The notes under the pieces: model-generated | Told to the model about the DNA's origin: nothing | Databases searched by the model: none | Seen by the model: only the letters and a program-made list of their open reading frames with translations | Program-made: the position numbers and the translations under genes | Sequence record: OR983334.1 | From: Escherichia phage 1-6bf | Reading direction: 5' to 3' (one strand) | Length of the DNA stretch: 64,000 nucleotides | Shown: piece after piece, positions 1 through 64,000 of the stretch | Layout: each line of letters opens with the position of its first letter | Position numbering within the stretch: the stretch's first letter is position 1

Positions 1-23
1 AATAACTCTCCTTGTTATAGCTT

Positions 24-47
24 AGCCACCTCCGGGTGGCTTTTTTC
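24..47 (+). terminator. rho-independent terminator (GC hairpin + T6)
   Basis: AGCCACC-TCCG-GGTGGCT stem-loop followed by TTTTTT, read directly from sequence. Confidence 0.5.
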
Positions 48-59
48 GTTGGAGACAAC

Positions 60-410
60 ATGCAAAACACATTAAGTGATAACTTAGGGTTTATCGTTTT
101 CTCAGCTCTTGTGTTCTTTGGTGGTATGAAGTTTAACGAGTACCAAACAGACAGTAGTAATCTGGATAAAGAGAAACATCAACAAGAGTTAGAGATTGAA
201 AGAAATAGAGCAGCTGATGAAGTTGCTCAGAGAGTTCTTACCGGTTTATCTAACTGGAAGAAGAACACGGAAACCGTTTATAAAGAGATGCATTATGAGA
301 AAACTAAACCAGTTTTTTATAATGTCTGCGCTAGTGATGAGTATGTCAGCTTGTTCAACGAGCGACAACAGCAGGCAATCAATGCCCTTACCAACAAACC
401 TAAAAGCTGA
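60..410 (+). CDS. i-spanin-like (Rz-like) membrane protein
   Basis: GGAG RBS 7 nt before ATG at 60; N-terminal TMD (LGFIVFSALVFFGG) then charged coiled-coil-like region; 3' end overlapped out of frame by a lipoprotein ORF. Confidence 0.45.
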   Translation: MQNTLSDNLGFIVFSALVFFGGMKFNEYQTDSSNLDKEKHQQELEIERNRAADEVAQRVLTGLSNWKKNTETVYKEMHYEKTKPVFYNVCASDEYVSLFNERQQQAINALTNKPKS

Positions 411-554
411 ATGTAGGGTTGACCTACCTCTTTTAGAGAGTACTCAAGGAAAAGCACTAGCCACTACGTTGGAGTGGTATCAGGACCAGTACACAGAATG
501 TGCTGCCAATCACAATGGATTGTTAGAAGCTCTGAAAGAACGTGGAATAAAATA

Positions 555-555
<1 letters not shown>
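295..555 (+). CDS. o-spanin-like outer-membrane lipoprotein (Rz1-like)
   Basis: MRKLNQFFIMSALVMSMSAC signal peptide with lipobox MSAC; ORF overlaps the 3' end of the Rz-like gene in another frame, the classic overlapped spanin architecture. Confidence 0.45.
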
Positions 556-2047
<1,492 letters not shown>

Positions 2048-2051
<4 letters not shown>

Positions 2052-2941
2052 ATGAAGAGGTAAAAGCTTTAAAGAAAGCTCTTGCAATTAAAATCAAACA
2101 TTTAAATTTCGTCAGAGATGAGTTGGAGGAGCTATCCAACTTATCAGGGTATGAATTACAGAATGAACTTGTAGAGTTTCAAATCAATGTTGATGGCGGT
2201 AGATACGTAGAAACAACTAGAGCGATTTTACCTAAAGTTACTGGTAACAAAACTTCTCCAGTAGATTACTCACATGACCACACGGAGCAATTAGAAATGG
2301 AATCTCAAGGCAATCCAGCACTGACCAATATGGTGAGAGATTCCCACTATAAGCCTTTAGTAGTAATTCTTAATGGGCCTCCGGGTTGTGGTAAAGATAC
2401 GATAGCCAATGCTTGGGTCAATGCCCATTCATACCACCACGGATATTCAACCAAATCCTTCAAGGAGCCAATGTACAGAGTAGCTGCTGCTGCACTAGGA
2501 ATACCTCTAGAAAATTTTCTAGCACGCTATGAAGATCGTGAATGGAAAGAAAAACCTAGACCAGAATGGGGAGGGAAGTCTGTAAGAGATTTGATGATTT
2601 CTACAAGTGAAGACTTCTTAAAACCTATGTTTGGCAACAATCATATGGGGAATCTTGCTGTAAAAAGTATCAAACAAGAAGGGCTAGGTCAGGATGATAT
2701 TGTCGTGTTTACTGACGGAGGTTTTGATGCAGAGGTACGAGAACTAGAAAAGAATTTCCATGTCCAAGTTGTCCAAGTTCTTAGAGATGGTTGCTCTTTT
2801 GATGGAGACTCTCGTTCATATATTGAAGGCGAACAGAGAAAAACATATCTACTGTTTAATGACTCAACCATCGAATCAGCAGTCTCAGATCTAGATTGGA
2901 TTATTGCTCAAGCTCAGGATGATATTTATGGAAGAAGTTAA
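2048..2941 (+). CDS. P-loop kinase, dNMP-kinase-like, with about 110-aa N-terminal extension
   Basis: Walker A GPPGCGKDT resembles the GxxxSGKDT loop of phage dNMP kinases; GGAGAG RBS before ATG 2048. Confidence 0.5.
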
Positions 2942-3746
2942 GCTCCCTGAAGTTGCTATAGTGGATGCTGACGTTCTTCGATATGAAGTGGGTGCTCTTA
3001 CTCAGGAGCATCCCTTTCTTGACACAGGACGTGTTCCAGTTGATTACAATTTCATGATTGAACGACTTCAGTACAAGATAGATACAATCATTGCTCGCTC
3101 AGGTTGCAGTAAGGTTGTGTTCTACTTCAGCGAAGGTGGTAACTTCCGTTTTGATGTTGCTAAGCAGCAAGACTACAAGGCAAACAGACCTCCCGGAGAA
3201 AGACCTTTTCACTGGCAAAACGTTGGTGATTACATTAAAGCCAAGTACGAATACATTGAGGTCTTTGGGAGAGAAGCTGATGATGCACTAGCTGAAAGAC
3301 AACGTAGGGATAAGAATACTATCATCTGTACTAGAGACAAGGATTTGTTGATAACTCCCGGATGGCATTATCGCTGGGCTTGTGGAGAAAGACAGAAAGA
3401 AGTTCCTCCTCACTATGTATCCGATTTAGTCTCATGGCAAAACTTCTTCTATCAAATGTTGATTGGAGATGGTACGGATAATATCCCCGGATGTGGGGAA
3501 CGTAAAGAAGTTATGTGGGGCGGTAAGCTTCAGCTTCGACGTCAAGGAATAGGGAAGAAGGCAGCAGCTAAATTGTTGGCTGGTGTTACAGATAAGTGGA
3601 CCATGTATCATATAGTACGAATGGAATACTATAAGAAGTTCGATACTGAAGATGAAGAGAAGATGCTTGAGAATGCTCGGCTGCTCTTTGTTGGTCAGGC
3701 TCCGGAAGACCTGTTCGACTGGACATGGTTAGATAAATCTTGGTAA
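2928..3746 (+). CDS. 5'-3' exonuclease / flap endonuclease (FEN, RNase H-like)
   Basis: motifs IVDADVLRYE, EADDALA, TRDKDLL, IGDGTDNIPGCG, GIGKKAAAKLL match the FEN/T5 D15/T7 gp6 family. Confidence 0.8.
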   Translation: MEEVKLPEVAIVDADVLRYEVGALTQEHPFLDTGRVPVDYNFMIERLQYKIDTIIARSGCSKVVFYFSEGGNFRFDVAKQQDYKANRPPGERPFHWQNVGDYIKAKYEYIEVFGREADDALAERQRRDKNTIICTRDKDLLITPGWHYRWACGERQKEVPPHYVSDLVSWQNFFYQMLIGDGTDNIPGCGERKEVMWGGKLQLRRQGIGKKAAAKLLAGVTDKWTMYHIVRMEYYKKFDTEDEEKMLENARLLFVGQAPEDLFDWTWLDKSW

Positions 3747-3759
3747 TAAGGATATTATA

Positions 3760-3939
3760 ATGGGTAAATTTGATTATCGTTCATATGATGAAAACTCATC
3801 CAATCGTGAATCTCGTAAAGATCAAAAGATTAAACATCAACTGTTTGATCAGCGAACTGGTCGTATTCCTCGTGAGGGAAAAGTGAGTCATCGTGTAAAC
3901 AAACGAGTTTGGGAAGAAGCTGATTATGGCGAAGTCTGA
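3760..3939 (+). CDS. hypothetical small protein
   Basis: 59-codon ORF with AAGGA RBS; overlaps start of downstream HNH gene. Confidence 0.3.
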   Translation: MGKFDYRSYDENSSNRESRKDQKIKHQLFDQRTGRIPREGKVSHRVNKRVWEEADYGEV

Positions 3940-4327
3940 GAAGACTCGCTGTAGTGGAATGTGGACTGAAGCTCGTTACAACTCTTTCATCAAGTCAGGG
4001 ATTCGTTCTCTGACTAGAAAGTGGAAGCCCATGTTCGATGCACTAGCAGACGCCAAGACAGAGCAGAAGATTAATCCGAAGACAGGAAGACTGGCAATGC
4101 ACTTTAAATGTGCCATGTGTGGTTCTGACCACCCTGTAAAGGATATGGCTATTGACCACATAGAGCCTATAGTTCCCTTAGATCATGAAGCAACTTGGGA
4201 TGAAATCATCTCTCGTGCTCTGTGTGAGAAAGAAGGTTTTCAGGTTCTATGTAAAGACCCTTGTCATAAGATTAAAACAAAAGAAGAGAATGATGCAAGA
4301 AAACAATTCAAAAAAGGAAATGAGTGA
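3926..4327 (+). CDS. HNH endonuclease
   Basis: CAMCGS ... DHIEPI ... CKDPCHKIK zinc-binding HNH motif. Confidence 0.6.
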   Translation: MAKSEKTRCSGMWTEARYNSFIKSGIRSLTRKWKPMFDALADAKTEQKINPKTGRLAMHFKCAMCGSDHPVKDMAIDHIEPIVPLDHEATWDEIISRALCEKEGFQVLCKDPCHKIKTKEENDARKQFKKGNE

Positions 4328-4547
4328 TGATCAAAAATCTACGCAACAAGTGCTTCGCTTTCGCTATCGCAATTGGAGAGGCGAGGTTGCTGACCGGTCC
4401 GTTATTCCACTCCGAACCTCCGTTGCTAGCTCCCGTTTTCATAACGGTGGCAAACCTTGTTGGATTATGACAGCGATAGATGTAGAGAAAGATGAGATTC
4501 GAGAGTTCAAACTCTCTGACATTATTCAGTATTACGATTTAATCTAG
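4320..4547 (+). CDS. hypothetical protein
   Basis: ORF with AAAGGAAA RBS; no recognisable motif. Confidence 0.35.
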   Translation: MSDDQKSTQQVLRFRYRNWRGEVADRSVIPLRTSVASSRFHNGGKPCWIMTAIDVEKDEIREFKLSDIIQYYDLI

Positions 4548-4555
4548 GAACTGAC

Positions 4556-4720
4556 ATGATCACACAAGCAGATAAAAATAAACTCTTCGACTTAATCCAC
4601 GACCTATTAGAAGCTCAGAGTTTTATCAACAACGCCGACACTTGGGAGATGGAAGCAGCTGGAAAAGCTTTTGATGAAAGTGAAGAGAAGCTTATTAATT
4701 TTATAAACACAATCTAGGGG
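4556..4720 (+). CDS. hypothetical small protein
   Basis: 54-codon ORF at end of + strand cluster. Confidence 0.3.
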
Positions 4721-4872
4721 GTTATATGAATGAAGAAGTTGTTATTCTTGGTAGTAAATCAGATTGGTTCTACGGAGGCATCTCAGGATGCTTTGAAGAT
4801 GAACATCCAGACTTCTGAAGAGAATTGGGATGTATGACGAATTTGATGGTTTTTAAAACTTAGAAACAAATA

Positions 4873-4906
4873 AAGCCCTCTTGGATTTCTCCTTGAGGGC
4901 TTTTCT
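4873..4906. terminator. bidirectional terminator between convergent gene blocks
   Basis: AAGCCCTC-loop-GAGGGCTT hairpin flanked by T/A runs, placed exactly where + and - strand clusters converge. Confidence 0.5.
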
Positions 4907-4910
4907 TTTA

Positions 4911-7900
4911 TCACTCCTTAGGTCGAACTCTTACACGGAGTCTCGATTGACGCTTACTGCGTTCAAGCTTCTCTGACAATGAGCCACGTTTAATCTTCGG
5001 CTTCCCTTCGTCATTAAACTTCTCCAAGAACTTCAAGTACTCAGTACGGTTCGTTGTCTTGTAAGAAGGAATCTTAATATCAGGGTTCTCTTCAATTACA
5101 CGTCTCATCTTCGCTACATCATCCCTACCAAGCAACTTACTCTTAGCCTGTTCAGCTGTAGAACCAAAGATCTTCTCCAGTGCTCTGGATTTGTTACCAC
5201 CTGCGGAAGAAGCACCAAGTTTAGCAATAGCAGAATAATCATCAGCACTAAACCAAGCTACTGGATTATCACCATACTTCTTCTTGTTTTCAGCAGCAGT
5301 CTGCAATGCACGTACAAAGCGACGGTTGTTACCAGCCTTATCTGCACCATGAACCCTGTCTAAAACTTCAGCCACACTAGCCAACTCATCCAAGCTTTTA
5401 CCACTCAAGAAAGCTTTCTCTACTTTATCAGCAAAGACCTCTTCCTGTTGTTTAATGCTTTCCAAGATATCAGAATTTGCTTGAGATCTTTCATCGTCAG
5501 GCAGAGCAGAACGAATCTTCTCCATCTCCAACTCTTCCTCTTGCAGTTTCTTAATATCAGAGTCAACCTTCTGAGCCTCCTCAATAGCCTTCCTAGTATC
5601 AGCATCCAAGTTATCAAGCTTACCTTCAGTATCTCCAGTAACCTTAACAATCTCTTTCTCGATAGGAGTCATTGATTCGTACTTCTTAGCGAACTTCTCA
5701 ACATCAGCCTCAATACGAGAGCGAGCATTCTGATGTTCAGTTGGAGTCATAGGCTTCTCGAGAAGTGCATAACGGTTATCCATGTAGGAACCAGCAAACG
5801 CTTCAGCATCCTCTCTAGATATGCCCTTATCTTCCATAGTACGCATCAGACGGCGATGAATGTCATCACGTTGACGTTGTACTGCCATAAGGTCATTCTC
5901 TCGCTCTTGGGCCGCTTTAAGCTCTTCACTGCGCTTAACTCTCTTGTCCACATCAAACTTACGGTTCATCTCTTCCGCTTGCTCATACATCTTATTCCAC
6001 TTAGCCTGACGAGCATCTTCCTCTGCATCAGTTAAACGACGCTGACGATCAAGGTAATCTGACTCGGCGTTGTGAATACGTTCAATATAACTACGGAACT
6101 TCTCTGGAGGAACCGGAGAGTTCTTATCGTGGTGAGCAGCCAACTGTTTCAATGTACGAGATTCCTGAGCCTCACGAACAGGTTTAGGTAAACCTTCCAT
6201 CATCTTCTCAATCTCACTCTTCTGAGCTGCAATAGCCTCTAGGGTTTTACGTTCATTCTCAACAGCAGCTTTAGCATCCGAACGAGCCTGAGCCTTTTTC
6301 CTGAGGGTAGCAAGACGTTCTTCACGAGCCTGTAAATGCTTAGCAGCAGCTTCGTATTGAGAGTTCTTGTTGGCTTTGTTGAAGGCATTCACTTCTCTGT
6401 TATAGGTGTTAATAAACCCATCCCAAATATCCTTCATCTGACCAACTTCCAAAGCCTCTTCCCTACCAGCCTTCTCTGAAGATTTAAACTTCCCATCTAC
6501 AAAGTCATTCATCAGCTTACGCATAGCATCTTTCTGAGCAGGACGTAAAGGTTCTGAATCAATCAAAGCATCAATCTCAGACTGAAGCTCTTTCTTCTGG
6601 TCAACCAGTTTAGGAGCATCTTTCTTATCGAAAGCTTTGTTCTCTTCTAGAGCTTGTTGATACAATCTATCAAACTCATCTTCACGCTGCTTCTGATACA
6701 ACCTTTCAGCACGACGTTTCAGACTATCCAAGTTAGTAACGTTCCCACCTAAACCTTTCTCTTCAGCACGTAATGCCTTAGTAGCAATGTCTTCTGGCAG
6801 ACCACGTTCCTTAACCCATTCAGCAAAATTAGTTCGTACAGTGTTGTTCTTAGCAGTAGCAATACCTTGCTGTGAAGCCAGCTGGTTACGAGCCATTTCT
6901 TCATGACGTTCAGTGTTGATAGCATTGTCTTCCTGACGAATACGACGCATCAATTCCTTAGGATCACCTTTATAAGCCAAGAAGTTTTCAGCAGTAGCTT
7001 TAGCCTTAGCAGCCTTGGAGTACAGAGAACGAGCAAAACGTTCTGCACGATCTTTGGTAGCCTGACGAGCAGCACTAGACATAGCAGCTAGACGTTCTAC
7101 ACCACTTGCCGGTTTAACGTCCTGTACAGCTTCCTTAGGAGCTTTAGGAGCACGAGCAGGTAATGGCTCAGCTTTGACTGTTGGTTCCTCTACGGCTGGT
7201 TCTGGAGCCTGTGCGGCCTCTTCTTGAGCACGTTGCTGTTCCATTGCGCGACGCTCCTCTAAAGGGTTACGAGCAGGGAGAGGTTCAGCCTGTGGAGCTT
7301 GTTCGACCGGAGCTTCTTGAGCAGCCAATGCCTCTTCTTCAGCGCGACGCTGTTCAGCCTGACGGATAGCACGTCTTTGCGCAACTAAATCACGAGCTGT
7401 AAGAGGAGTTTCTTGAGGAGCAGAAGAAGGAAGATTTTCTTCCGTCACAGTACTAGAAGAAGGCTCCCGAACCGGTTCGGTTTCTACGTCATTTTGCGTC
7501 TTAAATTTAATGTCATCAACAACTGGTTCTTCTTCCATCTTAGCACGAGCTTCCTCGGCAGTAGATTTAGCACGAGCAACTTCCAAATCACCACGAGCAA
7601 GAGAGCGGATAGCTTCACTGTTAGACTCTTGTTGCTTAACACGTTGAGAGCGAGCACGCTGAGAAGAGAAGCGATTCAGAGCATACTTAGCAGCACCAAG
7701 AGTATTCATTACCAGACTAGGTGAAGAAGCCTCACGGAATCCATCATCAGTCAGGGAAGTCCAACCACGATCTTGGTTGCTCATGAACTTAGCTGTATTG
7801 TTCAGAGTGTAAGCATCTTGGATAGGATTAAAACCTTCAGGCATACCTTTCAGTTTCTTCAACCCACCAATAGCTTTCTTCATCTCTGGAGAAACATTAT

Positions 7901-9332
7901 CAGCCATCTTCTGTAGTTCAGCAGCTTTCTCTACAAAGTTGTTAAAGTCTTCACCTTCACGAGCTTTGAATCTGTTTGCTTCATTGTAGAAAGTCTTGTA
8001 AGCATCAATGAAGTCACGGTCAGCTTGTGTACGATTCTTAATATCAATCGGACTACCAGTAAAATCACCAGAAGCTCGGAGAGAAGTCAATTCACGGTCT
8101 AGGTTATCTAGAACATCCGTAAGAGCTTTAGTGTTATCTTTGGTGTAATCAGCCATTGCATCCTTCATAGCAACAGCCTGCTTCTGGTTGTGCTCGTTAT
8201 CAGCGAAGGCTTTACCACGAGTCTTAGCAGGAGAAGCTAAAGGATTAAGGCCCGGAATGTTGGAATGTTCTTTCTGAACGGAAGCAGCCTTCTCAGCACG
8301 AGCTTGGTCAGTATTAAGAATACGCTGAGCAGCAGGAGAATCTACAGCAACAGCATCTGTAATACGGAATCCATTCTCATCCAGAAGATTCAGAGCAGAA
8401 GCAGCGTTAGCAGTTTCAGCTTTAGAGTAAGCTTCTTTCAATTCGTCAATATTCTTAGCACTACGAATCAGTTCATCATCAGCAGCAATATCAGTCTTCG
8501 CATACTCTGGAGTGTTCTTGAAGACAGCAGAATCCGGACGGCTAATCAAACCATGAACCCCACCAACTGCACCACCGAATGCAGCACCCATAGCACCTTC
8601 TTCGATAGCACCCTCTAATACATTAGCAAAGGTTGTATCATCTCCATGCTTGTTCTGAGCTTCAGCAGCACCTACAAGAGCACCACCTTTAGCACCAGCC
8701 ACTGCGTTAGTAGCAACGTTCTGACCAATACGTCCAAGTGTGGATTCAGCTGTACCAACAGCACCCGGAAGGATTCTCTGAGCCGCATAGTTAGCACCAC
8801 CAACTAAGGCTGCATCTAGAATAGATTTATCTTCCCCCTCTTCAGGGGTTTGGTCTGCATATGCACGACCTGTCTCACGACCTGCGATGATAGCAGCAGC
8901 AGCCAATGGGTTAGCAACAGTCATACCAATATCACCAGCAACGCCAGCATACTGACCAACAGTTTTACCAATCCCATCCTCAATCTTATCCATACGTTCT
9001 TTCAGAAGATTCTGAGAGTTCTCTTGGATACGCTTACCATAACTAGTTTGTGCTCCAGCTAGATTCTCACCAATCTCAACTAAACCACCAATACCTTTAG
9101 CAGCACTAGCTGCAATATTTGCACCACCAGATTGAAGAGCATTTGACACACCTTGAGCAAACTCGCCTATAGCACCACGTTCTTCTTGTTGTGGTTGTGC
9201 TACTGGTTGTTCCTCAGGAATAGAGCCACCTGCTGCCTTATATTGTTCTCTCATTTGAGCTTGTTGCTCCGGAGAGGCATTCAGATACGCAGGAGCTTTG
9301 GAAGCTTCTTCCCACGGTTTAATGTTAGCCAT
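4911..9332 (-). CDS. large virion protein (internal/ejection-type), Gly/Ala-rich N-terminus and long charged coiled-coil region
   Basis: 1474 codons; AAAGGAG RBS before ATG at 9332; last gene of virion module; internal AEPLPAR(N/A)P repeat. Confidence 0.6.
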   Translation of the reverse strand: MANIKPWEEASKAPAYLNASPEQQAQMREQYKAAGGSIPEEQPVAQPQQEERGAIGEFAQGVSNALQSGGANIAASAAKGIGGLVEIGENLAGAQTSYGKRIQENSQNLLKERMDKIEDGIGKTVGQYAGVAGDIGMTVANPLAAAAIIAGRETGRAYADQTPEEGEDKSILDAALVGGANYAAQRILPGAVGTAESTLGRIGQNVATNAVAGAKGGALVGAAEAQNKHGDDTTFANVLEGAIEEGAMGAAFGGAVGGVHGLISRPDSAVFKNTPEYAKTDIAADDELIRSAKNIDELKEAYSKAETANAASALNLLDENGFRITDAVAVDSPAAQRILNTDQARAEKAASVQKEHSNIPGLNPLASPAKTRGKAFADNEHNQKQAVAMKDAMADYTKDNTKALTDVLDNLDRELTSLRASGDFTGSPIDIKNRTQADRDFIDAYKTFYNEANRFKAREGEDFNNFVEKAAELQKMADNVSPEMKKAIGGLKKLKGMPEGFNPIQDAYTLNNTAKFMSNQDRGWTSLTDDGFREASSPSLVMNTLGAAKYALNRFSSQRARSQRVKQQESNSEAIRSLARGDLEVARAKSTAEEARAKMEEEPVVDDIKFKTQNDVETEPVREPSSSTVTEENLPSSAPQETPLTARDLVAQRRAIRQAEQRRAEEEALAAQEAPVEQAPQAEPLPARNPLEERRAMEQQRAQEEAAQAPEPAVEEPTVKAEPLPARAPKAPKEAVQDVKPASGVERLAAMSSAARQATKDRAERFARSLYSKAAKAKATAENFLAYKGDPKELMRRIRQEDNAINTERHEEMARNQLASQQGIATAKNNTVRTNFAEWVKERGLPEDIATKALRAEEKGLGGNVTNLDSLKRRAERLYQKQREDEFDRLYQQALEENKAFDKKDAPKLVDQKKELQSEIDALIDSEPLRPAQKDAMRKLMNDFVDGKFKSSEKAGREEALEVGQMKDIWDGFINTYNREVNAFNKANKNSQYEAAAKHLQAREERLATLRKKAQARSDAKAAVENERKTLEAIAAQKSEIEKMMEGLPKPVREAQESRTLKQLAAHHDKNSPVPPEKFRSYIERIHNAESDYLDRQRRLTDAEEDARQAKWNKMYEQAEEMNRKFDVDKRVKRSEELKAAQERENDLMAVQRQRDDIHRRLMRTMEDKGISREDAEAFAGSYMDNRYALLEKPMTPTEHQNARSRIEADVEKFAKKYESMTPIEKEIVKVTGDTEGKLDNLDADTRKAIEEAQKVDSDIKKLQEEELEMEKIRSALPDDERSQANSDILESIKQQEEVFADKVEKAFLSGKSLDELASVAEVLDRVHGADKAGNNRRFVRALQTAAENKKKYGDNPVAWFSADDYSAIAKLGASSAGGNKSRALEKIFGSTAEQAKSKLLGRDDVAKMRRVIEENPDIKIPSYKTTNRTEYLKFLEKFNDEGKPKIKRGSLSEKLERSKRQSRLRVRVRPKE

Positions 9333-9370
9333 AACGTCTCCTTTTATAAATAAAAATGTCCTACCCCCTA

Positions 9371-9379
9371 TATACATTA
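9371..9379 (-). promoter_or_regulatory. TAATGTATA late-promoter-like motif
   Basis: exact 9-mer on - strand in loop of an intergenic hairpin about 40 nt upstream of the 1474-aa gene; same 9-mer recurs upstream of another late gene. Confidence 0.35.
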
Positions 9380-9399
9380 TAGAAGGCAGGACTTAGGTC

Positions 9400-11055
9400 T
9401 TATTGCGTGAACCAGCTAGTGTCTTCGACAGCTGATAAAGCACCATTAAGCTTAGGATTGGTTGCTGCACCACCAACATACTCTTCCGCTTCATCAGAGA
9501 AAACACCGAGAGGGTCATAGAAACCGCCAGAAGGAATTGCACGGTTAACCAATGCAGTAGCTCTCTTCTTATCCATCTTAGAACCAATATATGCTTCGAT
9601 GGTAGCTTTCTTAGCATCAGCAACACCCTTCATAGCAGAGGTATAACCAACGTTAGCTTGTTTACGAGCATAAGCAAGAGCAGCATCAGTAGGACGCCAT
9701 CCTGACTTAAGAGCGAACTTATTTCCTACACGGATAAAAACTGATGGGTCTTCTGCGAAATGGCCCAAGTCCTCTTCAGTAAGAGATCGGGTAGAACCGA
9801 TTTCAGCCCTTGCGGAGTTCATAATAGCCTGCATGTAAGCAGAACGAGCCGTCTGGTAATCTTTATCCTTAACAGCTTTATCAGCCAAATCTAAGTCTTT
9901 GTTAGACTGGTTAAATAGACCACCCTTCTCAGCCCACTGCTTAGCAATTGTACCTTCAGCTGTGTTCTGAGCGTTACGAATCTCTTTCGTGGGGAAGTTA
10001 AAACTCTGAGCAGCTTGTTCAGCACGTTCAGCCTTAACTTTATCACGATAGCCAATCAACTCTTTCTGACGTTCAAAGTTCATATCAGTTCTCTTTTCAG
10101 CAGCACGACGAGTTTCCTCAGCACGTTCACGCATAGCCTGCTCTTGAATCTGTTGACGTCTATCCCATTCAGCATTCTGCCGTTCTTCACGAGCAGCATA
10201 CAACGCTTCTTTCTGAGCAGGGTCTACAGCTTTCATCTTCAGCAGAGATGGGTCTCCGTTAGCAATAGCAGCTGCGATTGAGTCTTGAGAGAAACCTTGT
10301 TCAATAAGGGCATCACGGTTAGCTTCTAGTTGCTTCTTAGTCTCATCTTGATTAGCCATTCCCTGACCAATCTGGAAAGCTTCGATAGGAGATTTACCTG
10401 ACATGATTGAAAGACCTACACCCATCAAACCTGTGTAGAAACTAGAGTTCTGATAGAATGGTTCTTTCTGTAGTTTATTCCAAGCTTCTGAAGGATCTTT
10501 AGCTTTAGCAACTTGCAAAATATCATTGTTAACACGTTCTTGATCTTTAGCACGAGTAGCAGCAGCCATTCCATCACCAGTGTCTTGTCCTTGAGCAAGA
10601 GTGTTAATCACACCTTGTGCCTGTTCCACCTGAGAAGGAGTAAACTCCATAGAACCAGCTTCTAGTGGTTTAGGGGGAGGTGTTACCGGAAGAGGGTCAC
10701 TAGGCATAAGCCCTGCATCTTGTAAACCTTGATCAGTGGATAGGTTAGGATTAGCCACTACAGGGGCTGGTGCTCCAATGTCAATACCCTGAAGACTGGT
10801 AGGGGTTCCTTGATTCTGCTGTTCCATAAGACGTTGCTGGAATCCAGGATTAATCATAGCATTCTGATCTTCTTCTGCCTGAGAGACAAGACCCGCAAGA
10901 GATGAAGGTACAGCAGGACGTTGGTACATAGAAATGTCTGCTGTCTGAGTCGGTCTAGCCATATAAGGAGAGGCCGAAGCCGCTCCTGGATTAACACCAT
11001 AGAAAGTATTTCTCGGGTCACGACTTCTAACCTGAGCGTAAGTTGTCTGTTGCAT
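9400..11055 (-). CDS. virion internal protein (Q-rich)
   Basis: 551 codons, AGGAG RBS, in run of tightly packed structural genes. Confidence 0.5.
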   Translation of the reverse strand: MQQTTYAQVRSRDPRNTFYGVNPGAASASPYMARPTQTADISMYQRPAVPSSLAGLVSQAEEDQNAMINPGFQQRLMEQQNQGTPTSLQGIDIGAPAPVVANPNLSTDQGLQDAGLMPSDPLPVTPPPKPLEAGSMEFTPSQVEQAQGVINTLAQGQDTGDGMAAATRAKDQERVNNDILQVAKAKDPSEAWNKLQKEPFYQNSSFYTGLMGVGLSIMSGKSPIEAFQIGQGMANQDETKKQLEANRDALIEQGFSQDSIAAAIANGDPSLLKMKAVDPAQKEALYAAREERQNAEWDRRQQIQEQAMRERAEETRRAAEKRTDMNFERQKELIGYRDKVKAERAEQAAQSFNFPTKEIRNAQNTAEGTIAKQWAEKGGLFNQSNKDLDLADKAVKDKDYQTARSAYMQAIMNSARAEIGSTRSLTEEDLGHFAEDPSVFIRVGNKFALKSGWRPTDAALAYARKQANVGYTSAMKGVADAKKATIEAYIGSKMDKKRATALVNRAIPSGGFYDPLGVFSDEAEEYVGGAATNPKLNGALSAVEDTSWFTQ

Positions 11056-11068
11056 ATTTATCTCCTAA

Positions 11069-12037
11069 TTAAGTACTAGCCAACCCACCGATTACACCCC
11101 CAGCTAATGCACCCCAAGGCCCAAAGGAAGAACCTGCTGCTGCACCACTCATAGCTCCACCAAGGAAACCACCTTTGCCACCAGATGTTTTAGTAGTTGT
11201 AGTTTGTCCGAGAGCGCCGTTAAGTACACCTGCTGCACCGAGTTGGTTGTTGATATCCTGCCATCCCCAATTAGCTGCATTCTGAGCATTCTGGTAGGCA
11301 TTATCATATTCATTCTGTTGTTGCTGTTGTTGCTGCAACCCTGCATTCCATTGATTCATCATTTGCTGTTGAGACAAATTAGCACCCTGTTGACCTAGGT
11401 TAGAAAGGTTAGAACCAATATTAGAAAGACCAGAGAGAGCAGCTGCCTGATTCTGTCTATTACCAGAGAGGATGCTTTCAGCTTGGCTGATAGCCGAGTT
11501 ATATGCACTATTGGTAATATCTGTTGCTTGCCCTTGCATCTGATTCAGAGCATCACCTTGGGCAAAAGATTTAGCCATACGAGCACCTGAACCTTGTTGA
11601 CCGGCAAACTGTTGAGCTAATTGAGGAAGAGCATTACGTGCTAGGTTCTGTTGAACTTGTTCATTATTAGCTGTAATGGCTGCTTGCACAGCGTCATCAT
11701 CATACAGTTGACCAGCGAGAGCACCAATCTGTTCTCCAGTAATACCACCTTGTCCAGAGAGACTCTGATAGCCTTTATAGGCATTATCCAGATACCCTAA
11801 CCCTTGACCTGCTGCATCCATGTATTGCTGTGAGAGAGTGCCTAAAGCGCCAGATTGTGCTAAGTTATTAAGTGCCTCTGTCTGATTATTATTAAACCCT
11901 ATATTGTCACGATAAACATAATCCCCTGAACTAGTATTACCAATCTGTTGGTTAAGCTGGTCAATATACTGTTGAATGTATTCAGGGCGAATCATTTGGG
12001 AAGTAGTTTTACTACCCCCACCTCCGAAAAGTCCCAT
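11069..12037 (-). CDS. Gln/Asn/Gly-rich virion protein
   Basis: low-complexity Q/N/G-rich 322-aa ORF, AAGGAG RBS; similar N-terminus (M-x-LFG) to the next gene. Confidence 0.5.
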   Translation of the reverse strand: MGLFGGGGSKTTSQMIRPEYIQQYIDQLNQQIGNTSSGDYVYRDNIGFNNNQTEALNNLAQSGALGTLSQQYMDAAGQGLGYLDNAYKGYQSLSGQGGITGEQIGALAGQLYDDDAVQAAITANNEQVQQNLARNALPQLAQQFAGQQGSGARMAKSFAQGDALNQMQGQATDITNSAYNSAISQAESILSGNRQNQAAALSGLSNIGSNLSNLGQQGANLSQQQMMNQWNAGLQQQQQQQNEYDNAYQNAQNAANWGWQDINNQLGAAGVLNGALGQTTTTKTSGGKGGFLGGAMSGAAAGSSFGPWGALAGGVIGGLAST

Positions 12038-12049
12038 ATCAAATCTCCT

Positions 12050-13102
12050 TTAGTTTGCTCCAAATGCCCCTAAGACACCACCTAAGATATTACTACCTGC
12101 TGTGGATAACCAGTTAGACTGACCTTTCTGTTGAGAAAGATTAGAACCTCCAATCATAGGACCAGCCATTCCAGATTGCCCACCTGAGTTGTTATAGGAA
12201 CTCCAAGCATTCTGAGTCTGTTGGTTAGGAGAGAAAGCACCCATACGACCTGCAATACCTAATCCAGTGATACCAGCACCGAGAATCTGCTGTCCTGTGT
12301 TAATACCCGGAGCGGCATTCTTAATTGTGTACCCAGCCATTGGGCTTACACTGTTTAATACATTAAGCTGGTTGTTAAGCTGATTCCACCCATACTGCCT
12401 AGAGCCAATAGCATTCTGCCAATTAATGTCAGCTTGAGCTTGATCTTGTCGCTGTTGTAAATTACCAGCCAAGAGTTGATTCTGGATAGCTTGTTGGGTT
12501 GCCTGAACACCTTGTGCACCAAGATTAAGGTTCTGTCCAGCTAACCCCAACTGAGCACCAAGTAAGCCTCTCTGGAAGTTTTGGTCTTGTTGAAGGGCAT
12601 TAATTCCCATATTCTTTCCATTGATAGTTCGAGATAGATTTGTATTAGCACCATTCAAAGCAGCACCCTGAGCAGCAGCTCTACGAAGAGAACCTGAGTC
12701 AGAACCATTTCCGAGAGATACGTTGGAAGCTGCTTTGCTAGTAGCTTGAGCTAAAGCTGAATTGTTCAAACCTTTGCTAAAATTATTAACACCATCAGCT
12801 GTAACCCCACCACTGTTGACAATATTCTGATACTGCTGTGCAAGAGAGTTTAATTGGTCCAACCCTTGCTGTGTACGAGGTGTGTACATATCAGCCAATT
12901 GCTTCTGAGTAGTAGAAGCTGCTAAGTTATTCAGAGCACCTTGTTGGTTGCCATTAAACCCAGCCAGTTGTTGGGAGATGAATCCCGGATCGTTGTTCTG
13001 CATATTCTGAGCATTAGCAACAATCTGCTTCAGCAGGGCATCAACCTGAGAGGAAGGGGCCACTGTGATTTTGCTAGAAGCTGATTTTCCAAATAAAGAC
13101 AT
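12050..13102 (-). CDS. Gln/Asn-rich virion protein (paralog-like of preceding gene)
   Basis: 350-aa Q/N-rich ORF with AGGAGG RBS. Confidence 0.5.
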   Translation of the reverse strand: MSLFGKSASSKITVAPSSQVDALLKQIVANAQNMQNNDPGFISQQLAGFNGNQQGALNNLAASTTQKQLADMYTPRTQQGLDQLNSLAQQYQNIVNSGGVTADGVNNFSKGLNNSALAQATSKAASNVSLGNGSDSGSLRRAAAQGAALNGANTNLSRTINGKNMGINALQQDQNFQRGLLGAQLGLAGQNLNLGAQGVQATQQAIQNQLLAGNLQQRQDQAQADINWQNAIGSRQYGWNQLNNQLNVLNSVSPMAGYTIKNAAPGINTGQQILGAGITGLGIAGRMGAFSPNQQTQNAWSSYNNSGGQSGMAGPMIGGSNLSQQKGQSNWLSTAGSNILGGVLGAFGAN

Positions 13103-13121
13103 AAGTCCTCCTTAAAGATTA

Positions 13122-13904
13122 TTACTTTACACCAATGCTAGCCAAACGTCTGAGCACTGCTTGTGTTTGTGGACTGTACTGAGAACCTGCCGCATGTGGT
13201 GCACTTGCCCTCTGAACTGTTTGAGAAGTAGGAGGTTTACCAGCAAGCATAGCAGCTACCCCTAATACTGCATTACCAAAGTTCTGTTGAGGCTTCTGAT
13301 CTTCCCCTTCTTGTGCTTCATCAGAGTAAAACTCTACTGGATTGCCACCTAAAGCACCAGTCTTAGAAGCAGCAATTTCTGCCTGAGTCGGAGCTTGTGC
13401 GGCCTTCTCTCTATCTAATAAGTCAGGACTAAACTGATTGACTGGTTGAACAGCTTGCAAAGCTCCAACAGGGTTAGCAATCTGAGAAGCTGCATCACCA
13501 TAAAAAGGAAGAAAGTGTTTGTTGTTCATTGAATCTAGAGCCTGAGGGGTAAATCCTTTCTTACCAGCGAACATCTGCTTAGCACCACCAGTTCCCTCTG
13601 AGTAACCGACCATTGCCTTCTTAACGTCACCATTAAAAGCTTTCAGGTTGTCTCTGATGTAACGAGCACCCATGTCGATATTCTTTGCTGGATCAAGTCT
13701 ATCTTCTAGTTTGTAACCATAGTCTTTGGCTAACCCTTTACTGATCTGCATCAAACCGACAGGACCAGTTCCGGAAGCCACCTTAGGACGTCCGCTAGAC
13801 TCTCTTTGGATTACAGCATGAATCAAAGCAGCTGGGATTCCATACTTCTTTGAAGCCTGTTGAACCATCGGGTCTAGTTCTTCTATATCCATTCTAATTG
13901 CCAT
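13122..13904 (-). CDS. lytic transglycosylase (SLT domain), virion-associated
   Basis: canonical SLT motif AVIQRESSGRP ... GLMQI. Confidence 0.85.
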   Translation of the reverse strand: MAIRMDIEELDPMVQQASKKYGIPAALIHAVIQRESSGRPKVASGTGPVGLMQISKGLAKDYGYKLEDRLDPAKNIDMGARYIRDNLKAFNGDVKKAMVGYSEGTGGAKQMFAGKKGFTPQALDSMNNKHFLPFYGDAASQIANPVGALQAVQPVNQFSPDLLDREKAAQAPTQAEIAASKTGALGGNPVEFYSDEAQEGEDQKPQQNFGNAVLGVAAMLAGKPPTSQTVQRASAPHAAGSQYSPQTQAVLRRLASIGVK

Positions 13905-13913
13905 AAGCTCTCC

Positions 13914-14948
13914 TTATTGTATGCTTCTAAAAATCTTCCTAGCATCTAGTACTGGAACCTGAAGGGAGATAGCCCCACCACCACCCATATCGTAGTTTCT
14001 ACTCCACTGGAACATATATCGACCATACCCTGTGCCAAAAGAAGACCCGTTCATTATATGAGATCTTGCGTGTTGGAAATACCAACTACCAGCTTGGCCT
14101 CTAATTGAACCAGCCCCATTCGTCAGAGGAATCATAGGATAGGATAGTCCAGTGTCTCCTCCACTCATAGCCATAAAGCGATCAACCATAAAAGGTGTTC
14201 TGTAAGTAGAGAATACACATTGAGAACCATTAGGTGAGTAGATGTTCAATCCACCATTGTGAGTAGGAACACCAGCCCCATCACAGAACACTGCAACTCT
14301 CACATTGTTGATTGTACCTGTTTGGTTGTTGTTTCCATTGTCGTATGTTCTGTTTTGATAAACTCTGATATTACGACTCCCTGCATCGTACAGTAAACCT
14401 TGCCCTCCAGACCAGTTAGCAAACACAGAAGCTCTTGACATATCAAAACCACTGATGGCTGGTATTTGCATAGAACCATTAATGTTTCCTTCCCAAGCCC
14501 AAATACATTGACCAACAACCCCAGCATCTGATATAGAGAAGTAATCAGCTGTGTTTGAAAAGGTTATCCCGTAGTTTCTATTAGCTCTAGGCCATATTTG
14601 ATATACATTGAAAGCCACGTCAAACAATGGGTTACTTCCGGGATTCATATTTATGCTAACCCTAAAAGTTGAGTTATTCACAATACTTATGTTATTTACA
14701 ACATACACATCAGGGACAAGGTTAGGAGGGACTTCCCATTGCCAACACAAAGAGCCGGTTGGGACTACAACAATTTGGCCTGAGCCATCCCATCCAGAAA
14801 TAGGGAAATCTCTACTACCTCCATTAAAGTTGTAATTACCACTGACCCTATTCTTGAATTGAGGGAAAGTGGAATTACTATCAATAAAAATCTCAGCCGG
14901 AGAAGCTGGTCCCGGTCCAACTGGCGTTGTCCATATTCCATATGCCAT
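13914..14948 (-). CDS. virion structural protein (tail-associated, unassigned)
   Basis: 344-aa ORF with GGGAG RBS inside structural block. Confidence 0.45.
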   Translation of the reverse strand: MAYGIWTTPVGPGPASPAEIFIDSNSTFPQFKNRVSGNYNFNGGSRDFPISGWDGSGQIVVVPTGSLCWQWEVPPNLVPDVYVVNNISIVNNSTFRVSINMNPGSNPLFDVAFNVYQIWPRANRNYGITFSNTADYFSISDAGVVGQCIWAWEGNINGSMQIPAISGFDMSRASVFANWSGGQGLLYDAGSRNIRVYQNRTYDNGNNNQTGTINNVRVAVFCDGAGVPTHNGGLNIYSPNGSQCVFSTYRTPFMVDRFMAMSGGDTGLSYPMIPLTNGAGSIRGQAGSWYFQHARSHIMNGSSFGTGYGRYMFQWSRNYDMGGGGAISLQVPVLDARKIFRSIQ

Positions 14949-14949
14949 A

Positions 14950-15918
14950 TTACCAACTCCCTATTCTGATACGGAGTGTACCACTTCCATCATAAAAATC
15001 TATCCTGTTCCCATTCATCCATAGCTGAGAACCACCAGTACCACCCATAACAAAATCACCACCAACAGTCAATCTCCAGTTTGTACCACTCATAGAACCA
15101 GCGGTAATTTTATTAGCAGACAAACTCTGAATCTGTGCGTTTGTGATGTTGACATTATCAATTTGTGCCCACTGTATTCTAGCGTCAGCAATCATAGCAG
15201 TTGTAATGTTGACATTCTTTATGTCAGCAAACTCCATCTTCGCTCTACCGTTTTCAAAAACAAAAGGAGTGTTACCGGAGCTGCCATCACCAACAATAAA
15301 TTTGTTAGCTGTTACTTGGAATTGACTGTTTGTTCCGTTGTTAGTTAGCTTGACCCCAGCATATTTTCCGTTGATTGTAGAGTTAACACCCCACGTAGCT
15401 TCATACTCAGAGAGTTTCATATACTGAGAAAGGCTTCCGTTGATATTTTGAATCTCTGTCTGAACTAAAGCGATCTCTTGACCTTGGTCGTTAACAATCC
15501 CTTCTACCGTTTGAATCTTAGTTGTGTTACCTTCAATACTAGTTTTAAAGCCAGATACAGTGCTTTCTAATTTTACAGGAGGTTGAACAGAATTATCCCA
15601 AATATCTTCAGTGGATAAGTTCCCCATCTGAGTTTGGATATCTGCAATAGCTGTCTCTATCTCTGTAGTAACTCTATTCTCAAGCTCATCAAATTGTAGA
15701 TTCATCGCATGAAGAGCTTTGATACGAACATCAATCTCATCGTGAATCTCATCAATAGCTTGGAACATTTGGTTAGTAGCTGTACTAACTTTCTGTAGCT
15801 CGTCATATACGGCTACGTTATATGTTTCTGTGTCCTGTACATTATTGAGAAACCCAACGTTGTACGGGAGTGTGGTGTTATTACGACCAGTGTTCTTACG
15901 AAAACCACCTGCACCCAT
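14950..15918 (-). CDS. tail fibre-like protein
   Basis: GGAGGA RBS 5 nt before ATG (15918); C-terminal repeats DNVNITNAQIQSL resembling fibre/host-specificity repeats. Confidence 0.5.
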   Translation of the reverse strand: MGAGGFRKNTGRNNTTLPYNVGFLNNVQDTETYNVAVYDELQKVSTATNQMFQAIDEIHDEIDVRIKALHAMNLQFDELENRVTTEIETAIADIQTQMGNLSTEDIWDNSVQPPVKLESTVSGFKTSIEGNTTKIQTVEGIVNDQGQEIALVQTEIQNINGSLSQYMKLSEYEATWGVNSTINGKYAGVKLTNNGTNSQFQVTANKFIVGDGSSGNTPFVFENGRAKMEFADIKNVNITTAMIADARIQWAQIDNVNITNAQIQSLSANKITAGSMSGTNWRLTVGGDFVMGGTGGSQLWMNGNRIDFYDGSGTLRIRIGSW

Positions 15919-15939
15919 AAGTTCCTCCAAAACAATAAA

Positions 15940-15960
15940 AGGGGCACGAAGCCCCTTGTT
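15940..15960 (-). terminator. intra-operon hairpin (attenuator-like)
   Basis: GGGGCTTCGTGCCCC stem-loop followed by TTTTATTGTTTT on - strand between two structural genes. Confidence 0.35.
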
Positions 15961-15961
15961 G

Positions 15962-18900
15962 TTATCTCCGTCCGCCAACAGCAAACTCTATCGTTAACCC
16001 ATTGATAGCAGCATTACTGTTAACATCATTATCTATAACATTATAGAAAAGGTATGGATGGTTCAGTCTCACCGAGACATGTCTGTCAACACCGATTGTA
16101 TAAGTCTTAGATGTGTGTGGGTGTCCATATTCATTTGAGAATTGACTACCTCCAGCTTCAAAGGTATAGGTGCCTGAGCCAGTTGTCTGAGGACGGAATC
16201 TATTAACATGCTTCTGATTCCACTCATTCGTCACATTATCAAAATCTATACCAGTCCTCTCCAACCTCATTTCCAGAGGCTTCTCTATAACAGCATCATT
16301 TAATCTGTCATAGAAATAGTCAAGAGCGCCTACATCCACTTGGTAGAATCCCCTCAAGAATGAACCTACTATCGTAATCCTCTGTCTGAAGTTTGTTGCA
16401 TCCTTTCTCCAAACAAGCTCTTTGATCGATGGGTCATCCCAAGTGATTTCTTGGAAGTCAGCCCAAATTGGACCCCTTTCAAGGACAGGAGGATCAACCA
16501 AACCAATACACTGAGCATATGGGATAGTACGGAAAGACCAAGTATCAAACTCGTAATTCCATACAGCAGCTTTAGTACAAGCATAACTTTCCTTAGGCTC
16601 TCCCGGACCTACATAAAGAATCCAAACCTCCTTTTTATCTTGATGTAAGTGAACTCTGGTAGCTAACGGGTTGACCAGACAGATCTCATTAATCAGCATG
16701 TTCTTGACACGGTTGGAAGCGATTGACTTCTTAGTTGCGCCGTTATGTAAGATCACATCGTTCTGAGTAACAACGAAATGGCTACCTTCTACTTCAACTG
16801 CACACTCAGGAGCAAGGATACCAGAGTCATTAAAGAGTTTCTTGAACATCAGTGGTTGATACGTGTTATTAGTCGGAGAACCAATGTACGTTTCAAACTC
16901 CGTGTAAACGAACAAGTAATCTTTAAGAGGTAGGATATCAATCAAGCTGCCATTGGAGTCTGCTAAATCAATGTAACCAGCATAACCATTTTCCAGAGCC
17001 TCAGTCTGCCCAACTATGTTCGAAGCTAAGTCAGATGTTACTAAACGATCATAGGCAAAGTCATCCCATAGTGTAGGAGCTTTGTTCTCATTAGCAAAAT
17101 TAGACCAACGAAGACGAAGTGGGTAGTTAGTTGTAACGCCAGAAGCATTTGATTCCCTCATATTCAGGGCAAAGAGCCTGTTGTTAAAAGAACGAACTCT
17201 TTCACATTTCCAGTTGAACTTCTTAACTGAAGGATTCCCATCACTATCTACCACTGTTTGTTCTCCCCACCCCGGAAGATCAGTAAAATGTTCAGATTCG
17301 AATTCTTTTACTTGTGGTGTTTCATAGTGAGTTGTAGCAACTGCACAGTTTGATATAACAGCATGATACCAAGGATAGTCGTCAAACGCGTCATAATCCC
17401 TTTGTGTCATTTGGCTGACAGAACATGTTATGTTAATCTCACCTTTGCGAAGAGCTGTAAGTTTAATAGATTTACCAGTTACTGAAGTAGTTGAGACATA
17501 GCCAGTTTTGTCTACAGACCATAAGTACGAGTAGTCACCCTCTGGAGACGCTGTAGCTGTAATAACGATCTCCTCTCCTACATCAAGAGAAGCACTAACT
17601 ACATCTAATGTTACAGAGTCTAAAGGAGTGGCAAAAAGAGAGGCTCTTGCAAAACCTTCCATGTCATCAACGTTTGAATAATCATAGAAGCTATTTCCTT
17701 CAGACATTCCAGTAGTATCAATCCCAGAGGAGGGTGATGCAAAATATAAAACCTCTTCTGATTCAGGAACTACTACATCCTCGACCACTTCTGGAGCATC
17801 TGGTTCAGTAGAAGACTCAGCCATAAGAGAGGTTCTCATCATCCTTCCAGCCAAATCTACACGAACTGTACAGACAGCGGTTCTGTTGCCCTCTTGAGTA
17901 GTAGCAGTAATCTCAGTGAATCCAGCTGTAATTGCAGTGATGGTAGCCTCTGTGCTCGTACCAGACACTGTAGCAATATTCGGGTTAGAGGAAGTCCATG
18001 TTATATTTTTATTAGGAGCATTCGTTGGAGACACTGTAGCTGTGAGAATATATTGAACCCCTCTATTAATGGTAACATCTGTTTGACTCAGAGTAATACT
18101 ATCAATCTGTGGGATTACATTAACAATACATGATGCAGTTTTTGTTCCATTGTCTGCTGTAACAGTTGCTGTCCCTTCTCCATTAGCTACAAGCACTGCT
18201 GTGAGTGTGTTAGCATTAGGTGTTATAGAAATGATAGAGCCATTAGTAGTGGACCAACTTACAGAAGTTTTACCAGTCACCGCAGTTATGGTAGTATTTC
18301 CACCTTTACGGACAGTCAGAGTATCCTGACTCAAGAAAATACCTGAGTCTCCGTCAATAATATTGACAGCAATCTGAGCTGATACAGATTCATCTTTAGT
18401 CTGAACTGTAACTACGAGATTACCTTCTTTATTCAAAGACGTCAAAGAGGCTTTCTTAGAGTCAGTAGGGTCTACAGTGATCTGACCGTAAGAAGAGTTA
18501 CTAACACTCCAAACAAGTTCAGGGTTATTAGCATCTTCTGGAGAGATTGTAACTTCTAGAGATTTAGTTTGGTTGAAGTTCATAGAAATAGTAGACTCTT
18601 TAGGAGTAATCCTAGAGACTACAGGGTATATCTTGATATTAGCAGAAGCTTTTTTAGTGACCGTAGCAACTTTCCTGCTGATATCAGTTAAGCTTTCATC
18701 TGTTAGTTTATATAACTTCTTATTGGTTCCCACAATAAGAAAGCTATTACCTGCACTATAGTAATCGAAAGGCATAGATATGAAAGATAATGGGGTTAGA
18801 TCCTTATCTTCATCTACGTAAGAAAGAGGGGCATTGCCCCCCGTCTTAAAAACTCTCTGCTCAACAAATCGAGCGTTTATAGCGTTAGTGAAAGCGTTAG

Positions 18901-18973
18901 GAGCTAAATCAGTAGGTGCTTGGTCAGCAATAACACCGACAGCACCGAGTGATTTTATTGGATACAACGCCAT
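15962..18973 (-). CDS. tail protein with bacterial Ig-like (Big_2-type) domains
   Basis: 1003 aa; central Thr/Ser-rich Ig-like repeats (TATVTADNGTKTASCIVNV); AAGGAGG RBS. Confidence 0.55.
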   Translation of the reverse strand: MALYPIKSLGAVGVIADQAPTDLAPNAFTNAINARFVEQRVFKTGGNAPLSYVDEDKDLTPLSFISMPFDYYSAGNSFLIVGTNKKLYKLTDESLTDISRKVATVTKKASANIKIYPVVSRITPKESTISMNFNQTKSLEVTISPEDANNPELVWSVSNSSYGQITVDPTDSKKASLTSLNKEGNLVVTVQTKDESVSAQIAVNIIDGDSGIFLSQDTLTVRKGGNTTITAVTGKTSVSWSTTNGSIISITPNANTLTAVLVANGEGTATVTADNGTKTASCIVNVIPQIDSITLSQTDVTINRGVQYILTATVSPTNAPNKNITWTSSNPNIATVSGTSTEATITAITAGFTEITATTQEGNRTAVCTVRVDLAGRMMRTSLMAESSTEPDAPEVVEDVVVPESEEVLYFASPSSGIDTTGMSEGNSFYDYSNVDDMEGFARASLFATPLDSVTLDVVSASLDVGEEIVITATASPEGDYSYLWSVDKTGYVSTTSVTGKSIKLTALRKGEINITCSVSQMTQRDYDAFDDYPWYHAVISNCAVATTHYETPQVKEFESEHFTDLPGWGEQTVVDSDGNPSVKKFNWKCERVRSFNNRLFALNMRESNASGVTTNYPLRLRWSNFANENKAPTLWDDFAYDRLVTSDLASNIVGQTEALENGYAGYIDLADSNGSLIDILPLKDYLFVYTEFETYIGSPTNNTYQPLMFKKLFNDSGILAPECAVEVEGSHFVVTQNDVILHNGATKKSIASNRVKNMLINEICLVNPLATRVHLHQDKKEVWILYVGPGEPKESYACTKAAVWNYEFDTWSFRTIPYAQCIGLVDPPVLERGPIWADFQEITWDDPSIKELVWRKDATNFRQRITIVGSFLRGFYQVDVGALDYFYDRLNDAVIEKPLEMRLERTGIDFDNVTNEWNQKHVNRFRPQTTGSGTYTFEAGGSQFSNEYGHPHTSKTYTIGVDRHVSVRLNHPYLFYNVIDNDVNSNAAINGLTIEFAVGGRR

Positions 18974-18982
18974 AATTCCTCC

Positions 18983-19786
18983 TTAGCTAATACGTCTCCA
19001 AATGTGAGCCGCTCTGAATGGTGGCAAAGTGTTAATAGGTTGACGAGATATGTCATCACGTCCAAAACTAACAGAACCAGATATTGTGTGAGTATGAGTA
19101 TCAGATTCTGTTCTATGAGTAAACCCAGAACCGGGACTATACCAGTTAGGAGAACTATTGTGACCACTAGCATCCCCACGACCAAAGTTGATATTGTGTG
19201 AATGGGTGTTACTGGAAACAGAGAAGCTAGAGCCATCAATAGTTATCAACGGTAAGTTCTCTGTCTGGACTGTATTGAAAATCCTACCACCAGTAGCTCC
19301 AGATGTAAACTCAACCCTAGAGGCATTAGGAACTGTACCATCAGGGTTGACCACACCAGTACCCATGATAACACCAGTAACTTTAGACCAAGAGCCAAAC
19401 CCAAGAGAGATAGAGTCTCCGGGGTTGATATCCTCTTCAGTGATATAGTAAGAACCAATTCGATAAAGCTTATTCTCCATCCAGTTCTTCATGAACGCTT
19501 CCATCTGGCCTTTAGTAACAACATCCTTGTCACCAGTTCCCGGAGTAACGTTCTTAATCATAAGACCGCCAACATCCATTGCATCACCAGTAAACTTGAG
19601 CTTCTCTGACATGATCTTAAAGGTGTCGGAATCTATATCAACTGGCTCAGTTACATTAGGGAATGTGTTCTTTAGTGTTTGTTTAATGAGGCGGATTTGG
19701 GCCGCCCCTTCGTAGATATAATCCCTATCTCTAGGATAGAGCGGGTTCAGGTCGGTAATCACGACCGCATTAGTTTCAATAGCCAA
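18983..19786 (-). CDS. virion structural protein (fibre/adaptor-like)
   Basis: 267-aa ORF, TTG start with GGAGG RBS. Confidence 0.4.
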   Translation of the reverse strand: MAIETNAVVITDLNPLYPRDRDYIYEGAAQIRLIKQTLKNTFPNVTEPVDIDSDTFKIMSEKLKFTGDAMDVGGLMIKNVTPGTGDKDVVTKGQMEAFMKNWMENKLYRIGSYYITEEDINPGDSISLGFGSWSKVTGVIMGTGVVNPDGTVPNASRVEFTSGATGGRIFNTVQTENLPLITIDGSSFSVSSNTHSHNINFGRGDASGHNSSPNWYSPGSGFTHRTESDTHTHTISGSVSFGRDDISRQPINTLPPFRAAHIWRRIS

Positions 19787-19798
19787 AAGGAACCTCCA

Positions 19799-20290
19799 TT
19801 AATATTTACCTTCGGTATAAAGATCAGCTTCCGCAACCCTTCTGTTATGAAGACCCTGACTTCTCTGCTTCTCTCCCTTAACCGTAATTTTATCCCAACG
19901 TAGAAATTCTGAGTATATATCACCCTTAACCTCTCCATTGATAACTTTCCTTAGCTTAGATGTGCTCAGTGCCCCACTACCAACATTGAAGTTGAAAGAG
20001 GTGAGTGCATCGAACTCATGAACTAGCAAAGGAACCTTTATGTTCTTCTGAGTAGCACGAACAGAGTCTTGTGTGTCTCTATCTAGCAGAGCTAGACAAT
20101 CCTCTATAGAATATGTTAATCCTTGCCTAACCGGATAACCATTCATATCGCGCGTAGCCCCTACACAAATCGTCCAGATGCCTGCGGAATCTTTATAAGC
20201 TTTGGTTCTCATACCCTCATGCTTCATGATGAATTCCATTCCAGCTGGGCTTAAGTTTAGTTGTACAGGTGGCAATGCGACGTTATCCAT
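19799..20290 (-). CDS. endolysin, T4-type lysozyme (GH24)
   Basis: KHEGMRTKAYKDSAGIWTICVG matches the lysozyme catalytic E...D...T motif. Confidence 0.9.
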   Translation of the reverse strand: MDNVALPPVQLNLSPAGMEFIMKHEGMRTKAYKDSAGIWTICVGATRDMNGYPVRQGLTYSIEDCLALLDRDTQDSVRATQKNIKVPLLVHEFDALTSFNFNVGSGALSTSKLRKVINGEVKGDIYSEFLRWDKITVKGEKQRSQGLHNRRVAEADLYTEGKY

Positions 20291-20319
20291 TTCTAACCTC
20301 CTTTCATGGTCCCTTTAAA

Positions 20320-20538
20320 TTAAGGTAGTATCTTTCTCAGAGCGTTAGATTCAGCATCAGGGCAAATAACAACCAAATTGTTTTGAATGGTTCGCTGCTT
20401 GCATTGTGAACTGAGTTTCTCTACTGGAGCAGGAGTAGTGACTAAAGGGTGGACTGCATTAACAGGAACTGCTGTTGATACAACAACTCCAGCACCTAAG
20501 CAAACTAAACCGTATGCAGCTTGTTTCATCATTTTCAT
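20320..20538 (-). CDS. small membrane/secreted protein upstream of endolysin (holin candidate)
   Basis: 72 aa, one N-terminal hydrophobic segment (AAYGLVCLGAGVVVSTAV), AGGAG RBS, immediately 5' of lysozyme. Confidence 0.35.
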   Translation of the reverse strand: MKMMKQAAYGLVCLGAGVVVSTAVPVNAVHPLVTTPAPVEKLSSQCKQRTIQNNLVVICPDAESNALRKILP

Positions 20539-20550
20539 CTTAGTGTCTCC

Positions 20551-20559
20551 TATATATTA
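20551..20559 (-). promoter_or_regulatory. TAATATATA variant of late motif abutting RBS
   Basis: TTAATATATAGGAG directly upstream of start of the small membrane protein gene. Confidence 0.3.
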
Positions 20560-20597
20560 ACCTTTCATTCATATTGAATTCATTATCTGTCTCACCT

Positions 20598-20627
20598 AAA
20601 TACTACTAAAACCCTCCGAAGAGGGTT
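20598..20627 (-). terminator. terminator-like hairpin after tail fibre gene
   Basis: AACCCTC-TTCG-GAGGGTT on - strand followed by T-rich tract. Confidence 0.45.
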
Positions 20628-20678
20628 ATTAGATTTAGCTATAAGATGCATCAACTGCACAAGAAAAACAGTGACCAC

Positions 20679-23600
20679 TTATTTTTTCTCTAGCAGTTCC
20701 AGTCGCTTGATAATATCCTGCAAGCAAGACACTATCGGAGAGATGAACTCACCGTAGCGAAGACCAAGCTTACCGTCCTCACCTTCAACGTACCCACCGA
20801 AGTCGGAGATTCCCAACTTGTCTACGAGATCCTTAACTTCCTGTGCGATGAATCCATAGTGCGTACGTTTACCCGGTACTTCCGTAATAACTTGGCGAGT
20901 TTTAGGAACGGTTACTTTCTCCATCAACGGTGTTTTGATTGTTCCAATGACATTACCTAGCTCATCACGCAGATCAACCTCATGGAATACTGGACGCTCT
21001 ACTTCCTTGTCAACGAACTTACGGACGTAATAGACTTCATCTCCATCAACAACACGTTCGTGGACTTCTTCAGTTGAAACAACCTTTTCTACCACCTGAC
21101 GTTCAATCTCCTCTACACCATCTTCAATCTCTTCTACAATATTCCCACCAACAATGTTTTTGTAAGAAACAGGGTTTAGGCCCAGAATAAAGTCTGTAGA
21201 TAGATTGGATCCTTGAACTTCGGTTTTTGTCGTCCCATCAGAAGTCTGGATAGTAGCGTTCGATGACCATATCTGTGACCACCTATTCCCAGACTTACCA
21301 CACGAATAGATGTTATCTACATATGGATACATCGCGGCGTTAACACCTACCTCGGAGTGGAACACAACCTTACCTGCACCTTTAGACTTAATAGTTAACG
21401 ACGCATCCGGTGTAGATCCACCAGAGACTGTAACGGTGGCGTTGCCATTCCTGTTGTCCAGCATGATTTGTGGGTTAGAGGTTTGGCTATAGGGTACATA
21501 TAACGGCCCGTTCCCGTAGTTACCACCGAGGGTTACATCTCCATTGGCTGCGGAGATAATGCTTCTTCGCATCTGCCCGTTATCTTCCCAACCAGATCCA
21601 ATGTAGAGTGGATACTGCTCATTCGCTGGGTTACTAGCAGCAGCGTGCAATGCGTAATATCCACTATTATTGGCAATGAGACTAATATTTTCCTCAAAGC
21701 CAGCATCATTGATACGATGAACCCGAAGTGCACTGTTGAGGTTGTTAACTGTACCCCAGAATTTATATTCTGTTGATGCTGAATCCCCCGGAGCAGAACT
21801 AAGGGTAACATGCTGAGGGTCTGTAAAAGCCACTACGCGGTAGTCGACACCATTAATAGTCATTGTCTGAGGTACTGATGCGTCGGGAATCACAAACGGA
21901 TCACCACTAATGCGGGTTACAGTAGTGCCGGATACACTGCATACACCACTGCCGTGGTAGTAACACAAGCTGTACGAGTGGGTTGCATTTGATCCCCAAG
22001 TAACAGGTGACCCATTGATATTTTTAACAGTAAAACCATCTGCTGTTACGGATGCTACAGTATAAAGTGCATCATAGATAGCAATAGGTTTACCGATCGC
22101 TTCAGATGTAATGCTAGCACCAGACAGGATTTTTACAGCATTGCTGCCTGAGATTGTCTGACATGACCCGGATTTAGAACTTGGATATATCGCCATTTCT
22201 GTAGGGTGAGGCCATTTAGATGCACGAACACCTAACCACCCAGAACTACCATCGGTAAACATTCTAATACCATCAGCACCGTTATATGGCACAGCCCCAC
22301 CAATCTGAATTCCGGTTGACGTCACTCCGTTATCACCGAAAACAGCAGATGTGGTCATCCTCTCAGTAGTTCCTGGCTTAGCCCATTGGGAAACTTTAGT
22401 TGTCCCATCCGACATAATGCGATTTACAATAGCACCATAGAATTTACCAGCACCAGTAAATGTCACTGGTTCTTCAAATACGAAACGGCGACCGTAACAT
22501 TCTACATTACTATTGAGGAGGTATGTCCCGCTTGGAACAATGATCTCACGACTTTTAGGTAGAAGTGTGTTGGCAGAAATAAAGGAACTTGCAGCATCCG
22601 TAGTGCCGTTGTATTTATCACCAAGAAAGTCAAGAATGCTACTGAATTGTGCATTTATGTCATGCTGAGTACGAGCCGCAGCGCCAGCGAAAGGAGCCTT
22701 GACCCCAATTAGTGCATCACCTTGAGCTACGTTAGACGTATTAGAAAGCTGAGCTGTTGGTACACGACTATCCGCATTAGTATTAGCAGCAGCAGCAGCA
22801 TCTTTAGCTTCGTTAATCTTCGTTTCAAGTAATGCAGTTTCAGTAGACAGTTGACCGAGAGCTACTGGTTCGTTGTTAGCTACTGCATCAGGAATCACTG
22901 GAGACTGCGTGAAAGTAACCTTGTTAGTCATTGAGGTTATATCAGAGTTAGCCCCACTTTTAGCAGCAACAAGAGACATACGCGCTGCATCTGCTGTTGT
23001 TGCCCCAGTGCCACCCTGTCCAACCCCTAACGGTATCCAACCTGTTCCAGTGCTGCTGCCCCATGCACCGTTATCCTGGATACGCAAGCGGTTGGAACCG
23101 TTGGCTGTAAGGAAATCGCTATAACTACCACCTTGTATTACGCGGTTGACACCGAGATTCTCTCTGGCACTGACCACCGTTGTTGCCCCCGTACCTCCAT
23201 TAACAATAGGTACAGTGTCCAAAGTAGAAATAGGTCCAAGTCCTAGATTAGTTCTTGCACCAGCAGCATCTCTTGCCCCTGTACCACCTTGATTTACTTT
23301 AAGAGCAATAGGTCCTGTACCTGTTGAGGAATAACACCCCCAAGTGTCGCCATCTTTGTTTACGTATAAAAAAGCGCTACCTGTTCCATTACGTAGCTGA
23401 GTTTCACCGCTAGTTAACTGAGTAAGACGGTCAACTGAGAGATTTATACGAGCATTAGCAGCATCTTTTGCCCCTGTACCACCTTGAGCTACAGATAGGG
23501 CAGTAGTCAACCCACGAATCTGGTTAATATCGTTGTTAACGCCAGAAGCAGCTGCGCCAGTAACTTGACTTACTGTGTAGTCTCCAGCAGCCGGAATAAC

Positions 23601-24275
23601 AGGACCAGTACGACCATTGAAACTAACAACTGCTGGAACAAGCTTAGCAATCTCACTCATTGGAGTTCGATACAAACCACCATTGTCTTTGTCCACAAAG
23701 AACCCATAATCATCAGCTACAGGAGTGCTTATAGCTACATCCCCAATATCAGAGATTGTACCATCTGTTCCATCTTTACCGGGCTGGCCTTCAGGGATAC
23801 CAAAGGAGAAAACACCTGTACTATTATCAAAACTCCCAGTTGCGGGTGCTCCCGGAGGAAGGGTTGTGGCAACAACCGACATATTAGAAACCTTATCTAA
23901 TTGAGTAAGAACATCTTGCACTGCTTGGTTGGCTCGATCTGTTGCTGCATTAGCTTCGCCAATAGCAGTATTAGTGTTGTCAACAGCTTCGACCGTTTGC
24001 TGAATAAGACCAAGAAGCATTTGGTTTTGGTTTTCAAAATCAAATTTGAGTTGTTCAATATCTTCTTTTAATAAACTACCTTCTGCATAGAGTCTTTCTA
24101 CTTCCTTAAGAATTTCATCAATGCTGTTGTAGTTCTTTTGAGAAAGCATCGCCCAATACTTGGAATCAGCTGCGTATTCAGCTGCTGATTTGTAAGCACC
24201 GATAGAGCCTTCTGTAGCACCAAACTGACCTACATTATTAACTGCATTAGGTGCTGAGTTGTTGTAACTGATCAT
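20679..24275 (-). CDS. tail fibre with C-terminal intramolecular chaperone (peptidase S74-like) domain
   Basis: 1198 aa; four QGGTGA(K/R/T)xAAxARxNL fibre repeats; C-terminal HYGFIAQEVKDL motif typical of autoproteolytic chaperone domains. Confidence 0.85.
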   Translation of the reverse strand: MISYNNSAPNAVNNVGQFGATEGSIGAYKSAAEYAADSKYWAMLSQKNYNSIDEILKEVERLYAEGSLLKEDIEQLKFDFENQNQMLLGLIQQTVEAVDNTNTAIGEANAATDRANQAVQDVLTQLDKVSNMSVVATTLPPGAPATGSFDNSTGVFSFGIPEGQPGKDGTDGTISDIGDVAISTPVADDYGFFVDKDNGGLYRTPMSEIAKLVPAVVSFNGRTGPVIPAAGDYTVSQVTGAAASGVNNDINQIRGLTTALSVAQGGTGAKDAANARINLSVDRLTQLTSGETQLRNGTGSAFLYVNKDGDTWGCYSSTGTGPIALKVNQGGTGARDAAGARTNLGLGPISTLDTVPIVNGGTGATTVVSARENLGVNRVIQGGSYSDFLTANGSNRLRIQDNGAWGSSTGTGWIPLGVGQGGTGATTADAARMSLVAAKSGANSDITSMTNKVTFTQSPVIPDAVANNEPVALGQLSTETALLETKINEAKDAAAAANTNADSRVPTAQLSNTSNVAQGDALIGVKAPFAGAAARTQHDINAQFSSILDFLGDKYNGTTDAASSFISANTLLPKSREIIVPSGTYLLNSNVECYGRRFVFEEPVTFTGAGKFYGAIVNRIMSDGTTKVSQWAKPGTTERMTTSAVFGDNGVTSTGIQIGGAVPYNGADGIRMFTDGSSGWLGVRASKWPHPTEMAIYPSSKSGSCQTISGSNAVKILSGASITSEAIGKPIAIYDALYTVASVTADGFTVKNINGSPVTWGSNATHSYSLCYYHGSGVCSVSGTTVTRISGDPFVIPDASVPQTMTINGVDYRVVAFTDPQHVTLSSAPGDSASTEYKFWGTVNNLNSALRVHRINDAGFEENISLIANNSGYYALHAAASNPANEQYPLYIGSGWEDNGQMRRSIISAANGDVTLGGNYGNGPLYVPYSQTSNPQIMLDNRNGNATVTVSGGSTPDASLTIKSKGAGKVVFHSEVGVNAAMYPYVDNIYSCGKSGNRWSQIWSSNATIQTSDGTTKTEVQGSNLSTDFILGLNPVSYKNIVGGNIVEEIEDGVEEIERQVVEKVVSTEEVHERVVDGDEVYYVRKFVDKEVERPVFHEVDLRDELGNVIGTIKTPLMEKVTVPKTRQVITEVPGKRTHYGFIAQEVKDLVDKLGISDFGGYVEGEDGKLGLRYGEFISPIVSCLQDIIKRLELLEKK

Positions 24276-24284
24276 AAAATCTCC

Positions 24285-25034
24285 TTATACTCTAGAGGTA
24301 CGTATTCCATAAATATCTGGCAGGCTACTCTGAAGTCTGGTCATGTTGTTGGGTATCGCAATAGGAGAACCTGAGTACTCCTGTTTCTTATCTTGCTCAA
24401 CCATCTCATCAAGAATAGCCTTACCTAACGCAGACCATTTTTGAACACCGTTATCATCCTGAACAAAAAGACATGCATGCCTAAGGGTAAAGTATAGAAG
24501 AAGTTCTGGAGCAATCGTAAGTATTGCACTAGTATCTTCGTCTGCGTGAAACTCCGGAGGATCTGCATAATAGCTTAGAATTACAGAGTTCTCTGCTGGA
24601 ATAGCAGGACTTCCATCTTCAGGGTAAACAGGGGTATCAGCATCAATCAGTGGATAGAACAAGAAACGACTTCCGAAACGAGCAAAATTAACAGGTTGAT
24701 TATTCCAGTGAGAGGGGTTAATTGTGCCATGCTGTTTACGATAGCTTATCTCTTCTGGGGAAGTTACTTGGAATATTGCTCCATCTTTAGCTCTCATTAT
24801 CCATTGAGCTTGCAAGTAGTCCGGTGGGATGAATGCTATACCATTCTTGATACTCAGATACACTTCCTTTTCCAGAGGAGGGATACGTAAGTTGCGATAA
24901 ATCTCTTTCTCTGCAAAATTAATAAAGTTTGGAATTTGATTAACAAATTCGTCATCGTCCCTATCTGCCCAGAGGGCCACGGCTTTCTTTAGCCACCCAT
25001 AGGTATTGATGGGATATTGGACGTCAGGCATCAT
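24285..25034 (-). CDS. virion protein (head-tail adaptor candidate)
   Basis: 249-aa ORF, GGAGG RBS, between capsid and fibre genes. Confidence 0.4.
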   Translation of the reverse strand: MMPDVQYPINTYGWLKKAVALWADRDDDEFVNQIPNFINFAEKEIYRNLRIPPLEKEVYLSIKNGIAFIPPDYLQAQWIMRAKDGAIFQVTSPEEISYRKQHGTINPSHWNNQPVNFARFGSRFLFYPLIDADTPVYPEDGSPAIPAENSVILSYYADPPEFHADEDTSAILTIAPELLLYFTLRHACLFVQDDNGVQKWSALGKAILDEMVEQDKKQEYSGSPIAIPNNMTRLQSSLPDIYGIRTSRV

Positions 25035-25536
25035 AATAAACCTCCTTCCAGTTTACGCCTTTAGTAATGAGAGATATTGTGCTTTTAGAGACCCCAAACT
25101 TTCTAGCTAAGGCTCTAGCTCCAAACTCTCTATCTCTCGGTTTGTAGTTCTCCAAACAAAAGAGAACTTGCTCTTTAGTGAGTTTGGAATTAGGGTTATC
25201 CTCAAGACTCCTAGGTGTTGAGAGGCCTGTTTCAAAAGCATGTGTACAATTTTCTTGTTGAGTACACCACTCTAGATTCTCAATCCTGTTATCGTCTTTT
25301 ATTCCATTCTTATGGTTGACACAGTCCTTCCCTTCTACCTTAGGAAGAAAGAGTTCAGCTATGACCCTATGCTCTAAATATGATTTCTTTTTAAAAGTCA
25401 CTTTACGATAACCTCTGTCGCCAATACACCCGGCACGTTGTCCTTTCTGCTTATTAAAGATGTTACTCATAGACCAGAAAAGATGCCCTGTATTTGGATC
25501 ATAGGTAAAAGCTTCTCTGAAATCTGGCATTGCCAT
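25024..25536 (-). CDS. HNH homing endonuclease with C-terminal HTH
   Basis: YLEHRVIAELF ... VNHKNGIKDDNRIENLEW ... QQEN (HNH_3-like) plus LARKFGVSKSTISLI HTH; sits between capsid and tail genes and overlaps next gene by 11 nt. Confidence 0.8.
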   Translation of the reverse strand: MAMPDFREAFTYDPNTGHLFWSMSNIFNKQKGQRAGCIGDRGYRKVTFKKKSYLEHRVIAELFLPKVEGKDCVNHKNGIKDDNRIENLEWCTQQENCTHAFETGLSTPRSLEDNPNSKLTKEQVLFCLENYKPRDREFGARALARKFGVSKSTISLITKGVNWKEVYYDA

Positions 25537-25569
25537 AGGTTGTCCTCCTTGTTATATGTAGACAAAGAA

Positions 25570-25578
25570 TATACATTA
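25570..25578 (-). promoter_or_regulatory. TAATGTATA late-promoter-like motif
   Basis: exact 9-mer on - strand about 33 nt upstream of HNH ATG, just downstream of the capsid terminator. Confidence 0.4.
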
Positions 25579-25600
25579 CACACTAGCTTGTATAGGTCTT

Positions 25601-25630
25601 AAAACGAAAAAACCCCGCCCGAAGGCAGGG
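25601..25630 (-). terminator. rho-independent terminator after capsid gene
   Basis: CCCTGCC-TTCG-GGCGGGG hairpin followed by TTTTTTCGTTTT on - strand. Confidence 0.55.
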
Positions 25631-25637
25631 TCTAGTT

Positions 25638-26161
25638 TTAAGCAGGTGTTACACCAGTAAAAGTGCATGTTGCATTGATGGACGGGTCAGCTGTCAAACT
25701 TGCTTGAACAGTAACTTCGCCACTTGCAGCAGCATCTAAGGTTAACGCACCAGCGGCGCTTACTGTACCAGCTTCTATAGGAGTTACAACAAACGTGTAA
25801 TCCGCAGCAGCAGAATTAGTTACAGTAAACATGGTAGTGAAATTAGTGGAGGAACCACCAGTTTTACCCGTAATTGGACCCTTAGCTACAATAGTAGGAG
25901 CAGGAGCAACAATTTCAGAAATGGTTGCTGTACCAGAAACACCTTCTAAAGTTGCAGTAATGGATACATCAGTGGATTGAGACGCACTCGGAGCAGTATA
26001 CAAACCCGACTGAGTGATAGAACCACCGCCTGTCACTGACCAAGTAAAGCCAGTTGTTTCGGTAGAACCATCACTTTTCTCCGCGCTTGCAGTGAACTGC
26101 CGAGTAGCCCCTGTCTCTAGACTTGATAAAGACGCAGGGCTAACAGTCACACTGTCTACTG
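25638..26161 (-). CDS. Ig-like (Big_2-type) capsid decoration domain, expressed as -1 frameshift extension of the major capsid protein
   Basis: Ig-like Thr/Ser-rich ORF is open in the -1 frame across the capsid stop; slippery heptamer G_GGA_AAG lies 4 codons before the capsid stop. Confidence 0.55.
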
Positions 26162-27220
26162 TTACGCCGCCACCTTTCCCGCAGCAGTGAACAGAACGCC
26201 GGAAGCATACGGGTTGCGGTGACGCAGACCAACTTCCATTTCAATCATCCACTTCTCGTAAGAACCGTCTTTAGCCAGTTCAGTACGTTTCGGAGCACGC
26301 AGAACCATCTGAGTCCAGTCAGCGCTACGGAAGAAGTAAACTGCATCGGTAGGCATCCAACGGTTAACGATGATTTTGTAGCTCTGGCCCAGCGGGTCAG
26401 TGATGCTGTTAACTTCGTAGATGAACTGCTTGGTGTTCTCAAAGATACGCTTACGTGAACCCTGAGTATTTTCTTGCAGACCAGCGAAGATCTTAGCATG
26501 AGCTGGGTTAATCATGATGATATCTGCTTCAGAACCAGCGGTATACAGTTGCAGAGTCATATCAAAGATATCAGCTTCGTCAAAACCAATGTTAGTGGTC
26601 GGGTTAGAAGCATTCTGTGCAACTTTAACAGTTACTGCACCAGTATCTGGGTCAGCAGGACCATTCTTGGTCTTGTCAACAACACCACCAGCCAGACCGC
26701 CGTGAGCACACAGGAACTGGAATGCACCAGTCTTACGAGCTGCATGAGTGTCGTTCAGACCAACAGTTGCAGGATCAGTTGCAGAGTTAGTCAGGTACTG
26801 GTCAGCCAGAACGTCGGTACGAGCCTGACCGGATAGAAGGATTTTCTCGAGGTCACGCTTGATCTCTTTACCTTTCTTCTCCAGCTGATACATCAGTTCA
26901 CGACCACGACCGTAGTTAGCGGTGGTGTTAGCAGTATCAGAAACGCGAACAACCTTACGCAGAATCTGAGTAACGTTAGATTTGATAACAGTCGGTTTCA
27001 TTTCGCCGTCTTCAGCACGAGAGCCTTCGACGTGTGCGTTATTACCGTCAACGCTTGCCAGTGCATCGGTCTGCCAGCTAAAGATAGTCTGGTTAATAGA
27101 CTCTTTACCGGTCATGGATACGAACGGGGTATCCTGAGGGGACAGAACAGAAATCCAGTTAGCAAAAGAAAGTTTTTTACCATTCTGGTCATACGATACA
27201 AATAAAGTTGGATTAGCCAT
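26162..27220 (-). CDS. major capsid protein
   Basis: 352 aa, between scaffold-like and decoration genes, strong terminator downstream, GGAG RBS. Confidence 0.7.
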   Translation of the reverse strand: MANPTLFVSYDQNGKKLSFANWISVLSPQDTPFVSMTGKESINQTIFSWQTDALASVDGNNAHVEGSRAEDGEMKPTVIKSNVTQILRKVVRVSDTANTTANYGRGRELMYQLEKKGKEIKRDLEKILLSGQARTDVLADQYLTNSATDPATVGLNDTHAARKTGAFQFLCAHGGLAGGVVDKTKNGPADPDTGAVTVKVAQNASNPTTNIGFDEADIFDMTLQLYTAGSEADIIMINPAHAKIFAGLQENTQGSRKRIFENTKQFIYEVNSITDPLGQSYKIIVNRWMPTDAVYFFRSADWTQMVLRAPKRTELAKDGSYEKWMIEMEVGLRHRNPYASGVLFTAAGKVAA

Positions 27221-27235
27221 GTTATGTTAGCTCCT

Positions 27236-27246
27236 ATACTATTAAT
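27236..27246 (-). promoter_or_regulatory. TTAATAGTATA variant of late motif abutting capsid RBS
   Basis: TTAATAGTATAGGAG immediately upstream of capsid ATG. Confidence 0.3.
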
Positions 27247-27261
27247 AATTTAATTTGTCGA

Positions 27262-28338
27262 TTAATCTACGAGGAATTTGAATGCGTCTTCGTGACTAAC
27301 GCGACCCTCTGCGAATGCCTTGGCAACCTTAGCGTTGTCGGGCTTATTGGAAGTGCGAGACTTTGCAGCATCAGACTTCACAACCTTGCGTGGAGCACCG
27401 GGACGTTTAATCTTAGCCATCACCTGTTGCTTACCTTTATCAAATTGGTATGCTTTGTGGAGAGCTAGGAAAATAGACGGACGGTTTTCCTTCAATACTT
27501 CTTCTTCAGTAGCACCTAAGTCAATTGCGTATTGCATTAAGTTTTGATATAAGTTTTCATCCCAATTTGGAATCTCACGTTTCAGAATATTAACACATTC
27601 AATACTCTTGGCTTGGAAAGCTTCCTGCTCTTTAGCTGCTGCTTCCTGCTTAATACGGACCTGAGCCTGTTCAAGCTGTTGACGGCGAGCTGTGTACTTC
27701 TCTAGGAAACGTTTGTTTTCAACATATGCTTGAGGATCTTCTACTGCAAGCTTGTCCCAATCAAAACCGTTATAATCTTCAATTACTCGGTCTGCTTCTA
27801 AAGACGCTAGTTCTAATACATCCTTCAAACCTACTACACGTTCCTCAAATGCTTCCATATGACGCTGAAGAGTAGTCTCTCGTTCCGTCATATCGGCACC
27901 AGTAAGATAGCCATTAGAAAGTTCTTCAATAGTCATCTCACGTCCGTCAGGAAGGGTGATAACGGTTTCGTAGTCTACATCAAAGACTTCACCTTCACCG
28001 TCAGCAGAATCATCTTCATATTCTGCATCGCTTGAATCTTCTTCCTCTTGCTCTTCTGCTTCAGAGGAGTCTTCTTCATCTTCTTCGACTTCGCCTTCCT
28101 CTTCACGATCTTCCCAACCATCTTCATCTTCGAACTTAAGCTCATCGCTTTCACCGAGAAGGTCGGTATCAAAGTCGAAATCGTCACCGTCTTTTTCCGG
28201 GAACTCATCGTCAATGTCCACTTCTGGTTCTTGTTCAGATTCTAATCGACCGAGTTCTTCTTTGAAAGAACCTTTCAGGTCATCCAGTTGGAGGAAAGAT
28301 TTAAAATCGTTCGGGTCAATATAATTATCTTGTGGCAT
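27262..28338 (-). CDS. scaffolding protein
   Basis: highly acidic N-terminal half (E/D runs) and helical C-terminal half; located between portal and capsid. Confidence 0.65.
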   Translation of the reverse strand: MPQDNYIDPNDFKSFLQLDDLKGSFKEELGRLESEQEPEVDIDDEFPEKDGDDFDFDTDLLGESDELKFEDEDGWEDREEEGEVEEDEEDSSEAEEQEEEDSSDAEYEDDSADGEGEVFDVDYETVITLPDGREMTIEELSNGYLTGADMTERETTLQRHMEAFEERVVGLKDVLELASLEADRVIEDYNGFDWDKLAVEDPQAYVENKRFLEKYTARRQQLEQAQVRIKQEAAAKEQEAFQAKSIECVNILKREIPNWDENLYQNLMQYAIDLGATEEEVLKENRPSIFLALHKAYQFDKGKQQVMAKIKRPGAPRKVVKSDAAKSRTSNKPDNAKVAKAFAEGRVSHEDAFKFLVD

Positions 28339-28574
28339 TATGAAACATCTCCTGCACTATTGATAGCAGCTTTTATGACCTCTTTTAAGCTACCCACCAT
28401 TTTATACTTTTGATAACAATCTTCGCGTTTCTTATTCTCATGAGGTTCTGTTTGAACTATCTCTGTCATGAGTCTTTCTTTCAATGCCTCTAATGCTGCG
28501 TCAAGACTGCCGTTAAGGTTGAGAGCCGCCAAAGCGGCGGCGTGCTCTTTATTAAATTGATGTCTAATGTTCAT
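28338..28574 (-). CDS. hypothetical protein
   Basis: 78-aa ORF with AAGGA RBS between portal and scaffold. Confidence 0.4.
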   Translation of the reverse strand: MNIRHQFNKEHAAALAALNLNGSLDAALEALKERLMTEIVQTEPHENKKREDCYQKYKMVGSLKEVIKAAINSAGDVS

Positions 28575-28583
28575 TCGACGTCC

Positions 28584-30827
28584 TTAGTTTTTACTTCCAA
28601 GACGTTTGCCTGGAATCCGTGAATCTTTGAGAGAAGCTTGTTGCTCTTTCTTAGTTACATTAGCTTCTTTCTTTTGGAGTTCCAAAGTTTTATCCTGAAC
28701 ACGAGCTTGCTGAACAATCTTCTCTTGGTCTACCTGATGAGACATAACCATCTGCAATTCTTTCAGTACAGATTCATACTGACGGACCTGCTGTTGCATA
28801 AGAGCTAACTTGTGCTTAGCTTGTTCCAGAGTAGCATTGTTATCTTCTTTACGGTTTTCCAGAGTCATTGCATCTGCTGCATTTTCTTGCTTGAATTGCA
28901 ACTCTTCCTGACGCAGACTTAATTCATCCGCAGCTTTCTGCTGTTCGAATGTAGTACGTTCACGTTGGTCGAATGCATCAGCAATCATCTTCTGAGAAGA
29001 AGCCTGTACGTTCTCAACCTGTGCTTTAGTCATCTCGAGCTGGAGGATTTCCATCGGAGAAGGTTCTGGAGGCTGATACTGTTCCAGAGGCAGAAGGTAT
29101 TTATGTGTGTCCTTAATGCCCATCAACTCAAAGATCTGTGCAGTCATGTAACGATCTTGCTCCAAACCAAAGAGAGGTGCTAACTGTGCATCTGCTGCAA
29201 TCAGCTGCTTCAAGCTAATCAGTTTCTGTGCACGTTCTGCTTTCTCATTAGGAGAAATGGCTACAACAACTTGAAGGTTGTGACGAGCTGGCAATTGTTT
29301 CGGATTTACCTGAATCATACCACGAGGGGTTTGTACCTCGATAGGAACTTCACCATTTTCTCTGATAAGATTGTAAATACCACGCATCAATTCAACCATA
29401 CCATTGTGAGCAATGTTACGACATACCATACGGAGACGGTTCTGTGCAGCATTCATCATCAAGCCTACGGTTGCATAAGCGTTATCATTCTTAAACACAT
29501 CAGGGTTGATACCCATGCCAAGTTTAGTTACACCTGTACGTGTCTCTTTAAGCTCCTCAGACATACCTAGGAGGCCATCAATACCTTGAGGTAAGTTATG
29601 GTATGGGAACAGGTCAATAGCGTCCTGACGTTCCATTTCAACCACTCCACCGGGACGGTTATCAAGCAGAGAGCGACGATCGTATGCACCAACAAGAGCT
29701 TTGTATCGACCATAGTTAGCATTGTTGACGTTATCAATATAACCACGAACTAACGCGGTACGTAAATCTTGAATATCTTTCGTAATGTCATAGACCGATT
29801 GACCATAGAAGGAACCCGGAATCGGATACGGGCAGAAGGTTACAAACGGAATGTGAGTCACTTCTTCAGTGTGAAGGATATGCTCACCAGCTTGAATAAC
29901 CTGATAGAGTTTAGACTCTTTATTCTTATCTAGAACACCAGTACGAATGTAGTGCTCATAAACCCAAACCATAGAAGCAATGTCTTCGGTATCTGTACCA
30001 ATATCAGCATCAATATCCTGACGCCAGTCAGTACGAGACCAAGCAACTGTAGATTGAGTAGTGTCCATCGTGTCTGTCCAGTCGTTGAATGCTTCAATCT
30101 CATCTTTAGGGAAGCCCATGGCAACCAGATCTTCTTTAGAACGACGTACACGATGGCAGAAGTATTGTGCATCTGCAAAAGAGGTAGCATGTTCGTCAAC
30201 AAAGATTTGCTCTGAAGGAACATATTCAACTTTCACACGTTTGACAGTTTGTTCGTAAGTAACTTTAACATCTACTGTACCATCTTCATTTTCTTCAGTG
30301 AAGATTTCCAGATTCTTGAGTCCACCAGCTTCTAGTCCCTGAACATATGCAGCCAATGCTTCCGGTGGTACACCTTCAGCCTCTTCAGTTTGAGTAGAAG
30401 TTTGCTCATCCCAATAATATTTGATAAAAGAGTTACGAGTAACCAGACATTCTTGTGCAGCAGAAGAGATAATATTGTATCCCGGATTATCACGCAGAAG
30501 AATTTGGTTAACTAATTTAGTTGCTACATCAGCAGCATCAGAATCCTGTTGGTTGTCAGCTACGAAAGTAACTGCTTCATCACCAGAACAGAATACGTTA
30601 ATAATATCTTGCAATGTACCGTTAACAGATTCCCAAACAGTACGATCTACCCAACTAGAGCTGCCAGCAGTTACTGGTGCAGGTAAGTTACCATAGAAAT
30701 ATTCCCAAGCTTCACGAGCATAGCCCTTAACAGCTGTGTCTACGTAGCCTTGAGCATAATTAAAACGACGTTGAAGGTCAACACGTAACTCGTCCAACAC
30801 CTCTTCACTATATTTTTGCTTAGCCAT
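28584..30827 (-). CDS. portal protein
   Basis: 747 aa, immediately downstream of terminase and upstream of scaffold/capsid; GGGAGAG RBS. Confidence 0.7.
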   Translation of the reverse strand: MAKQKYSEEVLDELRVDLQRRFNYAQGYVDTAVKGYAREAWEYFYGNLPAPVTAGSSSWVDRTVWESVNGTLQDIINVFCSGDEAVTFVADNQQDSDAADVATKLVNQILLRDNPGYNIISSAAQECLVTRNSFIKYYWDEQTSTQTEEAEGVPPEALAAYVQGLEAGGLKNLEIFTEENEDGTVDVKVTYEQTVKRVKVEYVPSEQIFVDEHATSFADAQYFCHRVRRSKEDLVAMGFPKDEIEAFNDWTDTMDTTQSTVAWSRTDWRQDIDADIGTDTEDIASMVWVYEHYIRTGVLDKNKESKLYQVIQAGEHILHTEEVTHIPFVTFCPYPIPGSFYGQSVYDITKDIQDLRTALVRGYIDNVNNANYGRYKALVGAYDRRSLLDNRPGGVVEMERQDAIDLFPYHNLPQGIDGLLGMSEELKETRTGVTKLGMGINPDVFKNDNAYATVGLMMNAAQNRLRMVCRNIAHNGMVELMRGIYNLIRENGEVPIEVQTPRGMIQVNPKQLPARHNLQVVVAISPNEKAERAQKLISLKQLIAADAQLAPLFGLEQDRYMTAQIFELMGIKDTHKYLLPLEQYQPPEPSPMEILQLEMTKAQVENVQASSQKMIADAFDQRERTTFEQQKAADELSLRQEELQFKQENAADAMTLENRKEDNNATLEQAKHKLALMQQQVRQYESVLKELQMVMSHQVDQEKIVQQARVQDKTLELQKKEANVTKKEQQASLKDSRIPGKRLGSKN

Positions 30828-30888
30828 CGATTCTCTCCCTCGGTTGATAGCTTAAATAAAAGAAGGGAGGACAAACCTCCCCCTTACT

Positions 30889-32430
30889 TTAGTAACTCTG
30901 ATTCCATCTGCTTACGTTTGCCTCATACAGAGAAGCACTTCCGTAGCTAACATCATGTTTAGAGCGACCACGATGTGTAACAGAGCACGCTGAATAGCGC
31001 ATTGCATCCATTAAGTCATCATATTCTTTAATAATCTTACCAACCTTACGGTGATATCTAGCTTTCTCTTCGAATAGCTTAGCGTTAGCGGCTGTGTTAA
31101 AGATTTTAAAGCGTCCACTCATCATTCTTTCTCGGATATCTGTGATTCCCGGTTCTACAAAGAAGTTCTTTTTACCATCCATTCCAATTTTGTTGTAGAA
31201 GGTCTCACTCTGTACGTTAACTCCTGCATTCTTATAGAATTGAGCAACAGATGAGCCACTACCTTTCTCAATATTGTCCGCATCGTGCGGTAGGATGACA
31301 GGAATCCACTGACCACGACCATTAATAGCTGGAGCATGATACACTGGAGTAAAGCCACCTTCTTTATATGAGTCGTAAACATAGATAGTATCCGTGTTTG
31401 CGTCGTAAGCTGTCCAAACAGCAGCAGTTGGGTGATCAATACCAATATCAATTGCACAGACACGTTTCCACGTATCGGGAATTTCGAATGGCTCACATTT
31501 AATTGTGTCATCCGATACATCATATATCAAACCACTTCCTAACAATGGCATACCTTTCGAACGCATTTCTAATTGCCACGCTGGAATACCTTCAGTCATA
31601 TCTTTTATATCTTGGTCAGTGATATGTCCACCTAGGTCTACATGAGCATCCCACCAAGAAGCATTCTGGAAATATAGAGAACCTGTGTTCTCATCCCCTT
31701 CACCTTTCATAAATTTATCTACCAGTTCCGTTAAACCGTTCTCTGGTGTAGCTGTAATTGTAACTAGACCTTTAGTTGTGAGTGTACGTGTGACGCACTG
31801 TGCGAATATAGCCATAGACTCGTATGGATCTTCTTCGTCTAACCAAATGTAGTCAACTGTCGCACCCATCAATGTGTGTTCACCCTGTTGGGTTGAACGG
31901 AATTCTAATGTACTTAAACCGTCAAACTCTCCTCTTTCATTTTGATGTTTGATTTGTACGATTTGAAGTTTGTTACCATCTCGTTCTATCGTGTCAATGA
32001 CGATAGCATCACGAGGAATGACACCTGTCCCTAATAAGTTTGTATCCTTTCCGATAGGTGTACCAAACAATTCCTTTTGCAATACTTTCCTTGTGGAATC
32101 CCCTGTAATACCAACTGCCCATGCTAAGATAGGTCTTTTAAATTTATATCCTGTCCACCAAGTTGGGTAGCGACCTGTGACATGACAAGCAAACTCGTAT
32201 GCCTCGCTGTAAGATTTACCAACACGGTTCGCTGCACACAAGAATCTAAAGCGATGCTTCAATCCTGCTGCATAAAATTTCTTTTGGAAGTCGTACGCCT
32301 TGAAAGACAAAATCCTATTATACTTCCTCCATTGGTCACGCTCTTTCAACATATTCAATAGTGCTTTCTTTTCGTCTACACTAAGGTTGTTACCAGTTAG
32401 AGCTTCATAAATTTGTTTATCTAATGACAT
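30889..32430 (-). CDS. terminase large subunit
   Basis: Walker A-like AANRVGKS, Walker B-like IWLDEED, C-terminal nuclease-like region; GGAGG RBS. Confidence 0.9.
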   Translation of the reverse strand: MSLDKQIYEALTGNNLSVDEKKALLNMLKERDQWRKYNRILSFKAYDFQKKFYAAGLKHRFRFLCAANRVGKSYSEAYEFACHVTGRYPTWWTGYKFKRPILAWAVGITGDSTRKVLQKELFGTPIGKDTNLLGTGVIPRDAIVIDTIERDGNKLQIVQIKHQNERGEFDGLSTLEFRSTQQGEHTLMGATVDYIWLDEEDPYESMAIFAQCVTRTLTTKGLVTITATPENGLTELVDKFMKGEGDENTGSLYFQNASWWDAHVDLGGHITDQDIKDMTEGIPAWQLEMRSKGMPLLGSGLIYDVSDDTIKCEPFEIPDTWKRVCAIDIGIDHPTAAVWTAYDANTDTIYVYDSYKEGGFTPVYHAPAINGRGQWIPVILPHDADNIEKGSGSSVAQFYKNAGVNVQSETFYNKIGMDGKKNFFVEPGITDIRERMMSGRFKIFNTAANAKLFEEKARYHRKVGKIIKEYDDLMDAMRYSACSVTHRGRSKHDVSYGSASLYEANVSRWNQSY

Positions 32431-32591
32431 ACTTCCTCCAGTTTAAAAATAGAAAAGGGAAAGTCCCTTCGTCAAAGAACCTCCCCTCTCCACTACAAGG
32501 GTACACTGCAAAAGAACATCGTGGCAATAAAACTATAACAATCCTCAGATTATTAATCAGATGATCTTCGACAGCTCCCTGTTTCCTTTAC

Positions 32592-33065
32592 TTAACTCTC
32601 GTCCGCTTCCTCCCCCTTTTCAGCGTCCTCAGAGTTGTCTTCTTCTGGAGGCATAACGTCGATACCAAGTGCTCCAGTCAAGAAGTCCTTGATTTGTGCA
32701 TTCAATGATTCTTCGTTGATTACATTCTCTTCCTCAATCTTAACTTCAACAGAGGCCGCCTTAGGATATACCAGATCTGCAACTTTTGATGCAGCCTTGA
32801 ATCTAAGATCGGGTGGAATATTAGGATCTTCGTAAATTTGAATTAACACTTCATCAGGAGACAAATGACTTGCAGCAACACGGTCCAACATTAATTGTGT
32901 CAGTTTACCTCTACTACCTCTGGGTCGTCCGAATTTATTTCCCTTTTGAAACTTCCCATTGCTTGGGTTCATACCACGGCTTTCGAGTTCTTCCGTTACT
33001 CCGGGTAATCTTCCTGTAATCTCAGCTACCTGTGCAGGCGTGAGTTCTCCGTTTTCTCCAAACAT
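32592..33065 (-). CDS. terminase small subunit candidate
   Basis: 157 aa directly upstream of TerL; HTH-like LTPAQVAEITG; acidic C-terminus. Confidence 0.45.
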   Translation of the reverse strand: MFGENGELTPAQVAEITGRLPGVTEELESRGMNPSNGKFQKGNKFGRPRGSRGKLTQLMLDRVAASHLSPDEVLIQIYEDPNIPPDLRFKAASKVADLVYPKAASVEVKIEEENVINEESLNAQIKDFLTGALGIDVMPPEEDNSEDAEKGEEADES

Positions 33066-33076
33066 TTTATACTCCT

Positions 33077-33085
33077 TCTACATTA
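33077..33085 (-). promoter_or_regulatory. TAATGTAGA variant of late motif
   Basis: GATAATGTAGAAGGAG upstream of TerS-candidate ATG, after a hairpin + T-run. Confidence 0.3.
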
Positions 33086-33121
33086 TCAACAACACAAAAA
33101 GCCTCCCAATGGAGGCAAATA

Positions 33122-33754
33122 TTACTTACAATCACCAACGGACAGGTTAAACATCTTACCTAGAGCAATCGTCTCACCTTCCCACGGAAGTTCTACACCC
33201 TTCTCTTCCTCTAAAAGAATAGAGCCGTCGACCAAAAATTTTTCGTAGTCTCGCAGTGCGTCGTCTACTAGCTCACTCTTGTGAATCCACGTAATTGTTT
33301 CTGTACCATCCTCTTCGATTCGAACATCACGATGCCATTCATCTTTGGAGGTAATGTAATCATGGAGCATTTCATATTCAGCTTCTTCAATCATCTCAAT
33401 CATTGCACGAGCGTAGTCAGGGAGATGATCATGTTTAGTAGATTCGTATTCAACTACTTCCAGAGTGGACGGTGCTGATTTAGTTTTAGAATTAGGGCGA
33501 GTAGTATGAATCAAGTCTAACATGTTTTTGTTCTCCGTAATATTTGGTTTAAGAATGCTTCCACTATATAAATCTTGTACAGCCAGTCCTGAAACATTTC
33601 CCATAGTTTCTAAATGTTGTAAGCTACAACCAGAACGACACAGCTGTGAATTATACTCGTTAAGGTCCATCGCTTTAGTGTGGAAAGGAGAACCAGAAGG
33701 GAAGCTACCTCCATAAACACCTTCCATATTAACTGCGATTATTTTATTATTCAT
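33122..33754 (-). CDS. hypothetical protein
   Basis: ORF with AGGGAGAG RBS before ATG at 33754. Confidence 0.45.
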   Translation of the reverse strand: MNNKIIAVNMEGVYGGSFPSGSPFHTKAMDLNEYNSQLCRSGCSLQHLETMGNVSGLAVQDLYSGSILKPNITENKNMLDLIHTTRPNSKTKSAPSTLEVVEYESTKHDHLPDYARAMIEMIEEAEYEMLHDYITSKDEWHRDVRIEEDGTETITWIHKSELVDDALRDYEKFLVDGSILLEEEKGVELPWEGETIALGKMFNLSVGDCK

Positions 33755-34013
33755 CTGTCTCTCCCTTGCTGTAATCTTTAAATGTTTCATATTTGTACGA
33801 TGCAAATGCTCTGAAGAATAGCCAACCTAAACTGCTAACATCCATCGTAACATCAAAATCTGTTTCATCATCCAAGTCAACCAGACGACCAATACAAGTG
33901 AGTTCCATAATCTCACCATCTCCATACTTATCAGAGGATTCTTTGATGAAGGCACATTTCTCCGTTCTGAACCGTGGAATCAACTCTGATAAAAAGTCTA
34001 ATACTAAATTCAT
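33747..34013 (-). CDS. hypothetical protein
   Basis: 88-aa ORF, GAGGAG RBS. Confidence 0.4.
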   Translation of the reverse strand: MNLVLDFLSELIPRFRTEKCAFIKESSDKYGDGEIMELTCIGRLVDLDDETDFDVTMDVSSLGWLFFRAFASYKYETFKDYSKGETDE

Positions 34014-34156
34014 AATTCTTCTCCTCTGAATAAGAGTATAAAGGGCACATCATAAGACCTACCCGTAAAGGCACCCTCACATTGACACCCGTGAGCATAC
34101 CTGTATTCATTTTCGTAGTCTTCTTCAGAGAAGCTACCATATTCATCTTCAGTCAT
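34010..34156 (-). CDS. small acidic protein
   Basis: 48 codons (MTEDEYGSFSEEDYENEY...), AGAGGG RBS, ATGA overlap with next gene. Confidence 0.3.
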   Translation of the reverse strand: MTEDEYGSFSEEDYENEYRYAHGCQCEGAFTGRSYDVPFILLFRGEEL

Positions 34157-34178
34157 AAATCCCTCTGATAAAGTTAAG

Positions 34179-34235
34179 ACATAAAGGGGACTTCATGTTA
34201 AGGCACCCCCATAAAGGCCATGTCACGTTAAGGCT
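34179..34235. repeat. two tandem copies of a 27-bp direct repeat ATAAAGG-N10-GTTAAGGC
   Basis: ACATAAAGGGGACTTCATGTTAAGGCA and CCATAAAGGCCATGTCACGTTAAGGCT, read directly. Confidence 0.4.
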
Positions 34236-34434
34236 TATCCACCCACGTACTGAATCTCAACTTACCACATTCCTTACACTTCCATGTTGATAGATACAAA
34301 CCATGTATTCTTTCATCCCCGTAAGCTTTACGAAGAAGATAGTAATTGTGCTTACACTTCATCCGTCTAAATACTTTAATTAGATTCATTAAGTCCTCTC
34401 TTAAGCTTAAATCCACAACATAAAGTTGGGGCAT
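34228..34434 (-). CDS. small zinc-ribbon protein, first gene of - strand block
   Basis: 68 aa with CxH ... CxxC pattern (MKCKHNYY ... WKCKECGK). Confidence 0.4.
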   Translation of the reverse strand: MPQLYVVDLSLREDLMNLIKVFRRMKCKHNYYLLRKAYGDERIHGLYLSTWKCKECGKLRFSTWVDKP

Positions 34435-34559
34435 ATTCTTATATATAAGAGTTTAAAATTCTGATTTGGCCGAGTGGGGCTAGCCGCTTCCCGCGCGTTT
34501 CCTAAAAAGGGGGAGTCCTCATTTAAAAAAGGGTTATTGGCAATGCCTTTACCTTCCCT

Positions 34560-35050
34560 TTCAACGTTCCACCTTTCCCCGTGCCTACTCCCCGTAGTTA
34601 TTCCCCCGTGTATACTACCCAATACATTACCTACCCGTTTATTTAGTTCCCCTTTAAAGGGTGAGAGAAAGGCTAGCACTGTATAAACTAGTACAGGCAC
34701 AACCATAACAGGTCTGATAATACCGTATTGTTACCGTTCCAATGGCAGCGTTAGCGTCGCATTCCCCCCACAGTTTGAGTGTAAATAGTTTCAATAGTAA
34801 TGATTATGAGTGCAATAATGATGTATGTATTAATTAAGTGGAAAGATAGTAATTAACAGTTATTATATTCTTTTATTACTTTCTTTTTTCAGCGTACATG
34901 AGCGTAGCGAATGGTCTTTGATGTTTGAGTTATACAATTATTTAAGTGGTATATTATTACCGCACTATCTTGCATGTTTCCCCGTGGTCTGTCCTGCGGT
35001 TGTTGTATCCCCGTTTGTCCTGGTCTGTTGGTCTGTTACCCGTAGTGTTA
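34560..35050. repeat. repeat-rich non-coding region (candidate genome terminus/packaging or origin region)
   Basis: tandem TCCCCGT-containing units at about 34576-34640 and again at about 34975-35045, GGTCTGT repeats, AT-rich stretches; no credible ORF. Confidence 0.4.
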
Positions 35051-35154
35051 TAAAGTAACAATAAGAAGTAAGCTGATTCTCTGAGTATGGAAAGTTTAGT
35101 AAATTAAATTCCTTTAGTTTTCAGTAGGATGCAAGAAAGTTAGAAAATAGATGG

Positions 35155-35182
35155 TTGACAGTCTTTTCCTTTAATATATAGT
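35155..35182 (+). promoter_or_regulatory. sigma70 consensus early promoter P1
   Basis: TTGACA-16 nt-TATAGT with A-rich upstream tract, 39 nt upstream of first early ATG. Confidence 0.6.
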
Positions 35183-35220
35183 TGTCGATAGTTGGTTGAA
35201 TTTATCTAAGGAGTAACGAA

Positions 35221-35718
35221 ATGGCTAAAGCAATGCAGGTAGTTAATCTGGCAAGTTATGCACTAGTTGCAGCGATTGGTGTTAGTGCACTGGTCACATC
35301 TCTTTCTGATAAGGCTATCGCTAGTCCTACTCCTACTCCTGCAACTGATGCGGCTAGTGTCTTCTCTAGTTCCATCAATAAGGGTTGGATGATTTGTAAC
35401 GGTGCTGATAGTGATGGCACTTCCATCGTGTTAAAGATGAAATTTAGCAACGTTACTAATGATGGTGTTCTCTTTCAATCTAAAACGCTAGATAATCAGC
35501 CTAACAGTGATTTGGTGCTTAAGCGTACCGATAACGATATGGATATGGTGACATTTGGCACTGTACAACGTTATGAAGACGTTAAAGCCGTTACTAATCT
35601 TGTGAGTTATGGTCCGGTTAATGAGTCGATGATCGCCACAACTGTTTACAATAACGCTGACAACGCTGTTTATACTGTTCACGTTAATTTAGCCAACTGC
35701 ATTAAGGCTAGTAAGTGA
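35221..35718 (+). CDS. early secreted/membrane-anchored protein
   Basis: AAGGAG RBS; N-terminal hydrophobic segment VVNLASYALVAAIGVSALV. Confidence 0.55.
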   Translation: MAKAMQVVNLASYALVAAIGVSALVTSLSDKAIASPTPTPATDAASVFSSSINKGWMICNGADSDGTSIVLKMKFSNVTNDGVLFQSKTLDNQPNSDLVLKRTDNDMDMVTFGTVQRYEDVKAVTNLVSYGPVNESMIATTVYNNADNAVYTVHVNLANCIKASK

Positions 35719-35754
35719 ATAAATTAATTTGCCAATCTTTTGGGAGTATAAATA

Positions 35755-36006
35755 ATGGCTATTAAAGAAGTTGAATTATCTAACGACTTTTCTTGTTTTG
35801 TTGGCGATACTGCTATCATGTTTAATACGCTTGATGGTCAGCTTATCGTGCCTATTATCACTTTTTGCAAAATGGATTTTCAGTCAGCTAAAAAATGGTT
35901 GAAATTTGCTGGCCTTGAAATTACCCGTGCTGATTTTCGTGACATCTATATCAAAGGTGATTTGTCACTGGCTAACCTGTTAAGTGAAAGATTGATACAT
36001 GACTAA
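35755..36006 (+). CDS. early hypothetical protein
   Basis: 83-aa ORF with GGGAG RBS. Confidence 0.5.
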   Translation: MAIKEVELSNDFSCFVGDTAIMFNTLDGQLIVPIITFCKMDFQSAKKWLKFAGLEITRADFRDIYIKGDLSLANLLSERLIHD

Positions 36007-36253
36007 AGAGCATAGCTTTACTATTCCGACTCACAATTATGGTGAGATTGATTTCTCATATACTGATGACTCTGACAAGTGTCTAATCTTGTTTATTGTC
36101 GGCGATAATATTAAGACGGTGAGCTTTCCCGCTGTTGCTTTGATCATGGATACCCTCCTAGCTGGTCAGTATTTGGCGCAACGTCGGATTCTCTTATCGC
36201 TGGAAGAAATCGAACTGCTCAGAGTAGCACTATTTAAGGGTAAAGGCAACTAA
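35999..36253 (+). CDS. early hypothetical protein
   Basis: 84-aa ORF overlapping stop of upstream gene. Confidence 0.45.
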   Translation: MTKEHSFTIPTHNYGEIDFSYTDDSDKCLILFIVGDNIKTVSFPAVALIMDTLLAGQYLAQRRILLSLEEIELLRVALFKGKGN

Positions 36254-36452
36254 TGATTCATGATTATTTTTGGCGTTGCTTGTTCGTTGTTACAGTGGCG
36301 TTATTCGTCGCTGACATGCTTTATTCTTACGTTCTTTAAGGTCTGTTGTGCTGTTTTTGTTTTTTGTTTGTCGTGGGCTTCATTTCTTTAAACTATTTAC
36401 TGATTGTTGCCGCTCTCGATTTGCTTAATCTCAATATTAAAGGTTAATTGCT

Positions 36453-36818
36453 ATGTGGTTTATTAAATTCGTCGTTAAAACGATTGTAGGCTTCTTCCTT
36501 GTCGTTCTCCTGTTAGGTGTCCTGCTGTCAGCTATGGGTAGCGTTAAGGCTGCAACGTTCTCCCCTGCTACGGTTGACGGTTTACAGTGCACCTATATTG
36601 TAGAAAACTATGACACTGGTAAAAAGTCACCTAAAGTTATTATTTTACATGTAAATGATTTCGATCATGTACAATCATATGATAAAACTATTCAACTGGT
36701 AAATGAAACCACTGGTAAGCAAATTACGGTCGATCACTTGATGCGCTCATCGTTGACGCTCTTTGATGAGTCTATGAATGAAATGGCATCCGGTAACGGT
36801 CAATGTGTAAATCCATAG
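36453..36818 (+). CDS. early membrane/secreted protein
   Basis: N-terminal TMD/signal (FVVKTIVGFFLVVLLLGVLLSAMG); AAAGG RBS. Confidence 0.5.
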   Translation: MWFIKFVVKTIVGFFLVVLLLGVLLSAMGSVKAATFSPATVDGLQCTYIVENYDTGKKSPKVIILHVNDFDHVQSYDKTIQLVNETTGKQITVDHLMRSSLTLFDESMNEMASGNGQCVNP

Positions 36819-36893
36819 GCTTAATCTTTCTTCTGTATTGTGCCGTAGTCATGCCTATGGTCATAATCTATCTGATTCTCTAATCCTTCCTGT

Positions 36894-36921
36894 AAGCCTC
36901 CTAGTGAGGCTTTTCTCTTTT
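36894..36921 (+). terminator. rho-independent terminator
   Basis: AAGCCTC-CTAGT-GAGGCTT hairpin + TTCTCTTTT. Confidence 0.5.
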
Positions 36922-37201
36922 ATGAGGTGAGTGTATGCCTTACTCCCTTTTAGCTCGTTGTGATGCGTTTTAGGCCGCTAAATATCGCTTTACAAGCCGT
37001 TTTCTATGATGTATCGCGTGCGCCTGCTCTTTTACCTTCCTATAGTGAAAAAGTTTAAAATAATTTGCTTTACCCTATTGCAATCTCATCTGATTAGCGT
37101 ATACTTCATTTCATCGGGTACGATGTAAAACATACAAGGCAAGAAATTGCCCCGCTCTTTAAAAATCAGGTTAGAAAGTGAAAATATTCTCAAAAAGAGT
37201 A

Positions 37202-37230
37202 TTGACACCGAAAACAGCCTGATATATAGT
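37202..37230 (+). promoter_or_regulatory. sigma70 consensus early promoter P2
   Basis: TTGACA-17 nt-TATAGT, A-rich UP-like tract upstream. Confidence 0.65.
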
Positions 37231-37649
37231 GAGCATAGTCAGCGATGACTTAAAAAATCCCGCTCTTTAAAAACTTATCATCTTGCCCTTTCGCATAGAT
37301 TCACGCGAGATAAGGGAAAGGAATTAAAAGAAGATGATAAAAAGAGTTGCAAACGTGGTTAAAGTAGTCCATACTAACCACAAGTTAGCAGATACACCGC
37401 TAACAAGTTCCCAAATCAACGTATCGCGGGAAAAGTGGCACATAGTGCAGCGAGTAGTTCGGGTGTAGGCGGCCCGTTAATGAATAAGTAAGCCTTAAAT
37501 GTGACAGTGATTAGCAGACACTCTAAAAGGCTAACGCTCTTTAACAATATGAATCATAAGTTAAGCATCACCGCTTAATCTTCAATCAAATAAAGCTGAT
37601 TGATATATCCTCCCAATAGCGGGAACGACGAAAAAAGATTAAAAAGCGG

Positions 37650-37678
37650 TTGACAGCGAAAACAACATGATTCATAAT
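37650..37678 (+). promoter_or_regulatory. sigma70 consensus early promoter P3
   Basis: TTGACA-17 nt-CATAAT, A-rich UP-like tract upstream. Confidence 0.65.
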
Positions 37679-38598
37679 GAGCATCACTTAAGCAAATCAC
37701 CGCTTAAGGAAAGCGTAACAACGGCTAACAGTTGCATAGTGTGAGAAAGCACACTGATAGATTTACCGCTCTTTAATAATTTAAACATTCTCCTATATCG
37801 GTTGAATATGCTGGATGATAATAACCATCGGAAAGCATACCAGATAAAACGGCGTAAAACTCCCTAAATTATCAGGGTAAACAGTTTTACATTCCCTTAC
37901 TGGAAACGTCACCACTGGTAAACGGATTCATTGAGTGCACGCAAAGGCTTAAGCTAATCGCCCACGGTTAAGGGTAGCGGCGGTCATCGCTAACAAGGCG
38001 CTACAGTGAAAGAAGTTAATCAGGGTAGGCAATCCCGACGAATTAACGCCCAATTGAGGGCGGCGGGGAGTGGTTAAAAGTGGCAAATTGCTATTTAACA
38101 ATAAGGTTTAGTGTGAACGTTTACGATGTGAACGGCTTGAGATTCATCTTATGATGAAAGTACATAGTCGGGTAATGTAGTAAACTCGCTGAAAGATATA
38201 AAACGTCGGAATATTAGGCGGTTAGTGACTCTTTCGCAATAGTATCCCGTAGTGGGCGATGACTAGCGATAGAGAGCTGATATAAAAGGATAGGCGAGAG
38301 CGAAAGCAAAGTGGACGATATTGCCGACGGTTACAATAATGTAACTAATTAGAGTCGGACACACAGCCTTATTGTGATGATTGATCATCGCTATCAGGTC
38401 GGCTTCGTTTATAGCGACTAATTAAAGATACCAGATGAAACATCACGGATAAGGGGGCGGCAAGGTTAACTCCTGATAAGACCGCCCCGCTTACCTATAA
38501 CTACTTAACAACGAGTGGTTATAGTTAAGTTAATAGTGACTTAAACAAGCTCATAGAGAGCGGGGCAATAGCGCCCTTACAATTGAAAGGTGAATATC

Positions 38599-39498
38599 AT
38601 GGCTAAAATCTTTACTCTGGTTAACGAATCCGGTTTTAATGCTCTGGCTAACAACATTCGCAGTAATAACGCGGCGATCAAACAAGATGTTTCTAACTTC
38701 CTGTTAGGGCACTTACAGCACTTCCGCAGTAATGGTAAGAAGCTGGACGTATTGCAGGCGGCGGTTGACTTCTTGTTAACTGAACGTTTCCGTGATATGG
38801 ATGTTATTGCCACTGCAATTACTTTCTTAACTCCTATCAAGTTTAACACTGATGCGGCAAACGGTCGTAAAAAGTGGATTAATCTGGAAGGTGAAGCGAA
38901 AGCGAAAGAAGATGCGAAAGAAGCGCAAATTAAGGCCAAAATGGAACAAAATCGAGCTCGCTGGTCAAATGCTTTCGAAAATTTTGCCCTCGGTCGTGAA
39001 ATTGAAGTCGATAACCCTAACTTTTACAAGGGTTGCAATGACAACGTAGCGGCACACCTGCAAATACCTGCGAAAAACAAGGAAGATTTTAATCAGGATA
39101 TTTACGCTTTAGTTGAACGCTTGAATGCAATCCGTATCGAAGCCAAATTGCTGGCTGATGAGCGCAACGGCGCTACTAGCGATAATACTATCGCCTTAAG
39201 TGAAGAAGTCGGCAAGGTTAAAAAGTCTTTCGACTCACTCATCAAGAAAGTAACGGCCTCAACGGTAGCGATCTCCGATGACTATCTGATGAACGCATCA
39301 AGCAAGGAATTAGAATCCCTCGATTCATACGCTGATGAAATGGAAAAGACTATCGCAGCTATGCAGGAGAAGTTAGAAGGACTGCGCAGTCGTATCTCTT
39401 CAACGGTTGCTACCCGTACCGAACAAGCGGCGAAAGCAGAAGAGGAAGAAGTATTGCGTAAAGCGGCTGAAATTATGGCGGCACGCCAAGCGGCATAA
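38599..39498 (+). CDS. early protein, alpha-helical/coiled-coil
   Basis: 299 codons, AAAGG RBS, followed by terminator. Confidence 0.6.
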   Translation: MAKIFTLVNESGFNALANNIRSNNAAIKQDVSNFLLGHLQHFRSNGKKLDVLQAAVDFLLTERFRDMDVIATAITFLTPIKFNTDAANGRKKWINLEGEAKAKEDAKEAQIKAKMEQNRARWSNAFENFALGREIEVDNPNFYKGCNDNVAAHLQIPAKNKEDFNQDIYALVERLNAIRIEAKLLADERNGATSDNTIALSEEVGKVKKSFDSLIKKVTASTVAISDDYLMNASSKELESLDSYADEMEKTIAAMQEKLEGLRSRISSTVATRTEQAAKAEEEEVLRKAAEIMAARQAA

Positions 39499-39521
39499 GT
39501 AAGACAATTCAAATAAGCATA

Positions 39522-39557
39522 AGGCGCTATCTTAACGGGTAGCGCCTTTTCTTTTAT
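39522..39557 (+). terminator. rho-independent terminator
   Basis: AGGCGCTA-loop-TAGCGCCT hairpin + TTTCTTTTAT. Confidence 0.5.
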
Positions 39558-39609
39558 CAGTGCATTGATTCAGTGCATTAATCAAAGAATCTAATCAAAG
39601 GTGACGATC

Positions 39610-39828
39610 ATGTTAATTACACATACCACGATCTATAGGAATCTTGTCAACGGTCAACATTACCGCCTATCTAAAAAGTATGGCGTTGAATGTAAATGTG
39701 TTATTACCGGTGAATGGTATCCGTCTCCAATGAAGATTGAGACGTTGGAACGTGAAGCGATCAGCTATATTATCACGCAAGAAACAACGTTAGGCCGTAT
39801 CTTAAGAAAGTTGGGATTAAGAAAATGA
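39610..39828 (+). CDS. hypothetical protein
   Basis: AAAGGTGA RBS before ATG 39610. Confidence 0.45.
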   Translation: MLITHTTIYRNLVNGQHYRLSKKYGVECKCVITGEWYPSPMKIETLEREAISYIITQETTLGRILRKLGLRK

Positions 39829-40049
39829 TATTCAGTAGCAATTTTGGTAAGTGTCCTATTTGTGAGAAACATCGCAGCACGGGAAACCATCGCAAATGTA
39901 GTAAGATATTACAGCGCCAACGTGATGACAATCATTGGGATACTGTACACGCTAATCAGCGTAAAGAAGAAGTTAGAAAAATGGCTGTTAAAGCGTCCTT
40001 TGCTCAATCCACCCGTATTGAACACATCCAAAGGTATCAAGCATTATGA
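39825..40049 (+). CDS. hypothetical Cys/His-containing small protein
   Basis: 74-aa ORF, CPICEKH ... HRKC pattern. Confidence 0.45.
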   Translation: MIFSSNFGKCPICEKHRSTGNHRKCSKILQRQRDDNHWDTVHANQRKEEVRKMAVKASFAQSTRIEHIQRYQAL

Positions 40050-40255
40050 TCACTAATATTTCAGAGTTTAAGAAAGCTCCCTCCCGACTGTTAGGTCGTC
40101 GTGTTGTATATCTTTACAGCAACAAAGGTAAATGCACAACCGGACGAATTACAACGGTGAGTAGTGCCAATAAGAAACTACTAAAGTTGTGTGTAACTAT
40201 GGATGACGGTACAATCCTTCTACGTAGTTGGAAATCGTTTAGTTTACTTGATTAA
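40046..40255 (+). CDS. hypothetical protein
   Basis: 69-aa ORF with ATGA overlap. Confidence 0.45.
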   Translation: MITNISEFKKAPSRLLGRRVVYLYSNKGKCTTGRITTVSSANKKLLKLCVTMDDGTILLRSWKSFSLLD

Positions 40256-40324
40256 GTTATTTGTTCAAGCCTATCGCCTTGATGGGCTTGCCCGATATAA
40301 CTTATCACTGAAAGGAATAAGATT

Positions 40325-40768
40325 GTGGCTAAATCTAAAATCAGCATGAAGGGCGGTCGTTGTTTTTCTATTTCTGAATTGGAGAAAGAGAAGCCAAAGG
40401 CAACCAATCACGTTAGTAAGCGTAGTTTAAAACGTCGTGCTGCAAAGGCTGAAGCTGAATCCCATGTTCCTTCTAGTGTGGCAAAACGTGTAGGCCATCG
40501 TGTCCATCGTGCTGATGCGTTGTTGTTAGCTGATCATAAACGTTCTTTGTTACAGAGCGGGGGCGCTAAAACAGAAGAAGAGAAGAAGTTAGAAATCTTC
40601 TGTAATGGTCGCACCCGTGGTAAGCAGAAGTTTAAAGGTAGCACGAAAGACCCGCAAGCATTCCCTAAGACAAGTCAGTGTGCGCCTGATGTTTTCTACG
40701 CAGATAGTAAACATAAATGGGGCGTTGAGAAATACATTGACCCCATCAAAGAGGCGAGGGTAAAATGA
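40325..40768 (+). CDS. basic protein, possible nucleic-acid binding
   Basis: 147 aa, Lys/Arg-rich, GTG start with AAAGGA RBS. Confidence 0.45.
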   Translation: MAKSKISMKGGRCFSISELEKEKPKATNHVSKRSLKRRAAKAEAESHVPSSVAKRVGHRVHRADALLLADHKRSLLQSGGAKTEEEKKLEIFCNGRTRGKQKFKGSTKDPQAFPKTSQCAPDVFYADSKHKWGVEKYIDPIKEARVK

Positions 40769-40941
40769 TTTATTCAGAGATTCTAAATAAAGTCAGAGAG
40801 ATGCGGCAAGGTGATGCAGTAGTTGATGTTCTGGTCCATCTGGTAGCATCCTTGCAAGAAGAAAACGAATTGGTTAAACAAGAAAACAAGGCATTAAGGA
40901 AGGCAATAAGTAACCTCTCCAATAGCCTCTCTTTTTAGTAC
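40765..40941 (+). CDS. small coiled-coil protein
   Basis: 58 codons, ATGA overlap with upstream gene. Confidence 0.3.
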
Positions 40942-40994
40942 TATGACGCTCTTTCTGTAGCGTCGTGCCCTCTCCCCATTTGAAGCTTCCGCAT

Positions 40995-41018
40995 AGCCGC
41001 CTTTGAGCGGCTTTTTGC
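40995..41018 (+). terminator. rho-independent terminator (first of tandem pair)
   Basis: AGCCGC-CTTTGA-GCGGCT + TTTTT. Confidence 0.5.
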
Positions 41019-41079
41019 GTTGCTGTAAGTGCATTTGCGAGTGTATTTATAGCAACGGTCATGTGTTGCTTTCAGGTTT

Positions 41080-41106
41080 GCCCCGGCTACGGCTGGGGCT
41101 TTTTTA
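41080..41106 (+). terminator. rho-independent terminator (second of tandem pair)
   Basis: GCCCCGGC-TACG-GCTGGGGC + TTTTTTAT. Confidence 0.6.
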
Positions 41107-41154
41107 TGCCCGTAAAACAGGAGGTAGCAAGTTCTGATAACAACGGCCCAGCTA

Positions 41155-41544
41155 ATGTTGACATTGACTATTTATTATGAGGCAGGGAATCAGCCAACCG
41201 CATGTAAGGCTTTAGTTGCGGATACCGTGATAAATAGAATGGCCCAACGAAAACTGACCGCTGAACAGGTGATAAGACAAAAGAACCAGTTTGAGTGGAT
41301 TCCGGTACTATTAAAACAGGAGAAACCTTATAAACGTTATGTAAAGCTGATTCGTGATAAAAATCCGATGACTAAACAAGCCATTGGAGAAAGCGAGCGG
41401 TTAGCTAAACGTGCCCTTAAGAAGAATTATGTTCCTCTGTATAGTGGGACTTACTTTCAGAGTAAGAGCGAAGGGGTGCCAAAATGGTATGCCAATCCTA
41501 TGTATTGTGGTGATTTAGTGTTCGATAATAGCTCTAGGGAATAA
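41155..41544 (+). CDS. SleB/CwlJ-like cell-wall hydrolase domain protein
   Basis: TIYYEAGNQPTACKALVADTVINRMA and C-terminal YFQSK ... CGDLVFDN resemble the Hydrolase_2 fold; no close RBS. Confidence 0.4.
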   Translation: MLTLTIYYEAGNQPTACKALVADTVINRMAQRKLTAEQVIRQKNQFEWIPVLLKQEKPYKRYVKLIRDKNPMTKQAIGESERLAKRALKKNYVPLYSGTYFQSKSEGVPKWYANPMYCGDLVFDNSSRE

Positions 41545-41743
41545 TCACTAGTGCCAGATTTGACAAACTAAATTCCTTTATAAACCAACCACTTAGTAAA
41601 TTTATTGAAAAAGATGGCAGTATTCTGGAACTATGGGTAATGCTCTGTATATAGACCCTTTGAAAATTTCTTAGAAAATAAGTTTACTAAATATAACTTA
41701 CTTAAATAATATTACTTTTAATCTCTGATAAAGGGTAAATAAT

Positions 41744-42040
41744 ATGACTTTAGAAGTATATAAATTCCTTTTTGTAAGCTGTTTAACTATCAGCGTTCTA
41801 GGATTTATTATTCTCAGAAACAAAGCAGCAAGCTGGGAGAGAATGTATAAATCCCTAGTTCGAGTGGATGAGATGTATAATGAGAAAGTTAAAGTAACAC
41901 TTAACGATCTTATTATGCAAGTAGAGGACAGAAACAAGCGTCTTCAGAACCTCAACAATGAAGTATTACGCCTTGCTCGTGCTAATGAAGACTTGCGAGT
42001 AGCTATTGCTAAGCAGCAGGAGATTAACAATGAAGCATGA
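41744..42040 (+). CDS. membrane protein with coiled-coil
   Basis: N-terminal TMD (FLFVSCLTISVLGFIIL) then heptad-like region. Confidence 0.5.
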   Translation: MTLEVYKFLFVSCLTISVLGFIILRNKAASWERMYKSLVRVDEMYNEKVKVTLNDLIMQVEDRNKRLQNLNNEVLRLARANEDLRVAIAKQQEINNEA

Positions 42041-42287
42041 TATTAATACAGCCCCTGTAGTCAAGCAGCTGAAAGATCTGAAGGTGGGAAGTGTTTTTGA
42101 AACTGTGCCACCTAAAAATAAATTATATCTTACAGTAAAGCTAGATTCCTCAACCGTTTATTCAGCTAGTTGGAAGTCTGATGAAAGGGTAGTAGTAGAT
42201 CTCACTTCGGATAGAATAACAATGTTGAGAAAAGATACTGTTGTTCAGGTAGTTGATAATGCTCGACTTACCAATAAGGTGGATTAA
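42030..42287 (+). CDS. small early protein, paralog family 1 (member A)
   Basis: shares MK ... L..G.VF ... Y ... TG pattern with 7 other ORFs; AGGAG RBS. Confidence 0.5.
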   Translation: MKHDINTAPVVKQLKDLKVGSVFETVPPKNKLYLTVKLDSSTVYSASWKSDERVVVDLTSDRITMLRKDTVVQVVDNARLTNKVD

Positions 42288-42289
42288 AG

Positions 42290-42526
42290 ATGAAAGTTAA
42301 TATTAAATCCGATCGTACAATGCTTCGCTTAAATAACATGAAGCCGGGGGTTCTGTTTGAGTCTAAAGGGTTCTTTTACATTAGAACTGACAGTCTATAC
42401 GCAGAAAATTATGTGAACTGTGTTGATGTGGTAACTGGAAAGCTCATTCCTATTAAACGAGATGAAGTCTGCCAAGTACGCAGTGATCTCCACATAACCA
42501 ATATAGAGGCTAAAGATGAAGATTAA
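42290..42526 (+). CDS. small early protein, paralog family 1 (member B)
   Basis: same family pattern (MKPGVLFESKGFFYIRTD). Confidence 0.5.
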   Translation: MKVNIKSDRTMLRLNNMKPGVLFESKGFFYIRTDSLYAENYVNCVDVVTGKLIPIKRDEVCQVRSDLHITNIEAKDED

Positions 42527-42773
42527 TCTTGAAGTAAAGGAACCGTCTTTGTGTGTTGGTGATCTCAAACTTGGAGATGTATTCCAAATCAGGGAAACAC
42601 GAACAGATTTCTACATGGTTGTTCAGCTATTTACCCCACAGATTGAAGAGACCAAGCCTTCTGATGGTGGTTGTGTCGTCCTCAGTCTGACAAATAAGCA
42701 AGTCCTTAAGCTTAGATCGAAAAGCAAGGTTGTTCTTCTTCATGATGTTATTATTACCAACAAGGGTAAGTAG
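42516..42773 (+). CDS. small early protein, paralog family 1 (member C)
   Basis: same family pattern (LKLGDVFQIRETRTDFYMVV). Confidence 0.5.
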   Translation: MKINLEVKEPSLCVGDLKLGDVFQIRETRTDFYMVVQLFTPQIEETKPSDGGCVVLSLTNKQVLKLRSKSKVVLLHDVIITNKGK

Positions 42774-42992
42774 ATGGAAATTAAAGTAGTTGAGACTCCT
42801 AAATATGCAAATGTGGAAGATCTTAAAGGGGGAGATGTTTTCTCTTATGATCAAAAATTCTGGCTGATGCTAGATGATGATCTCTCTAATGGACTACGCA
42901 GGGCTGCCAATCTAAGCACTGGTTATGTTGGTAATTTCAATCCATCAACCACTGTTATGCCTCGCCCTGATTTGTATTTGACTCAAAAGTAA
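42774..42992 (+). CDS. small early protein, paralog family 1 (member D)
   Basis: same family pattern (LKGGDVFSYDQKFWLML). Confidence 0.5.
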   Translation: MEIKVVETPKYANVEDLKGGDVFSYDQKFWLMLDDDLSNGLRRAANLSTGYVGNFNPSTTVMPRPDLYLTQK

Positions 42993-43003
42993 CACCGACT
43001 TAT

Positions 43004-43120
43004 AGCCCTTGTGTTTATCAGAGGGCTATGTGAGGGTGTTCCTCATTAACTTATTAATTCAGGCATATGCCACACCGCTAGGGAGAGCTTGCTCGAACAT
43101 CCGGTGCTAGACTAAAACCT
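43004..43120 (+). repeat. conserved intergenic element, copy 1 (hairpin + GCTAGGGAGAG ... CTCGAACATCCG)
   Basis: TATAGCCCTT-loop-AGGGCTATGTGAG hairpin then GCTAGGGAGAG-N-CTCGAACATCCG; second copy at 48962-49095. Confidence 0.4.
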
Positions 43121-43350
43121 GTTAATTTTCGAAAGACTTTCTGATATGTAGGGGTACGTATTAGTTTGGGATTCAGGAGACTTCCTAGGGGTAGGGAGTC
43201 TTCACCAGTTGGAATAAGAGATAGCTCTAGAACCTGAACTCTTAGGCAGAGAAGGTCGGCAATGAGTACGCGGTCAGGATTAGTCTACTGACTAGGGCTA
43301 TTCCTTATATCAACTGGCAATAATGCCTCCACTAACAAAGAGAGATAGGT

Positions 43351-43491
43351 ATGAAAGTATCAACCAAACGTATGAACCGCCCTGAACGTATGGATGCAGT
43401 AGCTAACGGTGCTCTGAAACTGGAAGGCTTTTGGATTCATGCAATGTCAGCCATTCGTAACAAGCAAGGTGGTTGGACGTATAACAGTTAA
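43351..43491 (+). CDS. small hypothetical protein
   Basis: 46-codon ORF followed immediately by a strong terminator. Confidence 0.3.
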   Translation: MKVSTKRMNRPERMDAVANGALKLEGFWIHAMSAIRNKQGGWTYNS

Positions 43492-43500
43492 TAAATAAAA

Positions 43501-43529
43501 GGCTGCCTTCGGGCGGCCTTTGTTGTTTT
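43501..43529 (+). terminator. rho-independent terminator
   Basis: GGCTGCC-TTCG-GGCGGCC + TTTGTTGTTTT. Confidence 0.6.
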
Positions 43530-43572
43530 AATTAAGGGACAACTCTTACTTAAACTAACAAGAGGTGCTTAT

Positions 43573-43917
43573 ATGAGACGCATGGTTAAAGATTGGGTCA
43601 CTAAATCAGGTCTTCGTGCTGTGATTATGCACATGAACGACTCCCATTTTTGTGGATATGTAGAGCTACCAGACAGCTTAAAACATAAAAACTTCACCGG
43701 ATATAACGGAAAGGAAAAGGTTTGTTATGTAAGTGTTCATGGTGGTGTCACATGGCAAGACACCCTTGAAGAGATGGGTGGTTTAAATACAATCGGATTT
43801 GATTGTGCCCATGCAGGTGATAAGACACGGTTCAACCCTAACGGGGTTCCAAGAACAGAAGCTTTCTGCATCAACGAATGCGAACAAATGGCTGAACAAC
43901 TGAGAGATCTTGAATAA
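43573..43917 (+). CDS. hypothetical protein
   Basis: 114 aa, AGAGG RBS. Confidence 0.5.
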   Translation: MRRMVKDWVTKSGLRAVIMHMNDSHFCGYVELPDSLKHKNFTGYNGKEKVCYVSVHGGVTWQDTLEEMGGLNTIGFDCAHAGDKTRFNPNGVPRTEAFCINECEQMAEQLRDLE

Positions 43918-43918
43918 A

Positions 43919-44095
43919 ATGTCTAAGCAAACAATAAAACATACGCAAGCTGGTTACTCTTATGTCAACTCCCCTTGCTGCGGTGCTCGTATTAATCTGG
44001 TTAAGGAAGAGGTTCGTATCGTTCAGCGTGGCGCTACTGTTGTTCGTTCATGCTGTGTCTGTGGTAATGATATTTTTATCAAAGGTAAAGTATGA
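43919..44095 (+). CDS. small zinc-ribbon protein
   Basis: CC-GARINL ... CCVCG four-Cys pattern. Confidence 0.4.
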   Translation: MSKQTIKHTQAGYSYVNSPCCGARINLVKEEVRIVQRGATVVRSCCVCGNDIFIKGKV

Positions 44096-44343
44096 AAAAC
44101 TTTCAAGCTGCACCAATCACTAAAGTGATCGAAGTTGACGGTGTGATGATGACTGTTCCTCTGAACACTCGTTACATTGCAATTGACAAGATGGGTTATG
44201 TATGGGCTTGGAAGATTAAGCCTAGCTATAACGCATTGTTTGATGAGTTTGTTTGCACTGGTACGTACAGTCCTACATTCTTGGGTTTGTTTAGTGAGTT
44301 TGATGGTCAGTATAAAATCATCACTCTCCCTGCTTGTGCTTGA
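44092..44343 (+). CDS. hypothetical protein
   Basis: 83-aa ORF with ATGA overlap. Confidence 0.45.
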   Translation: MKNFQAAPITKVIEVDGVMMTVPLNTRYIAIDKMGYVWAWKIKPSYNALFDEFVCTGTYSPTFLGLFSEFDGQYKIITLPACA

Positions 44344-44350
44344 GGTTAAT

Positions 44351-44512
44351 ATGTTCAAGTGGCTAAAGCGTGTCTTTCATTGTCATGATTGGAAGATTAT
44401 TAATACTCGCCCTCTGGTCTATACAGATTCAGATGGGAATAACGACAAGGGCACACGTTACGTTATTCAGTGTAAGGTGTGTGGTGATGTTAGTCATCGT
44501 GATGTAATCTAA
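44351..44512 (+). CDS. small His/Cys protein, paralog family 2 (member 1)
   Basis: MFKWLKRVFHCHDW ... CKVCG; two similar ORFs follow in tandem. Confidence 0.4.
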   Translation: MFKWLKRVFHCHDWKIINTRPLVYTDSDGNNDKGTRYVIQCKVCGDVSHRDVI

Positions 44513-44521
44513 GGAATCATT

Positions 44522-44686
44522 ATGATCAAATGGTTCAAACGCTTCTTTCATTTCCATGAGTGGGAAGATCTTCATACTTATGAACTGACGATCACAAATA
44601 AACTTACTGACAGAGAGCGACAAGGGTTGCGTATCTACTCTCGCTGTAAAGTGTGTGGTCTGCACAAGAAAACAGATCTGATCTAA
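44522..44686 (+). CDS. small His/Cys protein, paralog family 2 (member 2)
   Basis: MIKWFKRFFHFHEW ... CKVCG. Confidence 0.4.
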   Translation: MIKWFKRFFHFHEWEDLHTYELTITNKLTDRERQGLRIYSRCKVCGLHKKTDLI

Positions 44687-44694
44687 GGGGTGTT

Positions 44695-44904
44695 ATGTTC
44701 TTTCGTAAGAAAAAGCCCGAAGATTCTGGATGTAAACACGAGTGGGTGATCACTGAGAACCTACATATCACCCACGCTAAAGACACTCCGGTCGAGAGAA
44801 AAGAATCTCGTGTATCTCGTATCTGTAAACACTGTTTGAAAATAGAACAGCATAAAGTTCCCGGTCATATTGGTCACGATGTAGCCATTCGTATCTTTAG
44901 TTAA
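44695..44904 (+). CDS. small His/Cys protein, paralog family 2 (member 3)
   Basis: CKHEW ... ICKHC, same spacing of H/C residues. Confidence 0.4.
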   Translation: MFFRKKKPEDSGCKHEWVITENLHITHAKDTPVERKESRVSRICKHCLKIEQHKVPGHIGHDVAIRIFS

Positions 44905-44927
44905 ACAAATCTAGCACCCTTAGCTCA

Positions 44928-45368
44928 ATGGAGGTGGTATTGAAAATAGAGTTGGAATACCCCTTCATCAATGACTGGAGGTTGGGGTATTTAAGGACAA
45001 GTAAGGATGGGAGGAGGCGTGTTGACCTATTCAATTCTAACACAGATAGGACTACGATCTCTTATGCAAGGTATTTAATGTCTTGCCATGTAGGGAGGTA
45101 TCTTACTGCGGAGGAAGAGGTAGATCATGTTGATCAAAATCCAACCAATGATGAGATATCTAACCTTCAGATTCTAAGCACAAATGATCACCTAAAGAAG
45201 ACCTTAGAGAACAGACCTAAGGGTGTGGTCATTACTTTGATTTGTAGTAATTGTGGCACATCTTTTGAGAGAAGGGGTAACAAGGTCCACAAAGAAAACC
45301 AAAACCATTTTTGTAGTAGGTCTTGCAACGGTAAGTATTACTGGAGCAAGGGTTTCAATAATAAATAA
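44928..45368 (+). CDS. HNH homing endonuclease
   Basis: SYARYLM ... HVGRYLTAEEEVDHVDQNPTNDEISNLQIL plus C-terminal zinc finger; abuts tRNA-like element. Confidence 0.7.
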   Translation: MEVVLKIELEYPFINDWRLGYLRTSKDGRRRVDLFNSNTDRTTISYARYLMSCHVGRYLTAEEEVDHVDQNPTNDEISNLQILSTNDHLKKTLENRPKGVVITLICSNCGTSFERRGNKVHKENQNHFCSRSCNGKYYWSKGFNNK

Positions 45369-45379
45369 GAGCTTCTAGC

Positions 45380-45458
45380 GAGGATGTATCTTCCCCGCCT
45401 TCTAAGCGGTCGTTAAAGAAGTAATTGGAGTATGCAGGTTCGAACCCTGTCATCCTCG
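45380..45458 (+). tRNA. tRNA-like element (possible tRNA-Arg UCU; cloverleaf not fully resolved by hand)
   Basis: perfect 7-bp acceptor stem (GAGGATG/CATCCTC), T-arm GCAGG-TTCGAAC-CCTGT, hairpin with loop CTTCTAA; D-arm non-canonical in my fold; no encoded CCA. Confidence 0.35.
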
Positions 45459-45481
45459 CTAGAGGCTCTTGGAGGTGTGTT

Positions 45482-45763
45482 ATGTCATGGGGTGGTGTAA
45501 TATCCTTAATCTGTATCTTCCTTGTCTGCATAGCCCTTACAGGCTGCGTACAGAGCCGTCCTGATGGATGGTGTGCAGTAGCAGTGGAAGGTGTTTGTGT
45601 TTCTCGCTGGCACAAAGGTGAGAAGGTTCCTTCTGGTGAAATTGATATGCGTTACAGTGGTATCTCATGCCTGAACGGTGCAGCAGTAGATGAGGAAACT
45701 AAAACCTTGTCAGATGCACAGTGGTGTGGTGGTTCTGTAACAACAACCGGTAAGGAGTGGTAA
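45482..45763 (+). CDS. lipoprotein (superinfection-exclusion candidate)
   Basis: GGAGG RBS; signal peptide MSWGGVISLICIFLVCIALTGC with lipobox LTGC; Cys-rich mature part. Confidence 0.55.
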   Translation: MSWGGVISLICIFLVCIALTGCVQSRPDGWCAVAVEGVCVSRWHKGEKVPSGEIDMRYSGISCLNGAAVDEETKTLSDAQWCGGSVTTTGKEW

Positions 45764-45764
45764 T

Positions 45765-46013
45765 ATGACAGCTCATTATTGGAATACAAAGAAGCTTCTT
45801 GAAGAGATGGCTGGAGGTAGTAGGGTACAGCTAATCTCCATGCTTCGAATGGATGCTCGCTCCTTACGCTTCCAAGTAAAGATTGGTAACTTCAGTGATG
45901 GCCTTTATTACACGCTGAAGGAAAGGATCAAGAAGACTCACTTCATCATGTACGGAATCAAACCGAGAACGTACGTTAACTACATGTATTGGAATACATG
46001 CTACGATAATTGA
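45765..46013 (+). CDS. hypothetical protein
   Basis: AAGGAG RBS. Confidence 0.5.
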   Translation: MTAHYWNTKKLLEEMAGGSRVQLISMLRMDARSLRFQVKIGNFSDGLYYTLKERIKKTHFIMYGIKPRTYVNYMYWNTCYDN

Positions 46014-46020
46014 GGTTATT

Positions 46021-46242
46021 ATGAAACTAGACTCTAAGCAGTCACTTAAAACCGCTGAACTGTCCACGCTGCCAAACGGAAGTATCTTTGGTCATGATAA
46101 ACACTTCTGGATTAAAACAGACATCATAGACGATGGGTATATTACCTGTGTCAACCTTTGGAATGGTTCAGTGGATGGTTATCGCCCTAGCGCAAAGGTA
46201 GTCCCTCAGCCCGATGCAAAGGCTATAGGTTTAGTTTACTAA
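46021..46242 (+). CDS. small early protein, paralog family 1 (member E)
   Basis: LPNGSIFGHDKHFWIKTD family pattern. Confidence 0.5.
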   Translation: MKLDSKQSLKTAELSTLPNGSIFGHDKHFWIKTDIIDDGYITCVNLWNGSVDGYRPSAKVVPQPDAKAIGLVY

Positions 46243-46251
46243 GGAGCCTGT

Positions 46252-46425
46252 ATGAGTTGTTTTGGTGGCGGTGAAGTAGATGACGATGATGACATGGAAT
46301 CAAACGGCACATGTCCTGATTGTGGGTGTGAGACATGGGATGGGGTTTCTGTCTACCCTGCCTGTAGTTATTCACCAGTAATTTGTAAAACATGCGGTGA
46401 TCAGCCGTGTGACCAGTCTTGCTAA
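46252..46425 (+). CDS. small Cys-rich protein
   Basis: 57 codons, AAGGAG RBS, 9 Cys (CPDCGC ... CKTCGDQPCDQSC). Confidence 0.4.
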   Translation: MSCFGGGEVDDDDDMESNGTCPDCGCETWDGVSVYPACSYSPVICKTCGDQPCDQSC

Positions 46426-47040
46426 GAGAATATTATGACTGAAGAATTTTTAAAGTGGTTTGGTGATACCTTCAAAGAGTATCTATTCTCTCCAGAAGAC
46501 TTTGAAGAACTGAAAACCTACACTTGGTTGGCTTGGAGAGATAGCCGACGAGAGATGAATAAGTAATATCGTGAAGGATTCTTACGAGAGTCCTTTGAGA
46601 TAGGACTTCAGATCTCCTATCAAACTAACATTCATGTAACTAGCCCATAAGGGCGTTACCCTTTAATAACCCAGCCCACTAAGGGGGCGGGAGTTTAGTG
46701 CTGGATTAGCATAACGCTTATTCCTACAAAGGCAACCGATTGTTAGATCTTACATGCAATACTAATTAATAGGATAAGGGAGGATTCGTCCCCTCCCCCT
46801 ATTTATAAATTATCAGGAGAGTACTCTAGCTGATTAGCTGTAGAAGGGAGGCCGATATCTACGGCGTGGCCCAGAGCTAGTGTACTCTCCTGATGAGGCA
46901 CCTCCTCATCGTGGTAAGCTGTGGAATAATCTTTACAGCAGTTACTTGAAGTAGCCTGTACGGCCCTCAGCAAAGAGTCCGGACGATATCTGAGTGACTT
47001 TAAAAACAGATGGAGCCAGGTGGAATCCCTGGCAATTAGT

Positions 47041-47186
47041 TACAGGTATAGCTTATGAGGCTCACTAATGCAGAGCCTACGGTAAAGCAGTCGCCCGTGG
47101 TCAAATGACCGTATGCCCATTGGATGCATTCCTTTGGTGATGGCTAGGGAGTCCGAGCGTAGGTTCGAATCCTACACCTGTAACCA
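47041..47186 (+). tRNA. tRNA-like element with encoded CCA (146 nt between acceptor halves; intron, long insert or tRNA-like RNA)
   Basis: T-arm GTAGG-TTCGAAT-CCTAC, acceptor 3' ACCTGTA + A + CCA; only perfect 5' partner TACAGGT lies at 47041. Confidence 0.35.
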
Positions 47187-47214
47187 AATCGAATAATATC
47201 TAATTGGAGGATGT

Positions 47215-47526
47215 ATGAAAGCACGAAGAACTATATGGACTCCGATGCAGATTGAAAATCTTCGGAGACTAATCAAAGAGTACTCGGTTAAAGAAGTTGC
47301 TCAGATTATGAATGTAACGGAGAATGCAGTTAATACAGCTTGCACTAAATTCGGAATATCAAGAGCTTCAATCCGAGTTAAATGGTCTGAAGAAGAAGAC
47401 CAGTTCCTTATCCGTAATGCTGGGTTCATGTCTATTCAGAGAATGGCTGACATGCTCGGTAGAAGCTATGCTGCTGTACAGAACAGGGCATGTATGCACC
47501 TTAATATTAGCCTCAAACTTAAATAG
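47215..47526 (+). CDS. tandem helix-turn-helix DNA-binding protein
   Basis: GGAGG RBS; two similar units (W.P..IENLRRLI ... SVKEVAQIM and W.EEEDQFLI ... SIQRMADML). Confidence 0.5.
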   Translation: MKARRTIWTPMQIENLRRLIKEYSVKEVAQIMNVTENAVNTACTKFGISRASIRVKWSEEEDQFLIRNAGFMSIQRMADMLGRSYAAVQNRACMHLNISLKLK

Positions 47527-47534
47527 GAATCAAT

Positions 47535-47783
47535 ATGAAGATTACTCACAAGAAAGAAGAAGTGACCACGGTTGATATCAACTCCCTTCCCAGCGGAGCA
47601 GTATTTAAATTCCCTGAGAGTGCTACTCTCTATGTTAAAGGGTCTGTGTCTGAAAGTCCTAATGTAACCGTTAACTCTGATCGAGCAATTACCCTTCGTT
47701 TATCCGATGGTAACGTAACAGCACCTTCTATCTGGTGCCGAGTTGTTCCTGTGTCAGCAGAACTTTTGGTGGATAACACATAA
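47535..47783 (+). CDS. small early protein, paralog family 1 (member F)
   Basis: LPSGAVFKFPESATLYV family pattern. Confidence 0.5.
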   Translation: MKITHKKEEVTTVDINSLPSGAVFKFPESATLYVKGSVSESPNVTVNSDRAITLRLSDGNVTAPSIWCRVVPVSAELLVDNT

Positions 47784-48028
47784 TGAAGATCCTTCCCAAG
47801 ATTAAAGATAAAACTGTTTCACTGGATACAATTATTCCCGGAAACCCTTTCGTAATCCAACAAGGTTTAGCATCGCCTCAGTATTATATGCGAGTTACCA
47901 ATGTATCCAATAAGATCTCTGTCGAAGAAGGTTGGATTACTACAGTTAATCTTATGACTGGTGTTCTGGGTGTTATGAAAAGTGATACTCAGGTTGAAAT
48001 GATTCGTATGTCAGTGGTTCAGGAGTAA
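47783..48028 (+). CDS. small early protein, paralog family 1 (member G)
   Basis: IPGNPFVIQQG ... YYMRV family pattern. Confidence 0.5.
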   Translation: MKILPKIKDKTVSLDTIIPGNPFVIQQGLASPQYYMRVTNVSNKISVEEGWITTVNLMTGVLGVMKSDTQVEMIRMSVVQE

Positions 48029-48030
48029 TT

Positions 48031-48279
48031 ATGAGCACTATTCATATTAAAGTTAAGAGCAAAGAGGAAACAGTCCTCCGTGTTAAAGATCTAAACATGT
48101 CAGATGTGTTCACTCTCCAAGAGTGCCATCTTCAAAAGATTTACATGCTGACAGCTAAGAGCATAGGTTGTCAACCTGCTGGAGCTGTTAACTTAGGAAC
48201 TGGAGAAGTTCGTCCTGTGTCTGGAGATATGGTTGTTGGTGAGAAGTTTATTAAGGCTGAGATTATTTTAACTTCATAG
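48031..48279 (+). CDS. small early protein, paralog family 1 (member H)
   Basis: LNMSDVFTLQECHLQKIYML family pattern. Confidence 0.5.
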   Translation: MSTIHIKVKSKEETVLRVKDLNMSDVFTLQECHLQKIYMLTAKSIGCQPAGAVNLGTGEVRPVSGDMVVGEKFIKAEIILTS

Positions 48280-48286
48280 GTGATCT

Positions 48287-48499
48287 ATGACTCAAGAAGA
48301 GAAAGATATACTCATCCAGAATGCATACCTACTGTTCTCCTCTGAGGAAGTATTGTTCAACCAACTTTCTAAGTTGTGGAAAGTGTCTGAGGAAGAAGCT
48401 AAAGAGAAGTTTTATTCTGACATAACAGAAGATTACAAATCTTTTCTTGGTGAGGTGCTGAGAGATCGGCATGTGTATCTAAGTAACTACGCCTGTTAA
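48287..48499 (+). CDS. hypothetical protein
   Basis: 70-aa ORF. Confidence 0.45.
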   Translation: MTQEEKDILIQNAYLLFSSEEVLFNQLSKLWKVSEEEAKEKFYSDITEDYKSFLGEVLRDRHVYLSNYAC

Positions 48500-48733
48500 T
48501 AGGAAAACAAATGAGACGTAAAGCATATTCTTATGACGATATGATTAACCAGAAAGGCTTCGGTCAACGACAGCCTGATGGTTCAATTATCTGGTTCGTA
48601 AATGGACAGAAAAAGGTAGCTAAATAAGCCTTCTTCTCTCCTCCTTTTAGTACTATGACGCCTCTCTGTGGGCGGCCCAATTTGCGTAGGGAATTCCCTC
48701 TACGCAGCCATGACTTTTTAAGGAATTTCCCCT

Positions 48734-48967
48734 ATGTCTAAAGTAAGCGCAATTGATGCAATCCGTCAACCATTCCAGTTCCAATCTAAATCAACCCAAA
48801 CCTTCAGTGAGCCTAAGCAAATTCGCTTGGGCGGCACAGAGAAGACTGTGTTTGATCTGGCTAAAAACAAGAGCGTTACTGTAGTTGAAGGTGGCACTCT
48901 GGTTAACGTTTCACACCGCATCCGCACTGGCAAGACTGCCAAAGACCGTGCTAAGAAAGGCGAGTAA
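48734..48967 (+). CDS. hypothetical protein
   Basis: AAGGA RBS; 77 aa. Confidence 0.5.
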   Translation: MSKVSAIDAIRQPFQFQSKSTQTFSEPKQIRLGGTEKTVFDLAKNKSVTVVEGGTLVNVSHRIRTGKTAKDRAKKGE

Positions 48968-49095
48968 CACCTATAGCCTTCTTCGGAGGGCTATGTGAGT
49001 TATTCTGACTCAACTAACCTAATCTTAATATATTTCCCGTATGGGGCCGATGCTAGGGAGAGGAACATTCCTCGAACATCCGTCGGATAGATATT
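48962..49095 (+). repeat. conserved intergenic element, copy 2
   Basis: TATAGCCTT-loop-GAGGGCTATGTGAG hairpin then GCTAGGGAGAG-N-CTCGAACATCCG, matching 43004-43120. Confidence 0.4.
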
Positions 49096-49149
49096 TTAAG
49101 AGCAGGTTATCCACAGATATTGGGTAATATCTTTTTGTATTTAAAGCTT

Positions 49150-49176
49150 GACTCTTTTCGGAGAGTCCTTTTTTAA
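49150..49176 (+). terminator. rho-independent terminator
   Basis: GACTCT-TTTCGG-AGAGTC + CTTTTTTAAA. Confidence 0.5.
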
Positions 49177-49195
49177 ATTCAACGAGAGGAAATAT

Positions 49196-49348
49196 GTCTA
49201 AATTAGATTTAAAACTGCTAGCAGCAGCGGTAGTGATTTGTGCACTAGCACTGGTAACGCAGAGAACATCTGGATTTATTCAGTGTTTCTTTTCTGGGCA
49301 ATCCACTTATCAGTGGGTTATTGACGAGTGTAAACAACAGGAGTAAGT
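49196..49348 (+). CDS. small membrane protein
   Basis: 50 codons, GAGAGG RBS, one TMD (LLAAAVVICALALV). Confidence 0.35.
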
Positions 49349-49711
49349 ATGAATACACGTCCCATCAAGGGCAACGTTAATATTGAAACTCTGAACAAGG
49401 TTGCATCAAACCTCGGTGGAATGTCCAACGATGAGCTTGAGCAAGAACTTGCTTGGATTGCAAATGGTATCAAAGTTGCTAAAGGTAAGATTGCTCGTGA
49501 GCAAAGTAATATGAAAGCTCACAAGTATATCATCCGTCGTGCAAATATGTTACCGGAGCGGGTTGTACATCTTGCCCGTAAGAACTACGAAGGTGCTAAA
49601 GAAGCCCTGCTTGAAGCAGAGTTCCAGAAGCATCAATTTATGAACAACTATCGAAACTTCCGAGATATTCTCTATATCCGTAAATCGATTGAGTTGATTA
49701 AAAACCAATAG
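49349..49711 (+). CDS. hypothetical protein
   Basis: 120 aa, first gene of a tightly packed operon. Confidence 0.5.
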   Translation: MNTRPIKGNVNIETLNKVASNLGGMSNDELEQELAWIANGIKVAKGKIAREQSNMKAHKYIIRRANMLPERVVHLARKNYEGAKEALLEAEFQKHQFMNNYRNFRDILYIRKSIELIKNQ

Positions 49712-49722
49712 AGGTTGGTATA

Positions 49723-50922
49723 ATGTTTCCAGTAACATTAGAAGATACTGAAGGTAATGTTTTAACGGTCAACCCTCCTTGTTATGGGTTCCTTCAGCTA
49801 CGCAATTATAACGGGGGCGTTGAGGAAGAGGATGAAGAATATGATGAGTATTACGAACCTAACATGTATGAGGCAACTCATGGATGGAATATGCACGTTC
49901 GAGTGTGGCATGAAGAAGCTAACGTTCGTAGTGCTGATGGGGAAGAATTCCGATTAAGCAGAGAGATGGATATGTGTAAAATCAAGCATATCTGGAACTC
50001 TGGAACTCATATGAAAATGTTAGGTTTTAGACGTTGGCGCGATGAAAAGCATGTAGCTGAAGCTTTAAGTTGGTGTTCGTATGAAGATGAAGACACGCCC
50101 CCTAAGAATAACATTGAACGTTGGAACGACAAAAACCCTGAACATCGAACCACACCTCGTGCTGTACTGGAAGCTATGGAAGCATTTGTGGACAAAGATC
50201 GTCCCTCCTGTTTACGCTGGCACGATAAAGGTTTTATGGGGGTAGCAACTGAGAACATCCCTGCTGATCGTTGTCTGTTCTATTTGATGTTAGATCGAAC
50301 CTTCTATTGTGAAGATGAAGAGAGTCAAGTTGAAACCTTCCTTCATAAATGGTTGGTTGAAGGCTGGACAATCCTTCAGGCTTATGTTTACTCACGAATG
50401 GTTAGTACCTACACTAACCTCTTGGGGGAAACGAAAGCAACTCTGGTTGGTAATGATTGGGATGCTTGTATCTTCCCAGCGTCGCTGTTTACAGTCGGCA
50501 TGGCTGATAAATATGCTGAAGCATTTCAAGTGCCATGGCGTCAACAGTCGTACAGAGATGGCTGTGGTCACTTCCGTGATGAAGATTTTAAGTGGATTCA
50601 TTATGAGAATGATGAAACAGCAGAATTACGAGTTAATAACTCAATGTTCTTGCCAGTGATGCACCCCGATCTAGTAGAGAGTGAATCAGAAATCCTGAAA
50701 TGTGATAACCTTTTGGTTAACTTTGCTCGTCGTGTCTCTAAAGATGAAAGAACAGCAAATAAATTAGTATATGGCATTCGTGCTGAGACTAAAGACCTGT
50801 TCAACATCTATAACATTGTTCAGCGATTTAGTAGTGGAACTCTGGACCAAAGTTCGGAGTATTCAGTGATTCCATCCTCTGAGTGGGATGGTGTTATGAG
50901 CGGATTATTTTTAGGAAAATAA
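49723..50922 (+). CDS. hypothetical protein (operon with amidoligase genes)
   Basis: 399-aa ORF, no motif recognised. Confidence 0.5.
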   Translation: MFPVTLEDTEGNVLTVNPPCYGFLQLRNYNGGVEEEDEEYDEYYEPNMYEATHGWNMHVRVWHEEANVRSADGEEFRLSREMDMCKIKHIWNSGTHMKMLGFRRWRDEKHVAEALSWCSYEDEDTPPKNNIERWNDKNPEHRTTPRAVLEAMEAFVDKDRPSCLRWHDKGFMGVATENIPADRCLFYLMLDRTFYCEDEESQVETFLHKWLVEGWTILQAYVYSRMVSTYTNLLGETKATLVGNDWDACIFPASLFTVGMADKYAEAFQVPWRQQSYRDGCGHFRDEDFKWIHYENDETAELRVNNSMFLPVMHPDLVESESEILKCDNLLVNFARRVSKDERTANKLVYGIRAETKDLFNIYNIVQRFSSGTLDQSSEYSVIPSSEWDGVMSGLFLGK

Positions 50923-50932
50923 AAGGTTAGTT

Positions 50933-51904
50933 ATGTCAATCTCCACAACGATCGTACCTCTTAACCTTCAACAGGATTTAGGGGAACAGAAGTTCTTAGG
51001 TCGTGGGTGTTTCGGTATCCACAACTACATGCAAGGCCAGTGTGTAAATGACATTAATGGTGAAGTTATCACGGAAGAAGGGCGCTATCGTCGCTTCAAC
51101 CGTGATATCAACTTGCAACTGGAGATGTTGAATTACTGGACTCACTCTTTTCATGGTCATGTTACATCTGATATTGAAAAGAATTTGGTTGAAACAGCAG
51201 ACATTATGAACTCCATGTCTTGCTATCGTGACGTATTTACGATCACTTCAGCGAATAGTGTTGCTGTCAACCTTCGTGAGCATCCAGCAGATCAGATCTT
51301 CACAGGACTTATGCTCTTTCGTAGTATTCTGGAAGGGCAATATCGTGGAATGGATTTCCTAGCAGAAGGAATTGAAGACAGGGAAGAGTGGCTGAAGCGT
51401 AAACGCATCGGCATCGCTCTAGTGTTAGCTGGGTTGGGTCGTGACTTCTTCGGTGGATGGTCTCAACGAGGAAGAGCTAATGGGAGTAGCGAAAGCACCT
51501 CTATTGTTATTAACAACAATATGTCAGCAGCAGCATTCCTTCCTTTGGTTGTAGACTCTGATGAATACACGAAGCAAGTATGGGTTCAAAACCCCTTCGG
51601 TGTTGGCGACAACGAGAATGGTTATGTTCGTAACCATAACCAAGATGCCTTACGAAGATTTGCTCGTGCTAAAGATCAAGACCCGGACGAGTATGAAACA
51701 ATGTCAGAGTGGTTAAGACTCTGGTCCAACTGTTATGGTCACAAACGTGAATCAATAGACGACAAGTTGGGAAACATTACAGTACAAAACTTTACATCCC
51801 GACTGATTCAAAGAACTGGAGCAGATTCCGGTCTTACTCTTGAAGAAGTTGGTAACACAATCTCATCTCTCTTTTCTGAACTAGTGGAGTATTACAATGA
51901 CTAA
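50933..51904 (+). CDS. hypothetical protein (operon with amidoligase genes)
   Basis: 323-aa ORF. Confidence 0.5.
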   Translation: MSISTTIVPLNLQQDLGEQKFLGRGCFGIHNYMQGQCVNDINGEVITEEGRYRRFNRDINLQLEMLNYWTHSFHGHVTSDIEKNLVETADIMNSMSCYRDVFTITSANSVAVNLREHPADQIFTGLMLFRSILEGQYRGMDFLAEGIEDREEWLKRKRIGIALVLAGLGRDFFGGWSQRGRANGSSESTSIVINNNMSAAAFLPLVVDSDEYTKQVWVQNPFGVGDNENGYVRNHNQDALRRFARAKDQDPDEYETMSEWLRLWSNCYGHKRESIDDKLGNITVQNFTSRLIQRTGADSGLTLEEVGNTISSLFSELVEYYND

Positions 51905-52703
51905 GCGCAAATTCCTCATCGGCTCTGACCCTGAAATGTTCGTTCGTACTAGCAATGGTATCATCACTTCTGTAGCCGGTTTATTAGGCTGCTCTAAGGA
52001 CGATAAAATCGCTCTGGCTAAGGATGTTCGTCTCCAAGAGGACAATGTACTGGCTGAGTTTGATATTGACCCACAGAGCGGTTTTGAAGCGTTTAACGAT
52101 AACATGCAACGTGGTATTGATCTCACCAATAATGTCCTGAACAAACTGGACATGGAAACAGCTCCTGGTGTTAGCTCTCACATCTTCACTGAAGAAGAGA
52201 TGAAGACCTTTAATGAATCAGCGTTCATCTTCGGGTGCACTCCTGATTTCAACGCCTTCACTGGTCAGAAAAACCCATCCCCGACTTCTCAGAATAAGGG
52301 ACTTCGTACTGCCGGTGGTCACGTACATCTTGGCGTAGTTGGTGCTTTGGATATCACTCTGCAAACTCAGATGATGCTTGGTGTGCTGTGTGACTACTTC
52401 CTATCCCTCCCAGCAGTAATTATGGACAAAGATACTCGCCGTAAAGAACTCTACGGTAAAGCATCTGCAATCCGTTATAAAGACTATGGTATTGAATACC
52501 GTTCTCTGTCTAACTTCTGGATTAGTGATCGTGAAAACCGTAAGTTTGTTTACGATCAGGTTGACAAGGTTGTTCAGCAATGTGATATGTCCACTCTGAT
52601 GGCATTGCACTCTCGCCTTCCGATTGAGAAGCTTCATGAAATCATTAACGGGAACAATGTTAAAGAAGCTGACCAGCAGATCAAACTCCTTCAGGTAGCA
52701 TAA
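51897..52703 (+). CDS. possible divergent amidoligase-like protein
   Basis: FLIGSDPEMFV and GGHVHLG motifs loosely resemble carboxylate-amine ligase signatures; ATGA overlap. Confidence 0.3.
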   Translation: MTKRKFLIGSDPEMFVRTSNGIITSVAGLLGCSKDDKIALAKDVRLQEDNVLAEFDIDPQSGFEAFNDNMQRGIDLTNNVLNKLDMETAPGVSSHIFTEEEMKTFNESAFIFGCTPDFNAFTGQKNPSPTSQNKGLRTAGGHVHLGVVGALDITLQTQMMLGVLCDYFLSLPAVIMDKDTRRKELYGKASAIRYKDYGIEYRSLSNFWISDRENRKFVYDQVDKVVQQCDMSTLMALHSRLPIEKLHEIINGNNVKEADQQIKLLQVA

Positions 52704-52712
52704 GAGGTTATC

Positions 52713-53330
52713 GTGAGCTTAGTAGCTGATTTTTCTCATTACTATAATGGTACATGGATTGCTAAACGAGCAGGTAATATCAACCTTCCATGTTTTGTGA
52801 TTGGTGTTGAGCAGAGCGGTAACTTCCGCAGTGATGACTTCTCTCACGAAGCAGAGCAGGCTCTGTACTTTGTTGTAGAGCAGTGGTACAAGAACGAGCA
52901 AGGGCATCTTCGAAACACTACGATGAATATCCCAGTGTTCGACCCAACCCTGATTCTTGAATCACCTGACGTTGGTTATCTGTTCCATAACGGTAACACT
53001 GTAAGCTGGACTCATATTAACCCTGTTCGCCAGAGAGCAAAGGGCTTAATGGGTAATAAGATTCGAAATGCTCCGGGTGTTGGTCGTGCTATCTCCGGAG
53101 AGATGGTTTACAGTCTGTTCAATCCTGAATTCGAAGGATTGGTTACTCGTTATATTTACATCAACCCTACAGATGGTAAGGTGCATTATAAAGGTGCACT
53201 GGTAGGACAAGTAGATCTGGAAGCACCTCGTGACTCTTACGGTCAGCAACCGATGCGACTTCTGGAACATTTTCATCACATTTCTGAAAACCTTAGCAAT
53301 TACAATATTACGTTGGTGGATTCGTTATGA
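52713..53330 (+). CDS. hypothetical protein
   Basis: 205 aa, GTG start with GAGG RBS. Confidence 0.45.
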   Translation: MSLVADFSHYYNGTWIAKRAGNINLPCFVIGVEQSGNFRSDDFSHEAEQALYFVVEQWYKNEQGHLRNTTMNIPVFDPTLILESPDVGYLFHNGNTVSWTHINPVRQRAKGLMGNKIRNAPGVGRAISGEMVYSLFNPEFEGLVTRYIYINPTDGKVHYKGALVGQVDLEAPRDSYGQQPMRLLEHFHHISENLSNYNITLVDSL

Positions 53331-54430
53331 CAACTGTAGCGCAAACTTTTGGATATCGAGAAGGTCGTTTAACTGAGGCGCATAGTTCAATTGCACTTCA
53401 GTGCGGTGTCGGTATTGAACTTGAACTCGAAGGTTCCGATCATATCGAAGCAGATATGTGGGATTGTACAGAGGATGGTTCCCTGCGTAATGGTTGTGAA
53501 ATGGTATGTTCACGACCTTACAACGGACAGGAGTTGTTAGACGCTATCAACAACCTGAGTGAAGCAGTAGCTGAATCGCACGCCGAGGGGACTTGGCGTT
53601 GCTCTACTCACGTTCATATGGATATGAGGGATGCTGATAGTAATATCCTCAAGAAAACCATTCTCGCTTGGACCTTCTACGAAAAGATGTTGTTCAAGTG
53701 CTCAGGCTACCATCGTTACCGTAGCAATTTCTGCCCTGCGTTTGCAGTGGTACAAGCACAGGTAATGAATGCCTCTGACGCATTTAACTACGATGGTGAA
53801 GAGTTCTTCAACCGTCTGGTTCGTTCATGGGATAAGTATACATCCCTGAACCTTCTGCCACTTGCCCAATACGGTTCGATTGAGTTCCGTATCAGCGAGC
53901 CTAAGTGGAAACGTGGTCAACTTCTCAATCTGGTTAACCGCTTCTTGATGCTGAAGAAGCTGGCTTTAGATAACGCAGATATGAGCAACGATCAGTTTGT
54001 TGAGCATTTAAATACTGTACGATTTGCCCCAATGCTTCCTTACCTTCCTCTGGATTACAATCTGGATGAATCGGATTTGCATTCAGGTTATTGTATGGCC
54101 CGTGATGTTTTGTATTGTCGTTCTCATGAAGTAGAACAGTCTGGTCGTATTCGTTTACGTCGAACCAACTCCAACGGAGATGTTCTTGTTGACTTGCGTC
54201 TTATGTCAGACTTCTATGGATTCCTTGGTTATGTCCGAGGGAACGCTAACAACTTGTATCAAGAGATTTTGGTTATGCTTCGTACAGCAGACCTATCTCA
54301 AGTAAGACACGCTCCAGAACAACGTATCCGTGCTATTTTTGACTTACTACGTGAGTCAGGTCACAGTGATAGCAATATCACAGGGTACATTCCAGACCAT
54401 CTGGAAAATCAGTTAGAACAAGCGCTGTAA
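53327..54430 (+). CDS. amidoligase-like (glutamine-synthetase-like carboxylate-amine ligase)
   Basis: GVGIELELEG and CSTHVHMD motifs resemble the phage/bacterial amidoligase family; ATGA overlap. Confidence 0.45.
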   Translation: MTTVAQTFGYREGRLTEAHSSIALQCGVGIELELEGSDHIEADMWDCTEDGSLRNGCEMVCSRPYNGQELLDAINNLSEAVAESHAEGTWRCSTHVHMDMRDADSNILKKTILAWTFYEKMLFKCSGYHRYRSNFCPAFAVVQAQVMNASDAFNYDGEEFFNRLVRSWDKYTSLNLLPLAQYGSIEFRISEPKWKRGQLLNLVNRFLMLKKLALDNADMSNDQFVEHLNTVRFAPMLPYLPLDYNLDESDLHSGYCMARDVLYCRSHEVEQSGRIRLRRTNSNGDVLVDLRLMSDFYGFLGYVRGNANNLYQEILVMLRTADLSQVRHAPEQRIRAIFDLLRESGHSDSNITGYIPDHLENQLEQAL

Positions 54431-54509
54431 TCAATGGGTGCCTCTGACAAAGGGGCACAATTTAAAGGTTAATTAGATGAAAGGGTTTACCCTTCAGGTG
54501 GATTAGAAA

Positions 54510-56540
54510 ATTTGTGGCATCGTATTAGCTGGCGGTAATCTGTCAAGCACTGATTTAGACGTATTCAACCAACTCTTTTATGCTGGAGTATTCCGAGGAC
54601 AACATTCCTCCGGTATCTTTGGTCAGCGTAAAAGCACTAAGGAAGTCTTCACTTATAAAGAAGCTCTTCCTTCTTTCGCATTCATCCTACAAGATGAGTA
54701 CAAGAAGCACACCACTGGTGAAACAGCTTACACTGTAGCACCTTCATGGATTGTTGGTCACAGTCGTCATGCAACGAAAGGTGCAGTTAACGCCAAGAAC
54801 GCCCATCCTTTCCAACATGGTAACATCACTCTGGTTCATAATGGAACCTTGATGGACCAAGATCTGTTACCTGACAGCAAAAGCTTCGAGGTAGACAGCG
54901 AGAACATCTGCCACTCTATTAACACTATCGGTGCAGCAGAGACTATTCAAAAGCTGGATGGTGCTTTCACCTTAATCTGGCATGATGCTTCTGATAACCG
55001 CCTTCATATCATTCGTAACGAAGAGCGTCCTTTCCACCTCGCACGTTGTAACAGAGATTGGTTTGGTGCTTCTGAAGAAGATATGTTGATGTGGATTCTG
55101 AAGCGTTCTAAGTCTCATAAGAACCGTATTGACGAGCATTTTGAATGTAAAGTTGGTACAGAGTATATCTTTGATATGTCAAACAACGGCATGACTCTGG
55201 TTGAAGAGGTCGCCCACGAGCTTCCGGTTTTTACGGTAGCCAATCGTTGGGGCAGTTATTACTCGAACAACTACAGCCAAAGCAACTATCAAAGTTCCTC
55301 AAAAAGCAGTACAAGCAATCCCTACGACACGAAGCCGGGAGTGACAGCGGCAGATGTTCGTCGAAGAAACGCAGTGGTAAGTCAAAACAAAATCGCAAGT
55401 GATCGAAACATTGATATTCGCCGCGATATGACTGTGGAAATCACTCCGCATGAGTTTGTTCCTTATGCAACTGCTGGTGCTGTTCCTTCTCGTGGTAAGA
55501 TGATTGGTTATATCTACGATGAGAAATCTCAAGAGTATATCGAAGGTGATGTCCATAACGTAGATATTAAGGCTTATCAGGATGCCCTGAAAGACCCTAA
55601 AATTGTTTACCGTGGGACAGTATCCTGTATCTCCGAAGTTAATGCTATGGTTCGCTTAGTGATCACAGCAGGTCGTTTTGTTGACCCATCTCTGGAGAAA
55701 AAGGAGCCTGAGTCTACTACTGCTGACTTTGATGATGATATCCCTTTTGACATGAATGATAGTTTCGTCAACAAGAATGGCGTTACTATCACTCGTAAAT
55801 TCTGGGAAGCACATTCTCATGGTGATTGTGGTGGTTGTGACAAACACATTGATTGGAAGGATGCACCTAAAGCAGTCTTCGCATATCAGTGCTACTGGCA
55901 TCCTGAATGTCTGGAAGGTTTGACTAAACCTAAAGAGGAAGAAGAGGAGGAGACTCCTATTGGTGTTTGTGAAATCTGTGGTGAAGTTAAAACAGAGAAT
56001 GAGTTCGATGATGAACTTAGTCGTCTTCGCGGTGAAGATATCTGTAAAGCCTGCGCTGTAGAGGTAAAGAAGAAAGTATCTAATGCTACGATCAAAGATG
56101 GTTATGTATGGATTAAAGCAACAGATACAACAAACGCCCGTCGTCCTGAGTTTGCTTTACGTGTAACTGAAGATATGATTGGTCGTATGACTGTATTACC
56201 TTCCTCAGCGAAACAGACAGGCATCACTCTGGAGGATGTTGTTGATGCTTATGTTGAGAAACGTAGCAACAGTATTTTTGCAATCTCAACTAAGCCAAAA
56301 AAGGAGGAACCTGCTGAGAAAGCAGGTGTGTTTCCTGAATCACGAACAACTCTCCGCAAAACTGTTGTCAGCTTCGACGGAAACCGAAGCACTGACTTCA
56401 CCAAAGCCATGTGGTCAACCCTTGGATACTGCTCAGAGTGTTTTAAGCAGATTCCGTGGCGCGATGCTGAAAGTTGTACGCTTGGTTCTATGAATCAAGT
56501 TTATTGTAATTCTCCTAAATGTTCATTGAATAGAGGTTAA
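54510..56540 (+). CDS. class-II glutamine amidotransferase (Ntn) domain protein with C-terminal Cys-rich zinc-ribbon region; non-canonical start
   Basis: CGIVLAGG, GHSRHATKG, NAHPF, HNG motifs in order; catalytic Cys preceded only by AAA-ATT after in-frame TAG; AGGTGGA SD 7 nt upstream of ATT. Confidence 0.7.
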   Translation: MCGIVLAGGNLSSTDLDVFNQLFYAGVFRGQHSSGIFGQRKSTKEVFTYKEALPSFAFILQDEYKKHTTGETAYTVAPSWIVGHSRHATKGAVNAKNAHPFQHGNITLVHNGTLMDQDLLPDSKSFEVDSENICHSINTIGAAETIQKLDGAFTLIWHDASDNRLHIIRNEERPFHLARCNRDWFGASEEDMLMWILKRSKSHKNRIDEHFECKVGTEYIFDMSNNGMTLVEEVAHELPVFTVANRWGSYYSNNYSQSNYQSSSKSSTSNPYDTKPGVTAADVRRRNAVVSQNKIASDRNIDIRRDMTVEITPHEFVPYATAGAVPSRGKMIGYIYDEKSQEYIEGDVHNVDIKAYQDALKDPKIVYRGTVSCISEVNAMVRLVITAGRFVDPSLEKKEPESTTADFDDDIPFDMNDSFVNKNGVTITRKFWEAHSHGDCGGCDKHIDWKDAPKAVFAYQCYWHPECLEGLTKPKEEEEEETPIGVCEICGEVKTENEFDDELSRLRGEDICKACAVEVKKKVSNATIKDGYVWIKATDTTNARRPEFALRVTEDMIGRMTVLPSSAKQTGITLEDVVDAYVEKRSNSIFAISTKPKKEEPAEKAGVFPESRTTLRKTVVSFDGNRSTDFTKAMWSTLGYCSECFKQIPWRDAESCTLGSMNQVYCNSPKCSLNRG

Positions 56541-56542
56541 GT

Positions 56543-56776
56543 ATGGAAATTCGTAAGATGATGCTGGATAACGTTGTAACTACTCGACGTATCCCGATGA
56601 CGAGCACAGGATGTGATAACCTTCGTGCAATCCAAAAGTGGATGCAAGCTGGTATTGGTCAAGTACTTGAAACACAGGTTGAGGTTCCTTTCCCAACGGT
56701 GATCAACAACGTGCTTGCTGATTATGTAAAAATCAAAGGCATTAAGGTAGAACCTCATGTCAAATCTGGTTCCTAA
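56543..56776 (+). CDS. small protein within modification operon
   Basis: 77-aa ORF. Confidence 0.4.
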   Translation: MEIRKMMLDNVVTTRRIPMTSTGCDNLRAIQKWMQAGIGQVLETQVEVPFPTVINNVLADYVKIKGIKVEPHVKSGS

Positions 56777-56981
56777 GAAACCAAAGATCACTCTCCTACA
56801 GTATTATATGGGAGTTCATATCGAATTAGTAACGGAGCAGCGAAAGCTGTATCCGTTCGCTTTCGGTCTGATTGATGCACCATCCGATGAAGTAGAGAAC
56901 GATGCGTTCAACGACTACTTCGAAATTGAAGCTCAGATTCAAAAAACTCGTAACGAAATTCTTAAACTTAAAGGTATCTAA
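56757..56981 (+). CDS. small protein within modification operon
   Basis: 74-aa ORF overlapping neighbours. Confidence 0.4.
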   Translation: MSNLVPKKPKITLLQYYMGVHIELVTEQRKLYPFAFGLIDAPSDEVENDAFNDYFEIEAQIQKTRNEILKLKGI

Positions 56982-56983
56982 CA

Positions 56984-58180
56984 ATGACTACTCGTATCCG
57001 TGTTCTTCCTTATGGCCCTTCCGATTCAGTTCGTGAACTTACTTCTGCAATTAATACTAAGATTCAGGAACTCCGCTTAAATGCTAACGTAATGTCTTTG
57101 GTATCAGAAGGCTCTCGTTATCGTTCTCGAGCTGGTGATATTGTTGTAAACTATGGCAACCGCCGTTATGATGCTTCTTTCTTTGGTGGTGCAACCGTAT
57201 TGAACCCTGTTGAAGCTCTGAACCGAGCGGCTAACAAGATTGCAGCGTTCAACGCATTGCGTTTGGCTGAAGTTAAGACTGTTGAATACACTATCGATCA
57301 CGAATTAGCTCTGAACTGGAACCGAACCGAAATTGTTTATGAACGTGCAACCTTAACTGGTCACTCTGGTGAAGGTATCACCGTTCGTCTTCCGGGAGAA
57401 GGTGTTGCAAGTGCTCCTCTGTATACGAAAGGTATTCAAGGCCCACGTCGTGAATGGCGTGTTCATGTGTTTGAAGGTGTTATCACTTACGTTCAGAAGA
57501 AGATTCGTCGTAATGGATATCGTGAACTGGAAAGCTACCGTGAAGATATTCGTAACCATCACACTGGTTGGGTTTATTCTAACGCATTCACTGAAGCTCC
57601 TCCTGATCAAGTTCTGATTCAAGCTCACAAAGCTGTATCTGCTCTGGGCTTAAACTTCGGTGCTGTTGATCTGATTAGTAAAGGGAATAACGCTTGGGTT
57701 CTGGAAGTAAATACAGCTCCGGGACTGACTGGTACAACTCTGGAGACTTACACTCACAATATCGTTGAGTTTGTTAAGAGCTTCTCTGGTGTTGAACCTG
57801 ACTATCGTGTTGCTTACCAACTGCCTGTTGAAGAAGTGGAAGAAGAATTTGCTGAATCAGCAGATGATGAGAACTTTGCATTAACAGCTGAGCCAGTTGC
57901 TGAAGAATCTTCGGAACCTGTTCCTGAAACGATGCAAGTTGAAGAGCAAGGGTTAGAGATCACCCCGATCACCCGTCGTAATCTGCGTCGTGGTTATTAC
58001 ATCGCTAACATCAAGCATCCTGAAAACGGTTCAACTGTAGCAAGTAACGTAATTGTTTTCTTCTGCGGTCGTAACTTCTACCGCTCTGGCTGGAATGCTC
58101 CAATTAGTGATCGTCAGCTTGGTCGTGTGTTGCAGATTAATAGCATTACCCTGAATGATGGCACTGTTGTAAACTACTAA
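56984..58180 (+). CDS. ATP-grasp ligase (RimK-like)
   Basis: GHSGEGI ... EWRVHVFEG ... GAVDLI ... VLEVNTAPGLTG ATP-grasp signatures; acidic C-terminal segment. Confidence 0.75.
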   Translation: MTTRIRVLPYGPSDSVRELTSAINTKIQELRLNANVMSLVSEGSRYRSRAGDIVVNYGNRRYDASFFGGATVLNPVEALNRAANKIAAFNALRLAEVKTVEYTIDHELALNWNRTEIVYERATLTGHSGEGITVRLPGEGVASAPLYTKGIQGPRREWRVHVFEGVITYVQKKIRRNGYRELESYREDIRNHHTGWVYSNAFTEAPPDQVLIQAHKAVSALGLNFGAVDLISKGNNAWVLEVNTAPGLTGTTLETYTHNIVEFVKSFSGVEPDYRVAYQLPVEEVEEEFAESADDENFALTAEPVAEESSEPVPETMQVEEQGLEITPITRRNLRRGYYIANIKHPENGSTVASNVIVFFCGRNFYRSGWNAPISDRQLGRVLQINSITLNDGTVVNY

Positions 58181-58186
58181 GGATAT

Positions 58187-58435
58187 ATGGATATGTTTTC
58201 ATTGGAAGATCTAGTACAAAATGGAATGATGGAACAAAAAGAGCCTCTGACTGTAGGCTCTCGTAAAGAGTTGCGTAAGTTGTGTGAAGAATGGGGTATT
58301 ACTAATCAGCGAATGATTGGTAATCAGTTCTCTGCAATTGTAACTTTCCTGAAACGTGGTGATAAGTATTCTATGGAATGTGTAGAACGTATCATCACTG
58401 AAGCACAACAAGACAAGGGAGTGACCTATCTGTGA
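58187..58435 (+). CDS. hypothetical protein
   Basis: 82-aa ORF. Confidence 0.45.
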   Translation: MDMFSLEDLVQNGMMEQKEPLTVGSRKELRKLCEEWGITNQRMIGNQFSAIVTFLKRGDKYSMECVERIITEAQQDKGVTYL

Positions 58436-58617
58436 ATAAGTATAAAGTTCTGTTTAAAGATACCAATACCGCTGGTGAAATGCGAGCTATGGACCTCGAT
58501 GCTGATATGTTTAACTTCACTGATGGCAAAGTGGCCTTCTTTCAAGGAAGTGAAGCTATTGCAGTGTTTGAAAGTGCAGCGATCTGTGGCGTAATCAAAA
58601 TCTTTATTACAGAGTAA
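58432..58617 (+). CDS. hypothetical protein
   Basis: 61-aa ORF with ATGA overlap. Confidence 0.4.
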   Translation: MNKYKVLFKDTNTAGEMRAMDLDADMFNFTDGKVAFFQGSEAIAVFESAAICGVIKIFITE

Positions 58618-58686
58618 TCTGCTTTAGCCTCTTCGAAAGAGGAGGCTAGTTCGGATAAACTAAACAAACCAACAAAGGTATAGATA

Positions 58687-59106
58687 ATGTCAGAAGTAAT
58701 TTACGTAGCAACTTATGGTTCTCTTCGTCGTGGTCAAGCTAACTATTTAGTTAATGACCGAGCTGGTGCTAAGTCAATTGGTGAAGGTTGGACTGAAGAC
58801 AACTTCGATCTGTTCCGTTATGGTGGTTCCTACTTCCCAAGCATCTCTCTCACACACAGCAATAATAATAAGCCTGTTCGTGTAGAAGTGTTTGCTACTG
58901 ACAAAGCAGGTCTGGAAGGTCCGTATGACCGTCTGGAAGGTTACAACAAACATAGCCCTGAAGACAGCTTCTATCAGCGTACTCAGATTGCTGTTAAGAT
59001 GGACTCAGGTGAAACTGTTATCGCTTGGATTTATCACATCGACAAAGAACAAGACGTTCTGGTTGAATCTGGCGACTGGTCAGAGTATCTGAAAAGTGAA
59101 TCTTGA
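58687..59106 (+). CDS. gamma-glutamyl cyclotransferase-like (GGCT/AIG2 fold)
   Basis: N-terminal YVATYGSLRRGQAN and C-terminal IAWIYHID resemble the GGCT family YGSL-type motif. Confidence 0.5.
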   Translation: MSEVIYVATYGSLRRGQANYLVNDRAGAKSIGEGWTEDNFDLFRYGGSYFPSISLTHSNNNKPVRVEVFATDKAGLEGPYDRLEGYNKHSPEDSFYQRTQIAVKMDSGETVIAWIYHIDKEQDVLVESGDWSEYLKSES

Positions 59107-59299
59107 GAAAAGGCAGGCTCTTCGGAGACTTGAAGCCAAGTATTTAATGCTACGGTGCAAAATCAACCGACATGAACGTTTCGTTGAAGCTGCACAAACC
59201 AAAAACTTTGAATCATCAGTGGAGATGTTCAAGACACAACTTTCTTTTTATAGGAAAGAACAGGAACAAGTGTGGGATGAAATTCGTTCGTTCTACTAA
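59096..59299 (+). CDS. hypothetical protein
   Basis: 67-aa ORF. Confidence 0.4.
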   Translation: MNLEKRQALRRLEAKYLMLRCKINRHERFVEAAQTKNFESSVEMFKTQLSFYRKEQEQVWDEIRSFY

Positions 59300-59325
59300 G
59301 CTCAAGGATTCCAAGGAGGAAGAGC

Positions 59326-61116
59326 ATGTCAAAGATCATTTTGGGAGACACAGGTTGTAAGGAATGTATCTCTCATGGTCGTGATAAAACCCACAACCAC
59401 ATGATTCTCTTCCGTAACGAAGAGACAGGTGAGGAGTGGGGAAGTTGTAACCGTTGTGGGAATTACGAAGTGTTCGAAAAGGGCACTACACCTACTCCAA
59501 ACGAGAGAAAAGAGTTATCCCCTGAAGAGTTGAGAGAAGTCTTAGATGATTGCTTAGAGCTTCCTCAGGGAGAGCTTACTCGACGTTTAATCCCCAAAGC
59601 TGTATCAGAGCGTTTTGAGTGTCGCATCGGTCTAAGCCAGACTGATGGGCAGACTCCAGACAGCTACTTCTTTCCTCGTGAACGTGATGGAAACATTGTT
59701 GGTTACGAGGTTAAGCTGCTAGATAGTAAGAAGTTTTATTATGTCGGCAGTGTGAAAGAAGCAGATTTATTTGGTATGGCACAAGCTCAACGTGGAGATG
59801 TGTACAACAAGAAGCTCTTCATTTTTGAAGACCCGCTATCTTGTATGTCTGGTTTCCATGTCCTCACAGCTTTTACAAATGCAACAAACATTAAACCAGC
59901 ATGTGTTTCTTTACCGTTCGGTGCAGGTTCAATCTCTTCTGTGTTGTCTCGTAACCGAGACTTCGTAAATGGTTTTGAGGAGGTTGTGCTCTGCATGGAC
60001 AACGATGATGCAGGTGAGATAGCTTTAACAAAAGGTCGTTCTTTATTCCCTCATGTTAAGTTTGCTCGTATTCCTAAAGGAACTTTCCCATACAACGGTG
60101 TGGAGAAAGAGATTAAGGATGCGAATGACATGCTTCTGTCTGGTCGTGGTCAAGAGTTATTCAACATTCTCAAGTACTCAGCAAAGCGGGAATCTCCTGC
60201 TGGAGCTGTAACAATCTTTGATTGCCTTGATGATGCTCTGAAGAAAGCGGAGTGGGGTATCCCATATCCGTGGAAGACTCTGAATGAGATGACCTTCGGT
60301 ATTCGATGGGGAGAGGTGGTAGCAATTGGTGGTGGAGTAGGGAGTGGTAAAACACTCATTGCTCACGAGCTGGTTGCCCATCTGTGCTTAGAGCATGGTT
60401 TTAATGGAGGTGGCTTCTTCTTGGAAGAGAAGGTAGGCATGTCTGTTAAGAACATTGCTGGTAAGTCAGCATCAATTCCTTTCCACCGACCTGATGTTGA
60501 ATATGATGAGGAGGATTTGCGTAATGAAGCACTTCGTTATGCAGACAAATTCTTCTTGTATGACAACTTCGGACAGAACGAATGGGAAGACATTAAACAG
60601 TGTATCCGTTTCTGGGTAGTTGAAAACCAGTGTAAGTTCATCATCCTTGATAACATTACCGCTCTGGTGTCTCATTTAACACCTTCAGAGATTAACACTG
60701 AAATCAGTAAGATTGCTTCCGAGCTTGCTGGTATGTGTAAAGAATTAGACTTTACCGCTTTCGTGCTATCTCACCTTAATGCTCCGGCAGGTGGTGCTCC
60801 TCATGAAGAAGGTGGACAGGTACGTGAAGTACAGTTCACTGGCTCTCGTTCTCTTATGCGTTGGTGTCAGTGTATCATTGGCTTTGAGCGTGACAAGCAA
60901 GCTGATGGCTTAGCTAAGAACATCTCAGTCATTCGATTGCTGAAAGAGCGTAACTATGGTCAGACTGGTGTCTGTTATACTAAGTATATCAGTGAAACCG
61001 GTAGGCTTGTAGAAAGGGAAGACTTTGAAGTCGATGAAGATAATCCATTCGTTTTAACTAATGGAGAGGATGCAGCTTCTCTCGTCAACCAAGCAGATGG
61101 AGCTTCACCGTGGTAA
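59326..61116 (+). CDS. DNA primase-helicase (T7 gp4-like)
   Basis: N-terminal zinc ribbon (CKEC ... CNRCG), TOPRIM-like CMDNDDAGE, DnaB-type Walker [10 protein letters not shown] and Walker [10 protein letters not shown]. Confidence 0.85.
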
Positions 61117-61667
61117 AGAAAAAGAAGAAAGTGTTTGCATTCGATATCGAGAGTAATGCACTGTACGATGACATAACTAAAGTATGGTGTATTTATATCT
61201 TCGATGTTGAAACTGGTGAAAGGTGGGGCTATCGGCCTCACCAAATCGAAGACGGGATTCGTAAACTGACAGAAGCAGATGTGCTCGTGGGTCATAATAT
61301 TATTGACTTCGACTTACCTGCTCTGAAGAAGATGTATCCCTCTTTGATTAAATATAATTTTAACGTCTTTGACACTTTATGTCTTAGTCGATATCTTAAA
61401 CCTGACCGTATTGGTGACAGTCCTGAGTATCCGAAAGGCGACCCTAGACGTGGCCCAAGGGGTCATGGCTTGAAGCAGTGGGGTGAGTTCTTAGGAGAAC
61501 TTAAGGGCGATTATGGTGAGCAAGAGGAAGCATGGGATGCTTTCACTGAAGATATGTTTACTTATTGTGAACAGGACGTTAACTTAACTGTTAAGGTTTA
61601 TCTTTTCTTGTGTGAAATCACAGGATTTGACCCTTACGACCCACCTTCATTATATTGGAAAATGTAA
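61110..61667 (+). CDS. stand-alone 3'-5' exonuclease (DnaQ / family-A polymerase exo domain-like)
   Basis: Exo I FDIESNAL, Exo [15 protein letters not shown], Exo III YCEQDV closely follow the T7 DNA polymerase exo domain; ORF ends with TAA with no polymerase domain attached. Confidence 0.75.
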
Positions 61668-61668
61668 A

Positions 61669-63018
61669 ATGATTGTTATCCCGATTAACCGAATTGAAGA
61701 TAAGGTTGCTCAACAACCTGATATCACTGTTGGTCGTCACTTCATTGAACAGCTGATTAACAACAACTTGATTCCAGACTGTATTTGTCCTATCATCACT
61801 GGTGGGGCTATTCGTGATGCTGTGCTTAATAACACAGCTCCGCATGACATTGATATCTTTATTGTCAGAGGACAGGCCCCAAGAACTCGAAATACTTTCA
61901 TCCGTCATGAGCAGTGGCAAGATCTCGGACGAGAAGTTGAAAGTAACGTTAAAGAGTGGCTTGAGTCTCAAGATATTGAATATGCATCACTTCTTGCTGA
62001 AGCTACAAACGAATCCTATGCTGGGGGTTCTCAATTAACATTCACTGATATTATTGAGTTTCAGTGGAATGGGGTTCGTATCCAATTCATGTTTAATTAT
62101 CCTACTTCTATCGAAGAGGTATTGGATAACTTTCCTATGATGTGCCGTGGTGCGATGACTCTTGACAACTTATTCATGACTTCTCACGGATACTTGGCTA
62201 TGACTGCCCCTTGTCCAGTGGTTGTTTCTAGTCGTGAAATCAGGTATGTTCACAAGAAGTGGCCTAATTCACAAGTGTTGAGATTTTCCTCTCCAGCAGT
62301 TGCACATCAATACATGGCCCAAACTCGATATCTTCCCACACCTCAGCCAGTTAGTCACCTAGTCAATGGATTAGGTCAGGTTTCTCTTATTGAAGATACA
62401 ACAAGTGCTCTATATTGTGTTAACCGAGACATGAGTCTATTCTTTGGAATCCCTTATGAAGAGATTCAGATTATGTCTAGTCTTCACGGTTCCGGTCAGA
62501 TTCATGCGTATTGGTCTGAAGGGTTGACAAATTTAACGACTAATACAGGAGGAGATCTACTTGGTCGAGAAGAAGAGCCTAGTCGTCATAACGCAATCGA
62601 AGGGGTGTTTGTAGCCCCTACAAGACGCCGAGCAAACGAAGCACGAAATATAAGCTCTACTCGTAGAACATCTTTTGAAGAAGCTCTTGGTATTACAAGT
62701 GATTCTATGGAGAGATGGATGGCTAGTCCTTCTCGTGGTCGACCAAACGGCTTCAATGTTAGTGCACGTCAGTTCTCTGGTCAGGGTTTCGCTGTTGGTG
62801 ATATCAACGCTCCTTCTCGTGTTATCTGGACTGATGAAGGCGTGGCTCAAGATGTGGTAGGTAGTCTCTCCGATCTTGATATTCCTTCTCATGACGAACT
62901 CGCTGAGACTGTCAGCCGCAGTCTCGCTGATCGGTTTGTTGCCAACAATCCTGAAGTATTAGAGCCTCAGGTTGGTGGAGAACTGGACCACTTAATAAAT
63001 TCACAAAACATTCGCTAA
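61669..63018 (+). CDS. Pol-beta-superfamily nucleotidyltransferase (CCA-adding / poly(A) polymerase-like head motif)
   Basis: GGAIRD ... HDIDIF matches the GG-x-VRD ... D-x-D signature of tRNA nucleotidyltransferases. Confidence 0.45.
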   Translation: MIVIPINRIEDKVAQQPDITVGRHFIEQLINNNLIPDCICPIITGGAIRDAVLNNTAPHDIDIFIVRGQAPRTRNTFIRHEQWQDLGREVESNVKEWLESQDIEYASLLAEATNESYAGGSQLTFTDIIEFQWNGVRIQFMFNYPTSIEEVLDNFPMMCRGAMTLDNLFMTSHGYLAMTAPCPVVVSSREIRYVHKKWPNSQVLRFSSPAVAHQYMAQTRYLPTPQPVSHLVNGLGQVSLIEDTTSALYCVNRDMSLFFGIPYEEIQIMSSLHGSGQIHAYWSEGLTNLTTNTGGDLLGREEEPSRHNAIEGVFVAPTRRRANEARNISSTRRTSFEEALGITSDSMERWMASPSRGRPNGFNVSARQFSGQGFAVGDINAPSRVIWTDEGVAQDVVGSLSDLDIPSHDELAETVSRSLADRFVANNPEVLEPQVGGELDHLINSQNIR

Positions 63019-63030
63019 TAAGGAAAAAGA

Positions 63031-63564
63031 ATGAGTTTACTAGGAAGTATTGAACTGCACGATGTAATTGACAATGGTTATCTGGATGCGGAGCATAAGT
63101 ATGTTAACGCTGCTAGTGTGGATATCCGTATTGGTGATACTATCCTTGTTGAAGAACAGGCTGATGGCATCGTTGATATTGATGCGAAAGAAAATCTTCA
63201 GTGGAAGGAAGTAAAGATTCCTGAAGAGGGTTTGGTTATCACTCCGGGTCAGTTCTTCTTGGCTCACTCTATGGAGGAGTTTAATCTTCCAGATAACATC
63301 TCAAGTCTGTTTGTTCTGCGTTCATCTATGGCTCGTTGTGGTTTGAACCACCTCCATGCTGGTTGGGCTGATGCAGGATTTAATAGTAGTAAGCTGACAT
63401 TTGAATTCCACAACGTAACCAAGCACCATAGCTTACGAGTTCGTGCTGGTATGCGTGTTGGTCAAATGGTTATGTTCGAGCACTCTCATGCAGGGGAACA
63501 CTCCTATGCAGTGAAGGGTCGTTATAATAACTCTGAAGGTGTAGTTTCATCTAAAGGTGTGTAA
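63031..63564 (+). CDS. dCTP deaminase family protein
   Basis: VDIRIGD, ITPGQFFLAHS, LRSSMARCGL, AGWADAGFN, LRVRAGMRVGQMVMFE align with the dCTP deaminase/dUTPase fold motifs. Confidence 0.8.
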   Translation: MSLLGSIELHDVIDNGYLDAEHKYVNAASVDIRIGDTILVEEQADGIVDIDAKENLQWKEVKIPEEGLVITPGQFFLAHSMEEFNLPDNISSLFVLRSSMARCGLNHLHAGWADAGFNSSKLTFEFHNVTKHHSLRVRAGMRVGQMVMFEHSHAGEHSYAVKGRYNNSEGVVSSKGV

Positions 63565-63762
63565 ATGAAAAAGTGGATTGTTCGTGTACATGATAACACG
63601 ACTGGAGAGTTAGTAGCTGTAGATTTTGTTAAGACTCGAGAGCACGCACGTAGGGTCAAAAATCAATACAAGTCTACTTTTAGACTTAACAAGGTTACAT
63701 TAGGAAGAGCTATCGTGAGTAGTGAAGGTGCTTTTATGGCAAATAGTAAGGTTTATTACTAA
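63565..63762 (+). CDS. hypothetical protein
   Basis: 65-aa ORF. Confidence 0.4.
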   Translation: MKKWIVRVHDNTTGELVAVDFVKTREHARRVKNQYKSTFRLNKVTLGRAIVSSEGAFMANSKVYY

Positions 63763-63971
63763 TGAGACCGATCACCATGAGACAGTTTTGGTTAGCGAAG
63801 ATTAAGTGGGCATCAGGCGGGATGACTATGACTGCACTGCCCACCCGTCAACAAGCTCGAGAGTTTAAAAAGTCTATGTTCAATGTAGACTTAACTAAGA
63901 ATATTAGCATTCACAAGGCCAGAGAATATTCCTCTGGTCGTGTTTATATCAGCGGAAAGGTACATTACTAA
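63762..63971 (+). CDS. hypothetical protein
   Basis: 69-aa ORF with ATGA-type overlap. Confidence 0.4.
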   Translation: MRPITMRQFWLAKIKWASGGMTMTALPTRQQAREFKKSMFNVDLTKNISIHKAREYSSGRVYISGKVHY

Positions 63972-64000
63972 TGAAAAAGATGTGGGCTGTTCGTGTTGTT

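Follow-up and report, generated by a model that had tools for sequence, protein, structure and literature searches.

A Kuravirus class-II amidotransferase gene that is probably translated from an AUU start codon behind a hairpin-abutted Shine-Dalgarno sequence

Introduction

Functional AUU start codons in bacteria are known from genes of the infC and pcnB type, with infC being the textbook case, and to our knowledge very few bacterial AUU starts have a demonstrated role. Among the Ntn amidotransferases, some members (i.e., B. subtilis PurF and GltB) carry propeptides. Initiation at AUU is 6–8 times weaker than at AUG (PMC3592434), and mRNAs starting with AUU are poor competitors under nutrient limitation and ppGpp (PMC5499595).

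The locus analyzed here lies in a stretch of 64,000 nucleotides from Escherichia phage 1-6bf (sequence record OR983334.1; hereafter the window, to which all positions refer), which belongs to a Kuravirus, i.e., a phiEco32-like coliphage. A preliminary description of the window had pointed out a glutamine amidotransferase gene whose catalytic Cys codon is preceded in frame by only AAA and ATT, and before these by a TAG that closes a 9-codon micro-ORF. It offered initiation at AUU, read-through of the UAG with removal of a propeptide, or a sequence error or disruption as possible explanations.

Results

Direct reading of the start region (ATG at 54477–79, TAG at 54504–06, AAA at 54507–09, ATT at 54510–12, and TGT at 54513–15) reproduced both this TAG-AAA-ATT-TGT layout and the micro-ORF at the coordinates given earlier. 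The gene itself comprises the following features:

54510–56540, plus strand: full amidotransferase CDS of 676 codons plus stop, homologous to phiEco32 gp83 (Pfam GATase_6, GATase_7, and GATase_4)
54510–54512, plus strand: probable start codon ATT, which would be decoded as fMet; annotated CDS start in phiEco32, SU10, and KarlSchell_Bas89
54513–54515, plus strand: TGT, codon for the catalytic Cys at the N-terminus of the Ntn glutaminase domain
54513–55250, plus strand: class-II (Ntn) glutaminase domain (Pfam; PDB profile matches to PurF, GlmS, and AsnB; AF2; Foldseek)
54849–54854, plus strand: TTG (54849) and ATG (54852), the first canonical in-frame starts

The premise that a class-II amidotransferase requires Cys as residue 1 was verified for this protein by its fold and motifs. 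An AF2 model of the N-domain (pLDDT 92, pTM 0.91) places the Cys at the start of strand 1, and Foldseek against the PDB returned the GlmS glutaminase domain (E = 2e-13, TM 0.68–0.70) together with PurF, AsnB, and EgtC. Moreover, 27 sequences show no variation at R28-G29, H83.R85.A87-T88.G90, H109-N110-G111, and D128-S129, and these motifs (i.e., RG, GH.R.AT.G, HNG, and DS) align to those of PurF and GlmS. The oxyanion-hole Asn-Gly and the glutamine-binding Arg/Thr/Asp motifs are thus present in a fold that is predicted to be an intact Ntn fold. A single-sequence phmmer search against the PDB gave no match, whereas a profile search did. The neighbouring genes encode an Amidoligase_2, a COOH-NH2_lig, and an ATP-grasp protein (Pfam), and in cellular genomes the amidotransferase family is nearly absent.

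The amidotransferase frame is open from the TGT at 54513–15 through to the TAA at 56538–40. A stop is located two codons 5′ of the ATT, and the first ATG, GTG, or TTG is only reached 113 codons downstream, within the catalytic domain. When all large ORFs of the window were compared, the N-terminal stretch lacking such a codon measured 114 codons here versus 1–18 in the others, so that the amidotransferase gene is the only large ORF in the window with a long start-less N-terminus; based on the window's own codon usage, the probability of finding no ATG, GTG, or TTG in 113 codons is 0.008. The TGT immediately follows the only usable start, the C-G-I-V that it opens is invariant in the relatives, and no start other than AUU gives a Cys-bearing protein. 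The codons from 54513 to 54848 display a dN/dS of 0.07–0.08 at a pS of ~0.7 (i.e., with synonymous change saturated), indicating that translation covers the sequence ahead of the first canonical start. Two stronger start codons in other frames flank the AUU, i.e., a UUG at +2 and a GUG at +4, and some initiation may therefore be unproductive.

The CDS begins at this ATT in the annotations of phiEco32 (EU330206/NC_010324), SU10 (KM044272), and KarlSchell_Bas89, and the GenBank record of phiEco32 has carried this start since 2008. These entries (phiEco32 gp83, i.e., phi32_83, ABY52884/YP_001671828; SU10_085; and Bas89_0080) concern the same gene, with DNA that is 97–98% identical, and the ATT start in them is an annotation only. 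A text search of the literature for an ATT start codon in combination with an amidotransferase, its scope lying outside the phiEco32 genome and transcription papers, returned no experimental proof or discussion of this start. Since the ATT instance itself had already been annotated in phiEco32, SU10, and the BASEL phages, of which the preliminary description was unaware, it is less novel than was rated there. In the 100% identical record of phage 1-6af, on the other hand, the CDS starts from ATG 54852 and yields 562 aa without the catalytic Cys, and the gene is shortened likewise in SU7, BUCT695, VPp1, and most of the phage records surveyed. These records lose the catalytic Cys because gene callers disallow ATT starts, and the true gene should be annotated as 676 codons from the ATT at 54510. 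The SU10 protein has been detected by MS with 9 peptides; a (truncated) expected mass of 63.8 kDa was apparently used, and no N-terminal peptide was reported (PMC4281155).

The following elements were located upstream of the ATT:

54438–54458, plus strand: G+C-rich upstream hairpin GTGCCTCT-gacaa-AGGGGCAC from RNA folding, between the amidoligase stop (54428–30) and the leader
54477–54506, plus strand: micro-ORF MKGFTLQVD* (ATG AAA GGG TTT ACC CTT CAG GTG GAT TAG), in frame with the amidotransferase gene
54478–54496, plus strand: leader hairpin from RNA folds, with a core of AAGGG (54481–85), loop TTTA, and CCCTT (54490–94)
54496–54502, plus strand: Shine-Dalgarno (SD)-like AGGTGGA, 7 nt before the ATT, with a duplex energy of –5.9 kcal/mol
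54503–54509, plus strand: A-rich 7-nt spacer TTAGAAA, holding the in-frame TAG at 54504–06

The upstream hairpin is a putative terminator or stabiliser, and an alignment shows it preserved in SU7 and KarlSchell, where both arms carry changes. The leader hairpin can be extended to UGAA(A)GGG/CCCUUCA, its 3′ end abuts the SD, and the sole BUCT695 substitution within it is situated in the loop. Homologues sharing the SD-spacer-ATT carry other stems at the same position (i.e., CCUGA/UCAGG, CAAGCU/AGCUUG, GUGACAG/CUGUCAC, and AAGGGA/UCCCUU). The T of AGGTGGA is replaced by C in BUCT695 and by A in L078, L142, and L150, and since this T is the base mismatched to the anti-SD, the variation in the SD falls on the mismatched base; the spacer TTAGAAA is identical in all four. 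The micro-ORF is conserved in the Gordonclarkvirinae and also in BUCT695, as MKGLTLQAD with two substitutions that are both non-synonymous; wherever it occurs, it shares the reading frame of the amidotransferase gene. The AAAGG earlier proposed as its SD is not kept in BUCT695, although this phage otherwise retains the leader.

The 69-nt stretch from 54462 to 54530 has at least 98.5% identity in 99 independent phage records. The leader sequence is also identical in 5 IMG/VR and 7 metagenome contigs from independent projects, and in IMG/VR the exact leader is restricted to Kuravirus-like contigs. The 43-nt leader is the same in the window, SU7, and KarlSchell, with the synonymous sites of the adjoining codons being ~70% diverged. 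In the Aeromonas phage BUCT695 (52% amino-acid identity), a 46-nt block is kept with two changes between flanks that are unalignable. The ATT is invariant in all relatives keeping the leader, and in the Kuravirus leader every nucleotide is invariant, including those of the loop and spacer. Such total invariance exceeds the needs of a hairpin, an SD, and an AUU, and hints at an extra constraint, which might be imposed by a protein or RNA partner or by the micro-ORF.

A number of further candidate elements were considered, most of which were discarded. In the MFE fold, an alternative hairpin (GGUUUACC/GGUGGAUU) sequesters the SD; since both BUCT695 substitutions break this pairing, a two-state switch was not adopted. 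A stop triplet at most 9 nt upstream of the start was found in 42 of the 56 AUG-start and in 15 of the 17 AUU/AUC-start relatives (p = 0.33), and given this lack of enrichment over AUG genes the in-frame stop in the spacer was rejected as a signal. Rfam searching of 54300–54700 at a permissive E-value yielded chance matches only (well below gathering scores) and no glutamine-riboswitch, and the leader motif was found nowhere else within the 64-kb window. With regard to transcription, TTTAAAGGT at 54461 is a possible local promoter: it resembles TTTAAATGT located 5′ of the gene in Grimontviridae relatives and is loosely like the gp36 motif tAATGTATA (PMC4281155), but neither of these motifs is enriched or clearly matched in the window. 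An antisense sigma-70-like site (54546–54519, minus strand) is not conserved in SU7 and was therefore treated as a chance occurrence. The early region, to which the amidotransferase gene belongs, has its transcription driven by distant sigma-70 promoters.

The wider family, with 327 phage records and 193 metagenome hits, was surveyed by means of internal motifs, rendering the search blind to the start codon. In 12 of the 72 lineage representatives (about one in six), the Cys codon directly follows an AUU or AUC; these lineages are scattered across the tree, and each adjoins AUG relatives. A hairpin abutting the SD was present in 10 of these 12 lineages versus 4 of 55 with AUG (Fisher p = 2e-7), and a 7-nt spacing in 9 of 12 versus 11 of 55 (p = 5e-4), with the AUU lineages not being fully independent, as several share the same SD-spacer-ATT string. 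With intergenic space considered as a confounder, crude estimates assigned a gap of at least 35 nt to 7 AUG genes, and an abutting hairpin was absent from all of them. The recurrent module consists of a 5–7-bp hairpin that is immediately followed on its 3′ side by a GGAGGA-type SD, and then by a 7-nt spacer, AUU, and UGU, and its version GGAGGAUUAGAAAAUUUGUGG is common to very distant lineages that have five or six different hairpin sequences. In a predictive test on nine database proteins called without the Cys, seven proved to be ATT starts, among them four new lineages with the full module. In the AUU lineage L144, a GTG lies in frame three codons 5′ of the ATT, making a four-residue propeptide possible there.

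Discussion

These data make it probable (roughly 0.85) that the amidotransferase is translated from the AUU at 54510 in an SD-directed manner, and that removal of the Met then exposes Cys1. Among the explanations put forward earlier, an AUU start with the AGGTGGA SD 7 nt upstream is thus the one best supported by the evidence. In the proposed sequence of events, the 30S subunit would bind the SD AGGUGGA (54496–54502), with the 3′ end of the hairpin exactly at the 5′ edge of the SD and the 7-nt A-rich spacer setting the AUU in the P site, where it would be decoded by initiator fMet-tRNA. Deformylase and methionine aminopeptidase would subsequently remove the fMet, so that Cys1 becomes exposed as the Ntn glutaminase nucleophile. 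We further infer that the strong and structurally “clamped” SD may help the reading of the weak AUU codon; against such a role of the hairpin, a reporter study observed that hairpins immediately 5′ of an SD had an approximately neutral effect (PMC3592434). The AUU would hold synthesis of this glutamine-consuming enzyme at a low level and make it sensitive to IF3, ppGpp, or growth state, as with infC. Within Kuravirus, some re-initiation might be contributed by ribosomes terminating on the micro-ORF 3 nt upstream, in the manner of thrS-infC.

Such re-initiation might also be the main route, with the micro-ORF being translated, the hairpin melted, and ribosomes stopping at UAG 54504 to restart on the AUU 3 nt further on, in which case the micro-ORF would set the yield. 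The conservation of its AUG and stop in all Gordonclarkvirinae and BUCT695 is in line with this, as is the likeness of UAG-AAA-AUU to the UAA-GGU-AUU of thrS-infC, where about half of translation occurs by re-initiation (PMC3592434). In L101, moreover, 4 nt separate the end of an upstream ORF from the AUU, and the hairpin is covered by an AUG mini-ORF. Nevertheless, no AUG micro-ORF is present in L078, L130, L142, or L150, even though these lineages carry the same SD-spacer-ATT; the SD of the micro-ORF itself is not conserved in BUCT695, and the upstream stop triplet is equally common in AUG-start relatives. We therefore regard re-initiation as unlikely to be the main route, and as at most a contributor in the Kuravirus clade that is compatible with AUU initiation. 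Far less probable is read-through of the UAG from AUG 54477, yielding MKGFTLQVDxKI-Cys with a 12-residue propeptide that is autocatalytically removed, as in B. subtilis PurF. Although the micro-ORF is in frame wherever present and propeptides are known in some Ntn amidotransferases, the frame from the canonical start to the Cys is interrupted by the TAG at 54504–06, and the upstream ORF is accompanied by neither a suppressor tRNA (no tRNA gene being present in the whole phage genome) nor a recoding signal (no Rfam match). Ordinary genes of the window end in TAG, both micro-ORF changes in BUCT695 alter the would-be propeptide, L078, L142, and L150 have no AUG micro-ORF, L130 has a tandem TAG TAA, and two and three in-frame stops are found in L035 and L037, respectively. 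AUG-start relatives, moreover, begin as plain Met-Cys without a propeptide, and the well-placed SD serves the AUU. The propeptide option is thus unneeded, and it is contradicted by the missing suppressor tRNA and by the relatives without a micro-ORF or with extra stops.

An N-terminally disrupted gene, from which only a truncated protein without glutaminase activity would be made from TTG 54849 or ATG 54852, would agree with the downstream starts in the automatic annotation of 1-6af and many other records, and with the expected mass of 63.8 kDa in the SU10 paper. However, the 112 codons that would then be untranslated are under the strong purifying constraint reported above (dN/dS 0.07–0.08, synonymous change saturated), the catalytic motifs and the Cys are all intact in a modelled Ntn fold, and the truncated product would begin mid-domain, which makes disruption very improbable. 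Nothing beyond the oddity itself speaks for a misread or misassembled TAG or ATT, or for an alternative code that reads TAG as sense, and the likelihood of this is negligible: ~99 phage records have the identical sequence, as do 5 contigs from IMG/VR and 7 from metagenomes, while 24 of the 25 large ORFs in the window end in TAA, the large ORFs are uninterrupted by TAG, and TAG terminates several small genes. The earlier suggestion of an error or disruption is hence excluded by the invariance over ~100 genomes, the dN/dS of ~0.07, and the detection of the SU10 protein.

What is new is not the individual AUU start but the recurrence of AUU/AUC starts together with the hairpin-SD-7-nt module. A tentative and on balance doubtful extension is that AUG was replaced by AUU or AUC at least some 10 times in stand-alone phage Ntn amidotransferases with this stereotyped module, and that the hairpin-clamped SD serves as a dedicated device for reliable and frame-accurate initiation at a non-canonical codon, with this initiation still under control of IF3, ppGpp, or growth state. 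If so, the output of a glutamine-consuming enzyme would be tied to the physiological state of the host. The family offers a natural comparative system for asking how a non-canonical start becomes usable and why selection favours it, and the survey suggests that more such phage genes can be recovered by start-codon-blind searches.

In comparison with known enzymes, the phage protein shares with the GlmS, PurF, AsnB, and EgtC domains the fold, an N-terminal Cys that opens strand 1, and the motifs RG, H.R.AT.G, HNG, and D(S/T)E, but the phage family is stand-alone and has a long C-terminal extension with CxxC clusters and no known synthase domain. B. subtilis PurF has the same need for post-translational exposure of Cys1, whereas in the window gene a stop lies between the canonical start and the Cys. 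With E. coli infC, the gene has in common a selected AUU, SD-dependent initiation, and a stop of the upstream frame 3 nt before the AUU (i.e., UAA GGU AUU at thrS-infC vs. UAG AAA AUU in the window), and sensitivity to IF3 proofreading is expected of both AUU codons (PMC3592434, PMC5499595). The infC AUU is the sensor in an autoregulatory loop of its own product, whereas the phage product is an amidotransferase and the phage gene has no known regulator; and unlike in infC, an SD-abutting hairpin is a recurrent part of the phage layout.

Start region of the amidotransferase gene

Reading of the sequence over 54200–54800 and translation over 54477–56540 yielded the following features around the start of the glutamine amidotransferase gene:

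54477 (ATG) to 54504–54506 (TAG), plus strand: micro-ORF of nine codons, MKGFTLQVD
54496–54502, plus strand: Shine-Dalgarno (SD) sequence AGGTGGA, 7 nt upstream of the ATT
AAA, ATT (54510–54512) and TGT (54513–54515), plus strand: codons after the TAG, in frame with the micro-ORF (direct reading)
56538–56540, plus strand: TAA ending the open frame of 677 codons (translation)
54849, plus strand: TTG, the first in-frame ATG/GTG/TTG, followed by ATG 54852 (ORF scan)

For the ATG, micro-ORF, TAG, AAA, ATT, TGT and SD spacing, this agrees base for base with the preliminary description of the locus. In the amidotransferase, 114 codons separate the upstream stop from the first canonical start, versus 1–18 in the other large ORFs of the window, and a run of 113 codons without ATG, GTG or TTG (54513–54848) had a p-value of 0.008 given the window's own codon usage; the remaining 563 codons contain 22 such triplets. 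Since an ATG is present inside the gene in SU7 and BUCT695 (codon 11 or 12), this absence is probably not conserved avoidance.

Residues 76–193 of the protein match GATase_6, GATase_7 and GATase_4 (Pfam), a profile of seven relatives matched PurF, GlmS and AsnB in the PDB, and C-G-I-V plus the RG, GH.R.AT.G, HNG and DS motifs are invariant among relatives. In an AlphaFold model of Cys1–246 (pLDDT 92, pTM 0.91) strand 1 runs from residue 2, and Foldseek matched the glutaminase domain of GlmS (E = 2e-13, TM ~0.7), PurF, AsnB and EgtC. As judged from motifs and model, the N-terminal domain is an intact Ntn class-II glutaminase fold, whose nucleophile must be residue 1. The reading frame shows that a Cys-containing product would have to start at AUU 54510, no other start being possible. 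Because this is the sole Cys-yielding start and its SD, 7 nt upstream, is conserved, we favor translation initiation at the AUU (probability about 0.85), one of the options that the preliminary description had offered.

The C-terminal ~430 residues (55300–56540) have no Pfam match and contain several CxxC...CxxC clusters (e.g., HGDCGGCDKH...CYWHPEC, CEICGEV...CKAC and CSECFKQ...CNSPKC); in 27 homologues the consensus likewise terminates in CxxC...CxxC, which suggests conserved zinc-ribbon-like modules. The neighborhood (51897–58180) encodes a COOH-NH2 ligase (PF14395), an unassigned 205-aa ORF, an Amidoligase_2 (PF12224), the Ntn amidotransferase, two small ORFs and an ATP-grasp protein (RimK/Ddl-like), with GGACT/GGCT-like and Peptidase_C26 genes additionally present in relatives.

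Annotation in existing records

Escherichia phage 1-6af matches the region at 100% identity, and phiEco32, SU10 and ~65 other Kuravirus genomes match it at 97–98%. In phiEco32 (phi32_83, 'glutamine amidotransferase'; EU330206, RefSeq NC_010324) the gene is a 2031-nt CDS with the same ATT as first codon, and ATT is likewise the annotated CDS start in SU10 (KM044272) and KarlSchell_Bas89. The AUU start put forward in the preliminary description is therefore real, but it is not a new claim. No experiment or discussion behind the ATT annotation was found, a text search that combined 'ATT start codon' with 'amidotransferase' (two phiEco32 papers being outside its reach) having come back empty.

Because ATT is disallowed as a start, the gene is truncated in many GenBank records, with loss of the catalytic Cys: the CDS begins at ATG 54852 in 1-6af (562 aa), at internal Met11 (10 codons in) in SU7, at Met12 (11 codons in) in BUCT695, and 54 codons in in Vibrio phage VPp1. 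Truncation of this kind affects about one-fifth of the family's database proteins. Survey loci with this truncation include L003, L004, L008 (BUCT695) and L123. The SU10 protein has been detected by mass spectrometry (9 peptides, early class), with an expected mass of 63.8 kDa that equals the truncated form (PMC4281155).

Start codons across the family

Loci were collected from IMG/VR, metagenomes, genomes and cultured phages via the internal motifs VGHNR[HY]ATxG and NAHPFxH..., so that the survey was blind to the start codon, and the codon preceding the Cys was read at each locus. Among 72 lineage representatives (most from 75%-identity clustering, with later loci added one by one), 55 start with AUG, 12 with AUU or AUC, and 5 with GUG or UUG. 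As far as we could find, this AUU/AUC frequency, approximately one lineage in six and above GUG and UUG combined, is apparently unreported. The AUU/AUC lineages are dispersed over the neighbor-joining tree and the nearest neighbors of each are AUG lineages; identity between ATC locus L098 and ATG locus L100 is 76%, and between ATT locus L101 and ATG locus L099 66%. In every AUU/AUC lineage examined, the interval from the upstream in-frame stop to the Cys was free of canonical starts. A predictive test, in which DNA was fetched for database proteins called downstream of the Cys motif, yielded nine informative cases (seven ATT, one TTG and one ATG) and added five new AUU lineages.

Some loci have unusual starts or origins. 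L093 and L131 read ATT ATT TGT, where Met-Cys and the correct SD spacing result from the second ATT only, and the tandem may be coincidence. One lineage (L030/L071) reads ATG TGC TGT (Met-Cys-Cys-Gly-Ile-Val), where Met removal would leave two N-terminal cysteines. Short scaffolds 207, 320 and 514 of Herbiconiux daphne CPCC 203386 (L128, L129 and L130) carry three different phage-type amidotransferases with TTG, GTG and ATT starts, 48–59% identical to the coliphage protein, in what looks like phage contamination of an actinobacterial assembly.

Leader layout and conservation

Alignment of the AUU/AUC genes on their start codon revealed a 5–7-bp hairpin, the 3′ end of which abuts a strong GGAGGA-type SD with a 7-nt spacer. 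A hairpin at most 2 nt from the SD (the SD edge being set by a single automatic rule) occurred in 10/12 AUU/AUC versus 4/55 AUG genes (Fisher p = 2e-7), a spacing of exactly 7 nt in 9/12 versus 11/55 (Fisher p = 5e-4), and the median SD duplex energy was –7.1 versus –6.0 kcal/mol (Mann-Whitney p = 0.04), all being statistics that ignore kinship. Lineages with a common SD-spacer-start string are not independent. Four of the five new AUU lineages have the full module. The string GG[A/U/C]GGAUUAGAAAAUUUGUGG is common to Kuravirus, BUCT695, L078, L142 and L150, its counterpart in L130 being GAGAGGAUUAGUAAAUUUGCGG. Stems at the same place differ (AAGGG/CCCUU, AAGGGA/UCCCUU, CCUGA/UCAGG, CAAGCU/AGCUUG and GUGACAG/CUGUCAC), and five different stem sequences at one position indicate that the stem is conserved as structure, not as sequence. 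These alignments show that the predicted hairpin-SD-7-nt-spacer arrangement emerged or spread repeatedly within the family; its tight association with AUU/AUC starts is, as far as found, apparently unreported as well.

The window and SU7/KarlSchell agree at 43/43 nt preceding the Cys codon despite ~70% synonymous divergence, and the intergenic sequence further upstream has substitutions and indels. Aeromonas phage BUCT695 (Grimontviridae, another family), whose amidotransferase domain is 52% identical and does not group as sister to that of the window, keeps ATTAGATGAAAGGGTT[T/A]ACCCTTCAGG[T/C]GGATTAGAAAATTTGTGG between unalignable flanks, with one change in the loop of hairpin AAGGG-UUUA-CCCUU (extendable to 7 bp) and one at an SD position mismatched to the anti-SD. 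As judged from these comparisons, the entire leader, including its hairpin and the conserved SD, is under nucleotide-level selection, and its complete invariance in Kuravirus, which extends to loop and spacer, suggests a further constraint. The leader region had no match in Rfam.

The Kuravirus and BUCT695 leaders are near-identical over 46 nt although in the tree AUG-start lineages lie between their domains, suggesting that recombination mobilizes the leader/start cassette. Compared with L022, the Kuravirus leader looks like an ~30-nt insertion between two ATTAGA repeats. Between the amidoligase stop and the leader, a G+C-rich hairpin (54438–54458, GTGCCTCT-gacaa-AGGGGCAC) without a U-tract directly 3′ of it, which may act as terminator or stabilizer, is kept in SU7 (GCGCTCT...AGGGCGC) and KarlSchell with changes on both arms. 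A TTTAAA[T/G]GT motif, similar to the published gp36 promoter motif tAATGTATAtA (PMC4281155), precedes the gene by ~20–45 nt in Grimontviridae relatives (L020, L022, L024, L025 and L008) and in degenerate form in Kuravirus (54461–54476). A sigma-70-like site on the minus strand (54519–54546; TTGACA, 16-nt spacer, TACGAT; 10/12 matches), antisense into the leader, is not conserved in SU7 and probably due to chance.

Alternatives to AUU initiation

The sequencing error or disruption considered in the preliminary description, like a pseudogene, is excluded by the 69 nt around the site, whose identity is 98.5% or higher across 99 phage records (most without any annotated feature in the leader) and which also occur in IMG/VR and metagenome contigs, and by codons 54513–54848, for which pS of 0.68–0.73 with dN/dS of 0.07–0.08 against SU7 or KarlSchell implies that the stretch before the first canonical start is translated. 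A TAG-recoded genetic code is likewise rejected, as TAG interrupts none of the large ORFs (24/25 of which end in TAA) and terminates several small genes; ARAGORN detected a tRNA neither in the window nor in the 12.8 kb of 1-6af that lie outside it. Read-through of the UAG with removal of a propeptide, also raised initially, is unnecessary given that AUU relatives lack the micro-ORF or have multiple stops: three in-frame stops precede the start codon in L037, two in L035 and a tandem TAG TAA in L130, which read-through therefore does not explain. The start region itself resembles neither that of a propeptide-bearing Ntn enzyme nor a programmed read-through site. In L144 (Logan SRR34434937 contig, ~390–415), 82% identical to L130 with a different leader (GTG ACT AAA ATT TGT), the in-frame GTG three codons before the ATT makes a four-residue propeptide possible, in that lineage only.

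Re-initiation after the micro-ORF would fit the likeness of UAG-AAA-AUU to the natural thrS-infC junction UAA-GGU-AUU, at which a reporter study found about half re-initiation and half de novo initiation, with AUU 6–8 times weaker than AUG (PMC3592434). Gordonclarkvirinae and BUCT695 retain the AUG micro-ORF (in BUCT695 both substitutions within it are non-synonymous), but L078, L130, L142 and L150, which have the same SD-spacer-AUU, lack it, making re-initiation at most a clade-specific contributor. As stop triplets at most 9 nt upstream of the start are, moreover, equally common in AUG (42/56) and AUU/AUC genes (15/17), the in-frame TAG is no signal in itself.

Proposed initiation and comparison with infC

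In the favored initiation at AUU 54510, the codon would be read by fMet-tRNA, and Cys1 would be exposed by deformylase and MetAP, cysteine being a permitted penultimate residue for Met removal. The SD-abutting hairpin might fix or stabilize the SD register, so that the P site would receive AUU and not the out-of-frame UUG (54512) or GUG (54514); in one study, a hairpin just upstream of the SD was roughly neutral for an AUG gene (PMC3592434). The weak codon would keep synthesis low and responsive to nutrient state, ppGpp and proofreading by IF3, a sensitivity shown in vitro for AUU mRNAs (PMC5499595). On sequence alone, the amidotransferase start has the features of infC-type AUU initiation.

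Follow-up and report, generated by a model that had tools for sequence, protein, structure and literature searches.

The window analysed here is a 64,000-nucleotide stretch of the genome of Escherichia phage 1-6bf (sequence record OR983334.1). Its source is a Kuravirus (SU10/phiEco32-like), that is, a coliphage of the Gordonclarkvirinae, and SU10, CHD5UKE1 and Bas91 share 95% nucleotide identity with the window. Positions 61110-63564 hold a T7-type exonuclease ORF (exo), a Pol-beta nucleotidyltransferase (NTase) and a dCTP deaminase (Dcd, gene dcd), and all of these ORFs were confirmed. The three are consecutive genes of a replication and nucleotide module. Immediately before them, a T7 gp4-type DNA primase/helicase (59326-61116, + strand; PHROG 239, E 1.8e-175; Pfam DnaB_C) opens a conserved block with the order primase/helicase, exo, NTase, dCTP deaminase.

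Exonuclease and polymerase genes

The exo gene (61110-61667, + strand; 185 residues) has a GTG start codon overlapping the stop codon of the primase/helicase gene, and matches the PHROG 'DNA polymerase exonuclease subunit'. An earlier sequence-only reading of this DNA had recognized three Exo motifs closest to those of T7 polymerase, and profile searches agree: the score against Pfam DNA_pol_A_exo1 (PF01612) is 35.4 bits (gathering score 23.6), and among PDB entries residues 3-178 of T7 DNA polymerase match best (E 2e-12). The catalytic residues are those of a stand-alone 3'-5' proofreading exonuclease of the DEDDy type (Exo I D12/E14, Exo II D68, Exo III Y152/D156). They are invariant across five divergent lineages, and the gene has a dN/dS of 0.021.

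Two alternatives had been put forward for this ORF: a split polymerase with its catalytic subunit outside the window, or an exonuclease that works alone. The family A palm/fingers ORF sought beyond the window exists as SU10 gp051, which corresponds in alignment to about residues 289-698 of T7 Pol and has DNA_pol_A as its sole domain; a counterpart is carried by 1-6af, the closest relative. A search with gp051 against the whole window gave zero matches. The catalytic Pol gene lies about 8.6-9 kb downstream of exo in SU10, Bas91 and 1-6af (about 23 genes away in SU10), and the Pol subunit lacks an exo domain in all lineages compared. A fused gene interrupted by a frameshift had also been considered. 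With the conserved NTase gene starting 1 nt past the exo stop, a fused polymerase cannot be recovered by correcting any frameshift.

The sequence comparisons thus identify exo as the predicted detached proofreading subunit of a split T7-type family A polymerase. It would act in trans, with the thumb/palm/fingers subunit supplied by a separate gene past the window end, and very probably docks onto that subunit much as the fused domain does in T7. Splitting of this kind is not new and has been published for the whole Kuravirus group (PMC9965538). A separately encoded exonuclease (2904-3746, + strand; PHROG 107 'exonuclease', E 4.8e-65) is syntenic with Bas91_0026, and the gene at this syntenic position is described in the Kuravirus literature as the 5'-3' exonuclease subunit (PMC9965538). 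On that description its product may be the third piece of a split Pol I-like set, with the 5'-3' polarity taken from the literature only.

An exonuclease working alone, for instance as a host-DNA-degrading or anti-defence nuclease, would accord with the distance to the Pol gene, since the published S-SBP1-type split involves adjacent genes, and with translational coupling of exo to the NTase rather than to Pol. The chance of this is very slim, however: the Pol subunit is everywhere devoid of an exo domain, exo matches precisely the N-terminal domain of T7 Pol, its DEDDy residues are all invariant under a core-replisome-like dN/dS of 0.02, and family A polymerases reportedly have a structural requirement for the exo domain (PMC10201439).

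The nucleotidyltransferase and dCTP deaminase genes

The NTase gene lies in another frame than exo. Its longest ORF opens at GTG 61612, but the true start is ATG 61669 (449 residues), which is backed by homologs, PHROG 12715 and the RefSeq annotation. The conserved core (residues 1-290; 61669-62538, + strand) belongs to the Pol-beta superfamily and has a class II-like head and a Gad2-like profile. It contains GGAIRD (residues 45-50, nt 61801-61818), DIDIF (residues 60-64, nt 61846-61860, holding D60 and D62), an acidic residue at 127, Q139, FP156 and R189..Y193..K197. With GG, D60, D62 and acidic 127 all present, the protein is predicted to be a catalytically competent Pol-beta-fold enzyme. 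By alignment, composition and charge, the C-terminal tail (residues 291-449; 62539-63018, + strand) is hypervariable and probably disordered. K, C and Y are absent from it, its final 80 residues are acidic, and it is punctuated by indels; its terminus is one of two unrelated alternative cassettes, which do not derive from each other by a frameshift. An exhaustive HMMER search recovered homologs in only 31 clusters among 1.84e9 representatives, with no canonical CCA enzyme in those clusters.

The NTase evolves much faster than the genes around it. Its dN/dS is 0.21-0.23, against 0.015-0.03 for its neighbours (0.015 for the primase/helicase), and reaches 0.27-0.33 in the tail, where dS is raised too. 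Between genera, the NTase is 27-31% identical, compared with 77-78% for the primase/helicase, 57-59% for exo and 77-79% for dcd. Within Kuravirus the corresponding values are 85-89% for the NTase and at least 99% for its neighbours, and the tail is 65-77% identical between close relatives that share at least 99% identity in the adjoining genes. NTase identity is bimodal among coliphage records. Relaxed constraint or recombination could be an alternative cause of this fast evolution.

The dcd gene (63031-63564, + strand) encodes a bona fide dCTP deaminase. Its product scores 106.8 bits against the TIGR02274 equivalog model (cut-off 92.8) and matches PF22769 at 3.6e-34, and S98/R102/E125 align to S111/R115/E138 of E. 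coli Dcd. The two proteins are 28% identical over 164 residues, with the catalytic Ser/Arg/Glu kept and the phage form slightly shorter. A conserved phage ThyX is encoded downstream; Dcd would yield dUTP or dUMP for this enzyme, lifting dTTP supply, and the pair probably serves dTTP synthesis for a genome of 42% GC. The product of 2048-2941 (+ strand), earlier read as a P-loop kinase, is a dNMP kinase by PHROG 139 (E 3.4e-56), although its P-loop matches in Pfam and NCBIfam are no more than weak. Remodelling of the dNTP pool, proposed earlier from the deaminase and kinase genes, is a correct reading but nothing unusual: the combination of dCTP deaminase, ThyX, dNMP kinase and thioredoxin is common among phages.

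A different role for the neighbouring genes comes from the BASEL collection paper, which names exactly the dcd and NTase locus (PMC11990801) and from which the idea arises that the two enzymes form a covalent DNA-modification pathway against restriction, for example through dU-containing or modified DNA. Their adjacency in every lineage examined and an amidoligase/ATP-grasp/GATase cluster just upstream of the locus are in its favour. We regard it as improbable. The conserved ThyX argues for conversion of dUMP to dTMP, not for its retention, and the analysis turned up neither Ugi nor a dUTPase inhibitor or dTMPase; dU-DNA requires no NTase, and the genomes were sequenced routinely. Moreover, Dcd is under strong purifying selection while the NTase diversifies fast, which is unexpected for steps of a single pathway.

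The nucleotidyltransferase, CCA-adding enzymes and Gad2

The sequence-only reading had described the NTase as a CCA-adding-like enzyme that might repair tRNA 3' ends. Its frame, Pol-beta type and GGAIRD...DIDIF signature all stand, but the CCA-adding identity is not supported. In the profile searches that had been suggested, exo and dCTP deaminase pass their thresholds, whereas the NTase reaches only 20-21 bits against PF01743 (gathering score 23), with a match at E<=0.01 in just 4 of the 26 family members, and 11-15 bits against the NCBIfam CCA/PcnB models (cut-offs 290-700). Neither motif B (RRD) nor motif D (EDxxR) is conserved in the family. The neck, body and tail domains of class II enzymes are missing; a PolyA_pol_RNAbd, body or tail domain is present in every true Cca. 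With the class II enzymes of PF01743 (E. coli Cca, PcnB and the A. aeolicus A-adding enzyme), the NTase has nothing beyond motif A and the fold of the head in common; in structural alignment the head alone matches, and hhalign against Cca gives 34%, confident at motif A alone. The NTase has lost the nucleotide-selecting and tRNA-binding parts of class II CCA/poly(A) enzymes.

The proposed substrate is a degenerate tRNA-Arg(UCU)-like element (45380-45458, + strand). It is present as described, without an encoded CCA, but scores marginally (Rfam RF00005, 29.7 bits; gathering score 29), and ARAGORN made no call at these positions. It keeps an intact acceptor stem, T-arm and anticodon loop, lacks the D-arm and carries an insertion of 20 nt. 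The syntenic site in SU10 carries a normal tRNA-Arg with CCA encoded. No evidence links the element to the NTase.

A genuine minimal tRNA nucleotidyltransferase, adding or repairing the 3' CCA on tRNAs of the phage or its host, would nevertheless suit the usual database annotation, the class II motif A, the RefSeq remark 'nucleotidyltransferase domain of class II CCA-adding enzyme' and the CCA-less element as a possible substrate. Beyond the domain and profile results, SU10 and Bas91 keep the NTase despite a tRNA-Arg with encoded CCA, the CCA-less element occurs in few phages only, the host already has its own Cca, and neither RNA ligase nor PNK was found in the genome. The NTase also differs from a maturation enzyme in its dN/dS, which is about tenfold that of the housekeeping genes beside it. 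We therefore consider this function highly unlikely: the NTase is most probably not a tRNA CCA enzyme, and an anti-defence role is more likely than tRNA repair.

The NTase profile is nearer to Gad2 (84-92%) than to Cca (34%). With a Gad2 profile built from 10 sequences, hhalign gave 83.9% and 91.7% for the NTase family (E 7.7e-6 and 7.7e-7), compared with 0.7% for Gad2 against Cca and at most 3.3% for reversed-sequence controls. With the Gad2 HMM, 24 of 26 NTase family members score 10-17 bits, and in the opposite direction 9 of 10 Gad2 sequences score 14-17 bits; Cca and background ORFs stay at or below 8.5 bits in the same tests, and single-sequence E-values are about 0.1-1 at database scale. 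A precomputed PF26128 hit, which resolves to 'Gad2' at a faint level in the one homolog looked up (P0003), is present in 30 of 44 Kuravirus NTase homologs. Q139, F[PD]..C and R..Y..K are family-specific motifs common to both. The best structural matches of the NTase are CCA/PAP heads, in a comparison set that held no Gad2 structure. Taken together, these profiles suggest that the NTase is likely to be a remote homolog of Gad2.

Gad2 (Gabija anti-defense 2; Yirmiya et al., bioRxiv 10.1101/2023.05.01.538930) is a predicted NTase needed for escape from Gabija, and is toxic in the case of SPbetaL7 Gad2. We infer that a counter-defence enzyme is the likeliest of the roles considered, because the NTase combines kinship to the Gad2 profile with fast, indel-rich evolution between nearly invariant neighbours. 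It would consume an NTP, either transferring the nucleotide to a target or building a nucleotide product, and thereby neutralize a nuclease-type host defence; which target or partner it recognizes would be tuned by the variable tail. The Gordonclarkvirinae are unusually resistant to restriction-modification by a mechanism that is not known (PMC11990801), and no experiment was found that ties any Kuravirus to Gabija. An anti-defence role of any kind falls a little short of even odds, and one directed specifically at Gabija is a tentative and rather doubtful proposal. For the joint explanation, in which a split-polymerase exo, a Gad2-like counter-defence NTase and a dTTP-supplying Dcd are encoded side by side, we estimate a probability of about 0.5.

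Comparison with known systems

T7-type PolA with exo and Pol on separate genes, as here, is known from S-SBP1-like cyanophages (PMC10201439) and the Kuravirus group (PMC9965538). The likeness extends to an exo that keeps all catalytic residues and a Pol that has DNA_pol_A alone. In the S-SBP1-like phages, however, the two genes are adjacent and arose by frameshift fission, whereas in this phage about 9 kb and about 23 genes separate exo from Pol, with the NTase gene following exo, an arrangement already described for the Kuravirus group.

For the NTase, head-only proteins annotated 'tRNA nucleotidyltransferase' in Autographiviridae and other podophages (fHe-Kpn01 Gp22, PP47 gp28, LKD16, Emajogi gp22) offer one comparison. 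They are small, with a CCA-like head, and their genes adjoin primase/helicase and DNA polymerase genes. Foldseek relates them to the NTase model (E 1e-8 to 1e-4); sequence searches with the Kuravirus NTase did not retrieve them. They are shorter (167-250 residues), with strong HHpred matches to CCA enzymes, and the Kuravirus NTase adds an extra helical region (150-290) and the long variable tail. Podophage NTases encoded beside the primase/helicase are cytotoxic, and a number of them carry the annotation 'Gad2 family'. The cytotoxicity, seen in E. coli and P. putida, together with Arg-rich stretches in the NTase tail, would fit a host-takeover toxin that shuts off host expression by poly(A)-polymerase-like RNA tailing or a MenT-like block of the tRNA acceptor. 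Such a toxin has little probability in our view: PADLOC returned no match to MenT/AbiEii or any other system, the tail as a whole has a net acidic charge, toxicity was recorded for members of other families, and SPbetaL7 Gad2 is also toxic, so toxicity fails to separate a toxin from an anti-defence protein.

Gad2 itself resembles the Kuravirus NTase in being phage-restricted, about 280-450 residues long and built on an N-terminal Pol-beta NTase core. Both have GG, DxD, the Q of 'IQxM', F[DP]xxxC and R..Y..K, both have variable C-terminal regions, and both are encoded in early or replication regions of lytic phages. The two differ in that identity is below 20%, the C-terminal halves are unrelated, and Gad2 has GGxxTS where the Kuravirus NTase keeps the class II-type GGxxRD.

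The replication block: a split polymerase and nucleotide supply

The region 59000-64000 of the window shares 93-95% nucleotide identity with about 60 Kuravirus-group phages of Escherichia and Shigella (SU10, phiEco32, CHD5UKE1 and Bas90/91 of the BASEL collection), prolate C3 podophages of ~77 kb in the subfamily Gordonclarkvirinae. The three ORFs picked out in the sequence-only reading, for an exonuclease (exo), a nucleotidyltransferase (NTase) and a dCTP deaminase (Dcd), are real and were confirmed in the window. With the primase/helicase gene upstream of exo (59326-61116, + strand), they form a single co-oriented, tightly packed block, the synteny of which is kept in five divergent lineages from metagenomes. 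Between the exo stop and the NTase start there is 1 nt in the window and in the comparison sequences L004 and L015, 4 nt in L007 and 21 nt in L013 (6629-6651). This spacing suggests that the two genes are translationally coupled in most lineages. Immediately upstream of the replication genes lies a conserved cluster (window ~50200-59106, + strand; comparison sequence L001, 1-9107) with genes for an amidoligase, a COOH-NH2 ligase, a class II glutamine amidotransferase, an ATP-grasp protein and a gamma-glutamyl cyclotransferase, a composition that points to the making of a peptide-like metabolite or to a modification.

The exo gene (61110-61667, + strand) starts with a GTG, overlapping the stop of the primase/helicase gene and preceded by GGAG 7 nt upstream, and encodes a DEDDy family A 3'-5' exonuclease domain. 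The product scores 35.4 bits against DNA_pol_A_exo1 (PF01612; gathering score 23.6) and matches PHROGs named 'DNA polymerase exonuclease subunit'. Among PDB sequences it is matched best by T7 DNA polymerase residues 3-178 (E 2e-12), in agreement with the proposed proximity to the N terminus of that enzyme. Exo I (DxE; D12/E14), Exo II (Nx2-3[FY]D; N63..D68) and Exo III (Yx3D; Y152..D156) are all present; the catalytic residues are invariant in 4-5 divergent lineages and align with T7 D5/E7, D65 and Y170/D174-type positions (Y170 with a question mark).

Two explanations had been offered for an exonuclease that ends after 185 residues: a polymerase split from a catalytic subunit encoded outside the window, or an exonuclease working alone. 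The first is borne out, as a polymerase gene is present in SU10, Bas91 and phage 1-6af (OR983333.1, the closest relative of the window). SU10 gp051 (615 residues) is the sole DNA_pol_A gene of that phage, sits 8.6 kb (23 genes) downstream of exo, and aligns to T7 Pol residues ~289-698; exo-less Pol genes are also found in Bas91 (Bas91_0047) and in 1-6af (99% identical to SU10 gp051). No gp051-like sequence was found by tblastn within the 64-kb window, so the Pol gene must sit in the ~13 kb of genome beyond it. A frameshift joining exo to a polymerase was rejected: no polymerase-like sequence follows exo in any frame, and the conserved NTase begins 1 nt after the exo stop (TAA-A-ATG), so that no frameshift can fuse the two. 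The dN/dS of exo is 0.021, as for a core replisome gene; this favours a proofreading subunit acting in trans over a nuclease that works on its own. The third piece of the split set, an exonuclease (PHROG 107), maps within the window at 2904-3746. The split-polymerase reading is thus correct and already published: Pol, 5'-3' exo and 3'-5' exo are encoded separately in all Kuravirus-like phages (PMC9965538), and exo/pol fission has been described for T7-like PolAs (PMC10201439). Separately, the annotated Pol ORF of 1-6af (comparison sequence L011, 2243-3964; 573 residues) follows SU10 gp051 up to residue 564 and then departs from it, immediately ahead of the conserved HDE of motif C. This suggests that the record has a frameshift or sequencing error there, or that the gene is interrupted.

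Dcd (63031-63564, + strand; TIGR02274, PF22769) scores 106.8 bits against the TIGR02274 equivalog (cut-off 92.8), and its S98/R102/E125 align with the catalytic S111/R115/E138 of E. coli Dcd; judged by these matches, its product is a bona fide Dcd. The proposed remodelling of the dNTP pool also holds, in that Dcd, ThyX, thioredoxin and a dNMP kinase (2042-2941 or 2048-2941, + strand) make up a common phage dTTP-supply set. Neither these genes nor the split of the T7-type polymerase is a new finding: all are ordinary or already published. The kinase gene encodes 297-299 residues, against 176 annotated for its syntenic counterpart in Bas91; the first ~100 residues, a possible N-terminal extension, fall under a different PHROG (26149). 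In 1-6af, the gene annotated dcd (L011, 11412-11966; 184 residues) is 56% identical to the window Dcd over a global alignment, with flanking genes 99-100% identical to the window; the 1-6af record probably has a frameshift at this point or carries another allele.

The NTase compared with class II CCA-adding enzymes

The NTase gene (61669-63018, + strand) encodes 449 residues, its ATG start at 61669 being placed by PHROG alignment, homologs and RefSeq. GGAIRD is found at residues 45-50 and DIDIF at 60-64. Searched exhaustively with HMMER, 1.84 billion representatives yielded just 31 NTase clusters, all sharing the N-terminal ~210 residues alone, with no canonical CCA enzyme among them. In a 26-member alignment drawn from these clusters (A3), G45, G46, R49, D50, D60, D62, F64, Y117, I128 and Q139 are invariant, W97, L108, M141, P156, Y193 and K197 are near-invariant, and position 127 is always D or E. 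Because the active-site residues are invariant and position 127 always acidic, the predicted two-metal site is intact. AlphaFold modelled residues 1-300 with A3 at pLDDT 88.7 and pTM 0.87. The diverse alignment was needed for a confident model; a full-length model built with a shallow Kuravirus-only alignment (pLDDT 34.8) was discarded.

The likeness to class II CCA-adding and poly(A) enzymes is confined to the head. Motif A, GGxxRD(x)nDxD, is present in 26/26 members and the NTase adopts the class II head-domain fold. The NTase scores 20.3-21.1 bits against PolyA_pol (PF01743), under the gathering score of 23, only four of the 26 members match this domain at E<=0.01, and an NCBIfam scan gave no match. 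In class II enzymes motif B serves ribose recognition and motif D provides the amino-acid template for C and A. No conserved pattern for motif B (RRD) or motif D (EDxxR, looked for as [DE]DxxR) occurs at any position aligned in A3. Neck, body and tail Pfam domains (PF12627 PolyA_pol_RNAbd and others) are absent from all 26 members; PF12627 is present in nearly all Cca homologs listed. Structural alignment with class II enzymes spans only ~145-165 of 300 residues, and profile comparison by hhalign is confident over motif A only, with probabilities of 10% for A3 against the single E. coli Cca, 4% against PcnB and 34% against the Cca family profile, even with forced extension. Searches of PDB sequences gave nothing meaningful with a Kuravirus-only NTase profile, and motif A of one CCA enzyme only with A3.

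The sequence-only reading had suggested that the NTase, as a CCA-adding-like enzyme, could repair tRNA 3' ends, and that this would fit a tRNA-like element without an encoded CCA. This tRNA-Arg(UCU)-like element (45380-45458, + strand) barely reaches the Rfam gathering score, and ARAGORN finds no tRNA in the window. Its acceptor stem, T-arm and anticodon loop are intact, the D-arm is replaced by 4 nt and the variable region carries a 20-nt insertion; either decay of a tRNA or an atypical variant that still functions could account for it. Besides the window, it is common only to 1-6af, FH3 and Bas93/94. SU10, by contrast, has a normal, CCA-encoding tRNA-Arg(TCT) at this site, and yet keeps the NTase. 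An HNH/homing endonuclease gene adjoins the tRNA site in Bas93 and Bas91, and no RNA ligase or PNK that could act as an RNA-repair partner is found in the Bas91 annotation. With the element degenerate, ARAGORN negative and relatives that encode CCA in their tRNA keeping the NTase, we rejected the NTase-tRNA link. A CCA-adding role is not supported either: motifs B and D and the neck, body and tail domains are lacking, and the PF01743 score is below threshold. The gene labelled 'class II CCA-adding-like nucleotidyltransferase' in ~100 coliphage genomes thus fails the defining tests of that family, and the label calls for correction.

Evolutionary rate of the NTase and its tail

In the five divergent lineages, primase/helicase keeps 77-78% protein identity to the window, exo 57-59% and Dcd 77-79%, against 27-31% over the NTase core (residues 1-290), the tail (residues 291-449) being unalignable. 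Among close Kuraviruses, neighbouring proteins are at least 99% identical and the NTase 85-89% (core 95-97%; tail 65-77%, with indels). Relative to SU10 and Bas91, the NTase has a dN/dS of 0.21-0.23 (0.13 in the core and 0.27-0.33 in the tail), compared with 0.015-0.03 for its neighbours. Identity is bimodal across the 97 coliphage records in which tblastn found the gene, with 69 at 80% or above and 28 below 60% (31-38% for those listed). The tail has no Lys, Cys or Tyr and an acidic end. Its last ~15-25 residues come in two unrelated versions in close Kuraviruses (window 62970-63018, + strand; L001 12970-13040), ending in …EPQVGGELDHLINSQNIR and …EPQTRTVRFADEAGRGISFDxETNN; a frameshift origin was rejected, the two being replacement cassettes without relation to one another.

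Such rates are characteristic of a gene for host interaction or conflict and not of an enzyme that matures tRNA. They may also stem from relaxed constraint or from recombination, the dS of the tail being raised too. Another local hot spot is a RimK-like ATP-grasp gene (56984-58180, + strand; PHROG 'ribosomal protein S6 glutaminyl transferase'), which has 86-87% protein identity to SU10 and Bas91 and a dN/dS of 0.18-0.20; because its dS is 0.42-0.51 against ~0.1-0.16 in the flanking genes, a mosaic or recombinant ancestry is suggested.

The BASEL paper (PMC11990801) describes Gordonclarkvirinae as remarkably resistant to restriction-modification (RM) by no known mechanism, and proposes the locus of dcd and NTase as a possible DNA-modification pathway. 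Such a pathway is possible, but a simple dU-DNA version is disfavoured because ThyX is conserved and dcd and NTase evolve under very different selection regimes.

A Gad2-like counter-defence candidate

The NTase is at present best read as a counter-defence enzyme of a divergent, Gad2-like kind. Gad2 is a phage protein of ~400 residues, a predicted nucleotidyltransferase that is needed by SPbetaL7 to escape Gabija and is toxic on expression (bioRxiv 10.1101/2023.05.01.538930). A precomputed PF26128 match is present in 30/44 Kuravirus NTase homologs; in P0003, the single homolog checked, the match is named 'Gad2' and flagged as faint. With a profile of ten authentic Gad2 sequences from the supplement of that paper, hhalign linked the Kuravirus NTase family to Gad2 at 83.9% (E 7.7e-6; 121 columns, residues 41-205) and, in the reverse direction, at 91.7% (E 7.7e-7), compared with 34% for the Kuravirus family against Cca, 0.7% for Gad2 against Cca and at most 3.3% for reversed-sequence controls. 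In unfiltered hmmsearch, the Gad2 HMM matched 24 of 26 Kuravirus-family NTases (10-17 bits) and the Kuravirus NTase HMM 9 of 10 Gad2 proteins (14-17 bits), over a background of at most 8.5 bits for Cca proteins and all window ORFs. The relationship is a remote one, seen at the profile level, and not curated family membership. The Pfam and NCBIfam sets scanned contain no Gad2 model and leave even authentic Gad2 sequences unrecognised, so that the NTase scores stand without a curated cut-off, and the PDB has no Gad2 structure. PADLOC models (MenT/AbiEii and other defence NTases) gave no match at E<=0.1 for the window NTase and two divergent homologs.

Homology to Gad2 is probable. A role against host defences is a tentative proposal, held at somewhat less than even odds, and one against Gabija in particular is rather unlikely; a literature search for Kuravirus and Gabija returned no papers and no experimental link. 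The fullest version, that the NTase founds a divergent Gad2-like counter-defence branch and lies behind the resistance of Gordonclarkvirinae to DNA-targeting defences (Gabija and/or restriction), we put at roughly one in four. In such a mechanism the NTase would act enzymatically, through nucleotidyl transfer, and an arms race with its targets in the host would have shaped its hypervariable tail. If this is true, the mechanism of Gad2 would become directly testable in a tractable system, as engineered E. coli K-12 now supports growth of BASEL phages Bas86-94. The NTase is thus a concrete candidate for two questions, the mechanism of Gad2 and the RM resistance of Gordonclarkvirinae; if the Gad2 link fails, the gene still encodes an NTase that is restricted to its lineage and evolves at an unusual rate.

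The NTase and Gad2 have in common the GG/DxD signature, the invariant Q of 'IQxM', an 'F[DP]xxxC' segment and 'R..Y..K'. The NTase model is also resembled by many small head-only podophage NTases, encoded beside polymerase and primase/helicase genes. Their annotation is 'tRNA nucleotidyltransferase', some now being labelled Gad2 family; two of these head-only proteins are cytotoxic.
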